Of a stretch of DNA of 64,000 nucleotides, positions 1 through 64,000 are shown one piece after another. The DNA is from Dimorphilus gyrociliatus (Eukaryota; Animalia; Annelida). A program made the position numbers and the translations under genes. The stretch lies in NCBI GenBank assembly GCA_904063045.1, contig CAJFCJ010000070.1, forward strand, positions 17,358 through 81,357. Direction: 5' to 3'. The notes beneath the pieces are model-generated. The model was not told the origin of the DNA. It saw only the letters and a list, made by a program, of their open reading frames with translations, and did no database searches. How positions within the stretch are numbered: the first letter of the stretch is position 1; each line of letters opens with the position of its first letter.

Positions 1-1740
1 TCTTTCATGAAAGTATTCAGAGTGGATGAGTAGTAAATTTCCAAAAGAATTTATGTGATTATCAAATGTGTCACCACAGTATCTACGCCTATGTAAAGAA
101 AAAGTTGGAAAAATGGGAAATGTACATTTCGCATTTATCTTGAAATTGTTACAAAACCTGGTCTCTGAATTTTAGAGAAGAGTAGTATCAGGTGTTCTGA
201 GAAGTTAGGATCAGTTAATTGCATTTCAATATTTTCATCAAAATATAGAAAGCATCCTAGAGATTGAGATGAATAATTGATATAGAATGGGAAAGTGATG
301 ATGATAATCATATATCAATACTTACTGTATTAGGCTGTGAAAACAAGAAATATGGTATTCCATTTTGAGGAGTGATTATTATATTTTCTATATTTATTGG
401 TGAATTATTCAATAACTGAACTTTAAAAATGAATCCATGAGGAATAGTTATAGTTAATGAGCATCCAGTATGGAAATTATTTGGCCAAGACAAATCCAAA
501 AATAAATCTCTATCTTTCAAATTATAAAAAGCGCCGATTGAACAAAAAGAAATTGGTGAAAAAAGAGATTGTTTGGGAAAATTATATTCAGACATCTGAG
601 AAAATCCTTGAATTAGTCTGATTGAATTTTTATTATTGTTAAAATGACTATTTCGAATGGAGAATTTATTAAATGTTCCTTTTAAATCTAATCCTACTTC
701 TGTTGTAGATTCTACTAAAATATTGGATATTTCTAATGATGCATTTGAATTTGATCCAATAATTTGTAAACCACTTGAATTGGATGAAAAATAGGAATCT
801 TTAACAATTGCATAATCATCATTTAAAAATAAATTTAGACCAACACCATGAAAATGGGCATTTTGAATAAGGTTATTTTTCCCATTTACATTTACAATTG
901 CCTCATTGAATACTGTTGGTAAACAGCTGAAAGAAAGGATTGTTGGTAGAACATCTGCATTTACAAATTTTGTACATTGGTTGAATTGAGTAGCATTGTA
1001 GCAATCTAGAATCCAGTCTGTTGTTGAAAAGTTCAATTTTGAGTATGATATTCCAGCTGTTGATTGTGATCGGTATTTAGATTAAAATGTTGGCAAACCA
1101 GTTGATTTATTTTGAAAAATTGTAAAATACTACTGTTTCTTGTTAAATTGATTTGAACAGATTTTTGTAGTCCATCTTCAGAGTTGAATAAGAAAAGTGA
1201 TATGTTAATTTTTTTAAGTTGAAAATGGCTACTTTCTTGCTTCAATTTTGATGTTTTAGTAGTGATTAAAACTCTTTTTTCATTTGGTTTTCCAATATAT
1301 AATTCTCCATTTACTATCAAATGCTTACCTAGATCAAATGATATCTTTGTATTTTGGGATAAAATTTTTAAATCACCATTGATCAGTGTTGTATCTTTGA
1401 TTCTAACATTTCCACTAAGCTCAACTTTTCCTTTGATATAACCTTCTAAGATGGTTGAATCTTTTTGTTTTTTATCAAAATATTTGAGTGTAGTCAATTG
1501 GTGATCTGTATAACTTGGTGATAGATTCACTCTAGCCAACAGGCCATTTCTATTTCCATCATAGACTTTTGAATAAGGATTTTCATGATTAATGTAATTA
1601 TGTGTCATATTGAATTGGCATTGATCAATTGAATTTGTATCACAAATGCATTGGCAATCTATTTCATAGGTACTTTCTCTATTATCCAAAATATTTCTTG
1701 ATAGAAAGGGAAAATTCTGTCCTTCCAGTTTCCATTCCAT
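1..1740 (-). pseudogene. 5' part of the giant cell-surface gene (copy A), continuing left of the window
   Basis: ORFs 1033-1740 and 308-1036 together equal ORF 15671-17104, split by a 1-bp deletion (gattgtgatcgg vs gattgtggatcgg near 1066). The frameshift may be a consensus error. Confidence 0.75.
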
Positions 1741-1831
1741 AATAGACTCAATAAAAACATGGGAATAAACTCATCATTTTACACAATTATTGGTGAACTA
1801 AAGAGAGAGGCTGACTTAATTTCTGTCTATG

Positions 1832-2766
1832 TGTACACATACATTCGTCAGCTATATTCTACAATAGAGAAGTAGTATTGAACCAGTATTGTACTATGCA
1901 GATAGCACTGATAAAGATAAGCAGTAGTGACCTAGTTTCGCATAGGGCAGTGCATACACATTATGCAGTAATAAAACCTATTGAATTATATAAAGAATAT
2001 TTGCTATTTGCAACCTAGCATTAATATTACAATTTATTAATCCATAAATTTATGATTTCGAACTAAAACTAGTTCAATTAATTATCAATTATGCTTAAAT
2101 TCTAAGTTTAGATTATATTCACTATTCAACAGTATTGTATACACAATACTGTTCTTTTTAACATGCATTAATCAGATATACTTCCTCCTTATATGCTGAT
2201 GCTAAATTTACTAGCTCAATCAATTGAATATCATTATTAAGGTAGAATATAAAAACGGTCAAATATACAATCTACATGTTTTCTTGATTGTTGGACTTGT
2301 CCTACTAAAATTGTTACATCTTATGCAACTCTCCAACCTGAGAAATTCAACTATTATTTAGAAGAGGAAAACAATAAAAACATGACCATATTTAGAACTT
2401 TTCTTTGTCTTCAAATGTTACTTTTGTTTTTGTGAACATTGAAATTTGTGAACTATCAACCCTTAAAAGAGTATATAAACCCTACGAAATTAACAGTTGA
2501 TAGTTCAGTTTTCTAACCGTCAGCTAGTTGTTTAAACTAGCTTGTTTAGAACTAGAAGCTCATTTTACTCAATACATATTCTTTGCACGAAATACTGGTG
2601 TTTTGTTAATCAATTTCTACCGAAATTGCCTTTGTTAGACTATTTGTGGACGAACTTTAAAGGTTCTATTTGGACCAGTACTTTGGCAAGTTGGTAAATG
2701 ATTGGAAAGGACGATTACAGTTGTGACGAACCAGAAATTCCTACAATTACAATACAACAAAGTACA
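1832..2766. mobile_element. Solo-LTR-like insertion (935 bp, TG...CA ends, 5-bp TSD)
   Basis: CTATG is duplicated at 1827-1831 and 2767-2771. The insert starts TGTAC and ends GTACA (5-bp inverted termini). Removing it restores the MULE reading frame (TCT GTC TAT GAA AAA). Confidence 0.65.
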
Positions 2767-3123
2767 CTATGAAAAATTATTAAGTGAGAAGAAGATATTG
2801 AGAATGCAAAAAAAAGTCTACACAGAAATTCAAAAGGAACTGTTTTCCATTTGGGAAAACTTTAAAGTTGGTGACATCACAGCAAGTCAACTTGTTGAGA
2901 TGTGTTCTGCTTTATATTATTAAATATGTGCAGTAGTAATTCAACAGTATTAAAAATATCAAAAATGTTCAAGTCATTTGAAAAATTATGTTCTTAAATA
3001 AACTTTTTTACTTGCAATTTCATGGTTTTCATTTTCTCAGATCATTAGTATTTAATCAATTAAGAAAAATATATTAATTCCTTTCATCTTCTCTATTCCT
3101 ATTTAATAATTTTTTTAATACTA

Positions 3124-3279
3124 TGTGGACATTTACTGTTCATTTGTGGACATTTTCTGTCGTCTGTGGATGTGTTCTGTTCATCTGTGGACATTTTCTG
3201 TCCATCTGTGGACGTTTTCTGTCAATTGTGGACGTTTTCTGTTGTGGACGTTTTCTGTTGTGGACGTTTTCTGTTGCCC
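3124..3279. repeat. Tandem array of ~8 degenerate 16-21 bp units (core TGTGGACGTTTTCTG), the MULE terminal repeat
   Basis: Directly visible. Shares the AAAACGTCCAC core with the TIR units at 33019-33122 and 35665-35751. Confidence 0.9.
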
Positions 3280-3508
3280 ACTTATTATAGAAATGGATTA
3301 GAATATGTCTTAAAAAAATAAATGAATTCAAATGGTTTTAAAATATCATTAACATTTAGCAACCAACATTCATCAGAAAAAATCTCTCTTCCTTTTCAAG
3401 ATTTTTAAACATTGTACTATTTCTTTGTAAGTAAACAAAATTTAACTAAAATATGATAACAAAACTCTAGTCATCCATTTTGAGTAGGTTTGACCTATTC
3501 AAAACACT

Positions 3509-3694
3509 ATGGAAACAATGAAACAACACTGGAAGAAAATTGCTGATGGAACAAGAATTTGTGATAAATATTGCATTGGAGATAATTATAATAACTTATT
3601 CATTGGTGGCAAAGTTGGATCTGCTACTATTTTTACCAACATTTCTCTTATCATATCGGCTATTATCACTGCTTTCATAGATTTAAAATTCTAA
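3509..3694 (+). pseudogene. Orphan terminal exon of a Cys-containing, GPI-anchor-like protein (Ly6/quiver-like C-terminus); second copy at 18873-19058
   Basis: ICDKYCIGDNYNN resembles the C-x-x-D-x-C-N end of three-finger domains with the last Cys lost. It is followed by a small-residue site and a hydrophobic tail (GSATIFTNISLIISAIITAF). No upstream exons recognised. Confidence 0.3.
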
Positions 3695-3867
3695 CATAAT
3701 CCTTATAACAATCTTATAACCTAAATCTATTGTTAGTCAATAGTGGGCATTTTTTCACAAGCTGTAACTTGAGAGCCATGGCTATTGTCACCACTTTTTT
3801 AACAATGACTAATCTATATTATTAATATACACAAACTGGGAGCTGTATTTGCAAAGCACAAATAAAA

Positions 3868-6089
3868 ATGGCTACGAAATCTAATGATAATGAAACTGAG
3901 GAATTGACAGCAGGAACTAGTGATTTAAAATTAGATTCTGAGCACTTTGAATGTAAAATAAAAATACCAATAAAACTACTGCTTCATCAAAGGTCAGACA
4001 GAACTGTCCTAGACAAAAAGCGCACACCCTTGGATATAGCTACTGAGGATCATCCTAATGGAGTATTTTTCTACCCACGACTGGTGGACAATGTAATATT
4101 CTTTATATTAACAAGAAATATTTTTATTGTAAAAATTTTATTTATTCTATTCCATTAAATTTATATAGGTTGGAGACACACAACAAACTATTAAATTATA
4201 CAGCGATTGGGATAAAGAAAAAAGAATATTTCATTTGAAAACAATAAATCTCAACTTAGAAAAAAAAAAATTACCATTTTTCCACGTGACTTTAAAGGAA
4301 ATGAGGAGAAACCAGGACTTTTAACTTATAGTAAAAATATATATACAATACCTTTATTTTGAAAAATCAAGAAATGAAGAAAACATTTCTTTATACATTT
4401 AAACAGATGTTTCAAAGGATGGCAAATGTGATTTCGAAAAGTCTCAATTGATCATTGAATGGAATCAAGATACAAGCATGAATGCAACTTTGGAGGAAAA
4501 ATTGGATAGAGTTCGGAATATAAGAATTGGAACATTTAATATTAAAAAGGGAAAGATTGAGCAAGAAATTTCAAAAGTATTAGACATTTCTTTTGGTATT
4601 TTCATCACAATTTAGAATTTCTTTCAGGTCATACAAAATTTTGATTTGCTTGCCTTACAAGAATTGAAAGTCGAGCCTATAGATTATAGAGAAATATTGA
4701 CAAATTTAAATAAAGAGCTAAATGAGAAAAATCAATGTCCATATTACATAATAATTGGCGGAAAATACCACAATGAAAACTCTGCTTGTCTTTACAATAC
4801 AAAATATTTTGTTAATATTTGCAACACTGACAGTAAAGATTTCGATTGTGCAAAAACATTGGAGGGTAAAGGAGAAAATCTTAAAGTGTTGATGTATCAA
4901 TTTTTTCGACCACCACTTATTGTTTCTTTTCAAACAAAATATTGTGAATTGGATACATTTACCTTTATTTCTTTGCATACTAACCCTAATAAGAATGCAA
5001 CAAGTAAACAAATTGAAAATATATTACATTGTTACCCTTCAACAGTTACAGGGATAAACAATCTTTTCAAATTGTCAAAAGATATAACAACAGAATATCA
5101 TGATGAGGTTGTGATTCTCTTGGGAAAAAAATATTAGGTCATTCCATACTATTTTCAAACAGTAAATTGTAATTTTTTTTCAGCATTTTAAAAATTTGAT
5201 TATTGGTGGAGATCTTAATTGGTCTGAACAATATCTTTCACATGAGCCAAATGTACCAGAAGAATTTACTTTACGTACCCCAAAGATCAATACCAATCAA
5301 ATTAAAACAGAAATATATGACAGGTATAATAGTAATTTGTTTAGTAATTTCTCTTATTATTGATATTAAAGGTTATACATATATGGAACTGACTTGGAAA
5401 AAGCTATAATTAGAAATAGTGGAACAGTTTATTACAACATAACATTCAGTGACCACTTTCCAGTTGGATTTGAAATTCAATTCAAGATAAACTTAGAGGA
5501 GAAAATTCCTAAAGGAATAATTCATGTTCCATTTCAAAGTGAAAATCAGTTGAAAAGTTTGCAAGATTATTTTGATCCATTTTACATAATGAAACCTCAC
5601 AATTTGTTTGATGATATGTGGCAAAAAAATGACTACTATACATGGCCAAAGATGTATCAAGTTAAAAAGCATTTTGATGATCATATTTTCAAAAATATTC
5701 TTCGAAGCAATTATAACACATTTTTTATGAAGACTTCAATATATATTGTGGACAATAATAATCATGGAGAATACTCATGTATTACAGATTCGAAAAGAAA
5801 TTGCATAATATTTTACACAGAAGAAAATAGATTTGAAGAAGACTGTAATAAAAAATACAAAGAGGAATTTATAATAAACTTTGTGGAAAATAATCAGCAA
5901 ACTTATAAATATAAATGTAAATGTGCTGCATTCTACAATGAAAAATTTCAGTTATTTAAATGTTACAATATGTCTACAAATGACAAAATCATTTTATATA
6001 AAGATGATAGTAAAATTATTAACCAAGGGAAAATATACTATTTCAATTTTCTGGTACAAAGTGAAATTCCAGATCCTTATGAAAACTAG
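3868..6089 (+). CDS. DNase I-family (EEP) nuclease with N- and C-terminal extensions, copy 1; exons 3868-4092, 4169-4330, 4407-4576, 4628-5107, 5184-5323, 5372-6089 (~631 aa)
   Basis: The spliced product has IRIGTFNI, DLLALQEL, FFRPPLIVSF, FTFISLHT.P, IIGGDLN, IYDR and SDHFPV, the DNase I catalytic motifs in order. All introns are GT-AG with compatible phases except a 1-bp loss in the A-run at 4260-4270, which is intact in copies 2-4. The exon 4 donor (GAG|gttgtg) is weak. Confidence 0.85.
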
Positions 6090-6244
6090 ATGTCAGTTTT
6101 CTTCACTTTGATAAGTACTTTGGATATCATTTGGCAATTGATTTACTAATTTTCTTTTTTCTTGTTATTGCACAATTTTCATTATATTTTATACTTAAAT
6201 AATGTTTGGATGGTTCATTATTATCATTTGGATTGGTATTTTAA

Positions 6245-7045
6245 TTCTGATTCATTTTATGTAAATCTTTTTCAATTGTTTGAAAATGTGCACTTGGAAA
6301 TAATGGCATAATGATATTTAGACCTTAGATATGATAGAACTTTAGAAAGACTTTTCTTTTGTAGCCATGAAAATGGTGGAACATCGAAAAAACTTTTATT
6401 TCCTAGAAATTATAATGGTGGAAGTTTTGAAAGATTTTTATTTCATAGAAATTTTAGTTGTGGGACTTTAGAAAGTCATTTATTTCGCAGGAAATAGATT
6501 CTTTGACCATAACAGATGGTGCCACTTTGGAACTAACAAAGGAACAAACAATATAGAAAAATGCATGTCAAAGTTGTTACATCTTTTTCAAAAACAGATA
6601 TGGAAGAGGCAGGTTTGCTTTTGAAATGCCACATGCTAACCATGTGTGATATAACAGTTTTCATGTTTTTGTTGTTCATGCATTATGAGACTGTTACATT
6701 TCAACTTTGTAATCCTTTGACCAAGTGAACTCAAGCTTTTGGTAAATGTGTAAAAGGAAATACATTTCCCAGCTTGGCAGTTCAGTTCTTTAACCCTTAG
6801 CTGCTTGTTAAAACTTACATGTTTAGAACTAGAAACTCCTTTAATCAATACATATTCTTTGAATGACACTGAACTGGTGTTTGTTGATTGATTTCTACTG
6901 AAATTAAATTTCTTGAGACTATTTGTAGAAGAAGTTGAAAGGTTCTGTTTATGTGAGTATTTTGGTGCATTGATAAATGATTGGAAAGGGTGAATATTGT
7001 TCTGAAGAAGCAGAAATTCCTACAATTACAATACAACAAAGTACA
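6245..7045. repeat. Member of a dispersed repeat family sharing the CAATACAACAAAGTACA terminus; includes a degenerate ~42-bp internal repeat (~6330-6480)
   Basis: Similar to 2400-2766, 21600-22397, 46310-46650 and 61418-61654. The left part recurs inverted at 24198-24634 and 31872-32333. Confidence 0.75.
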
Positions 7046-7267
7046 TTCAAAATTCTTTATGTGGTTTTTAGTTGTTACAGTTATTGAAGCTTAGGCTAAA
7101 ACAAAGCTTGAAAATACGTATCGGATGCTTTAGATGTTAGTAACTTTTAGTAGGCCTTATCACACATTAATTTGGTCTAAAATGCAGTATAAAATATAGT
7201 ATAAGCTTTTCGAAAATTAACCTCTTTTGTTAAAGTTAGATTCAATCACACATGCAAAATATTTTTC

Positions 7268-7432
7268 TATTTCCTAATAATGAGAGGATCATTATCTTTG
7301 CAACAAATCATCAATTGGATTTATTGTCAAAGGGGAAAATTTGGTTCCTTGATGGTACTCTTTTTGAGTGAAACTGTACCCATAATAACATAGTTACCTA
7401 TTACGGGTACATTTTCCCATGGGTATGGTTTC
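7268..7432 (+). mobile_element. MULE transposase scrap followed by a short TIR-like hairpin
   Basis: NNERIIIFATNHQLDLLSKGKIWFLDGT matches ENDRILIFSTTKQIELLSKGKIWFMDGT. It is followed by the inverted pair gaaactgtacccat / atgggtatggtttc, which resembles the TIR motif of the element at 52404-53131. Second copy at 22590-22699. Confidence 0.6.
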
Positions 7433-8151
7433 AATTAATAAGTTAGAATAACTTCTAATTAAAAAAAGCTAAACAAAGACATCAGGGAATTTTTGAGGAA
7501 GAAACCATCATTCTTTTATCAGAAAGGGATAGATTTCCTTCCATCCAAATGGGAAATATTTAGGAGTAAAGTGGTTGATTTATCTAGAGTAGACTATTGG
7601 CTGTAATATAAAAAAAAATGTTAAAATAACTAAACTATTATTAATAAAAACACAAAATGTGTAATACTTTCAGGTAATACCTAATACTTCAAAACATACT
7701 GATTTCTTTGATTGTAATCTAACAAAAATCAATCTATGAAAACTGCTCTGAACTGGAAGTAGTTAACTTTGGTAAGAGTGATATATTCATATTAAAAAAC
7801 TCTTAAAGCATTTCTCTAATATTCAAATAATTTTGTGGAAAGCAGACAGCTAGACAACCATATCAATCTCTATTAGGTTTTCAAAACAATCATTTTTTAC
7901 CTAATACCCACAACATCTTTCAGTGTCTTTTTTAAAAAAGTTGATAATGTTTGTAACACTGCAAATTCAATTAACAAAGATTGTTTTTCAAACTCTGTGT
8001 TTTTGTTTTCTTTCTAAAGTTCCTTCAAAATATTAGGAAATAATGTTTTATAAATCATATATCAGAATTCCTGCTATTATATTTACTTTATTTGTAATAA
8101 ATGAAAATAGATTATACAAATTTTTTTTTCTGTTAAAACAACAAACCATAT

Positions 8152-11100
8152 CTAATTGGAAAATCTACCTCTTAAGTATAAACATACAGCTGTAACAATT
8201 ATAGTAATTGTTATTACACCTACACATGATATAATAATTATTAGCGAAATTTTATCATTAACTGTTTTATTGTCCTCTTTTACATTAGGCTCAGTACTGC
8301 TAACACTGTTGATATCAGATGTTGAAGACATTTTATCTGTGAAATCCTCTTCAATAGTTGATTGTTTATTTCTCTTTGTGCTCTTTTCTTCTAATTTATA
8401 TGTAGTCATCTTGCTTGTAGTACTTCTGAAACTTGTCATCTCTTCTTTTGTTATTGTTGTCATATCAACTTCATCAGATGCCTTTTGAACATATACAGTA
8501 AATGAAAAAGTGCTTGAACAAGGAGCATGAGAGTTGTCAAATACAATGACACGATTTTCATACTTTCCAACTGGTAGAGGATATTTTATTGTTACAATCT
8601 CTGATGAATTTTCTTTCAATTCAATTACATTCAATTGTTGTTGAATTGTTTCTAATTTGTAGAGAATTTCACCTTTTGGACCAGAGTCAGCATCTTCTGC
8701 TTCTATTTTAGTCACAAATGATCCTAATGGTGTATTTGAGTTCAATATAATCTTATCATTCAATTGTGAACTCTTGATAACTGCACATTCATTTATATCA
8801 TCAACATTTATAGTCACCAATGTTGAAGAAGATAATTTCAACATTGTATTTTCAATAGCCAATATTTCAACATTATAGGTTCCTGGTTGGAATTTTCCAC
8901 TAGATCTCAACACTCCTGATACTTCATCAATTGTTACAGGAATATCTGAATTGAGTAAACTATAAAATATTCCTTCAGTAGATCCTTTATCTGTATCGTT
9001 TGCTTGAATCTGTACAAGATATTCATTCAAGGAAATCAGTTCATCAACATAAACTGTATAATTTTCTTTCAAAAACTGTGGTCTCTCTGTATTTGGTTGT
9101 ATTTTTTGTGAACAATCTTCACTAGTAAAACCATTCTTACATTGACAAATATTTGGTGCAATGCATACACCATTTCCAGAGCAACCTGATGTGCAAGAAG
9201 TTTCTGAGCATGTTGCTCCAAACCATAGTTGATCACAAGAGCAATTATCAAAAGAAATACAACTGCCATGTCCAGAGCAAGAGTTTAAAGCCTCACATGA
9301 AAATTGAGAGCAATTGTTGCCTGTGAAGCCAAAATTACACTTACATTCAGCAGGTGCAATACGTTTACCATTGACTGAGCATGGTGGATCACACACTGGT
9401 TCACTACAATTTCTGCCAGTAAAACCACTATCGCATAAACACTCAGTGGAATTTATACATATTCCCTGATTGTTGCAGTTATTTAAATTGGGGCAAGTTT
9501 TCAGAAAATCACAAAAATCTCCAAAAAACCCATCATTACATACACATTTGTTTGGTTCTATACACTCTCCATTCAATGAACAATCTTTCTCACATATTGC
9601 TTCTGAACAGGATGTTCCTTCCCATCCTTCTTTACATAAAAGATCTATGCAAGATCCATGTTTTGAGCAATAGTTAACACTCTCACAAGTATATTGCAAG
9701 CAAGTTGTCCCAGTATATCCCATTTCACATCTACATTTATCATGATCAATGCATATACCACCATTTGAGCATCCATTGGAACAAATTGCTTTTTCTGAAC
9801 AATTAATTTTTGTCTAACCTTCTTCACATTCACAAATATTTGTTTTTACACAAATTCCTCTTGATGAACAGTTTCCTTAACAGATTGCTTTATTATCACA
9901 TTTTGATCCTTCATAGCCTTTGAAACAAGAACAAAATCCTTCAGAACAATTACCATAAATACATTCGCCACATACACCAGTCTCACAATAATCTCCAGAC
10001 CATCCATCAATACATACACACGCTTTATCCTTACACACTCCTCTATTTGAGCATTGATTCTGACATTGTTTAGATGTCAAGGTGGCTTGTTTTGCTATTG
10101 AAGGATCATCAGACATAACAACATCATAAACACATCTATTTTTATCATCTTGATTGACATCATCAGCTGAACATAGCTGTGATGCAATATCAATTTTTGA
10201 TTGGTCAATATTGTCAAGATTATAAATAGGTTTATGAGCAGTATCTGTGTATCTAGAGTCCATTATATCATCTTTGTGAAAATTGGATAATTTTTGTGAC
10301 CAAGAGTTAAAAGTGCCACCATCTTTCCAAAAAGTATTTGTCATTCTCCATGATTCCACAAAGTCAATGTGAGAAGTAAAATTTTCACCATTTGGACCTT
10401 TGAAGTCATCACTTTCAATGTCATTCATTAATCCACAAATCCCAGAAGTTTTATTAAACATTTCATCATTAGCAATAATTGACAAACTTAAAAACTGATT
10501 TTGCATTTTAGGGCTATGTGATGTTACAACTGTAATTGATGCTCCACCAATCATTTTTACAAGTACCATAAGAACTGTAGGATCTTGTTTCTGTGAAATT
10601 TGAGAATTGGGTGAAATATCAAGACGAATTGTTCCATTATCAAATGTCATTGAATGATTATGACCTAAATTGGTAAGAAGAACACCATCTAACCTTACCA
10701 GAGGAAAGTCATTAGATGCTACATTTGCTCTACTAGATATTGTTAAGATGGAAGATTTTCCTATTTTAATTGCAATTGCTCCAATAAATGATGTTGTTTT
10801 ATGAGCAAAAAATCTGTATTGATATGAGATAACAGGTGAGATACAACCCCAAAATTGATCAATTCCAAAAAAGTCAAATGCTCTACCATCAATTGTTTCT
10901 AAATGAGGATCACCCCATGTGTTTCTTGGTATACGTATTTCACAGGCAGAACCAATCCACTGTCTAAAACAAATACACCTGGATTGACAGTCATTCTCTG
11001 CTTGACAAATGCCATGACCATTACAGTTGGCAGGTTTACAAGCTGGTTGCTCACATTCCCTTCCTTTTCTACCTGGTAAACAGATACCATTAATTCCACA

Positions 11101-14100
11101 CTGATTTCTACAAATGCACTCTCCAGAATGTGATCTTTTTGCTATCAAATTTTTAGAACATTTTGAGCAACTTTGACAATGACATAATCCATTTACAAGT
11201 CGTGATATAGAACCATCAGGACAGACACAGGAACATCCATCCTGCCCATTAAGAATACGATTTGCTGATCCATCAGGACAGCAAAAGCATTCTCCAGAAT
11301 TGAATTTGAAACTATTCTCTCTCTTTCCTTTATCACATTTACAAGCACACATGCATTGATTATTTTTCTTGTTGCGAAATCCATAGCTAATCCCATTCTT
11401 AGAAAAACATGTACAAATATCATATTCTCCTCCATTTGTTTGACTATATGCTTGGCATTTACTGCAAAAAAAAAAAACAAAAATGAATTATTTTGATTAA
11501 AAAGCTTAAAAATTGTGGAGCTGTTTAAACATAGGCAACCAATTGGCTTTACCTAAACAAAATGAGTTGTTTGTCAAGGCAATTTTCACAAAATAGATTA
11601 TTATTGTAATTCAAAAGAGATATCTTTCCATTAATTTCCATTCTATTGAAATTTGCACTAGCTGTATCAGGTCTATCATAGTTGCATATATTTTCATCAG
11701 CATATCCACTTTTGATTTCTAGTTCTTTGGTTATTTTCATATTTATGGTAGATTGTTGTTTATTTAGAGGAGCAGAATTTTGTATGTAAATACCTATGAT
11801 TACAAAAAAATATATTTAAAAGATACTCTAAACTTGATATAAATATTCTATATTTGCTATTTAAAACTTACCAGCTAGCCAATTATTTACAGATTCCAAA
11901 TTTCCATTTTTACTAAAATATTTCTCTGTGTCTTTATTGATATCTTCTTCATTGTCCAATGGCCATTTTAATAATAGTGTTGCACTGAATGGCATATTTA
12001 TTTTTCCATATCCATTTCCTGTCAACTTAAATTCACATTTGTTCTTTTTCTTTTCTGTTCTTGTCCTAAAGCTTTCTAATTTATTTTTATCATAAAATAT
12101 AAAGCCACTGTTAGAATCACTAGAAAGTATACATTGTTTTGAATTAAACATTAATTTGCCTCTTGATTGAATAGATATTGGTCCTATTGAAAATTCTGTT
12201 AAATAGATTACACCAGGAATTTTTAATCCATTAATTACATAATTAAATAAATATTTATTGCTGTTTTTCATGTTTAATCCATCAGTTTTATATAGGTCTA
12301 TTGTTTTAAGGATTGAAATGTCATAGTCAATATCAATATCTAGCTTTGTGGTCAATGATGGTTTTATATATTTAATTCCATAATTTGGTAAAATTTTTGT
12401 TTCCAAAGTTGTCCGAATTGATGTTGTATACTTTGACACGATTGAAAGTTTCAAATCTGGAATCTGTTTTAAAGAAAATTTTTTATCCTAGCTCTGAAAA
12501 CCTACTTACTTAAAGCAATTGAATTGAATTTAGGAAATTCAATTGTACATTCTTTACAAATAGATAAATAGATATTCAGATTCCAAACTTACAGTAGAAA
12601 TCTTCTGTTACCACAAAAAGAACAATGCAAAATATACTTACATTTGTATTAATTTTTGGAAAATTGCTGTGTATGGAAAGATTCTCATTTAAATTATTAC
12701 CATTACTACCACCAGTACTATTCTTTGTAATGCTATTATAGTTGATAGTGCTTGTATCTAAATCTTCAGTTAATGATCCTAGATTAATCAATTCTACAGC
12801 TTTCCATCCATTCAATAATGATTTAGAACTGATAACATAACCTAAAGAACTTATTGTATCTTTTTTGCCAATAATTAAATCATCATTCTTCAACAGATCA
12901 TCACTTTGTGCATAGTACAAACTTTCATGAATATCATCAGTCCAACAAGAAAGTTGATGAGACCAATTTTTTATTTGATCAAAATTTTTACTTTCAATAT
13001 TTGTACTTGTACAATAATCAAGTCTTGATTGTAGAAAAGAGTCTTTGTTAATTGTTTTATGATACTTTACTACTCTTTGCAGATAACCTAAAGATTTTTC
13101 TACAATAATGATATCCTCATTTTGATATTGCTCCGTTGTTTTAGCAATAATATAATAAGACCATACAGTTCTCCCTTCATAAGCGTATTCTTCTCCCAAA
13201 CATTTCATATTTATTTCTTGAGTAATGCTCTTCCTTGGTTGTGAAGATTGGATAAATATTGACAACTGTCTTTTTGAAGGAGTTAAATGCCATATATTCA
13301 ATTTATTTTTATCCTTAAATATTGCAGTTGTTTTGAAATGACCATATTTAAGTAAGTCCAATGGATAAATTTCATATCCAACCATAATCTTATAATTGGA
13401 GAATGTATTTGTAGAATTAACAATTCTATGATAAACTCTTTCATTATTCTCACTGGTTATTATTTGTTGAGTATAAGTAGATGTATGGTTGTCATCCCCT
13501 TCTAGTATAAATATGTCATATTCTCCATTCAAATCTCCATTCAATTTTTCTTCACTTTTACATTTAAAAAGCTTTGATTTTATTTTAATAACATTATCTT
13601 TTAGTTTTATATCATTTATTCTCTCTTCTGAAGTCAATTGTGGAATGGGAAAGCCATTTTTACATTTATTCTCATCCCATATTTTACAACCAGATAATGA
13701 TGTATTTTTAAAGCATTTTTTGATGTCTGTACATTGTTGACAAGCTTCATTATTGGTGTGAGAGCAATAAGACTCTTCACAATTAAAAGTTAGTATCTGC
13801 TTAGAGCAAGAATTTGGTTCTACACTTAAACAATTCCAATAGAACCAATCAGGACATGACTTGTATGCTTTATCAGGCATTCCTGGAATACATTTTTGAG
13901 TAGTGTCACACCATCCACAACCCTCTCTCCTAGTACAATGTTTACAAGATGAATAGCGAGGACATTTTGATCTTGAGCATCTTTTTCCATACCATCCAGG
14001 ATAACATTTACAAACATTTGGGCCTATACATGTACCATGATTATTACAATTTCCAACATCTTTACAAGTGAATTCTGAACAGTCAGACTTAGTCCATCCA

Positions 14101-17100
14101 GAATTACAGAGGCAAGTTAAACCAACACATTGTCCCCTTTTAAAGCAGTTATTTTTACACAATCTATCATGAAATTCTTGACAAATAAAAGGTTTAATCA
14201 CCTTATTATCTATATAATTTGTATCTCTTTGCTCAGGATATCCACTATTTGCAGTCCATATATCAGTTGTTGTGAATTTTTGTTCATTTTTACTTGATTC
14301 CGTTATTCTAAGTATATCTTTAATATTTTTATTAAGTAAATGGTTTGCTGATAGTAATTGTGAAAAATGATTCAAACACCATTTTTTAGCATTGTTGAAA
14401 GTCAATGGTCCAAAATGAAAGTAATAGCAAGATTTTTCAATATATTTCCATCCAGTTAGACCACAAAATGAGTTTAGATGATTATTTTTAGGGAATTGTT
14501 GAAGATTTTGGGAATAATCAAGAAGTTGAAGAGAAGAATCATACCTGCCATCATAGATTCTCTTATGAATTTCACTTGAATGAGTTTCACCCCACCAATT
14601 ATGAGAACAGTCATTCAAAATTAGACCACTTGAGTTTGTAAAACAAGCTATTTGAAAAGAATTAACATCATCATTCAAAACATTTGAACATTGATCAAAA
14701 GTTGTTTGCTTTAGAAATATTCCCAGTTCAACATTATTATTGTTAGAAATTTTCAATAGAGAATTTTGAAAATTGTCATTTTGAGAAAATCTACATTGAG
14801 TTATATAAATGCTCAAATTATCATTTTTCATAAAAATATTTTCATTATTAATTAGATTGAATGGAGTTGATTTTGAATTTTGAATATTTACATTTTTCAT
14901 ATAGACTGATGATCTTTTAGTTGACATGTAAATTGAATGTTTAACAGATGAAAATAGCAAATTTTCAAAATGAAAATAGTTTTTATGCTCTGAGGTTTGA
15001 TAATTGAGATATATAGCTGTTGATTTTTCATTAGTAAATGAATTGTTTACAATACAATAATCTCTATGTTTGTCATCATCATCATTGCAAAATATGAATT
15101 GTGGATCTCTAAAACCTACACACCTTAGTAATTCAATGCGAAGAGTTATATTAAAATTTCTATTTTCCAATTCATAAATTGGAATATCATAATATTTCCA
15201 TATATATTCTTTAGTGGCTGAGTATTCTCTGATGATTTCTGTTTGTTTATCATCAGATTTTATTAATACAGTAATTCTACCATCACCATTAAGCAGATAA
15301 AACCGAAAGTAGCAATAATTTTGGTTAGAAACTAGATTTTGGTGATAGATATCAATAAAACGTCTTTCATGAAAGTATTCAGAGTGGATGAGTAGTAAAT
15401 TTCCAAAAGAATTTATGTGATTATCAAATGTGTCACCACAGTATCTACGCCTATGTAAAAGAAAAAGTTGGAAAAATGGGAAATGTACATTTCGCATTTA
15501 TCTTGAAATTGTTACAAACCTGGTCTCTGAATTTTAGAGAAGAGTAGTATCAGGTGTTCTGAGAAGTTAGGATCAGTTAATTGCATTTCAATATTTTCAT
15601 CAAAAATATAGAAAGCATCCTAGAGATTGAGATGAATAATTGATATAGAATGGGAAAGTGATGATGATAATCATATATCAATACTTACTGTATTAGGCTG
15701 TGAAAACAAGAAATATGGTATTCCATTTTGAGGAGTGATTATTATATTTTCTATATTTATTGGTGAATTATTCAATAACTGAACTTTAAAAATGAATCCA
15801 TGAGGAATAGTTATAGTTAATGAGCATCCAGTATGGAAATTATTTGGCCAAGACAAATCCAAAAATAAATCTCTATCTTTCAAATTATAAAAAGCGCCGA
15901 TTGAACAAAAAGAAATTGGTGAAAAAAGAGATTGTTTGGGAAAATTATATTCAGACATCTGAGAAAATCCTTGAATTAGTCTGATTGAATTTTTATTATT
16001 GTTAAAATGACTATTTCGAATGGAGAATTTATTAAATGTTCCTTTTAAATCTAATCCTACTTCTGTTGTAGATTCTACTAAAATATTGGATATTTCTAAT
16101 GATGCATTTGAATTTGATCCAATAATTTGTAAACCACTTGAATTGGATGAAAAATAGGAATCTTTAACAATTGCATAATCATCATTTAAAAATAAATTTA
16201 GACCAACACCATGAAAATGGGCATTTTGAATAAGGTTATTTTTCCCATTTACATTTACAATTGCCTCATTGAATACTGTTGGTAAACAGCTGAAAGAAAG
16301 GATTGTTGGTAGAACATCTGCATTTACAAATTTTGTACATTGGTTGAATTGAGTAGCATTGTAGCAATCTAGAATCCAGTCTGTTGTTGAAAAGTTCAAT
16401 TTTGAGTATGATATTCCAGCTGTTGATTGTGGATCGGTATTTAGATTAAAATGTTGGCAAACCAGTTGATTTATTTTGAAAAATTGTAAAATACTACTGT
16501 TTCTTGTTAAATTGATTTGAACAGATTTTTGTAGTCCATCTTCAGAGTTGAATAAGAAAAGTGATATGTTAATTTTTTTAAGTTGAAAATGGCTACTTTC
16601 TTGCTTCAATTTTGATGTTTTAGTAGTGATTAAAACTCTTTTTTCATTTGGTTTTCCAATATATAATTCTCCATTTACTATCAAATGCTTACCTAGATCA
16701 AATGATATCTTTGTATTTTGGGATAAAATTTTTAAATCACCATTGATCAGTGTTGTATCTTTGATTCTAACATTTCCACTAAGCTCAACTTTTCCTTTGA
16801 TATAACCTTCTAAGATGGTTGAATCTTTTTGTTTTTTATCAAAATATTTGAGTGTAGTCAATTGGTGATCTGTATAACTTGGTGATAGATTCACTCTAGC
16901 CAACAGGCCATTTCTATTTCCATCATAGACTTTTGAATAAGGATTTTCATGATTAATGTAATTATGTGTCATATTGAATTGGCATTGATCAATTGAATTT
17001 GTATCACAAATGCATTGGCAATCTATTTCATAGGTACTTTCTCTATTATCCAAAATATTTCTTGATAGAAAGGGAAAATTCTGTCCTTCCAGTTTCCATT

Positions 17101-17104
17101 CCAT
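8152..17104 (-). pseudogene. Giant multi-exon cell-surface protein gene (bark-beetle-like SRCR/parallel beta-helix/CUB, C-type lectin, EGF, PSI, VWD, EGF array, 2 cadherin-like repeats, Ser/Thr stalk, TM), 5'-truncated and with in-frame stops
   Basis: ORFs 15671-17104, 12576-15497, 11861-12454, 11549-11740, 9877-11352 and 8152-9723 are linked by GT-AG introns (e.g. 15620-15688, 11794-11871, 11462-11552). Motifs: LVCQHF (SRCR-like), RYCG (CUB), CLTGWKYIEKSCYYF...AKKWC (CTL), CKHCTRREGCGWC (PSI), TWGDPHLETIDG (VWD), ANDTDKG / AEDADSGPKGEI (cadherin), IIIISCVGVITITIIV (TM). Stops TAA 9877-9879 and TAG 9814-9816 lie in the continuous EGF frame. No signal peptide. Confidence 0.8.
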
Positions 17105-18644
17105 AATAGACTCAATAAAAACATGGGAATAAACTCATCATTTTACACAATTATTGGTGAACTAAAGAGAGAGGCTGACTTAATTTCTGTCTATGTGTAC
17201 ACATACATTCGTCAGCTATATTCTACAATAGAGAAGTAGTATTGAACCAGTATTGTACTATGCAGATAGCACTGATAAAGATAAGCAGTAGTGACCTAGT
17301 TTCGCATAGGGCAGTGCATACACATTATGCAGTAATAAAACCTATTGAATTATATAAAGAATATTTGCTATTTGCAACCTAGCATTAATATTACAATTTA
17401 TTAATCCATAAATTTATGATTTCGAACTAAAACTAGTTCAATTAATTATCAATTATGCTTAAATTCTAAGTTTAGATTATATTCACTATTCAACAGTATT
17501 GTATACACAATACTGTTCTTTTTAACATGCATTAATCAGATATACTTCCTCCTTATATGCTGATGCTAAATTTACTAGCTCAATCAATTGAATATCATTA
17601 TTAAGGTAGAATATAAAAACGGTCAAATATACAATCTACATGTTTTCTTGATTGTTGGACTTGTCCTACTAAAATTGTTACATCTTATGCAACTCTCCAA
17701 CCTGAGAAATTCAACTATTATTTAGAAGAGGAAAACAATAAAAACATGACCATATTTAGAACTTTTCTTTGTCTTCAAATGTTACTTTTGTTTTTGTGAA
17801 CATTGAAATTTGTGAACTATCAACCCTTAAAAGAGTATATAAACCCTACGAAATTAACAGTTGATAGTTCAGTTTTCTAACCGTCAGCTAGTTGTTTAAA
17901 CTAGCTTGTTTAGAACTAGAAGCTCATTTTACTCAATACATATTCTTTGCACGAAATACTGGTGTTTTGTTAATCAATTTCTACCGAAATTGCCTTTGTT
18001 AGACTATTTGTGGACGAACTTTAAAGGTTCTATTTGGACCAGTACTTTGGCAAGTTGGTAAATGATTGGAAAGGACGATTACAGTTGTGACGAACCAGAA
18101 ATTCCTACAATTACAATACAACAAAGTACACTATGAAAAATTATTAAGTGAGAAGAAGATATTGAGAATGCAAAAAAAAGTCTACACAGAAATTCAAAAG
18201 GAACTGTTTTCCATTTGGGAAAACTTTAAAGTTGGTGACATCACAGCAAGTCAACTTGTTGAGATGTGTTCTGCTTTATATTATTAAATATGTGCAGTAG
18301 TAATTCAACAGTATTAAAAATATCAAAAATGTTCAAGTCATTTGAAAAATTATGTTCTTAAATAAACTTTTTTACTTGCAATTTCATGGTTTTCATTTTC
18401 TCAGATCATTAGTATTTAATCAATTAAGAAAAATATATTAATTCCTTTCATCTTCTCTATTCCTATTTAATAATTTTTTTAATACTATGTGGACATTTAC
18501 TGTTCATTTGTGGACATTTTCTGTCCGTCTGTGGATGTGTTCTGTTCATCTGTGGACATTTTCTGTCCATCTGTGGACGTTTTCTGTCAATTGTGGACGT
18601 TTTCTGTTGTGGACGTTTTCTGTTGTGGACGTTTTCTGTTGCCC
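17102..18644 (+). mobile_element. Duplicate MULE 3' remnant with nested solo-LTR-like insert (17196-18130) and terminal repeat array (~18489-18644)
   Basis: Essentially identical to 1738-3279, including the CTATG TSD. Confidence 0.85.
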
Positions 18645-19231
18645 ACTTATTATAGAAATGGATTAGAATATGTCTTAAAAAATAAATGAATTCAAATGGT
18701 TTTAAAATATCATTAACATTTAGCAACCAACATTCATCAGAAAAAATCTCTCTTCCTTTTCAAGATTTTTAAACATTGTACTATTTCTTTGTAAGTAAAC
18801 AAAATTTAACTAAAATATGATAACAAAACTCTAGTCATCCATTTTGAGTAGGTTTGACCTATTCAAAACACTATGGAAACAATGAAACAACACTGGAAGA
18901 AAATTGCTGATGGAACAAGAATTTGTGATAAATATTGCATTGGAGATAATTATAATAACTTATTCATTGGTGGCAAAGTTGGATCTGCTACTATTTTTAC
19001 CAACATTTCTCTTATCATATCGGCTATTATCACTGCTTTCATAGATTTAAAATTCTAACATAATCCTTATAACAATCTTATAACCTAAATCTATTGTTAG
19101 TCAATAGTGGGCATTTTTTCACAAGCTGTAACTTGAGAGCCATGGCTATTGTCACCACTTTTTTAACAATGACTAATCTATATTATTAATATACACAAAC
19201 TGGGAGCTGTATTTGCAAAGCACAAATAAAA

Positions 19232-21468
19232 ATGGCTACGAAATCTAATGATAATGAAACTGAGGAATTGACAGCAGGAACTAGTGATTTAAAATTAGAT
19301 TCTGAGCACTTTGAATGTAAAATAAAAATACCAATAAAACTACTGCTTCATCAAAGGTCAGACAGAACTGTCCTAGACAAAAAGCGCACACCCTTGGATA
19401 TAGCTACTGAGGATCATCCTAATGGAGTATTTTTCTACCCACGACTGGTGGACAATGTAATATTCTTTATATTAACAAGAAATATTTTTATTGTAAAAAT
19501 TTTATTTATTCTATTCCATTAAATTTATATAGGTTGGAGACACACAACAAACTATTAAATTATACAGCGATTGGGATAAAGAAAAAAGAATATTTCATTT
19601 GAAAACAATAAATCTCAACTTAGAAAAAAGAAAAATTACCATTTTTCCACGTGACTTTAAAGGAAATGAGGAGAAACCAGGACTTTTAACTTATAGTAAA
19701 AATATATATACAATACCTTTATTTTAAAAAATCAAGAAATGAAGAAAACATTTCTTTATACATTTAAACAGATATTTCAAAGGATGGCAAATGTGATTTC
19801 GAAAAGTCTCAATTGATCATTGAATGGAATCAAGATACAAGCATGAATGCAACTTTGGAGGAAAAATTGGATAGAGTTCGGAATATAAGAATTGGAGCAT
19901 TTAATATTAAAAAGGGAAAGATTGAGCAAGAAATTTCAAAAGTATTAGACATTTCTTTTGGTATTTTCATCACAATTTAGAATTTCTTTCAGGTCATACA
20001 AAATTTTGATTTGCTTGCCTTACAAGAATTGACAGCTGACCCTATAGATTATGGAAAAATATTGAAAAATTTAAATGAACAGCTAAATGAGAAAAATCAA
20101 TGTCCATATTACATAATAATTGGCGGAAAATTCCACAATGAAAACTCTGCTTATCTTTACAATACAAAATATTTTGTTAATATTTGCAACACTGACAGTA
20201 AAGATTTGGATTGTGCAAAAACATGGGAGGCTGAAGAAGAAAATCATAAAATGTTGATGCATCAATTTTTTCGACCACCACTTATTGTTTCTTTTCAAAC
20301 AAAATATTGTGAATTGGATACATTTACCTTTATTTCTTTGCATACTAACCCTAATAAGAATGCAAAAAATAAAAAAATTGGAAATATATTACATTGTTAC
20401 CCTTCAACAGTTACAGGGATAAACAATCTTTTCAAATTGTCAAAAGATATAACAACAGAATATCATGATGAGGTTGTGATTCTCTTGGGAAAAAAATATT
20501 AGGTCATTCCATACTATTTTCAAACAGTAAATTGTAATTTTTTTCAGCATTTTAAAAATTTGATTATTGGTGGAGATCTTAATTGGTCTGAACAATATCT
20601 TTCACATGAGCCAAATGTACCAGAAGAATTTACTTTACGTACCCAAAGATCAATACCAATCAAATTAAAACAGAAATATATGACAGTATAATAGTAATTT
20701 GTTTAGTAATTTCTCTTATTATTGATATTAAAGTTATACATATATGGAACTGACTTGGAAAAAGCTATAATTAGAAATAGTGGAACAGTTTATTACAACA
20801 TAACATTCAGTGACCACTTTCCAGTTGGATTTGAAATTCAATTCAAGATAAACTTAGAGGAGAAAATTCCTAAAGGAATAATTCATGTTCCATTTCAAAG
20901 TGAAAATCAGTTGAAAAGTTTGCAAGATTATTTTGATCCATTTACATAATGAAACCTCACAATTTTTGATGATATGTGGCAAAAAAATGACTATACATGG
21001 CCAAAGATGTATCAAGTTAAAAAGCATTTTGATAATCATATTTTCAAAAATATTCTTCAAAGCAATTATAACACATTTTTTATGAAGACTTCAATATATA
21101 TTGTGGACAATAATAATCATGGAGAATACTCATGTATTACAGATTCGAAAAGTAATTGCATAATATTTTACACAGAAGAAAATAGATTTGAAGAAGACTG
21201 TTGTCAAAAATACAAAGAGGAATTTATAATACAATTTGTGGAAAATATTCAGGAAACTTATAAATATAAATGTAAATGTGCTGCATTCTACAATGAAAAA
21301 TTTCAGTTATTTAAATGTTACGATATGTCTACAAATGACAAAATCATTTTATATAAAGATGATAGTAAAATTATTAACCAAGGGAAAATATACTATTTCA
21401 ATTTTCTGGTACAAAGTGAAATTCCAGATCCTTATGAAAAGAAAAGATGTCAGTTTTCTTCACTTTGA
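19232..21468 (+). CDS. DNase I-family nuclease, copy 2 (exons 1-4 intact; several 1-bp deletions in exons 5-6, probably consensus errors near the contig end)
   Basis: Same exon structure and catalytic motifs as copy 1. Exon 2 (19533-19695) is 163 bp and in frame. Differences after 20600 are mostly single-base deletions in short runs. Confidence 0.75.
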
Positions 21469-21599
21469 TAAGTACTTTGGATATCATTTGGCAATTGATT
21501 TACTAATTTTCTTTTTTCTTGTTATTGCACAATTTTCATTATATTTTATACTTAAATAATGTTTGGATGGTTCATTATTATCATTTGGATTGTATTTTA

Positions 21600-22397
21600 A
21601 TTCTGATTCATTTTATGTAAATCTTTTTCAATTGTTTGAAAAGTGCACTTGGAAATAATGCATAATGATATTTAGACCTTAACTATGATAGAACTTTAGA
21701 AAGACTTTTCTTTTGTAGCCATGAAAATGGTGGAACATCGAAAAAGCTTTTATTTCCTAGAAATTATAATGGTGGAAGTTTTGAAAGATTTTTATTTCAT
21801 AGAAATTTTAGTTGGGGACTTTAGAAAGTCATATTATTCGCAGGAAATAGATTCTTTGACCATAACAGATGGTGCCACTTTGGAACTAACAAAGGAACAA
21901 ACAATATAGAAAAATGCATGTCAAAGTTGTTACATCTTTTTCAAAAACAGATATGGAAGAGCAGGTTTGCTTTTGAAATGCCACATGCTAACCATTGTGA
22001 TATAACAGTTTTCATGTTTTTGTTGTTCATGCATTATGAGACTGTTACATTTCAACTTTGTAATCCTTTGGCCAAGTGAACTCAAGCTTTTGGAAATGTG
22101 TAAAAGGAAATACATTTCCCAGTTGGCAGTTCAGTTCTTTAACCCTTAGCTGCTTGTTAAAACTTACATGTTTAGAACTAGAAACTCCTTTAATCAATAC
22201 ATATTCTTGAATGACACTGACACTGAACTGGTGTTTGTTGATTGATTTCTACTGAAATTAAATTTCTTGAGACTATTTGTAGAAGAAGTTGAAAGGTTCT
22301 GTTTATGTGAGTATTTTGGTGCATTGATAAATGATTGGAAGGGTGAATATTGTTCTGAAGAAGCAGAAATTCCTACAATTAAATACAACAAAGTACA
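21600..22397. repeat. Duplicate of the dispersed repeat at 6245-7045
   Basis: Collinear with 6245-7045; ends caacaaagtaca. Confidence 0.75.
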
Positions 22398-22699
22398 TTC
22401 AAAATTCTTTATGTGGTTTTTAGTTGTTACAGTTATTGAAGCTTAGGCTAAAACAAAGCTTGAAAATAGTATCGGATGCTTTAGATGTTAGTAACTTTTA
22501 GTAGGCCTTATCACACATTAATTTGGTCTAAAATGCAGTATAAAATATAGTATAAGCTTTTCGAAAATTAACCTCTTTTGTTAAAGTTAGATTCAATCAC
22601 ACATGCAAAATATTTTTCTATTTCTAATAATGAGAGGATCATTATCTTTGCAACAAATCATCAATTGGATTTATTGTCAAAGGGGAAAATTTGGTTCCT

Positions 22700-23303
22700 N
22701 NNNNNNNNNNNNNNNNNNNNNNNNNNNNNNNNNNNNNNNNNNNNNNNNNNNNNNNNNNNNNNNNNNNNNNNNNNNNNNNNNNNNNNNNNNNNNNNNNNNN
22801 NNNNNNNNNNNNNNNNNNNNNNNNNNNNNNNNNNNNNNNNNNNNNNNNNNNNNNNNNNNNNNNNNNNNNNNNNNNNNNNNNNNNNNNNNNNNNNNNNNNN
22901 NNNNNNNNNNNNNNNNNNNNNNNNNNNNNNNNNNNNNNNNNNNNNNNNNNNNNNNNNNNNNNNNNNNNNNNNNNNNNNNNNNNNNNNNNNNNNNNNNNNN
23001 NNNNNNNNNNNNNNNNNNNNNNNNNNNNNNNNNNNNNNNNNNNNNNNNNNNNNNNNNNNNNNNNNNNNNNNNNNNNNNNNNNNNNNNNNNNNNNNNNNNN
23101 NNNNNNNNNNNNNNNNNNNNNNNNNNNNNNNNNNNNNNNNNNNNNNNNNNNNNNNNNNNNNNNNNNNNNNNNNNNNNNNNNNNNNNNNNNNNNNNNNNNN
23201 NNNNNNNNNNNNNNNNNNNNNNNNNNNNNNNNNNNNNNNNNNNNNNNNNNNNNNNNNNNNNNNNNNNNNNNNNNNNNNNNNNNNNNNNNNNNNNNNNNNN
23301 NNN
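22700..23303. other. Assembly gap (N run)
   Basis: Run of n; ORFs called across it are artefacts. Confidence 1.
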
Positions 23304-24674
23304 TTAATAGATTCACAATTTTTATTTGTCAATTTGCAAGAAATAAATTCAATATGTTTTAAAGTATTTTTTGACTTAGCAATACCAGATAGAATATTTT
23401 CAAATTTGTCAACATATCATTTCTATTTCCTGATTTCCAGAGTATACTTGTCATGTTTTTTGGTTTTTAACTAATGCATGGATTTAGGAAAACATGGTTA
23501 TAGTTTAAAACACATGACAATTATTATTATATAAAATTAAACTCTTATCATTCATTCCAATCAGCTAATCTTATGTCATAGACTTCAGATTTAAACGAAC
23601 TTTAGAATAGCTTCTATTTCATACAACTTAGAATGATAGAATTAAAGAAGTAATTCTAATTTCATAAGCAATAGATTTTTAACATAATTGATGGAGCTAC
23701 TATGGAATTGGCAAAGGAACAAAGAACAAAAGGATTCTTCATTTTTTTGTTTATTGAAGTTCTAAACCATAATTTATTCAATGTATAGGCATAATTTTGT
23801 ATAGATTTTATTGCAATGGACAACAAAACACTGTAGATTTTTGACAAAATATCTACATTTAATTTCTTTTGAAATACTGCTGTAGTTTCAAATTACATAA
23901 GTATCAGTGCTCCATCTAACGGAAGATGTAATTAATCTAATTCTAGTAGTGTGAAATAGATATAGGACATTTAAAAAGTAGTTGAGGATTTTTTCTTCAT
24001 GTGTTTTAAATGGGGAATGTTCTATCTTTCTTCATTGACTGCAACGACATCTGTTATGAATTATTATACAAAATATTCCAATATTTTCTAATAAATTACA
24101 GTGTCATGCACTGTGTGAAAGAAAACATGTCTTCTACTTTTGGTTTTGATAGATCTCAAATAAATGACTGCTAAGAGTTTAATTGAAATTACTCTGTTGA
24201 AATGAAACAGTCTCATAATGCATGACAACAAAACATGAAAACTGTTATATACACATGGTTAGCATGTGGCACTTCAAAAGCAAACCTGCTCTTCCATATC
24301 TGTTTTTGAAAAAGATGTAACAACTTTGACATGCATTTTTCTATATTGTTTGTTCCTTTGTTAATTCCAAAGTGGACCATCTGTTATGGTCAAAGAATCT
24401 ATTTCCTGCGAAATAATGACTTTCTAAAGTCCACAATAAATTTCTATGAAATAAAAATCTTTCTAACTTCCACCATTATAATTTCTAGGAATAAAAGCTT
24501 TTTCAATGTTCCACATTTTAATGGCTAAAAGAAAGTCTTTCTAAAGTTCTATCTATCTAAGGTCTAAATATATTATGCATTATTTCCAAGTGCACTTTTC
24601 AAACTTGAAAAAGATTTACATAAATGAATCAGAAAAGTGACTTTTAGTCAGTTAGTCATTGTTCAGTGATAATA

Positions 24675-27600
24675 GGATCTGGAATTTACTTTTTACCAGA
24701 AAATTGAGATAGTATTTTTCACAGATTTAATAAATCATCTTTATATATAATGATTTTGTCATTTGTAGACATATCGTACATTTAAATAACTGAATTTTTT
24801 TGTAGAATGCAGCACATTTACATTTATATTATAAGTTTGCTGAATATTTTCCACAATTTTATTATAATTCTCTTTGTATTTTTGACAACAGTCTTCTTCA
24901 AATCTATTTTTCTGTGTAAATATTATGCAATTTCTTTTCAAATCTGTAATACATGAGTATTCTCATGATTATTATTGTCACAATATATATTGAAGTCTTC
25001 ATAAAAAATGTGTTATATTGCTTCGAAGAATATTTTTGAAAATATGATCATCAAGATGCTTTTCAACTTGATACATCTTTGGCATGTATAGTAATCATTT
25101 TTTTGCCACATATATCAAACAAATTGTGAGGTTTCATTATGTAAATGGATCAAATAATCTTGCAAACTTTTCAACTGATTTTCATTTGAAATGGAACATG
25201 AATTATTCTTTAGGAATTTTCTCCTCTAAGTTTATCTTGAATTGAATTTCAAATCCAACTGGAAGTGGTCACTGAATGTTATGTTGTAATAAACTGTTCC
25301 ACTATTTCTAATTATAGCTTTTTCCGTCAGTTCCATATATGTATAACTTTATATATATAAATTAGCTTTTTTTATAGAGCATTTTTGTTTATCATTATTG
25401 TTAATTGTTTATTTTTAAATTTATACAGTTGGTTATTGATAGAGATTCCAAATTGAACATGGCACAAGAGAATGTCAGCTTTGCTGTCATTTATTTAATA
25501 ATAAAAAATGTTTGGATTATAAAGGTTTGTTTAAGTTTTTTGTCACTATCCTTCCTTACAAATATGTTTTTATATTTTTTCACAGATCAATCATTTTATT
25601 GTAACATTTGCTGTGACATATCAATGAAGAAATGCATTGTTGCACTTCAAAGGCTACTTCTAGTGCATCTGCTAATGAAGAAATAAGACAAACACCAAAT
25701 TTTGATACAGCAAATAATAGAAATGAGCAAACTATTGTTTGTGAAAATCATTGTGGAAATTCAAGTGGAAATGATACAAATGGCAGTATTATGGAATCAC
25801 ACAATGTTTTAGTTGAAGATCTTCCAGCTCAGCAAAATAATATGATGGAAGTTTCATTTATAGTTTCTCCAAAATCAGATTGTGAGAAAGAAAGTTATTC
25901 ATTTAAAATCTTAAAGGGAATGAGCCAGAAAGGAAAAGATTTGCTACTTTTCAACAATTTCTGCTACAATATTAAAGAAAAAAGAAACAAGACAACTTCT
26001 GGATATGCAGTGTTAGGAACAAAAGAAACAAATGTTCAGCAACAGTTAGTCAGCATGGGAACAGTTTTTATCCTGGAAAGTTATCCATTCTCATGAAAGA
26101 GTACCTGATTTGGAACAAAAAATAATGATTAGGAATGAACTAAAAAATGCTTGTAATAAAGATATCAGTAGTTCAGGAAAACGTTTAGCTGAAGATGTTC
26201 TGGTGAAACATTGTAGTTCTGGTGAAGTTATTCCATCTCTAGATAATTGTACAAGACTGGCAAACTGGACAAGAAAGAAGTTTAGACCAGCTGAACCTCA
26301 AAGTATTCACTTCAACTTGGCTAAAACTTTTATTCCTGATGATTTTTTACAATGGATATACAAATGGAGAATGATAGAATACTAATATTTTCAACTACAA
26401 AGCAAATTGAATTATTATCTAAAGGCAAAATATGGTTTATGGATGGCACATTTAAATGTGTGAAAGACCCTTTTTATCAACTTTTTTCTATTCATGGATT
26501 TATAAAAAAAATGGAGAAATAAAACAAATTCCAATGGCTTTTGCTTTTATGGGATCTAAGAGAAAGACAGCCTACAAGAAATTATTTAAGGTACAATAAT
26601 TTTGCATTTTAAATTGAATAATCTAATTTGTTAAATTAACAGGCAATACAAGATTTAACAAATGGGCATAGCCCCAAAAAAGTTGTTGTAGACTTTGAAA
26701 AAGCTATTTGGAAAGCACTATCATTCACTTATCCTGAAGCAAACATTAAAGGGTGTGTTTTTCACTGGACACAGGCAATATACAGAAAGATTCAAGTAAT
26801 ACTTTAATTTAGTATTTGAGGTCTAGATAGAACTGACATATTTATTTCCAGGAATTAGGATTATGTAAGATGTACAAGGAGAAAAAAGCTGAATATAGAA
26901 TCATGAAGAAATTAATGGCATTACCATTCCTGCCCTCTGATCTGATAGAACCAACATTTAAGACTATTAAAGAAATAAGTCCTATTGAAATGAAGTCTCT
27001 ATTGGAGTACATTGAGACACAATGGATAAATGGATTTTATAAACCAGAGGTATGGTCTGTTTATGGTGAGGCTATAAGGACAAATAATGATCTTGAAGGA
27101 TGGCATCACAGGCTTAACAAGAATCTTTGCTCTAACACTGCATTCTATTTGCTTTTAGATGAACTGAAAAGAGAAGCTGATCTGATAAAGCTATATAAAA
27201 AATTACTGAGTGAAAAGAAAATTTGTAGACAGCAAAGAAAAGCATATCAGAATATTCAGAGCAAAATATTCAGCTTATGGGAACAATTTGAAATTGCCTC
27301 AATTACCTCCCTGGACTTACTTGATAAAGCTTCTGACATTTATTCACCAGTTTAAAATACCTTTATTCTTTAATGTTGTTACACTGTTGTCAATCATTCT
27401 TGTTATATTGCTTCTTTTTACTTAATCAATATATTAATATTTAAATATTTGTAATTCTTATTATTCATTTTTTCCTGTCAAATTGCTCTAAAAACTCCAT
27501 CTATCAAATATCTTATATCTTACTTTGAAGTTTTATAATGGACGTTTTCTCCAGTGGACGTTTTCTCCAAGCAGTGGACGTTTTCTCCAAACAGTGGACG

Positions 27601-29188
27601 TTTTCTCCAGTGGACGTTTTCTCCTGTACCCGTTGTAATAAACTGTTCCACTATTTCTAATTATAGCTTTTTCCAAGTCAGTTCCATATATGTATAACCT
27701 TTAATATCAATAATAAGAGAAATTACTAAACAAATTACTATTATACCTGTCATATATTTCTGTTTTAATTTGATTGGTATTGATCTTTGGGGTACATAAA
27801 GTAAATCCTTTTGGTACATTTGGCTCATGTGAAAGATATTGTTCAGACCAATTAAGATCTCCACCAATAATCAAATTTTTAAAATGCTGAAAAAAAATTA
27901 CAATTTACTGTTTGAAAATAGTATGGAATGACCTAATATTTTTTTCCCAAGAGAATCACAACCTCATCATCATATTTTGCTGTTATATCTTTTGACAATT
28001 TGAAAAGAGTCTCTATCTCTTCAGCTGTTGAAGGGTAACAATAAAATATCTTTTCAATTCGATTACTTGTTGCTTTCTTATTAGGACTAGTATGCAAAGA
28101 AATAAAGGTAAATGTATCCAATTCACAATATTTTGTTTGAAAAGAAACAATAAGTGGTGGTCGAAAAAATTGATGCATCAACATTTTATGATTTTCTTTT
28201 TCAGTCTCCCATGTTTTTGCACAATCCAAATCTTTACTGTCAGTGTTGCAAATATTAACAAAATATTTTGTATTGTAAAGATAAGCAGAGTTTTCATTGT
28301 GGAATTTTCCGCCAATTATTATGTAATATGGACATTGATTTTTCTCATTTAGCTGTTTATTTAAATTTTTCAATATTTCTCCATAATCTGCAGGGCTGAC
28401 TGGCAATTCTTGTAAGGCAAGCAAATCAAAATTTTGTATGAGCTGAAAGAAATTCTAAATTGTGATGAAAATACCAAAAGAAATGTCTAATACTTTTGAA
28501 ATTTCTTGCTCAATCTTTCCCTTTTTAATATTAAATGTTCCAATTCTTATATTCCGAACTCTATCCAATTTTTCCTCCAAAGTTGCATTCATGCTTGTAT
28601 CTTGATTCCATTCAATGATCAATTGAGACTTTTCGAAATCACATTTGCCATCCTTTGAAACATCTGTTTAAATGTATAAAGAAATGTTTTCTTCATTTCT
28701 TGATTTTTTAAAATAAAGGTATTGTATATATATTTTTACTATAAGTTAAAAGTCCTGGTTTCTCCTCATTTCCTTTAAAGTCACGTGGAAAAATGGTAAT
28801 TTTTCTTTTTTCTAAGTTGAGATTTATTGTTTTCAAATGAAATATTCCTTTTTCTTTATCCCAATCGCTGTATAATTTAATAGTTTGTTGTGTGTCTCCA
28901 ACCTATATAAATTTAATGGAATAGAATAAATAAAATTTTTACAATAAAAATATTTGTTGTTAATATAAAGAATATTACATTGTCCACCAGTCGTGGGTAG
29001 AAAAATACTCCATTAGGATGATCCTCAGTAGCTATATCCAAGGATTTGACAGTTCTGTCTGACCTTTGATGAAGCAGTAGTTTTATTGGTATTTTTATTT
29101 TACATTTAAAGTGCACAGAATCTAATTTTAAATCACGAGTTCCTGCTGTCAATTCATCAGTTTCTTTATCATTAGATTCCGTAGCCAT
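24675..29188 (-). pseudogene. DNase I-family copy 3 (inverted), exon 6 interrupted by a left-truncated MULE
   Basis: Exons 1-5 and the start of exon 6 lie at 29188-27632. The C-terminal part at 25351-24675 is indel-rich. Confidence 0.8.
25352..27631 (+). mobile_element. MULE copy lacking the left TIR and first ~410 bp
   Basis: Matches ~33425-35758. The right TIR and GTTGTAATA target copy (27632-27640) are identical to those of the full element. Confidence 0.85.
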
Positions 29189-29574
29189 TTTTATTTGTGC
29201 TTTGCAAATACAGCTCCCAGTTTGTGTATATTATTAATGTAGATTAGTCATTGTTAAAAAAGTGGTGACAATAGCCATGGCTCTCAAGTTTCAGCTTATG
29301 TAGCCAAGACAAATCATTGTAATTGTTGATTGAGTAATTTTATTGAAATTGTTAAAAAAATCACTTTTTATATATTCTTATTGCAACACAAATTGATTTG
29401 TTCAGTATAACCACCTTCCATGAATTTAAGAAAAGAGTGGTTATAACTTGTCAAAAACCACATGACAGTATTGATAATCATAATAATAATAGTATCTAAA
29501 CTAGCATAGATTTAATTAATTTAAATAAATAACTAAAACCAAGTTACATAATGTACTGTTGGCTAACCCTGTTG

Positions 29575-29806
29575 AATTCCAATTGCTCTGTACGCCAGAG
29601 ACTCTTGGAGCTTTTTCATTTCTATTATAGAAAGTTTATACAAGATTTGCAAGATGGCTAAACTTCTGTATACAATAATGAAACCAAATGGGAAAAAGGA
29701 TAAATTACAATGCACTGAGGAAGCCAAACAATCATTCTTCAAATTAAGAGATGCTGTAGTTAAGCCCCATGTATTACAACTTCCTGATTTTAGTAGAAAC
29801 AACTGA
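29575..29806 (+). mobile_element. Ty3/Gypsy pol fragment (RT-RNase H connection), duplicate of 37701-37937
   Basis: Collinear with 37701-37937, with a few indels. Confidence 0.7.
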
Positions 29807-29938
29807 ATGCCAATTGTCCAATTGACACATTTTGACTGTTTAAATATGCATTATTCCTTTTGCCATTTTTTCAATTTCCCCTCTGCTAACAATTTTTTAA
29901 GGTAAAAAAGCTCTTTAATGTTTTACTAATCAACTTTT

Positions 29939-31112
29939 TCATTTTTTAACATCAATTGTTGAAATTTTTTTCTATTAAAATATGAAAAAAAGAAATCAAC
30001 ACATTCAATTGTATCAGAGACTTGAAAAAGTTCTATACACATTTCTTCTGCCCCATTTTTGTCAAAATCACCTAAATTAACTTTTTTAATTTTTGAACAG
30101 TTTTTCAGTAAATTTCCAAAATAATCAATTTGTCTCTGTTTAAATTACACAGTTGAAAACTAATTATCTTCAAAGCTTTTGAAATTGGTTAAGTCCATTG
30201 CAAATTCTGAAAAATCCATTTCCCATATTACTATTATAATTTAAATTGATTTGTTCAATTTTAGAACATTTGCCAAGTAATTTTCCAATCATTATACATC
30301 TTTCTTCATTTAAATAACAATTTTCAAAATTGATATTTTTTAATGTTTTTGATGATTTTGTAAGTCCTTTACAAATCATCTAATGCAATTCCCATATCAT
30401 TATTACCTAAATTAACTTTTTCAAGATTTTTGCAATTTTCAAATAATTTGCTATCAGTTTACTATCTTCTTTATTTAAACTGCAATATCTAAGAGACACA
30501 CATTTCAAGGTTTTTGATGATTTTAAAAGTTCATTGCAAAAATAATCTAATTGATTTTTGTTTCTGTGATACTCATATAAATCAATTGTCTCTATTTCAG
30601 AGCAATGTTTTAATAAATCTCCTAATACTTTGAATAGACCTTCAAATGGACAGATTGAAAATGAAATATTTTTCAATGATTTACATGATGGTAAAAGTCC
30701 ATTACAAATATCTTGAGCTCCTTTTACTGAACATTTCTCTAAGCCAGCTTTGATTATTTCTATATTTGAAAAGTGTTTTTTGAGTATATATCCAAATTTT
30801 TCACATTGCTTATCAGTCAAGTTACAGTGTTTAATATCAATCATTTTCAAAGTTGACTTTGAACGAATAAGTCCTCTACATGTTTGTAAGATTCTTGCCC
30901 CATGTTTTTTTTCTGTCTTATTTTGATGGTTTCTATTGAATCACAAAGTCCTAATAATTTCTTAATAGATTCACAATTTTATTTGTCAATTTGCAAGAAA
31001 TAAATTCAATATGTTTTAAAGTATTTTTTGACTTAGCAATACCAGATAGAATATTTTCAAATTTGTCCAACATATCATTTCTATTTCCTGATTTCCAGAG
31101 TATACTTGTCAT
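29939..31112 (-). pseudogene. Duplicate of the RI-type LRR gene at 38074-39255, broken by 1-bp indels (may be consensus errors)
   Basis: ORFs 30407-30850 and 30170-30379 reproduce segments of the 393-aa protein. Confidence 0.75.
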
Positions 31113-33011
31113 GTTTTTTGGTTTTTAACTAATAGCCATGGATTTAGGAAAACATGGTTATAGTTTAAAACCACATGACAATTATTATTATATAAAATTA
31201 AACCTCTTATCACTTCATTCCAATCAGCTAATCTTATGTCATAGACTTCAGATTTAAACGAACTTTAGAATAGCTTCTATTTCATACAACTTAGAATGAT
31301 AGAATTAAAGAAGTAATTCTAATTTCATAAGCAATAGATTCTTTAACCATAATTGATGGAGCTACTATGGAATTGGCAAAGGAACAAAGAACAAAAGGAT
31401 TCTTCATTTTTTTGTTTATTGAAGTTCTAAACCATAATTTATTCAATGTATAGGCATAATTTTGTATAGATTTTATTGCAATGGACAACAAAAACACTGT
31501 AGATTTTTGACAAAATATCTACATTTAATTTCTTTTGAAATACTGCTGTAGTTTCAAATTACATAAGTATCAGTGCTCCATCTAACGGAAGATGTAATTA
31601 ATCTAATTCTAGTAGTGTGAAATAGATATAGGACATTTAAAAAGTAGTTGAGGATTTTTTCTTCATGTGTTTTAAATGGGGAATGTTCTATCTTTCTTCA
31701 TTGACTGCAACGACATCTGTATATGAATTATTATACAAAAATATTCCAATATTTTCTAATAAATATACAGTGTCCATGCCACCTGTGTGAAAGAAAACCA
31801 TGTCTTCTACTTTTGGTTTTGATAGATCTCAAATAAAATGACTGCTAAGAGTTTAATTGAAATTACTCTGTTGAAATGAAACAGTCTCATAATGCATGAA
31901 CAACAAAAACATGAAAACTGTTATATCACACATGGTTAGCATGTGGCACTTCAAAAGCAAACCTGCCTCTTCCATATCTGTTTTTGAAAAAGATGTAACA
32001 ACTTTGACATGCATTTTTCTATATTGTTTGTTCCTTTGTTAATTCCAAAGTGGCACCATCTGTTATGGTCAAAGAATCTATTTCCTGCGAAATAAATGAC
32101 TTTCTAAAGTCCCACAACTAAAATTTCTATGAAATAAAAATCTTTCTAAACTTCCACCATTATAATTTCTAGGAAATAAAAGCTTTTTCAATGTTCCACC
32201 ATTTTAATGGCTACAAAAGAAAAGTCTTTCTAAAGTTCTATCATATCTAAGGTCTAAATATCATTATGCCATTATTTCCAAGTGCACATTTTCAAACAAT
32301 TGAAAAAGATTTACATAAAATGAATCAGAAAAGTGACTTTTAGTCAGTTAGTCATTGTTCAGTGATAATAAGGATCTGGAATTTCACTTTTTACCAGAAA
32401 TTGAGATAGTACTTTTTCACAGATTTAATAAAATCATCTTTATATATAATGATTTTGTCATTTGTAGACATATCGTAACATTTAAATAACTGAAATTTTT
32501 CATTGTAGAATGCAGCACATTTACATTTATATTTATAAGTTTGCTGAATATTTTCCACAAATTTTATTATAAATTCCTCTTTGTATTTTTGACAACAGTC
32601 TTCTTCAAATCTATTTTCTTCTGTGTAAAATATTATGCAATTTCTTTTCAAATCTGTAATACATGAGTATTCTCCATGATTATTATTGTCCACAATATAT
32701 ATTGAAGTCTTCATAAAAAATGTGTTATAATTGCTTCGAAGAATATTTTTGAAAATATGATCATCAAGATGCTTTTCAACTTGATACATCTTTGGCCATG
32801 TATAGTAATCATTTTTTTGCCACATATCATCAAACAAATTGTGAGGTTTCATTATGTAAAATGGATCAAAATAATCTTGCAAACTTTTCAACTGATTTTC
32901 ACTTTGAAATGGAACATGAATTATTCCTTTAGGAATTTTCTCCTCTAAGTTTATCTTGAATTGAATTTCAAATCCAACTGGAAAGTGGTCACTGAATGTT
33001 ATGTTGTAATA

Positions 33012-35758
33012 GAATTATGGAGAAAACGTCCACTGGAGAAAACGTCCACTGGAGAAAACGTCCACTGATTGGAGAAAACGTCCACTGGTTGGAGAAAACG
33101 TCCACTGGAGAAAACGTCCACTATGTGAAGAATATATTAAAAAATACTTTTTCAAATTTAAATTTTTATTATTGATTTTGAGATATATCCAATACATTCC
33201 CATAATGCAATCACTTTTGGTAGCCATTTTGAAATCCAGACAGGAAACAGTTCTGGGATCTTCTATGTTTTTCATGGAAAGTGAATATTGTGCATATTTC
33301 ATCTACAATTTTTCAGAATTTTTTGCAGTTTGAAATATATTTCACTATTGAAAACCATCAGACAAAACACAAACTTTAGAATTGATATCAGTAAGTTATA
33401 GAATATTGTGTTGAAATGATTTATTTATAAATTAGCTTTATTTTTATAGCAGCCATTTTGTTTATCATTATTGTTAATTGTTTAATTTTTAAATTTATAC
33501 AGTTGGTTATTGATAGAGATTCCAAATTGAACATGGCACCAATTTGTTACATTTGTGAAGAGAGAATATATGGAAGACAAAATCAAGAGAAATGTCAGCT
33601 TTGCTGTCATTTATTTAAAATACATAAAAAATGTTTGGATTATAAAGGTTTGTTTAAGTTTTTTGTCACTATCCTTCCTTACAAATATGTTTTTATATTT
33701 TTTCACAGATCAATCATTTTATTGTAACATTTGCTGTGACATATCAATGAAGAAATGCATTGTTGCACTTCAAAGGCTACCTTCTAGTGCATCTGCTAAT
33801 GAAGAAATAAGACAAACACCAAATTTTGATACAGCAAATAATAGAAATGAGCAAACTATTGTTTGTGAAAATCATTGTGGAAATTCAAGTGGAAATGATA
33901 CAAATGGCAGTATTATGGAATCACACAATGTTTTAGTTGAAGATCTTCCAGCTCAGCAAAATAATATGATGGAAGTTTCATTTATAGTTTCTCCAAAATC
34001 AGATTGTGAGAAAGAAAGTTATTCATTTAAAATCTTAAAGGGAATGAGCCAGAAAGGAAAGATTTGCTACTTTTCAACAATTTCTGCTACAATATTAAAG
34101 AAAAAAGAAACAAGACAACATTCTGGATATGCAGTGTTAGGAACAAAAGAAACAAATGTTCAGCAACAGTTAGTCAGCATGGGAACAGATTTTATCCTGG
34201 AAAGTTATCCCATTCTCATGAAAGAGTACCTGATTTGGAACAAAAAATAATGATTAGGAATGAACTAAAAAATGCTTGTAATAAAGATATCAGTAGTTCA
34301 GGAAAACGTTTAGCTGAAGATGTTCTGGTGAAACATTGTAGTTCTGGTGAAGTTATTCCATCTCTAGATAATTGTACAAGACTGGCAAACTGGACAAGAA
34401 AGAAGTTTAGACCAGCTGAACCTCAAAGTATTCACTTCAACTTGGCTAAAACTTTTATTCCTGATGATTTTTTACAAATGGATATACAAATGGAGAATGA
34501 TAGAATACTAATATTTTCAACTACAAAGCAAATTGAATTATTATCTAAAGGCAAAATATGGTTTATGGATGGCACATTTAAATGTGTGAAAGACCCTTTT
34601 TATCAACTTTTTTCTATTCATGGATTTATAAAAAAAAATGGAGAAATAAAACAAATTCCAATGGCTTTTGCTTTTATGGGATCTAAGAGAAAGACAGCCT
34701 ACAAGAAATTATTTAAGGTACAATAATTTTGCATTTTAAATTGAATAATCTAATTTGTTAAATTAACAGGCAATACAAGATTTAACAAATGGGCATAGCC
34801 CCAAAAAAGTTGTTGTAGACTTTGAAAAAGCTATTTGGAAAGCACTATCATTCACTTATCCTGAAGCAAACATTAAAGGGTGTGTTTTTCACTGGACACA
34901 GGCAATATACAGAAAGATTCAAGTAATACTTTAATTTAGTATTTGAGGTCTAGATAGAACTGACATATTTATTTCCAGGAATTAGGATTATGTAAGATGT
35001 ACAAGGAGAAAAAAGCTGAATATAGAATCATGAAGAAATTAATGGCATTACCATTCCTGCCCTCTGATCTGATAGAACCAACATTTAAGACTATTAAAGA
35101 AATAAGTCCTATTGAAATGAAGTCTCTATTGGAGTACATTGAGACACAATGGATAAATGGATTTTATAAACCAGAGGTATGGTCTGTTTATGGTGAGGCT
35201 ATAAGGACAAATAATGATCTTGAAGGATGGCATCACAGGCTTAACAAGAATCTTTGCTCTAACACTGCATTCTATTTGCTTTTAGATGAACTGAAAAGAG
35301 AAGCTGATCTGATAAAGCTATATAAAAAATTACTGAGTGAAAAGAAAATTTGTAGACAGCAAAGAAAAGCATATCAGAATATTCAGAGCAAAATATTCAG
35401 CTTATGGGAACAATTTGAAATTGCCTCAATTACCTCCCTGGACTTACTTGATAAAGCTTCTGACATTTATTCACCAGTTTAAAATACCTTTATTCTTTAA
35501 TGTTGTTACACTGTTGTCAATCATTCTTGTTATATTGCTTCTTTTTACTTAATCAATATATTAATATTTAAATATTTGTAATTCTTATTATTCATTTTTT
35601 CCTGTCAAATTGCTCTAAAAACTCCATCTATCAAATATCTTATATCTTACTTTGAAGTTTTATAATGGACGTTTTCTCCAGTGGACGTTTTCTCCAAGCA
35701 GTGGACGTTTTCTCCAAACAGTGGACGTTTTCTCCAGTGGACGTTTTCTCCTGTACCC
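33012..35758 (+). mobile_element. Full-length Mutator-like (MULE/Phantom-type) DNA transposon, 2747 bp, 9-bp TSD, TIRs built of tandem 16-bp units
   Basis: TSD GTTGTAATA at 33003-33011 and 35759-35767; the empty site reads atgttgtaataaactg at 25281 and, in reverse, in copies 1 and 2. Six GGAGAAAACGTCCACT units on the left (33019-33122) and five inverted units on the right. Confidence 0.95.
33533..35482 (+). CDS. PHD-finger + FLYWCH + MULE DDE transposase; exons 33533-33647, 33709-34717, 34770-34922, 34979-35482 (~593 aa after one correction)
   Basis: CYIC..CQLC..H..C..CNIC (PHD C4HC3); FWICSVRNKRNKCSATV..HSH (FLYWCH); FMDGTF, VDFEKA, GCVFHW, RTNNDLEGWH (D, D, CxxH, E). One A is missing near 34060; it is present in the 25.9 kb copy (AAA GGA AAA GAT). 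Confidence 0.85.
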
Positions 35759-37700
35759 GTTGTAATAAACTGTTCCACTATTTCTAATTATAGCTTTTTC
35801 CAAGTCAGTTCCATATATGTATAACCTTTAATATCAATAATAAGAGAAATTACTAAACAAATTACTATTATACCTGTCATATATTTCTGTTTTAATTTGA
35901 TTGGTATTGATCTTTGGGGTACGTAAAGTAAATTCTTCTGGTACATTTGGCTCATCTAAAAGATATTGTTCAGACCAATTAAGATCTCCACCAATAATCA
36001 AATTTTTAAAATGCTGAAAAAAAATTACAATTTACTGTTTGAAAATAGTATGGAATGACCTAATATTTTTTTCCCAAGAGAATCACAACCTCATCATCAT
36101 ATTTTGCTGTTATATCTTTTGACAATTTGAAAAGAGTCTCTATCTCTTCAGCTGTTGAAGGGTAACAATAAAATATCTTTTCAATTCGATTACTTGTTGC
36201 TTTCTTATTAGGACTAGTATGCAAAGAAATAAAGGTAAATGTATCCAATTCACAATATTTTGTTTGAAAAGAAACAATAAGTGGTGGTCGAAAAAATTGA
36301 TGCATCAACATTTTATGATTTTCTTTTTCAGTCTCCCATGTTTTTGCACAATCCAAATCTTTACTGTCAGTGTTGCAAATATTAACAAAATATTTTGTAT
36401 TGTAAAGATAAGCAGAGTTTTCATTGTGGAATTTTCCGCCAATTATTATGTAATATGGACATTGATTTTTCTCATTTAGCTGTTTATTTAAATTTTTCAA
36501 TATTTCTCCATAATCTGCAGGGCTGACTGGCAATTCTTGTAAGGCAAGCAAATCAAAATTTTGTATGAGCTGAAAGAAATTCTAAATTGTGATGAAAATA
36601 CCAAAAGAAATGTCTAATACTTTTGAAATTTCTTGCTCAATCTTTCCCTTTTTAATATTAAATGTTCCAATTCTTATATTCCGAACTCTATCCAATTTTT
36701 CCTCCAAAGTTGCATTCATGCTTGTATCTTGATTCCATTCAATGATCAATTGAGACTTTTCGAAATCACATTTGCCATCCTTTGAAACATCTGTTTAAAT
36801 GTATAAAGAAATGTTTTCTTCATTTCTTGATTTTTTAAAATAAAGGTATTGTATATATATTTTTACTATAAGTTAAAAGTCCTGGTTTCTCCTCATTTCC
36901 TTTAAAGTCACGTGGAAAAATGGTAATTTTTCTTTTTTCTAAGTTGAGATTTATTGTTTTCAAATGAAATATTCCTTTTTCTTTATCCCAATCGCTGTAT
37001 AATTTAATAGTTTGTTGTGTGTCTCCAACCTATATAAATTTAATGGAATAGAATAAATAAAATTTTTACAATAAAAATATTTGTTGTTAATATAAAGAAT
37101 ATTACATTGTCCACCAGTCGTGGGTAGAAAAATACTCCATTAGGATGATCCTCAGTAGCTATATCCAAGGATTTGACAGTTCTGTCTGACCTTTGATGAA
37201 GCAGTAGTTTTATTGGTATTTTTATTTTACATTTAAAGTGCACAGAATCTAATTTTAAATCACGAGTTCCTGCTGTCAATTCATCAGTTTCTTTATCATT
37301 AGATTCCGTAGCCATTTTTATTTGTGCTTTGCAAATACAGCTCCCAGTTTGTGTATATTATTAATGTAGATTAGTCATTGTTAAAAAAGTGGTGACAATA
37401 GCCATGGCTCTCAAGTTTCAGCTTATGTAGCCAAGACAAATCATTGTAATTGTTGATTGAGTAATTTTATTGAAATTGTTAAAAAAATCACTTTTTATAT
37501 ATTCTTATTGCAACACAAATTGATTTGTTCAGTATAACCACCTTCCATGAATTTAAGAAAAGAGTGGTTATAACTTGTCAAAAACCACATGACAGTATTG
37601 ATAATCATAATAATAATAGTATCTAAACTAGCATAGATTTAATTAATTTAAATAAATAACTAAAACCAAGTTACATATATGTAGCTGTTGGCTAACCCTG

Positions 37701-37937
37701 TTGAATTCCAATTGCTCTGTACGCCAGAGACTCTTGGAGCTTTTTCATTTCTATTATAGAAAGTTTATACAAGATTTTGCAAGAGTGGCTAAACTTCTGT
37801 ATACAATAATGAAACCAAATGGGAAAAAGGATAAATTACAATGCACTGAGGAAGCCAAACAATCATTCTTCAAATTAAGAGATGCTGTAGTTAAGCCCCA
37901 TGTATTACAACTTCCTGATTTTAGTAGAAACAACTGA
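37701..37937 (+). mobile_element. Ty3/Gypsy pol fragment (RT-RNase H connection region)
   Basis: FYYRKFIQDFARVAKLLYTIMKP..KLQCTEEAKQSFFKLRDAVVKPHVLQLPDFSR matches the YYRKFIPDFA..PL..W..E...AF..LK..L...PVL..PDF consensus. Confidence 0.8.
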
Positions 37938-38073
37938 ATGCCAATTGTCCAATTGACACATTTTGACTGTGTTAAATATGCATTATTCCTTTTTGCCATT
38001 TTTTTCAATTTCCCCTCTGCTAACAATTTTTTAAGGTGAAAAAAGCTCTTTAATGTTTTACTAATCAACTTTT

Positions 38074-39255
38074 TCATTTTTTTAACATCAATTGTTGAAA
38101 TTTTTTTCTATTAAAATATGAAAAAAAGAAATCAACACATTCAATTGTATCAGAGACTTGAAAAAGTTCTATACACATTTCTTCTGCCCCATTTTTGTCA
38201 AAATCACCTAAATTAACTTTTTTAATTTTTGAACAGTTTTTCAGTAAATTTCCAAAATAATCAATTTGTTCTCTGTTTAAATTACACAGTTGAAAACTAA
38301 TTATCTTCAAAGCTTTTGAAGATTGGTTAAGTCCATTGCAAATTCTGAAAAATCCATTTCCCATATTACTATTATAATTTAAATTGATTTGTTCAATTTT
38401 AGAACATTTGCCAAGTAATTTTCCAATCATTATACATCTTTCTTCATTTAAATAACAATTTTCAAAATTGATATTTTTTAATGTTTTTGATGATTTTGTA
38501 AGTCCTTTACAAATGTCATCTAATGCAATTCCCATATCATTATTACCTAAATTAACTTTTTCAAGATTTTTGCAATTTTCAAATAATTTTGCTATCAGTT
38601 TACTATCTTCTTTATTTAAACTGCAATATCTAAGAGACACACATTTCAAGGTTTTTGATGATTTTAAAAGTTCATTGCAAAAATAATCTAATTGATTTTT
38701 GTTTCTGTGATACTCATATAAATCAATTGTCTCTATTTCAGAGCAATGTTTTAATAAATCTCCTAATACTTTGAATAGACCTTCAAATGGACAGATTGAA
38801 AATGAAATATTTTTCAATGATTTACATGATGGTAAAAGTCCATTACAAATATCTTGAGCTCCTTTTACTGAACATTTCTCTAAGCCAGCTTTGATTATTT
38901 CTATATTTGAAAAGTGTTTTTTGAGTATATATCCAAATTTTTCACATTGCTTATCAGTCAAGTTACAGTGTTTAATATCAATCATTTTCAAAGTTGACTT
39001 TGAACGAATAAGTCCTCTACATGTTTGTAAGATTCCTTGCCCCATGTTTTTTTTCTGTCTTATTTTGATGGTTTCTATTGAATCACAAAGTCCTAATAAT
39101 TTCTTAATAGATTCACAATTTTTATTTGTCAATTTGCAAGAAATAAATTCAATATGTTTTAAAGTATTTTTTGACTTAGCAATACCAGATAGAATATTTT
39201 CAAATTTGTCCAACATATCATTTCTATTTCCTGATTTCCAGAGTATACTTGTCAT
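38074..39255 (-). CDS. Ribonuclease-inhibitor/NLR-type leucine-rich-repeat protein (393 aa, intronless ORF)
   Basis: About 5.5 repeats of a ~56-aa A/B pair (KTLKxIxFxxCxLxxxxCxxIGxLLxxCSxIExINLxxNxNMG). The true start is uncertain; upstream sequence may be a decayed extension. Confidence 0.8.
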   Translation of the reverse strand: MTSILWKSGNRNDMLDKFENILSGIAKSKNTLKHIEFISCKLTNKNCESIKKLLGLCDSIETIKIRQKKNMGQGILQTCRGLIRSKSTLKMIDIKHCNLTDKQCEKFGYILKKHFSNIEIIKAGLEKCSVKGAQDICNGLLPSCKSLKNISFSICPFEGLFKVLGDLLKHCSEIETIDLYEYHRNKNQLDYFCNELLKSSKTLKCVSLRYCSLNKEDSKLIAKLFENCKNLEKVNLGNNDMGIALDDICKGLTKSSKTLKNINFENCYLNEERCIMIGKLLGKCSKIEQINLNYNSNMGNGFFRICNGLNQSSKALKIISFQLCNLNREQIDYFGNLLKNCSKIKKVNLGDFDKNGAEEMCIELFQVSDTIECVDFFFSYFNRKKFQQLMLKK

Positions 39256-39978
39256 GTTTTTTGGTTTTTAACTAATAGCCATGGATTTAGGAAAACATGG
39301 TTATAGTTTAAAACCACATGACAATTATTATTATATAAAATTAAACTCTTATCACTTCATTCCAATCAGCTAATCTTATGTCATAGACTTCAGATTTAAA
39401 CGAACTTTAGAATAGCTTCTATTTCATACAACTTAGAATGATAGAATTAAAGAAGTAATTCTAATTTCATAAGCAATAGATTCTTTAACCATAATTGATG
39501 GAGCTACTATGGAATTGGCAAAGGAACAAAGAACAAAAGGATTCTTCATTTTTTTGTTTATTGAAGTTCTAAACCATAATTTATTCAATGTATAGGCATA
39601 ATTTTGTATAGATTTTATTGCAATGGACAACAAAAACACTGTAGATTTTTGACAAAATATCTACATTTAATTTCTTTTGAAATACTGCTGTAGTTTCAAA
39701 TTACATAAGTATCAGTGCTCCATCTAACGGAAGATGTAATTAATCTAATTCTAGTAGTGTGAAATAGATATAGGACATTTAAAAGTAGTTGAGGATTTTT
39801 TCTTCATGTGTTTTAAATGGGGAATGTTCTATCTTTCTTCATTGACTGCAACGACATCTGTATATGAATTATTATACAAAAATATTCCAATATTTTCTAA
39901 TAAATATACAGTGTCCATGCCACCTGTGTGAAAGAAAACCATGTCTTCTACTTTTGGTTTTGATAGATCTCAAATAAA

Positions 39979-41454
39979 ATGACTGCTAAGAGTTTAATTG
40001 AAATTACTCTGTGGAAAATCTTACATTCCATTAATCTACAAAGTGAAATTTGCCTGAAAAACAATTTTTTCATTGCTCCATTTATAACAAATCTTCTATT
40101 TGATTTTTGTAAGAGAAATTGTAAGAATTTAGAAGAAAAGGATCTGCAAATTTTTACTTTCAATTATTGCATGTTGACTAAATTTTCATTATATGAAGAT
40201 GAAGAAAATAGGTTTGATGATTTTAAATTTCTCCAAAATCAACCAATTAAAATTTTAATTTTAAAAAATGTTACGAAATATGGTGAAATATTATGCAATA
40301 TTTGTTTTGACGATATTACAGAATTGAAAATTGATTGTAAAGAAATTGATTGTAAAGAAATTGATTGTAAAGAAATTGATTGTAAAGAAATTGATTCAAT
40401 TTCTAATATTTTGAATGTGAAACAGCTGAAATCTTTAAAAAAACTTGAAAAAATATGCTTAAAAAACGTTATGTTTGATAAAGAATCTTTTATAGTATTT
40501 TTAAAACTTCTCAAAGATCACAAACAATTGTTAAGTGTTCATTTTTACAATTTACAATTTAATGGAGGTAAAGTTTTGGAAAATGAGTCTGACAAAAATA
40601 AATTGCATGGCTTGAATAGATTTCGATATCCAATTGACAGTTTAGTAAGTAAACAATTACTTACATTTCTTCTGCAAAATAAAAATCTCCAAACACTGAG
40701 ACTTTCTTTACTCAGATGTCTCCCATTTACTCAAAAGTTTTTTGTCAAATCAATTAGTGATAAAAATTTGACATTGAAAAAAATTGATATTATGTTTACA
40801 TCAGGTGATTCAATTTTAGAATTTGCAGACTTTCTTATTGGTCAGAAATGTTTAGAAAACTTACACTTACACTTACATATAAATTATGAATCAGTGAATG
40901 ACATTGATGAATTTTTACAAAGAATTTCTTGTATAACATATCTAAAAAAGTTAACATTGAAATTTGATATATGGACTAAAAACATGATGACTTTTATTAA
41001 ATCACAAACTAATTTAAAAAAATTGGGATTGTATTTCTATGGAGAAAATTGTTGGATGGAGTTTTTAGAAGACGAAAATTTAGAATTTAAGTTCTTGGAA
41101 ACATTAAAAATGATCTACTATTGTCCTATAATATCATATGAGAAGCTTTTTCTGAACGATTTTGTCAGAAACCAAACACAATTGAAAAAGTTCAATTTAA
41201 ATAATAGAATTTATCGTTTTCCAAACATAGACTTATTCTTTTATGAAGAAGACTTTTTCCCAGAGAGTCTTTTTGACAGTGACAGTTTTTTTTCACCTTC
41301 AACTGAATTTTCATTTGATGAAGAGGATGAAATTTTCATGAACAGTAGCGAAGATGGTGAAAATTTCATAAACAGTAGTGAAGATGATGAAAATTTTGTA
41401 AACAGTAGCGAACATGGTGAAATATTTTTAAATGAAGAAAGCAGTGATGATTAA
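39979..41454 (+). CDS. LRR (RNI-like) protein with a BC-box/VHL-box-like N-terminus and acidic tail (491 aa, intronless)
   Basis: Open 491-aa frame with LxxLxL repeats (LKKLEKICLKNV, LQTLRLSL, LENLHLHL, LKKLTLKF). SLIEITLWKIL followed by IAPFITNLL loosely resembles ZYG11/PRAME-type boxes (inference). Confidence 0.7.
   Translation: MTAKSLIEITLWKILHSINLQSEICLKNNFFIAPFITNLLFDFCKRNCKNLEEKDLQIFTFNYCMLTKFSLYEDEENRFDDFKFLQNQPIKILILKNVTKYGEILCNICFDDITELKIDCKEIDCKEIDCKEIDCKEIDSISNILNVKQLKSLKKLEKICLKNVMFDKESFIVFLKLLKDHKQLLSVHFYNLQFNGGKVLENESDKNKLHGLNRFRYPIDSLVSKQLLTFLLQNKNLQTLRLSLLRCLPFTQKFFVKSISDKNLTLKKIDIMFTSGDSILEFADFLIGQKCLENLHLHLHINYESVNDIDEFLQRISCITYLKKLTLKFDIWTKNMMTFIKSQTNLKKLGLYFYGENCWMEFLEDENLEFKFLETLKMIYYCPIISYEKLFLNDFVRNQTQLKKFNLNNRIYRFPNIDLFFYEEDFFPESLFDSDSFFSPSTEFSFDEEDEIFMNSSEDGENFINSSEDDENFVNSSEHGEIFLNEESSDD
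40330..40396 (+). repeat. Coding 15-bp tandem repeat ATTGATTGTAAAGAA x4.4 (IDCKE)
   Basis: Directly visible; in frame. Confidence 0.95.
41341..41430 (+). repeat. Coding 30-bp tandem repeat x3 (NSSEDGENFI / NSSEDDENFV / NSSEHGEIFL)
   Basis: Directly visible in the acidic tail. Confidence 0.9.
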
Positions 41455-42189
41455 ATAATTACTTTTTCTTCTGATGTTCAAAACTATTCAATTTTTTAAA
41501 AAGAATATTACAGTGTCATTGTTTGAATTTTGTAGAGTTTTTGAACAGATATTCTTTTAATTTTAAAAAAAATATAAACTTTTCTCTGTTTTGAATGAAT
41601 TTTCAACTATTTCTTTATGTTAGATTATTTCTGAAAAGTGAGAAATTATCACGTGATGGCATTGATATTTGAATTGAAAAAGAATAAAATACTTTCGAGT
41701 TCTATCTATAAATTCGGTTGTATAAATATCTTATCTTTCATTCTAAACAAAAAGATTTAATTTAGCAAGTCTTGTTAGTTAAATAATTCACTTTTTTCAA
41801 TCTAAGAACAACCCTGGCAGAAACATCTTATTGGGACTGTATAATGATATAGCTAGACACAATATAATCAAGCCTTTCCACAAATTTCAAACAAACTTTT
41901 TGTATATTGAGGCTCTTCTACAGTTTTTTCTATATGATGAAATAAGAGGCTAGAGGTTAAACAATAATGTAGTCAACCTGTACATCAAATAGACCATTTC
42001 CCATTGAGAAACTTTTCTCATTTTCATTAATTAACCTAAACTTAAAAATCAATATGAAGGTTGGCTGTAAGGAATCCCTCCTTTCTGAGCTCTTATGTTT
42101 CAAACAAACAAAAGTTAATCTTTTTCATTCCTCTAGCCTTCATCTTTTTTTTCTCCTCAGAAGAAAAACAATTAATAAAATGCATATTA

Positions 42190-43850
42190 CAGTCTTTCAG
42201 TCAATACTGTATATTATTTTCTCTACAATTTTTACTTGTGATATTTTTGTATTTCATCAAGTCATTTGTTTTATTAATGACATAAAAACAATCAATTTCA
42301 GTTAATTTCAGCACCAAAGAATGTTCCAGAAGTAAAATAGTAATAGAGTTAAACTCTACTTCCTGAAATGTTTTGCAAATTGTATTCTTATATCCAGAAA
42401 TGCTCCCAACATCATATTCAAATGTCAGGCTACCATTATCAAACAGGCTAACCCTTAATGATGCAGATATTTTCTGTCCATTCGAAAATACTGTGTAACA
42501 AGGGAAAAAAGATTTTTCAACACAACATTTTAAAGAAATGAAGATAGTTAGGAAGAAAATATTTACATTTTAAGCATATTGCAGTTGCAGTTATAGTTCC
42601 AATGGGAAATGACAAGTCTGATGGATTTGATACTTGAATGGAACTAGATGTATCATCATTCAAATACAATTCATCAAATAGTATAAAGCTGTTTGCTATT
42701 CCATTGGGAATATAAAGATTAGAATGTTTCTCATAACTGTTTGTAATGAAATTGCTGAAATTAGAATTTTTGATAATAATATAAACTTCTGCAACAGATA
42801 TTTGTAAGTAAGAACTAAATGACTGGAACATTTGAACTCTTAAATATCTTCCTTGGATGTAATTTTCACTTTCAAGATAATAAAATTTATTGTATTTATC
42901 ATTACTATTATCTGTAATTCTACCAATAATGGAATGATTTTTTGCTGGTTTTAATGTTTCTGGTAATTTTTCAAAGCTTACCAAAACATTTTTAAAAGAT
43001 TCTTCATCTATTTATATAAATTTAAATTATTATTAAATTAATGAAAAATTTAAGGAATTTTTATGAAAATTATTCACCATCATCTCTTTTTCCAATTATA
43101 ACACTTTTGAAAATGAAAGTGTTTTTACAATCAATTCTAACAAATGGTTTATCTTTAGTTTGCTTAACAGTGTCAGTGATGATGTAAGAAATCTCAGCAT
43201 CTTGTAAAACAGATGATTCAAAACTCCTTAGCCAAGGTCCAATCACAACAGAATTGTTTTCAAATTTTAATAAAGTTGTTTCTGGAAATGTGAAAGTAAT
43301 TGAAATTGTGAAAATAATAAAAAGAGCTAAAAAACATCACCATATGCTTCTAAAAGTTTTCCTTTGATGGCAATATCATCCAGTTTAACAGCTGTACTCT
43401 GAATTTTTCTTTTTCCATTGTTAACCAATTCCCAACACAGTTTGTCTTATAACATTTGTAGTTTGAGTATGTTGCTATTGAGATCTCCTCAATGTATAAA
43501 TCCTGATTGTCATTCGGAAAATTTCCAGAAAATATAGATATTTCTTCAATTACTTCTAAAATATACAAAAAATCATATCAAAGAAATGATGAAATTTGAA
43601 TAGAACATTTTTTACCTTCTTCAAATAGACAAATTTTAATAAGAATTAAGGTTAATTGCCCAAAAATTATTATAATTAGCATCTAATTTTATTAATTTTC
43701 TTTTTTTAACTTCCTGTTTTGAAGCACCAATATCATTGTCATCAACAGAAAAACTTGTGAAAGAGATTTGACCTTTTCCAATATCTTCAGTCAAGTTGAA
43801 CATTTTTTGAATGGAGGAAGGTAGAAAAGCAGTTACTAAGAGAAATCATA
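42190..43850 (-). pseudogene. Multi-exon fragments of an extracellular protein (cadherin-like, galactose-binding-like and laminin-G-like segments)
   Basis: FSVDDNDIG (cadherin-like, ~43740); GRYLRVQMF...ISVAEVY (F5/8C-like); SLFDNGSLTFEYDVGS (LamG-like exon after acceptor acacag at ~42490). Splice-like boundaries present; an in-frame stop occurs near 42200. Confidence 0.45.
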
Positions 43851-44814
43851 TTAACTTTCCATATAAATTTTTTTTTTGAAAAACTTTCTACTCATTTATA
43901 TAAAGGTTAAATTGTTATTGAGCACAATCAGCAAAAAGAGTTTCTTTTTATGCTTTTTCTATTGATTTTCTAATTGGCTAAGTGGAAACTTTTGAGTGAA
44001 AGCTATAATTTCTCTTCCCATTCAGAAAATCTGCAATTATAGAAATAGAATTGTCAGCCTTTTGTCACCTAAAAATCTAATAAGTGGTAATTTAACTAAT
44101 ATGCCTTGTTGGAAATAGAGTTCAGGTCAGTGTTTCTGGGGGATTTCCTTTCTCTTCTGAGATCATTGGGTTGCACAGATACACTTGCAAGCAGTTTGCT
44201 TTGTAGGTCAAGTTTTGGGGTTGGGGTCAGTATTGGAAACCTATATCTACAGTTGTTGTGCCTATCATAAGCTTATCTGTATATGTCCAGCTAAACTTCC
44301 AAAAGAATGCAAAGAGAATTTAGAAATGAAGATATTCAATATTCCCCACTGCTAAAGAGCATTGATGTATTTTGAGTTCATTTACCTCTTTTCACATAAG
44401 TCTTAAATAGCTATTAGTAGATCACCATCCGACTAATTTTTTCTAGGTTTGGTATAACATTGAAATTAGCCTTATCTAATCTAACATTTCCTAGACTAGT
44501 CATTGGTCAGTTAACTCCTGTTTAATGGAAATTATAAATCTGCTCTTATTTTATTGAAATTTTATACAGATTGGACTGATTTGTGTGTAAAGATTACATG
44601 GAAAAGCTATATAATCTAAATTATCGAATCCCAAATCTTCACACAACTCTTATTTAATTTTGAATTTTTAATATTTAAATTTGTAATTATTTAAAAATTG
44701 AGCCTTACTTTTTTCAACTGTTATCTCTTTAATACATATTTTACTTTTGTAATTACTTGATTGGAATTACATATTTAATTGCTTCAATCAGAGCAATTAA
44801 TATCAATATTGCAA

Positions 44815-45605
44815 ACAGTGTCGGACAAAGGGGGCAGAATTTTTCCTGCAAGATGGAGCGATCTGCCATACAGCAAAAATAACTAATGCATACATAAGGA
44901 AAGAGATGAAGGAGAGAATTTTTTATCAAAAATTGTTACAGGAGATGAAACATGGGTATTCTATCATGAACCATTACTAAAAGAGTTTTTCTTTAGAATA
45001 CCATACAAAACTATCACCACCACCAAAAAAGGTTAAAGTAGGTAAGTCAGCAGACACAAACTAGTGGCATGTGTGCTTTTGGATAGGGAAAGGCTTATTC
45101 ACCTGGAATTTCTAAATTCACATATTTGAATAAATTCAGAAATTTACATCAATATTCTAAAGCAATTAAAACAAAGAATTATTAAAAATAGGCATGAGTT
45201 TTTTCAAGAGAATGCCAGATCTCATACCAGCCTACAAAAAAGCTAATATCTTGAAACAACTGGGTGTGTAATGCTGTTTCATCCAGCCTACAGCCCAGAT
45301 CTCACTCCATCAGACTATTATCTTTTCTGGAAATTAAAGGACCATGTTCGTGGACAAATATTTGAAAATGATGATAAAATTAAAAATAGCAGTGAGGGCA
45401 TTTTTTGGGTCCAAACCACCTGAATACTTTGCCAAAGGAATTGATATGCTTCCCGCCAGGTGGCAAGCATGCATTGACAACAATGGGGAATTTGAAGCTA
45501 AATAGACATACCTAAGACATTAATTAACATTTATGAATAAGCATAATTTGTAAGTTTTTTTAATGTTAGATAAAAACAGCGAGATTTTTTCAGGTTACCC
45601 TAATA
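44815..45605 (+). mobile_element. Mariner (DD34D) transposon remnant with right TIR
   Basis: VTGDETWVFYHEP, QENARSHT and HPAYSPDLTPSDYYLFWKLKDH, with frameshifts. The end gagattttttcaggttaccctaata is mariner-TIR-like and finishes at TA. Left TIR not found. Confidence 0.85.
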
Positions 45606-45989
45606 AATTAAAATTTTCTACTTAAAAACATTCTTTGCACTAGGAAATAGGCTGGAACTGCAAATTGAAAGTTAACCTCATAAAAATCCAATAGCTATTG
45701 ACCTATCATGTTACAGACACAGTTAGAAAACTTTTTCAACAAACCATACCTTTGCCTAAATGAGATAGCTTATTAAATGGATAAAGTAGGTTGTATTAAC
45801 TGTTATCTTAAGCTAAAATATGATTTTGGAAACATCAATAGAAAATTTTTTCTATTCAGATATTTAATTGTTAAAAACTGGGATAATGGGTACAATTTCA
45901 TCCAGTTACAGTTTCACCTTTTCTCCATTTCAACTTACTTCCAAAATCTGTAAAGATATAACAACAAAACTGTATTCCAGCAATAAGCA

Positions 45990-47400
45990 ATGAGGTATGT
46001 AAAATATTCATGTGTACAAAATATTTACCTATTCATTTCTATGAAATCTTATGAATGATTCATAAGATTCATAACAATACTTTAATTCTTGGTGATTTTG
46101 GAAATGATGTGGATGTTTGTAAATCAATTTACAATGAAATAAGAAATTGTGAGTAAGTAGAATTAAAAAAAAATGACTTTTATATTTACCATTTTCTCTT
46201 TTAGAGTTTTTAATATACTGAGAATTTTTTGTCACTTCTTCAATGTTTCTTCTCCATTTGTTAATGAGAATCCCAGCAATCCAACTGACTCTCATATNNN
46301 NNNNNNNTGTCAGATTTCAACTTTGTGATCCTTTGACCACTTGAACCCTAGCTTTGGAAAAAGTATAAAAGGAAATGCATTTCCTCAGCTTGTCAGTTCA
46401 GTTCTTTAACCATTAACTGGTTGTTCAAACTTACTTGTTTAGAACTAGAAACTCATTTACTCAATACATATTCTTTGGACGAAATACTGGTATTTTGTTG
46501 AATTATTTCTACCAAAATTACATTTGTTAAGACTATTTGTGGACAAAGTTGAAAGGTTCTAATTGGACCAGTACTTTGGTAAATTGATAAATGATTGGAA
46601 AGGATGAATACTGTTCTGAAGAAGCAGAAATTTCTACAATTACAATACAACAAATTTGTTATGATAATTTTTAATATTGTCTGTCTTTCTCTTAGAAGAA
46701 TGTCAATATTCTCTCTTACCAAAGAAAAAGATTAACAAAAGTCAATGGTTCTCGTATTATGGAGCTCACGTGGATGTTTGTAAATCAATTTGCAGTCAAA
46801 TAAGAAATTGTGTGTAAGTAGAAATACAAATAAGTGACTTTTTCATATTTACCATTTTCTCTTTTAGAGTTTTTAATATACAGGGAATTTTTTCTCACTT
46901 TCACAATGTTTCTTCTCCAATTATTAATGAAAATCCCAACCATCCAACTGACTCTTATATAAAGAACAGCACTTGTGGTAAGATATATTCCTCAATCATT
47001 CTATTTTTTTGATCTATTCTATTTTTTTACAGCATTGCCAACAGTTCAAGGTAAAAAATGATGATGTAGCAATGAGTCCCTTTACTATTTCAAATTCTCT
47101 CTTTATAGGTAATGATTTTACTAAGGTGGCTGGAAAAAAATTTCATGGTAATTTAATAGGAAAATTCTATAGCAATTGTAAATTTCTGTGTAGTAATATA
47201 GCCAATTGCACGTGAGTATTTAGAATTTTCGATAATATTACAAATAATCAATATTTTAGTGCCTAACTCAATGTGTCCCTGGTTCTTGGCATCTGTTTCA
47301 CACTTTCTTTTCTCATATCTTTAAAGAATTCCAAGACATGGAGAAGGATCAAGTGAAAGTCATTGTACTGCTCTTGCCTCATCAATTCATGTGTTTGAGA
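45990..47400 (+). pseudogene. Decayed multi-exon gene with PAN/apple-like Cys motifs and a duplicated exon pair
   Basis: DVCKSICSQIRNC|gtgtaagt and DVCKSIYNEIRNC|gagtaagt, each followed by an acceptor and RVFNI...NVSSP..NENP..PTDS. A third motif reads CKFLCSNIANCT|gtgagt. Confidence 0.45.
46310..46650. repeat. Dispersed repeat family fragment (same family as 6245-7045)
   Basis: Shares gtttagaactagaaactc...actcaatacatattcttt...ctacaattacaatacaacaaa. Confidence 0.75.
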
Positions 47401-47861
47401 GTTTCAACAGTACTGCTTCTATTCAAATCTTTAAACAATAATTAATAACATACTTCTTGTAAAATTTGAAAATTTCCTTATGCTAACATTATACTAAAAA
47501 CTATTTATGCCTTGTATGTGTGTGAGATATACCACATGAACTATATTTTTAACAATTTATCTATATTTTTTCTTTTCTGTACCAGAGTTGACACTGATTT
47601 GATACAAAAAAGAATCTTGTTATTGATATAGATTACATCAAGTGAATGAACATAAAATATAATCATTTTTTATCAAACTTCTAATTGATTTATATACAAA
47701 TTTTCTATGAAAATGAAATTGATGATAATTGACTATATTTGAAATATTTCATTCAAACCATATGAAAGATTGTGGGAAATTATTAAAATCCTGCATCTGT
47801 AAATTTCAAAAATATTATATAAGGTGAAATATATGTTCATTTAACACAGAAAGTTGCAGAG

Positions 47862-48734
47862 ATGAAAGTTCTAGCTTTACTTGTTGTTGTAGCTGTTGCC
47901 ATTGAGGCAAAACCACATGATCCTGTTCGTTTGACCACAGATGTTGGCTACATTGTTGGTGGAGAAAATGCTTCTCCTGGGGAATTTCCATGGCAAGTTT
48001 CCTTGCAAAGATGTTCTGGAGGATCATGTTCTCACAATTGTGGAGCTGTTGTCATGAATGCAAATTGGGTTTTGACTGCTGCTCACTGTATTCAAAACCC
48101 AGTTCTCTCTTCTCACAGATTGGTCTTTGGTCTTCACACCCGAAGTGATGAAACTGGAACTCAAGCTAGAACTCCATCCATTGTTACACCTCACCCTGAT
48201 TTTGTCAATGATGGAAGTTTAGGATTCCCTAATGATGTTGGTGTCATGAAATTTGATGAGGCTATCAACCTTTCTGGCAATGTTGCTGCTGCTACACTTG
48301 TTCCATCAAATGTTGGAACTTTGGCTGGACAAGCTTGTACTATTTCTGGTTGGGGTCGTACTGCTGGTGGAGCTCCTTTGGCCAACATTCTCCAAAAGGC
48401 AGAAACCCGTGTTCTCTCAACTGCTGAATGCCAAGCACAAGGAATTCCTCAAGCTGATGATGACATGCACATTTGCCTAAACAATGATGATCAAACCACT
48501 AATTCATGCAATGTAAGTTTTAAATACTAATGTGAACTTTCAACAAATGTACATATACTACTATTACAGGGTGATTCTGGTGGCCCATTGAACTGTCCAA
48601 TTGGACCTAACAACTCTATGCAAATAGCTGGTATCACATCTTTTGGTATCATCTTCTGTCCACCAAGCAGACCAGCTGGATATGCCCGTGTTTCCTTTTA
48701 CCGTCAATGGATTGAAGACAACATGACTGATTAA
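47862..48734 (+). CDS. Secreted S1A serine protease, earthworm fibrinolytic enzyme A (lumbrokinase)/elastase-like; exons 47862-48512 and 48570-48734
   Basis: Signal peptide MKVLALLVVVAVAIEA; Y|IVGG activation site; LTAAHC, NDVGVM and TNSCN|GDSGGP catalytic triad; 57-bp GT-AG intron; AATAAA shortly after the stop. Confidence 0.95.
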
Positions 48735-49419
48735 ATATATTTCAAAATAAATAAATTCATTGTCTACTTTAAAATATTAGGAAAAAGTATTATAAACAAA
48801 GAATGCTGTATTTATTATTGCTTCTTGTGTTTTTGAGGGAAGAGATTTTGAAAGATATAGGAAAATATCTTAATAGCATGACTTTGTTAAAAGTTTTTAA
48901 AAAAATAAGACAAAATTGTTCCATACTCTCAGGAAAACATTACTCTCTATCTATCTCTAATATTTTTACAATTCTGTTATATTTTACATGCTTGAACTCT
49001 ATTATTTTTTGCAACTTATACATGTACCTCTTCAAACCTACGCAAGAAAATGCTGTATCATTGGCCAAACCAAGGTTTGATTAGTCAGCTTGAAGGCTCA
49101 TCTTTAATTACCAATAAAGGTTTCAAGTTGTAATTTAATTAACTTGCCTAGGGTGTGGCCAAGTTATAATTCAATTAACCTTCTAAATGTTCAACCTTGT
49201 AACAACCTGTTACTAAACATAAATATGAACTAGACATTTTGGCAACCATCCATCTACTCGTCAATGTTGGAAGACAGTTTGTTAATTTGGCAACCTGCTA
49301 TTACGAACTATCTACTCTGCTATTGAACTCTCATATTGTTACTTGCTTAAGTATTATTATTTTGAATAAACCGTTTTATTTTAAACATTTGTTTAAAGGT
49401 TCGAGTAGAACCATTATTG

Positions 49420-49620
49420 TTGTAACTTGGAAGAACTTGGATCAATTTCTTCAATTTGTGAATAATTTTTTCAACAATACTCCCAAACATTTACCTTGCT
49501 CTTCATTTAAGTTGCATTCACGGATGTTAACCCTCTTCAGAGTATCTTTTGATGGTTGAAGTCTATTAAAAATATCAATGATCACCTAAATTTATCTGCT
49601 CATTTCTTTTTGAGCACAAA
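49420..49620 (-). pseudogene. RI-type LRR gene fragment (paralog of 38074-39255)
   Basis: EQINLGDH...RLQPSKDTLKRVNIRECNLNEEQGKCLGVLLKK, with frameshifts. Confidence 0.65.
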
Positions 49621-49942
49621 TGAATCTAGAGAGGAGCAGAGATTATGATTTTCTTTTGACAGCATGGAGAGCTTTGCTGACTGCTGAGGATATTATGTAG
49701 TGCAAAGATAAAGTTAAAATTATCTTGACATTAATTAACTATGTTTGCTTCTATTATGATATCATTAATTATGAAACTATGCTGATTGTTTGGTTTACAA
49801 TTTTAGCTCATCTATCAAGTATTCCTGATATTTGACAAGAATGACTTTGCCAGTTTACAAACTGATATATTATAAACACAGCAAATTACAAAGCAATTTA
49901 TAAATAACAGATGAGGGGATAAAAGGTTTATAAATCTATAGA

Positions 49943-50779
49943 NNNNNNNNNNNNNNNNNNNNNNNNNNNNNNNNNNNNNNNNNNNNNNNNNNNNNNNNNN
50001 NNNNNNNNNNNNNNNNNNNNNNNNNNNNNNNNNNNNNNNNNNNNNNNNNNNNNNNNNNNNNNNNNNNNNNNNNNNNNNNNNNNNNNNNNNNNNNNNNNNN
50101 NNNNNNNNNNNNNNNNNNNNNNNNNNNNNNNNNNNNNNNNNNNNNNNNNNNNNNNNNNNNNNNNNNNNNNNNNNNNNNNNNNNNNNNNNNNNNNNNNNNN
50201 NNNNNNNNNNNNNNNNNNNNNNNNNNNNNNNNNNNNNNNNNNNNNNNNNNNNNNNNNNNNNNNNNNNNNNNNNNNNNNNNNNNNNNNNNNNNNNNNNNNN
50301 NNNNNNNNNNNNNNNNNNNNNNNNNNNNNNNNNNNNNNNNNNNNNNNNNNNNNNNNNNNNNNNNNNNNNNNNNNNNNNNNNNNNNNNNNNNNNNNNNNNN
50401 NNNNNNNNNNNNNNNNNNNNNNNNNNNNNNNNNNNNNNNNNNNNNNNNNNNNNNNNNNNNNNNNNNNNNNNNNNNNNNNNNNNNNNNNNNNNNNNNNNNN
50501 NNNNNNNNNNNNNNNNNNNNNNNNNNNNNNNNNNNNNNNNNNNNNNNNNNNNNNNNNNNNNNNNNNNNNNNNNNNNNNNNNNNNNNNNNNNNNNNNNNNN
50601 NNNNNNNNNNNNNNNNNNNNNNNNNNNNNNNNNNNNNNNNNNNNNNNNNNNNNNNNNNNNNNNNNNNNNNNNNNNNNNNNNNNNNNNNNNNNNNNNNNNN
50701 NNNNNNNNNNNNNNNNNNNNNNNNNNNNNNNNNNNNNNNNNNNNNNNNNNNNNNNNNNNNNNNNNNNNNNNNNNNNNNN
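49943..50779. other. Assembly gap (N run)
   Basis: Run of n. Confidence 1.
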
Positions 50780-50845
50780 AGGTATGGTGATATTAATGGC
50801 GGACAAGAATATGCAAAACATCATATCGGTCCACTTAGTTGTTCC

Positions 50846-51187
50846 ATGATATTAAAACTTAAAAGTCCGTTAATATTGAATTCTTACTGTAAGAATTACA
50901 ATTCGTCATTTTTAAACGATAACGACTCAACTACTTGTATTAAATTTAAAACTAAATTTGTCAAATTAAAACTCGACTATACTGAAAAGATAAATTTCAC
51001 CATTGGAAAAGAGAGCGTTTTTGAAATTCATCCTTATGTGAACACTTCTATTGGAAAGATAAGCTTGTGTAATCAAGATACGCCGACATCTTTCACTTGC
51101 AGTAGTTATTCAAGATATATATATGTTTCTCTATGGACAACTTTGTCAAACGATATTGAAGTTTGTGAAATTCAAAATTTGACTTGA
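50846..51187 (+). CDS. Terminal exon with a galactose-binding/F-type-lectin-like domain
   Basis: LNDNDSTTC...C...RYIYVS...IEVCEI pattern. Upstream exons may lie in the gap. Confidence 0.4.
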   Translation: MILKLKSPLILNSYCKNYNSSFLNDNDSTTCIKFKTKFVKLKLDYTEKINFTIGKESVFEIHPYVNTSIGKISLCNQDTPTSFTCSSYSRYIYVSLWTTLSNDIEVCEIQNLT

Positions 51188-52329
51188 TATCGATCGTAAC
51201 CGTTCTCTTCTTTATATAACATTGTATATAGCTTGTCAAAAATGACTCTTTGTGTCTGTGTTCAACCAGTGGTTGAACTCACAGTAAAATAAAAGTCTGG
51301 ACGGATTGCTGTTGCAGCAAAACAAGATGAAACAATAAATCGAGAAAGATAATACATTATTAGCTTTTTTATATTAATTTCCCATTTATCACTCTGATAA
51401 ATTATTGAATTTATCTTTCTTTGTCGTCTTCACACTTATTTAGACAATTAGATAACTCCGATGGAATAGCGATTGTTTAAATATTTAAACTGCAATAGTT
51501 GCTGTATTTTATAGTTTAGTTTTCACTTGCTCCCCCTACCTTGGGATCAAAAACAGCTTCTTATAAATTCTGTATAATCTTCCACAGCCTTTATTCTCTC
51601 TCCCTTTGAAAGTTAATAAATAGAAATAGAGCTAGAGAGGTAGATAGAAAGAGATAGAAAGAGTTACCTGTCAAAAATCAACCACTCCCTTAACAGATAA
51701 AATAAGAAAATTACAATTATTTAGGATTTCTAAAGGGAAATATTTATTTTTTAATCGGAGCAAACAGTTGGCTGCTTTCTTGTTTCATATTTCATTTTTC
51801 TCTTCTTCCTTTCTCCTATCTTTTTCATATTCTTTTTCTCACTCTCTCTCTTTCTTTTCTCGTATTTGCTCTTTTTCTGGCCTTTAGCAGCTCTTCCTCT
51901 TCTGCTCGTTTCTCTTCCTTCAGTTGTTTTTAAAATTCCTTTAAAGCTTTATCCATCTTAAAATTGTTTCTTAGCCGGCGAATTATCTTTAAATTTTAAT
52001 GGACCAGATAACGTTTTATCAATTGATAATTCAAGGGATTTGCAGTAAGTTTAAATATAACATCTTCCTTTCTCTCTAAAAAGATTAAAATATTTAAAAT
52101 TTTTAGCATATTTAGAAAAACTCATAAACAGATCTCTTGGCTATTCATCCTCATCTAAAAACTGTAATTTGAAATCATTCCCTGGTTGTAATGTCATATA
52201 CAGCTCCTTTTTGATAATTATTTTCAAAATAATGTTTGTAGACATTAAACTAGTAATAAATTTTACCTAACAGTAAAATTGTCAATCTGAAGAAAAACCC
52301 ATTTAAAAGTTTATTAAAAGTACAAAAAA

Positions 52330-53330
52330 AATCAGACAGGGAATGTTTCAAACATTCAAATGACGGAATACTCTTTTGTAAAACGTGTAAATTTGAAAAT
52401 ATAGAATAGGGGTGAAACCGTACCTGGGTTAAACCGTACCCATTTTTTATTTAATATACTGTATATGTTTATTAAACTTGTGATAATGAAATATATGTTA
52501 TACTGATACAATGTATAAATTTATAGGCAAATATATAAAGATACTTTTATCTAAAAAATTAAAACAATTAAAAATGAAATAAAAAGAAAAAGAGAATATG
52601 AAATGTAGGTAAAATCTATGGAGCATATATATGAGATGTTTGTAGCAATAATTCATCTGCTAATATTTTTCCTAATTTGTATTCATCCCAAATGTCAAAT
52701 ATTTTTTATTCTCTCTCCACATACCTTTTTCTCTGATATCTATATATTTGTTTATCAGACATCACCTTTTCATCGATAATCATCCACTAATATGTAGAAT
52801 GAGCCTTTTGAATGCACTTGACTATTCATCCTGTTGTGCCAACCCTCCACACTATTATTTGTTCTAATTGATAGACCAAACACTGACCAATTTTCTGGTT
52901 TTGACATAGAGTTACATATCCATGTACTTTCAAAATACAACAGTAGGTCAGCCAATTTCTATTGCTCCAAAAGTTCAGACTTCAGTCTACCAAATGTTGA
53001 AATTATGATATCAGATGGTAGAATACAAACACACATATATATATATAATATACTGTATATATAATATTAAGACATATATATTAAATTAACAATGGGTACT
53101 GTTTAACCCAGGTACGGTTTCACCTGCTCCCGAAAATATATGTTGAAGAGGATCATTCACACTGTAAAATATCTAGTATGAGATATATAGAAAAGCTTAA
53201 GCAAACAATACATGATCAAGAAATTGTTGAAAAACAAGAAATGGTTTGCAGGATATGCAAATGTAACTCGTATAAATTGCCGTTGGCATGGATTATTACT
53301 GTTAGAGAACTTCCAGATGTCTAGAGTTAA
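52330..53330 (+). pseudogene. B-box zinc finger (TRIM-like) relic interrupted by a non-autonomous MULE
   Basis: Removing the insert gives ECFKHSNDGILFCKTCKFENIC / EEDHSHCKISSMRYIEKLKQ (B-box plus coiled coil), with a frameshift. Confidence 0.45.
52404..53131 (-). mobile_element. Non-autonomous (internally deleted) MULE, 728 bp, 9-bp TSD
   Basis: TSD GAAAATATA at 52395-52403 and 53132-53140. TIR core GGTGAAACCGTACCTGGGTTAAAC(C/A)GTACCCATT. Internal transposase scrap WSVFGLSIRTNNSVEGWHNRMN at 52770-52955. Confidence 0.92.
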
Positions 53331-53589
53331 ATGTGATATTATGGTTGGGGGTCATACACATACATATATATAAATATGTCTTTATGCATACTATGTATTA
53401 AATCTCGTGTAATACATAATCACTTTTACTAAAATTCACTGTAATCCCATGGTGCTTCTATCTAACTGCAAACTTTTTCTTCTCTAACAATAGAGAATCA
53501 TTAGCCAGTGAAACAAATCATTTTCTACATAAGATAATTTCAACATGGCACCTCTCTGTTATGCCTTTAAGAGAAAATTAACAAACATA

Positions 53590-54305
53590 AAAAGGCGTAT
53601 GCTCTCTATGTAAACAGACTACTCATTGGATTCGTTTAAATGGTAAGTTTAATTTCATACTTTTTCAATTTCACACCTTTTTCCTTAATATTAGTATATA
53701 GATTTTGTCAAATTTGTTGAACAATCAACAACTGTTCATTACATATTGTTTTAAGAAGTGATGAAAATATTTTAACAGGAAAACTTCCTAAAAGAATTGA
53801 TGATGAAGAAATTTTTATAAATAATCAAGTGGAAGCTCCTGCTGATGATATTACAAGAGAGGACTATTTTCCTATTGGTTATAACACAAATGAATCTTAA
53901 GAAAGCTTATTTGAAAATATAGATGATGTTGTTCTAAAGAGTGATAGGTCATTTAAAATTTTCCAAAGTAAGAATCAAACAGCGAAGCCATTACTTGTTC
54001 ATGATGGATTGTCATATACTATTAAAAACAAAAGAAATAAATCAAGTATTTGGAGATGTAGTTTCAATAATAACAGACAATAACAATGTTCTGGTTGTGT
54101 CACTGAAAATGATGGTAATTTCCCTTTGGATTCAACACCACACAATCATTCACCAAGATTAAATTTTAAAGAAATTATTGGTATGAAAGTTACCGTAAAA
54201 CAAAGATCGCTAATGGACACTCAAACACCTGCCAAGAGAATTGTTAAAGATACATTTATCCAAAAAAAAAACATTTCTAATTTCCCCAGTATGAGTACTA
54301 GCTGA
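53590..54305 (+). mobile_element. MULE 5' remnant with FLYWCH domain
   Basis: KPLLVHDGLSYTIKNKRNKSSIWRCSFNNNRQ*QCSGCVTE...PHNHSP. Cys-pair exon fragments lie upstream (CSLC|gtaagt, CQIC). Confidence 0.65.
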
Positions 54306-54329
54306 CAATTAGACAACTGAACAATGAGC

Positions 54330-54430
54330 TATTAATTTTGTAGGGTTTAAATACTCTTTTAAGGGTTGACAGTTCGAAAATTTCAATGTTCACAAGAACA
54401 AAAGTAACATTTGAAGACAAAGAAAAAGTT
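54330..54430 (-). repeat. Inverted fragment of the dispersed repeat family (matches ~2395-2495)
   Basis: Reverse complement of tttgtcttcaaatgttacttttg...ccttaaaagagt..aaaccctac.aaattaa. Confidence 0.75.
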
Positions 54431-56191
54431 CTATATTTGCTATAGTTGAAGTATGAAATATATCCTCCAACTTTTACACATTCCACATTATGGGAAAGTA
54501 TCTTCCATGGTGAAACATGGCCTTCAAGATTTTATGGCTTTTTTGTGAATTAAATATCATGATTGATTCCAAAATTCCACAAAAAAGATAGAACAGTCAG
54601 GTAAATATTCCAAGTCAATGGTTTTTTTAGAACTTTGAATAGGTTAATGAAATCTTCCGCAAGAGGGCAGCTGAAGTAATAATTCCCAATGTATATTCAT
54701 TTCAAATAGAAAACCCTAATCTTAAAGCGTAACCCTTTTCAACATAGCATATATACTGACTATATATATTTATTATATTTAAATATTTAGACCCATACCC
54801 GAAATCATAACCCAAACCAAACCTAACCCTGTCTTGCCAGTGGCACTGTTTCACTGTGACACAAAAGTACAATAAACAAATACTCCACAAAAAATCATGA
54901 AAACAGCTGATAATTTAGTAGTACATCTCTTTGGTGTTGTCATTATGTCTCCTTTTTCACACTTAATTTGGTGAATGCTGACGTATTACCATTGTTTTAT
55001 CATTGCCATAATCCAATACAATTGAAAAATGGTGAAAACCTAAAAAAGAACATAACCACATAACTATTCAATAAATCAATTGTAGAGGAAATCTTGAAAA
55101 ATGTATAGTAGAAATAAGATTGTTATAGATTTGTAGTTTGGAGGATTCCATCTGATTGTTGGAGATTTTGAAATGATATTATCTGCAGTATTTTTTTTTA
55201 AGTTCATAATTTGTATTTATAGTTCCAACTCTATAATGCTTAAAATTGTTATTACTGTCGTCGCAAATAGTTTTACAATGACAAAAATCCTTATTTTCTA
55301 GATTTTGATAATTTTCAATATCTTTTCCTTCTAAGTAAAGAGATATGCAAATTGCATATCTATCATATGATATCAGTGATATTGTTAACCGCCATTATGA
55401 TATGGTAACAAATAATCTTTATATTTTCAACTACAAAATATTGACAAAGCCTTCAAATCATTATTGAGGACGACTAAGGCAACATGTCTTTCCATCAAAC
55501 CGCTGAAGGGATGGTCCTCCCTTACCTCTCTGTCTTCACATCTCACTTACTCTCCAACAAGTCAGCAATATCTCGTTTTGCTTGTGTGAGAGTTTTAGTT
55601 GCAAAATCAGAATAGGAGAAAGATATGAAACAAATCACAAAAGTAGAACAAGGGCATATGAAAAAAACCATAATTATTAAAGATGCAGTGAGAGAAGAAG
55701 ATGCAACATTTCTAAAATCAGTTGACAGAAATTTCATCACATTACAAGAAACTTTTATCCAGCTCTCGAGAATGTTATGCAGATCATTTGAGCAGAGAAA
55801 TTAATTATGCAAAACAAATTGGCCTTGATCCTTCTGTAACTCAGTCTAAGAAATATTTTATGGCTAGGTTGAAGAAACCATTACAAACTATTATAAATTT
55901 CCTTATTATTATAAGGAATACAACAAATTGGCGCAATTGGAAAGATATTGTATTGGATAGAAATGACAGGAATACACAAAAACATAACACAAAGAATACT
56001 GAGCAGATTCAGAAAAATAAATGAAATACAATCCATTGAGGAAGGCCAGCTCCAAAAAAATTATATCATTTAATAAAGTAGACCACGTGATCAGATAAAT
56101 ATATATACAGAGAGAGAGAGAGTGAGAGAGTATGCAAATATGCCTCTAGATATGGATTAAATGAAGAATTTTCTTGTAAGTTTCTATTGAA

Positions 56192-56660
56192 TTAACTGTT
56201 GAAGCCTTCAAAGTCATTATTTGTTTGAATAGCTGTCTTAAAAACTGACCAATTATTTGGTGAACATAGATTATAATCTATCCACATTTCCTTGATATAT
56301 TTAATGAGATCATTTAATTTATCAATCTGGGCTACATTATTTTTAATCTCTTTAAAGTAATGTTTTATGGTATTAGCATGAAGAAATGGAAGAGCTAACA
56401 TAATCCTCATTCCATACAACTCTCTTGTTTTCTTTTTATAGTCTCTACTATAGTCAAACTGGTAATGTTTCTTCAAAATTAATGATTTCAAAATTCAATT
56501 CATAATTACTACCTGGCTTTTTCTAAAGACAGCCTGAGACCAGTGATTTAAACAATTCTCGAAACAAAAAAAATTGCTTTGCCTTTTCAAAATCAATTAC
56601 AAATCTTTTTGGTTGATAATTTTTTTGTTAATTCACAGTCTGAAAAATTTTACAATTACT
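56192..56660 (-). mobile_element. MULE transposase remnant (third divergent family)
   Basis: PKRFVIDFEKAK ... MRIMLALPFL ... YIKEMWID...WSVFKTAIQTNNDFEGFN. Confidence 0.8.
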
Positions 56661-57066
56661 TTAGGAAAATATGTACACAGTTAATAGTGATGCTTCAATC
56701 AATGCATCATTTTTCAATAGAAGGATGAACACTAAAGAGTGTCTATTTCACAAAATAATGAATGAATTCAATCAATAGAATTGATTCTTCTTTATTATAT
56801 TCACAGCTTAATAATTCTCAACAGAAATCAATATCTTGAAAATCCTGTTCCTAAAATAGAGTTCTCATTGAAAAGAATGCCATTTGTAATCTAAGAAACA
56901 GATTCATGAATATTTTCTCATACTGTTTACATATATCATTATTTCTAAAGTAGCTTACAACAAGTGCAGAATTTTACAGATACTAGGTGAGTACATTTGA
57001 CTCTAATTCTACTTTATGGTAGCTGTGTACAAAACTGCGTCATTTAATCATTGCAAATATCATAAA

Positions 57067-57420
57067 ATGGCTACACAAGATAGCTTAGACAGCAATAACT
57101 CTATGTGTGGAATCTGTTTAGGATCTTGGATGAAGATAGAGAAATATTGAAAGATTCGGAAAGAAATTTGATGAACAAGAAAGAAGATCAATAGAATTAA
57201 TACAAAATCAATTCCAGAAGTTTAGGAGAAGAATTTAGAGATGCAAACAAAAAAAGACATACACTGTTAAATACAATTTTCTTTTAGAAGGATGAAAAAG
57301 AAAACAATGAAAACTTGGACAAAGAAATCAAAAAGCAAAGTGATGAATGTAAAGAAATTGAAAATAATTCAACAGTAAAATTAATTCCTTGCTCATATAA
57401 AAATATGTCAATGGAAAACA
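57067..57420 (+). pseudogene. Possible TRIM-like relic (start of RING plus coiled coil)
   Basis: MATQDSLDSNNSMCGICLG followed by frameshifted E/K-rich coil; many stops. Confidence 0.25.
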
Positions 57421-57812
57421 TTAAATACATTTTAACATTTTAAAAACTAACAAAGAATACATAATTTTGGAATTTGGAAAGTTGTTGTTTAGCCACTGAA
57501 AACTTTCTTATCTTAACTGAAGAACATACAAATGTACTCATATTGCAAGAATTAAATCTAAGTTCTATTCACACGGAAATTGATGAATGTTTCAAAATAT
57601 TGTGCACCAACACCAACACTCCACCTCTCCCCATATTTTTTATCACCCTCAAATCCTTTTTGCTATTAGTCTATGTCCTAAAGTTGTCAGGTCCGCTAAG
57701 TGAGAATCTAGCCTCATCTATAAAAATAACTCTAGACCAGTCTAGACTTTAACTAATCATTTTAAGACAATATTCTTTCGTCTTTTCAGTTAAATTTTGG
57801 CGTAGATATTTT

Positions 57813-59370
57813 TTATGGAATTTTTTGAATTTCACAAAATGATACTTTTACAATGTCAATTATTTCTGATAAGAAGTTATGGAAAAGTAAATTTGTAGAA
57901 CTGAAATTTTCATATTTTTCACATTTAAAATAGACAAAAAGATATATGACTTTGTCAATTACAGGTTTAGATGTGCATTGCTTATATTGTTTATAATTTC
58001 CCACTGTAGCTGTTGTGGACATGATACTAATTTCTACATTGCCAGACAATTGAGTACTCTTTTTAAATATCATTAAAGAATCAGTATTGTTGTTGGTGTC
58101 CTTTCCATTGGACAATGTATATTTTAACACTGTATTCTGGTTTGTTAATTGAGTACATGTATCAATAGATTCATGTAATTGATAAAAGTTTTGCAGTCAT
58201 TCTCTTCATAATTATCGATTTTTTCTCCTTCTGTTTTTAGCAGTGTTATTTTTATTTTAAAGAATAGAAAATAGACATTGTTCAAAAAGAGCAATATTCA
58301 GTAAAAACAAATTGATACCTTTATCAGATATTTGGACAGAATTCACTAAATTTTCAACACCATTTTTAAATAGTATCTGCTTCAAATCTAAAGGTGAATC
58401 CAATTCAATATTTCCTAGTATGTAGGACCCATATGCCTTACCAGACCCAAAATTAATATTTATACCAGTTTTTTCCAACCAAAATTCATTCCAAATTTCA
58501 CATTCAATTAGTCGTTTATTATTGCGTAATTGTATATTTTTCTCCAAAGGAGTTTGAACTTGAATTGATGAAATTCTTTTTCCATTAATGAACTCGTCAA
58601 GCTTTATTGTCACTAGAATGGAGGTGTCATTTTTCATACTAATTATCACGGATGAACAATCTTGTGACTGACCCTTATCCTTGCCTTTAACCTTAAATTT
58701 CAGACAGGTAAAATCTTGTTGAAGATGACTTGGTAGAGGATATATTGCATAATTTTCTGATTGAGTGCTGTAGACTTTTTCACTCAACTCTGTATTTGGA
58801 GGCAAAAGAAAAAAGATAAAAAATGTTCCAATAGCTATTTAAAAGTCATAAAGAAAATGGTTTTTTACTATTTGCAAATATATTAATGTATTGAAATAAA
58901 CATATTCAATGACAACTTTCACATTTGTCTCAATCATTGGAGTATTTGAATAATTGAAAAACTAAACAGCTGCATTATTTAAGAGATTTATAAGTTCAGT
59001 AAAGCCTGAACTCCATATTAGATTGATGTTTTTAATTCTTTTAGAGTACTGATGTCTGAAAATAAATTTACAATCTGTAAAAAAAACTGTATTTTCCATT
59101 ATTTAAAAGTAACCTATTAGATAAACAACTCATTATTGGTATTGCTGGAAATATAAATGTTATTGATATATATTGGCTAACGCATGTTCTTGTTCATAAT
59201 CCAGGTTTACAATCGCCTACCCAAGATATATGCGTCAATCTGCTAATTGCATTTTCGCAATTATTATTGCCATTTGCTGACGTTTGAGTGCAAGTAGCCC
59301 CTAATTCTGAACTAGCTATATTACTAAGCATTTTATCCTCTTCAAAAAAAGTACATTCAAAATTTTCTAT
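57813..59370 (-). pseudogene. Decayed multi-exon extracellular protein gene (discoidin/F5-8C-like plus farnesoic-acid-O-methyltransferase-like domain)
   Basis: SNIASSELGATCTQTS..NCENAIS..SW..*..QYISITF (F5/8C-like, internal TGA); ECEIWNEFWLEKTGININFGSG (Methyltransf_FA-like); splice-like boundaries. Confidence 0.45.
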
Positions 59371-60331
59371 GTAATTTGCTAAAAATAGATGTTTAGATAA
59401 CAAACATATGTGGCAAATCCAACACAAAATTTTTATATATATGATACATATTGGCTGTTGATGTTGAAATAATAAAAATAATAAATCTTTATCACAAATC
59501 TCCTTCAATCAATGAAGAAGAAAAATATGATTTCTTGAAAGATACCTTTCCTATAATCTCAAAAAAACCTGATGATTTTCAGGCATAAACAAAAAAAAAA
59601 TAATATAAAATCTTACCTAAATCGTATTTAAAAGAAAATTATATATAAATTTAAGCTTCATCTAACATTTTATGCAGAAAAAAATTAAACAAATACCTTT
59701 TTTCTTAGTGAAAAACATTTTTAATATGTTGGCCTATTTAAAATTCGAGGTGTTCCAATTTTTAGGAAGTTTACTTTATGTCTATGCTTTAACTATTATT
59801 TAAGACAGAAAAAAATGAAATGAAAATCTTTTTTTGTGGTAGAAAATATTTCATAGTGTTTTTTGTTTTTATGCAGTCTACTTTATATCTCACATCTTTC
59901 TCTAACTTTCCTGAAGCATGAATTTTACATTTTGATTCATATAAATTTATATCACTTAGATAGGCTTAAGTTTGTAGCATATTTCAGATTAATAATGATT
60001 ATTGAAGCTTTAATCAATTATATCAATTGACCAGAGAGAAAAGCGGAGATTTTTGTTTCATATAATGTTTGGTTGTCATAAGATCAATAAATCAATTATG
60101 TAGCCTGGTTGCTATTCAAGCTTTTCTCTTGAATATAAATGTAATACTTTTTCCCAAACTTTTAACCTTTGTTTTCACTTTCAATTTCACTTTTTCTTAC
60201 TTTCTTCAAAACGATTTAAGAGTAAAAGCTCTTAGCATAATTGGATAAAAAATATGCACCATTTAACTTATTCAAGTAATCTTATAATAATCATATTTAC
60301 AAATCATATTTTTTTTCTTTACATTTTGCAG

Positions 60332-60875
60332 GTTTTGTAATAATCCTACATTTGTTGAAAGTAAAAAGCAATAAGATTTGCAATGATAGTAATATTGCAG
60401 AGATTGACTTTCGAGGTTTTTCAATATCTAAGAATATGTATTTTTCCAAATTTGTCTATCAACCTAATACTCATGAATGCAGAACATTTTTGGTTAGTTC
60501 TTATGATGCTAGGATAAAAATTGAAGTTGATAAAACAGACATTGAATATTCATTTGAATGTCAAGATGATTATGTAGCATTATATGATGGAAATGGAAAT
60601 AAACAAAAACTAGTAAAGAAATGGTGTGGGAAAACAGAAAATTTTACATTAATGGCTTGTGGACCAACTTTTATTTTTGTTTTTCATTCTGATAATGATT
60701 TTCAGACTGGGAAAGGTGTGTATATGCATATATCTGCACATGGTCAAATAGATCCAGATAATCCACCATCAACAGGTGTTACAATCGGCGTTGCTGTTTG
60801 AGTTTTAGTTATCTTAGGACTTGTATGTTTGTATTTTAAATATTAGGAAGACAAATGTAATTGTAAACAATAAAC
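60332..60875 (+). pseudogene. CUB domain + transmembrane exon with premature stops
   Basis: Acceptor ttttgcag; ECRTFL..IKIEV..DIEYSFECQDDYVALYDG..KWCG..FIFVFHSDNDF..GKGV (CUB). The TM segment GVTIGVAV*VLVILGLVCLYF is broken by TGA at 60799-60801. Confidence 0.7.
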
Positions 60876-61417
60876 TACTCTAAAATATGCATTCCACTAA
60901 CAATACTCATTCACTTGTCATATCAATATTCCTGGGCTATGGTATTTACTCGGTAGACATAGTAGTAAAATGTTCTTCATATCATTATAGAAAGAAAATG
61001 TATGTTTTTCATTTAAAATCTCAGCAATATGAGCACTTTAATGTGTTAGGCTTATTTATGGAGAAGTGTTCTTTTTTATTTTAAAGAGATATTGTGTTTG
61101 GTCACATTCCCCATATCTTATATCTTCTTTTGTTTTGTGGTAGGCATGATGTAGGATTGGATCAATTGAAAATAGAAGTCCTTTATATTTGATGAGTAAT
61201 GGTTTAGAACACAATCCATTTTTGGTTATGATTCCAATATCACAAATGACTTCAACTGATTCCTTGCTTATTACCAAATCTGTATGCAGGGATGGGAGGT
61301 AAAATAAGTAAGTGCATCGAAAAAGATGGTCGTCAAATTCAAAAACAGTAAAAATATTGGTCCACAAACCAAAATTTTTCGAAATTTACAGTATCCAGAT
61401 GTTTTAGACCATTACTT

Positions 61418-61654
61418 TATAAACCCTACAAAATTAACAGTTCATAGTTCATTTCTATAAACATCAGCTGGTTGTTTAAACTAGCTTGTTTAGAACTAGA
61501 AGCTCATTTTACTCAATACATATTCTTTGCACGAAATACTGCTGTTGATTGTTGATTAATTTCTATCGAAATTGCATTTGTTACACTATTTGTGGACGAA
61601 CTGGAAAGGTTCTATTTGTTTAAGTACTTTGGCAATACAATACAACAAAGTACA
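61418..61654. repeat. Dispersed repeat family fragment abutting the 3' UTR of the protease duplicate
   Basis: Matches ~2475-2766 and ends caatacaatacaacaaagtaca. Confidence 0.8.
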
Positions 61655-61676
61655 ATTCATTTATTATGAAACATAT

Positions 61677-61970
61677 TTAATCAGTCATGTTGTCTTCAAT
61701 CCATTGACAATAAAAGGAAACACGGGCATATCCAGCTGGTCTATTTGGTGGGCAGAATATGATACCAAAAGATGTGATACCAGCTATTTGCATAGAGTTG
61801 TTGAGTCCAATTGGACAGTTCAATGGGCCACCAGAATCACCCTGCAAGAATATTAAATGTACATTTGTTGAAATTTTCAATTGGTATTTAAAACTTACAT
61901 TGCATGAATTAGTGGTTTGGTCATCATTGTTAAGGCAAATGTGAAAGTCATCATCAGCTTGAGGAATTCC
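61677..61970 (-). pseudogene. 5'-truncated inverted duplicate of the lumbrokinase-like protease (retains the intron)
   Basis: GIPQADDDFHICLNNDDQTTNSCN|gtaagt...gcag|GDSGGPLNCPIGLNNSMQIAGITSFGIIFCPPNRPAGYARVSFYCQWIEDNMTD*. His and Asp of the triad are absent. Confidence 0.9.
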
Positions 61971-62984
61971 TCAGAACTCTTGGCCAATGGTTATATGTTA
62001 AATTCGATCAAATGTATATAATTTCCAAAATGGAAATGCTAAAAAGAATCAATACAATCCGAGAATTTGAAATAGTTCATTACAACGATCAAAAATTGCT
62101 GTTGAATTCTTCAAAAATCCAACAAACTTATCACTTTCAACAGGGTTTTTCAACTAATTTTGTCAATTTGACTATCACCAAACTTGCTACAATTCATAAC
62201 TATTCAATTAATATTGTAGACCTGAGATTTTTCAGTCTGATTGAATCTACTTCCGGTCTTGAATATTTAAATTTTTATTGTCAGAATTTTCAAATGTTAT
62301 CTAACTTCTTTGATAGAAACAACTCAACATTTTATCAATTAACCAATTATCGTCCTCTCTTATTTCAATTTCAATTTGTTGAAACTCTTCAAATTTACGC
62401 CAGGAAAGTGAATACTAATCAAGAATTTGACATTTGCAACAATATTTAAGTATGGAAAAGCGTTGAAATGAGCGAAGGTCGTGTGAAATTATGCTTATTC
62501 ATGACAAATTCTTCAGCCCAAGTCAGTTTTTGCAAATATAAATGTTGTAAGAAAATCAAAGGATCAATCTCAAGATTCATAATTACTCTGGATAACCTGC
62601 AAACTCCTCTTCAACTCCTAGATATCTCTATAGACTAAAATATTTGTTCGAAAAATAAAATTAGAGGAATCGCTTGTTAGTTATTGTATTCAATTTCAAA
62701 TAGTACTAGAACAAACATTTACTACCTTTATCATGATTTTGCTAGATAATCTCAACATTTGTGTTGTTGAAAACTGGTACCCTGTTAATGTATATCAATT
62801 AACGGAAGATTAATAGTATCAGATTAAAATAACAGGAAACATTATATGCTAAATTGAAATATTCAGGTACAATATGAAAATATATATGTAGGTGTAGTCG
62901 AAATTTGTTCACAAGAGATACAATGATAATGTCTAGGGAATTTATCATTTATCTTATCTTTTTCATAATTTCAGATGTACATTT

Positions 62985-63246
62985 ACAATGTAGATTTAGC
63001 AATGACGAATATTTCTCATCGTATTTAGACCAAAAGCACGTAACGTATCACATGAAACCATTAATTGATAACGAAATATTTTCTTATGGTAAAATCTATT
63101 TACAAACTAAATATGGAAATGATAAATATAATCTTGCTTTTGGGATTAATATTGGAGAGGAACAGCATAAAGAACTTTGCAGGATGCTTGGATATGATGA
63201 TTTTCATTTTGTAGCTCACGTTTGTGACCCAGAAAATGGTTCTTAA
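62985..63246 (+). CDS. Exon with a degenerate SRCR-like segment
   Basis: Acceptor ataatttcag; YGKIYLQ...HKELCRMLGY resembles the SRCR VVCRQLGY motif. Context unresolved. Confidence 0.3.
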
Positions 63247-64000
63247 ATATATAAAATAATAACTGAAATACGATTAATTGACTAAGCAATTAAATTTAAC
63301 ATTCAGATTTTTTATCATTAATACCAATAGAAAAATCGGGAAAGTATTTTTTGTAAGAAAAATCTCCCTCTAGTGGCCATTTCCTATTTTACTAAAATAT
63401 TTGAATTTTACATCATAGACAAGTGTTATCGACAAAGAAATACGTTGGTTCATTTTGTTTAAAGTGCTTCAAAATGAATTCGACGAGTCAGAACAAAACT
63501 ACAAACATTTTATATTTTTTTTAAATTGGTGTTTTTTTTTCTTTCTTCTTCTTTTACAGTTTTCTTTTCTGCAAAAAATGAAAAAAAGGAAATTTATAAA
63601 ATCTATATGAGATTTAGAGGAGAAAATTTTCATATTTTAAAAAAGAAATCAACAAAGAAAAGAGAAATTTGCAAGAAAAGTGAATTTTATAAAGATAAAT
63701 CAACTTTGCTAAAATTAAATATAAGATATAAAATTCTATTAAACATTCATAAAAATGAGACAATTGAATGGAAATTTATTGTCAAGGATTTAAAATCAAC
63801 GACACCTGACTCTGAAAGTGTTGAATGCACTAAAAAGGAATTGAATGGTTCATTTTATTGAATAAAATTCTACAAGTTTACATTGAAATTACTTATCCAG
63901 ATTTCATTTTGATTAAAATGTCGCCATTTTTAAAGAAATATCTATTCTTTCAAAATCTTAATAAAATGACTGCATACTTGATTTTATCCAAGACTCATGG

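Follow-up and report, generated by a model that had tools for sequence, protein, structure and literature searches.

The analyzed window, a 64,000-nt stretch of DNA from Dimorphilus gyrociliatus, contains four copies (c1–c4) of an intron-bearing, signal-less gene with a DNase I fold, a small tandem family whose members are spread over two recent segmental duplications. Transposable-element copies in the window match loci of GCA_904063045.1 at 99.5% identity. The gene model comprises ~630 codons and five introns of 47–76 bp each, and the encoded protein consists of a beta-rich N-terminal domain (~190 aa), the DNase I domain and a C-terminal domain (~200 aa), in that order. The original prediction had counted three copies; a fourth, c4, was identified on the minus strand, and its exon 4 is identical to that of c3. 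In window coordinates, the features are as follows.

1–7349: duplication unit containing c1; its twin, containing c2, lies at 15363–22699 (self-alignment)
3868–6089, plus strand: copy c1, from the four-copy alignment and translation; exons E1 3868–4092, E2 4169–4330, E3 4407–4576, E4 4628–5107, E5 5184–5323, E6 5372–6089
4628–5107, plus strand: c1 exon 4, which contains all three hypervariable clusters and codes for the active-site residues Glu (LQE) and His (SLHT) as well as for the FFRPP loop
19232–21468, plus strand: copy c2, with exon 4 at 19993–20472
23306–23454: fragment of a leucine-rich repeat (LRR) gene (tblastn)
24674–25356: remainder of c3 exon 6, the counterpart of the displaced c4 piece
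25465–31876: duplication unit containing c3; its twin, containing c4, lies at 33584–40017 (self-alignment)
27632–29188, minus strand: copy c3, exon 1 through the first 67 nt of exon 6, with exon 4 at 27963–28442
29944–31112: second LRR copy, upstream of c3 (tblastn)
32368–33011, minus strand: displaced remainder of c4 exon 6, encoding the end of the nuclease domain and the C-terminal domain
33012–35758: 2,747-bp DNA transposon of the Mutator-like (MULE) type, inserted in c4 exon 6 upstream of the SDHFP catalytic motif
~35759–37315, minus strand: copy c4, exon 1 through the first 67 nt of exon 6, with exon 4 at 36090–36569
38077–39255, minus strand: ribonuclease-inhibitor-type LRR ORF of 393 aa, the immediate upstream neighbor of c4 and in the same orientation

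A DNase I-type domain with variable surroundings

With respect to fold, the family profile matched DNase1L3 (2.8e-15) and DNase I (5e-9) in the PDB. An AF2 model of P0002, a 35%-identical paralog and not itself a window protein, reached a pTM of 0.82 with pLDDT values of ~85–95 across most of the nuclease domain, and the best Foldseek matches to this model in the PDB were DNase I and DNase1L3 structures (4AWN, 7KIU and 2DNJ; TM 0.75–0.77, E 1e-14). The profile matches and the predicted fold, a DNase I-type four-layer alpha/beta sandwich, place the window domain in the DNase I family. Pfam PF03372, however, scored P0002 at 20.7 bits (cutoff 24.5), and Pfam searches with single exons returned no match. 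The window gene shares with the DNase I/DNASE1L3 family (EEP superfamily; PDB 4AWN, 7KIU, 2DNJ and 1ATN) not only the fold but also the order and identity of the motifs (FNI, LQE, the E78 equivalent, LH, GDLN, YDR and SDHFP). It differs from that family in lacking a signal peptide, in carrying N- and C-terminal domains without detectable relatives, in an extended loop after the catalytic His and in falling below the PF03372 cutoff.

The catalytic and metal-binding residues of DNase I have been assigned roles previously (PMC8002113), and in our alignment N7, E39, E78, H134, D168, N170, D212 and D251/H252 all have equivalents that do not vary between c1 and c2; D251/H252 have been lost from the reading frame of c3 and c4 through the MULE insertion. 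Around this fixed core, differences between copies concentrate in segments adjoining the Glu and His of the active site and in the loop leading to FFRPP, as well as in the C-terminal domain and at the N-terminus. The three clusters described in the original prediction (QEL-KVE/TAD/PVS, LEGKG/WEAEE/WETEK and TSKQIEN/KNKKIGN/TSNRIEK) and the invariance of the catalytic motifs are as claimed. Its placement of the changes on the protein surface is likewise borne out by alignment to the P0002 model and its secondary structure, in which the variable residues fall mostly in loops and in surface helices after the strands bearing the catalytic Glu and His.

The flanking domains are less familiar. On reading the translation, no signal peptide was seen; the N-terminus (MATKSNDNETEELTAGTSD) is hydrophilic and leads into the additional ~190-aa domain. 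An AFDB cluster search matched the nuclease domain and not the N-terminal domain, an ESM Atlas search with the C-terminal domain gave no credible relative (best score 0.66), and a single-sequence AF2 model of the latter had a pLDDT of 39.7. Among 1.84 billion protein representatives, the relatives found were four D. gyrociliatus proteins and one canonical triple DNase I (P0003), with no others. A word-based protein search with P0002 and with the family profile matched the queries alone and yielded no close paralogs that could have served as conversion donors. The nuclease family appears from these searches to be lineage-specific, known from D. gyrociliatus only. The supplements of the D. gyrociliatus genome paper mention neither these genes nor DNase, and a limited search of the literature turned up no DNase I family reported to behave as these copies do.

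Replacement changes and their arrangement in blocks

In exon 4, c1 and c2 differ at 22 codons (23 nt), c2 and c3 at 27 codons (34 nt) and c1 and c3 at 32 codons (41 nt), with not one purely synonymous codon in any pair; our recount reproduced the coordinates and codon counts first reported for the c1/c2 and c2/c3 pairs. Nei–Gojobori path counting does place 1–2.5 synonymous steps in exon 4, concealed within multi-hit codons. The same bias had been asserted for exons 1, 3, 5 and 6, and it is found there (8/8, 2/2 and 5/5 changes nonsynonymous in exons 1, 3 and 5, and 12/12 between c1 and c2 in exon 6) as well as in exon 2 (1/1). The sole purely synonymous codon change of the data set is GAC to GAT at 5631, in the c3/c4 tails. 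Over the whole coding sequence, nonsynonymous and synonymous differences (Nd/Sd) number 36/1 for c1–c2 and 52/1.2 for c1–c3. Counted along the tree for all exons and copies, 82 changes are nonsynonymous and 4 synonymous, where 18% synonymous would be expected (binomial p=1.8e-4). Changes are distributed 42:28:16 by codon position (chi-square p=0.003), and no stop codon has arisen by substitution in any copy.

In terms of selection, GY94 pairwise omega values were 8.0, 13.6 and 5.6 (LRT p=0.004, 1e-4 and 0.002, respectively), these tests resting on three distinct sequences. Nonsynonymous divergence exceeds the pooled divergence of silent sites, introns and flank 3.2-fold for c1–c2 (p=1.3e-4) and 5.8-fold for c1–c3 (p=2e-7). 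The proposal of diversifying selection thus agrees with every test run, each giving dN/dS significantly above 1. The amino-acid-changing pattern among the copies thus goes beyond chance and genuinely bears the mark of selection for a diverse protein. In a second recent pair, the distant paralogs L001 and L003 (99.3% identical), differences are evenly spread, with no excess in exons.

The introns were said to be nearly identical, and so they are: across 327 bp in total we find two substitutions (4115 and 4361) and one change in the length of a T run, as against 41 substitutions in the 480 bp of exon 4, so that introns are more conserved than coding sequence. Their use as the neutral level understates neutral divergence, in that the 3′ flank at 6328–6863 carries 10 substitutions between c1 and c2. 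Since the divergent tract of this pair includes a 1.3%-diverged 3′ flank, omega measured against all neutral classes is ~3–6 and not infinite.

The substitutions are also unevenly placed along the duplicated units. Of the 49 substitutions that separate the c1 and c2 units, exons 3–6 carry 38, the 3′ flank 10 and an intron one, and the opening 4,360 bp have none; 4.36 kb without divergence thus precede a divergent tract of 2.5 kb that extends into 3′ non-coding DNA. The c3 and c4 units differ by eight substitutions over 6.4 kb, five of them inside 36 bp of exon 5, where c3 has three private nonsynonymous changes (27796–27811) and c4 two (35956 and 35958), forming two tight clusters (3 changes per 16 bp and 2 per 3 bp). 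Site patterns between copies fall in blocks that imply conflicting relationships among them (runs test p=2e-4), suggesting that the differences are partly shuffled between copies; among the patches are a c1-specific block at 4668–4895 and a c2 patch at 5001–5016. The blocks, along with the absence of c1/c2 substitutions in the 4.36 kb upstream, indicate that more than independent point substitution has separated the copies since duplication. The original interpretation is supported in part, as regards selection and membership of the DNase I family. Judging from this arrangement, patch transfer from other, unseen members of the family must have delivered most of the differences.

Could such transfer account for the data without selection? 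Patches of older, ordinarily diverged paralogs would then have been copied into the recent duplicates, and the clustering in exons would reflect nothing but where the tracts happened to land. The blocky site patterns, the abrupt change from undiverged upstream DNA to a divergent tract that takes in non-coding flank, and the tight c3/c4 clusters are all consistent with this account. Ordinary donors, however, would have supplied silent and intron differences in proportion, whereas replacement sites within the tracts are 3–6 times more diverged than silent sites and introns, 82 of the 86 coding changes are nonsynonymous, and intron 3 is unchanged although it lies within a c1-specific tract. The scenario that had been named as a possible refutation, in which conversion confined to exons draws on old paralogs of normal synonymous divergence, is not what we see, the converted patches being nearly free of silent change. 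Conversion accounts for the delivery of the changes but not for the excess of replacements, and we regard an explanation by conversion alone as unlikely.

Transposon insertions, frameshifts and transcripts

The MULE in c4 is bounded by a 9-bp target-site duplication (TATTACAAC) and has inverted subterminal repeats (GGAGAAAACGTCCAC), as read from the junction sequences. Its internal ORF matches Pfam FLYWCH (1.8e-7) and MULE (0.0024, below the curated cutoff). The same insertion is present in c3 in partly deleted form (~25357–27631), and both DNA and RNA contigs pass from exon 6 into the element, with loose ends at 20799. Though split ahead of the last catalytic motif, c3 and c4 are transcribed and spliced. 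Because they are disrupted before the SDH motif, selection on these two copies as nucleases is doubtful; conversion fits better than such selection as the origin of their five nonsynonymous differences, which are found despite the transposon. These copies may serve as donors or relics only.

As assembled, the reading frames of c1 and c2 are interrupted as well. Copy c1 lacks one G at 4265 (exon 2) that c2–c4 have, which shifts the frame. Copy c2 has deletions of 1–3 bp at the c1-equivalent positions 5278, 5323, 5371, 5580, 5605–6 and 5632–4; the second group produces two in-frame stops past the nuclease domain, after residue 462. We considered whether the frameshifts of c2 compensate one another, as selection for an open frame would favor, and rejected this, given the two stops in the second shifted stretch, the absence of the deletions from all contigs and their likeness to the indel noise found throughout the duplicated DNA. 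In otherwise identical duplicated DNA, indels relate to substitutions as 7:0 and 25:8, and most indels adjoin short homopolymer runs. The frameshifts resemble long-read assembly errors, and c1 and c2 are for this reason probably intact.

The assembly was built from pooled animals, many females, with PacBio RS II, PBcR, Quiver, Pilon and HaploMerger2 (PMC7854359), so that some of the "copies" could be haplotypes. An artefact of this kind, in which the apparent paralogs are alleles of pooled worms or mis-polished collapsed repeats, is in keeping with that pipeline and with the implausible indel ratios. It is also in keeping with the Logan contigs of three runs, in which neither the c2 deletions nor the c2-specific KNKKIGN patch was seen, contigs being informative about presence and not about absence. 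Long-read errors, however, take the form of indels and not of clustered nonsynonymous substitutions. Moreover, RNA and DNA contigs from independent runs contain the c3/c4-type exon 4, the c1-type 3′ patch and one c2-specific site, RNA contigs of run X2 carry the c3 letters of exon 5, and a spliced contig of run X3 has two other exon 5 letters that fit the c4 type. The duplication units have unique sequence between them and different flanks and, even if the copies were alleles, a pattern confined to dN would still demand balancing or diversifying selection. On this evidence an artefact seems improbable.

Decay of all four copies as drifting pseudogenes would explain the frameshift in c1, the stops in c2 and the MULE in c3 and c4. 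Drift, however, should fall evenly on codon positions and introns, unlike the 42:28:16 distribution and the 4 synonymous changes among 86; substitution has created no stop, the small indels are of the type left by long-read assembly, and correctly spliced transcripts are present, all five introns being confirmed by GT..AG joints, with spliced RNA contigs confirming those of c2–c4. General decay is accordingly very unlikely. Equally poor in prospect is local mutagenesis, that is, targeted hypermutation or templated diversification of the coding part with the truncated copies as donor bank, for although the tight multi-nucleotide clusters, the retention and transcription of truncated c3 and c4 and the far greater change in the gene than in its duplicated surroundings would suit it, the base changes show no obvious single-class bias on inspection and mutation alone cannot spare silent sites. 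We know of no germline system of this type in animals.

Probable selection and conversion, and a possible molecular conflict

We infer that diversifying selection combined with gene conversion in a lineage-specific DNase I-fold family is the probable explanation of the locus. The whole family would be under positive selection at surface residues around the substrate-binding face, selected variants would move between copies as short gene-conversion or recombination patches, and the same exchange would keep introns and silent sites homogeneous. The likeliest driver would be a fast-evolving protein partner or target of the nuclease, either an inhibitor or factors associated with foreign or selfish DNA, and the nuclease may be caught in an arms race, whether against an inhibitor or against a pathogen.

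One neighbor invites consideration as such a partner. The LRR ORF matched ribonuclease inhibitor in the PDB (phmmer, 6e-23), and self-alignment places it with the nuclease gene in an 8.1-kb tandem unit, the LRR gene being co-duplicated with c3 and c4. This is reminiscent of the RNase A family and its LRR ribonuclease inhibitor, in that an inhibitor-type LRR gene lies upstream of both c3 and c4 and was duplicated along with them. A similar parallel may be drawn with DNase I and G-actin, as the actin-contact residues H44 and D53 of DNase I lie on a helix to which one hypervariable segment aligns. Unlike in those nuclease–inhibitor pairs, any partnership in the window is putative, and c1 and c2 have no LRR neighbor. 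At the other paralog loci, an LRR gene occurs within 10 kb at one of four and is absent from three, so that synteny does not support a conserved LRR–nuclease cassette. The two LRR copies have no substitutions between them, whereas the adjoining nuclease copies differ; in this small sample there is no signal of co-variation.

More ambitiously, the signal-less DNase I-fold proteins could be cytoplasmic effector nucleases in a conflict, acting in innate immunity or as part of a selfish toxin–antidote element. The co-duplicated LRR protein would then be their inhibitor or guard, and germline conversion, drawing patch by patch on a store of truncated, transcribed copies, would diversify the surfaces flanking the active site. 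We consider this scheme doubtful; if true, it would describe an animal nuclease family evolving like antigen-variation or NLR loci.

The closest parallels to the substitution pattern come from venoms. Nakashima and colleagues reportedly described, in 1993 and 1995, accelerated evolution of crotaline snake venom phospholipase A2 isozymes with conserved introns, and accelerated evolution is likewise said to have been found by Duda and Palumbi in 1999 for the conotoxin multigene families of Conus. Both systems, like the window copies, involve tandem paralogs in which exons for the mature protein outpace introns and UTRs, dN exceeds dS, and the surface varies around a fixed catalytic or structural core. 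Those proteins are toxins, secreted to act on an ecological target that is known, whereas the window nuclease is apparently intracellular, no signal peptide being visible by reading; the window family also differs in its clear patchwise exchange and its transposon-truncated members.

Enzymes of the DNase I family are usually regarded as conserved housekeeping or waste-disposal nucleases and, to our knowledge, canonical DNase I genes do not form hypervariable multicopy families. A lineage-specific and probably intracellular tandem branch, with omega well above 1 in the surroundings of its active site, points instead to molecular conflict in a spiralian animal; little is known of the immune and selfish-element biology of that group. 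Being compact, expressed and open to experiment in a laboratory annelid, the locus also serves as a clear natural case in which silent sites evolve in concert and replacement sites diversify.

Gene copies and family membership

Self-alignment of the window, which is AT-rich (GC ~28%), recovered the DNase I-like gene four times, with short introns in each case: the three copies described in the original prediction (c1, c2 and c3) and one further copy, c4. The copies lie in two segmental duplications, both recent.

Gene copies and duplicated units
3868-6089, +, c1 (exons E1 3868-4092, E2 4169-4330, E3 4407-4576, E4 4628-5107, E5 5184-5323, E6 5372-6089)
19232-21468, +, c2
27632-29188, -, c3
35759-37315, -, c4
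1-7349 and 15363-22699, duplicated c1/c2 units, 98.9% identity
25465-31876 and 33584-40017, duplicated c3/c4 units, 99.5% identity

Spliced contigs from sequencing runs X2 and X3 confirm all five introns, each with a GT..AG joint. A search of 1.84 billion protein cluster representatives with exon 4 gave only five matches, four from D. gyrociliatus (35-50% identity) and one a canonical triple DNase I. A profile search of protein collections added no relatives to these five, the window's own nuclease genes were not found in the collections searched, and Pfam returned no match for single exons. Against solved structures, the family profile matched DNase1L3 (2.8e-15) and DNase I (5e-9), and these were also the best structural matches (TM 0.75-0.77) of the AF2 model (pTM 0.82) of P0002, a D. 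gyrociliatus paralog protein with 35% identity. Specifically, the motifs FNI, LQE, the E78 equivalent, LH, GDLN, YDR and SDHFP align with N7, E39, E78, H134, D168/N170, D212 and D251/H252, residues with described roles in DNase I (PMC8002113). Judged by sequence profile and predicted fold, the window genes would belong to the DNase I family. The encoded protein has no signal peptide, and the nuclease domain is flanked by domains of ~190 aa (N-terminal side) and ~200 aa (C-terminal side), for which sequence and structure searches detected no relatives.

Replacement change, probable gene conversion and variable surfaces

Differences between the copies were almost exclusively amino acid replacements.

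Exon 4 differences (c3 and c4 are identical)
c1/c2, 22 differing codons, 23 nt, 0 synonymous codons
c2/c3, 27 differing codons, 34 nt, 0 synonymous codons
c1/c3, 32 differing codons, 41 nt, 0 synonymous codons

The c1/c2 codons and nucleotides, the c2/c3 codons and the zero synonymous count are exactly those first predicted, and the same pattern, as had been claimed for exons 1, 3, 5 and 6, extends to the other exons, with nonsynonymous shares of 8/8 (E1), 1/1 (E2), 2/2 (E3), 5/5 (E5) and, for c1 vs c2, 12/12 (E6). Over all copies, a minimum-change count gave 82 nonsynonymous vs 4 synonymous changes, where 18% synonymous is expected (p=1.8e-4), and coding changes were split 42:28:16 by codon position. 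Pairwise GY94 maximum likelihood yielded omega values of 8.0 (c1-c2, p=0.004), 13.6 (c1-c3, p=1e-4) and 5.6 (c2-c3, p=0.002). The replacement-dominated pattern is real, and its statistical support is solid given the small number of sequences.

With respect to the neutral baseline, the introns are indeed nearly unchanged (2 substitutions in 327 bp), but the original prediction overlooked the 3' flank (6328-6863), where 10 of the 49 substitutions that separate the c1 unit from the c2 unit are found. The others fall in exons 3-6 (38) and intron 2 (1). The initial 4,360 bp carry no substitution (divergence <0.07%, 95% bound), so that the units have a very recent common history upstream, but they also contain a 2.5-kb tract of different history. 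Inside it, replacement divergence is 3.2x that of pooled silent, intron and flank sites (p=1.3e-4); for c1 vs c3 the ratio is 5.8x (p=2e-7).

Site patterns among the copies are blocky (runs test, p=2e-4).

Blocks of shared site patterns
3759-4223, sites specific to c3/c4 only
4361-4895, c1-specific sites predominate and c2 equals c3
4983-5274, c3/c4-specific sites and four c2-specific sites

Over 6.4 kb, 8 substitutions separate c3 from c4. Five of these, all nonsynonymous, form two tight clusters in exon 5 that together span 36 bp. Such blocks are the mark left by gene conversion in patches, or by recombination, with family members outside the window. Conversion alone had been named as an explanation that would undo the case for selection, and conversion patches are present; the family-level replacement excess nonetheless stands, since the patches are nearly free of silent change. 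Gene conversion is a route of delivery rather than an alternative to selection.

Variable residues were placed by alignment to the predicted structure of P0002. They map to a loop and surface helix directly after the catalytic-Glu strand, the equivalent of the DNase I helix with actin contacts H44 and D53 (PMC8002113); to a hairpin and loop ahead of the R111 equivalent; to an extended loop and helix after the catalytic His, in a low-confidence part of the model; and to the segment following GDLN. Core strands show few changes.

Neighbouring genes and state of the copies

Neighbouring features
8152-17104, -, large multi-exon gene (teneurin-type EGF, cadherin and VWD) between c1 and c2
308-1740, duplicate of its 5' part, within the segmental duplication
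38077-39255 (393 aa), 29944-31112 and 23306-23454 (fragment), -, ribonuclease-inhibitor/NLR-type LRR ORF
33012-35758 and 25357-27631, Mutator-like element (2.7 kb) common to c3 and c4, inserted in exon 6 shortly ahead of the SDHFP motif
47862-48527, +, ORF with trypsin-like serine protease domain (Pfam 4.8e-34)

Copies of the co-duplicated neighbours (the 5' part of the EGF/cadherin/VWD gene and the LRR gene) show no substitutions, and the 5' copy at 1-1740 has only a frame-breaking indel. In a second recent pair, the more distant paralog loci L001 and L003 (99.3% identity), differences are evenly spread with no exon excess. The LRR gene lies immediately upstream of c3 and of c4, forming an 8.1-kb tandem unit with the nuclease. 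With no LRR gene beside c1 or c2, and one within 10 kb at a single one of four other paralog loci, a fixed nuclease-inhibitor cassette is not supported. In run X2, one RNA contig of 3.6 kb continues from spliced exons 1-4 of the c3/c4 type into ~2.6 kb of sequence on the upstream side, a length that would extend to the LRR ORF; this suggests overlapping or read-through transcription. Elsewhere, 22000-24000 and 50000-52000 have ~19% GC and ORFs overlapping on both strands, as is typical of low-complexity AT-rich repeats.

The Mutator-like element has a 9-bp target-site duplication (TATTACAAC), inverted subterminal repeats, subterminal arrays of GGAGAAAACGTCCAC repeats, and an internal ORF matching Pfam FLYWCH, with a weak, sub-threshold match to MULE transposase. 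Terminal repeats similar to those of the element also form an array upstream of c1 (3120-3290) and, by duplication, of c2. The window's transposon copies match loci in the D. gyrociliatus assembly GCA_904063045.1 at 99.5% identity. The c3/c4 reading frame stops 38 codons inside the element; RNA contigs show that both copies are transcribed and spliced despite the insertion, and those with c3-specific or c4-type exon-5 letters extend into it.

In the assembly, exon 2 of c1 is one G short and c2 carries six small deletions; one group among these leads to stops downstream of the nuclease domain. We do not trust these indels, given indel:substitution ratios of 7:0 and 25:8 in duplicated stretches where substitutions are absent or few, the many 1-bp indels between duplicates (1-7349/15363-22699 and 25465-31876/33584-40017) mostly beside short homopolymer runs, the PacBio RS II/PBcR/Quiver/Pilon assembly from pooled females (PMC7854359), and contigs of three runs that contain the undeleted forms only. 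The 1-bp indels are probably residual long-read error in this assembly's repeats, and frameshifts in duplicated genes of the D. gyrociliatus assembly should be treated with caution. Separately, run X1 contigs of exon 1 (c2 19211-19343) include two forms, one c3/c4-type and one with four sites unlike c1/c2 (including A>T at 19305), with no exact c1/c2-type contig listed for that run, which hints at at least one additional copy or haplotype. In the 273-Mb contig set of run X6 (2024, same species label), the gene occurs only as 23-47 nt fragments of 92% likeness. That sample may lack the family or have a very different version of it; alternatively, a difference in label or in data type may be responsible.

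Probable selection and gene conversion in the family

The best explanation, which we regard as fairly probable, is that two processes act together in this lineage-specific DNase I-like family: diversifying selection on the surfaces surrounding the active site, and gene conversion. Selection would diversify these surfaces, and conversion would homogenize silent sites and shuffle selected patches between copies. The intense diversifying selection originally proposed is partly supported (omega 5.6-13.6; 82 vs 4 changes), but independent point substitutions since duplication do not by themselves fit the conversion mosaic. Venom and immune gene families are known to show phenomena of this kind. The selection may plausibly reflect an arms race, either with an inhibitor or with a pathogen. 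For an annelid family of signal-less proteins with the DNase I fold, such a pattern is, as far as our searches reach, new.
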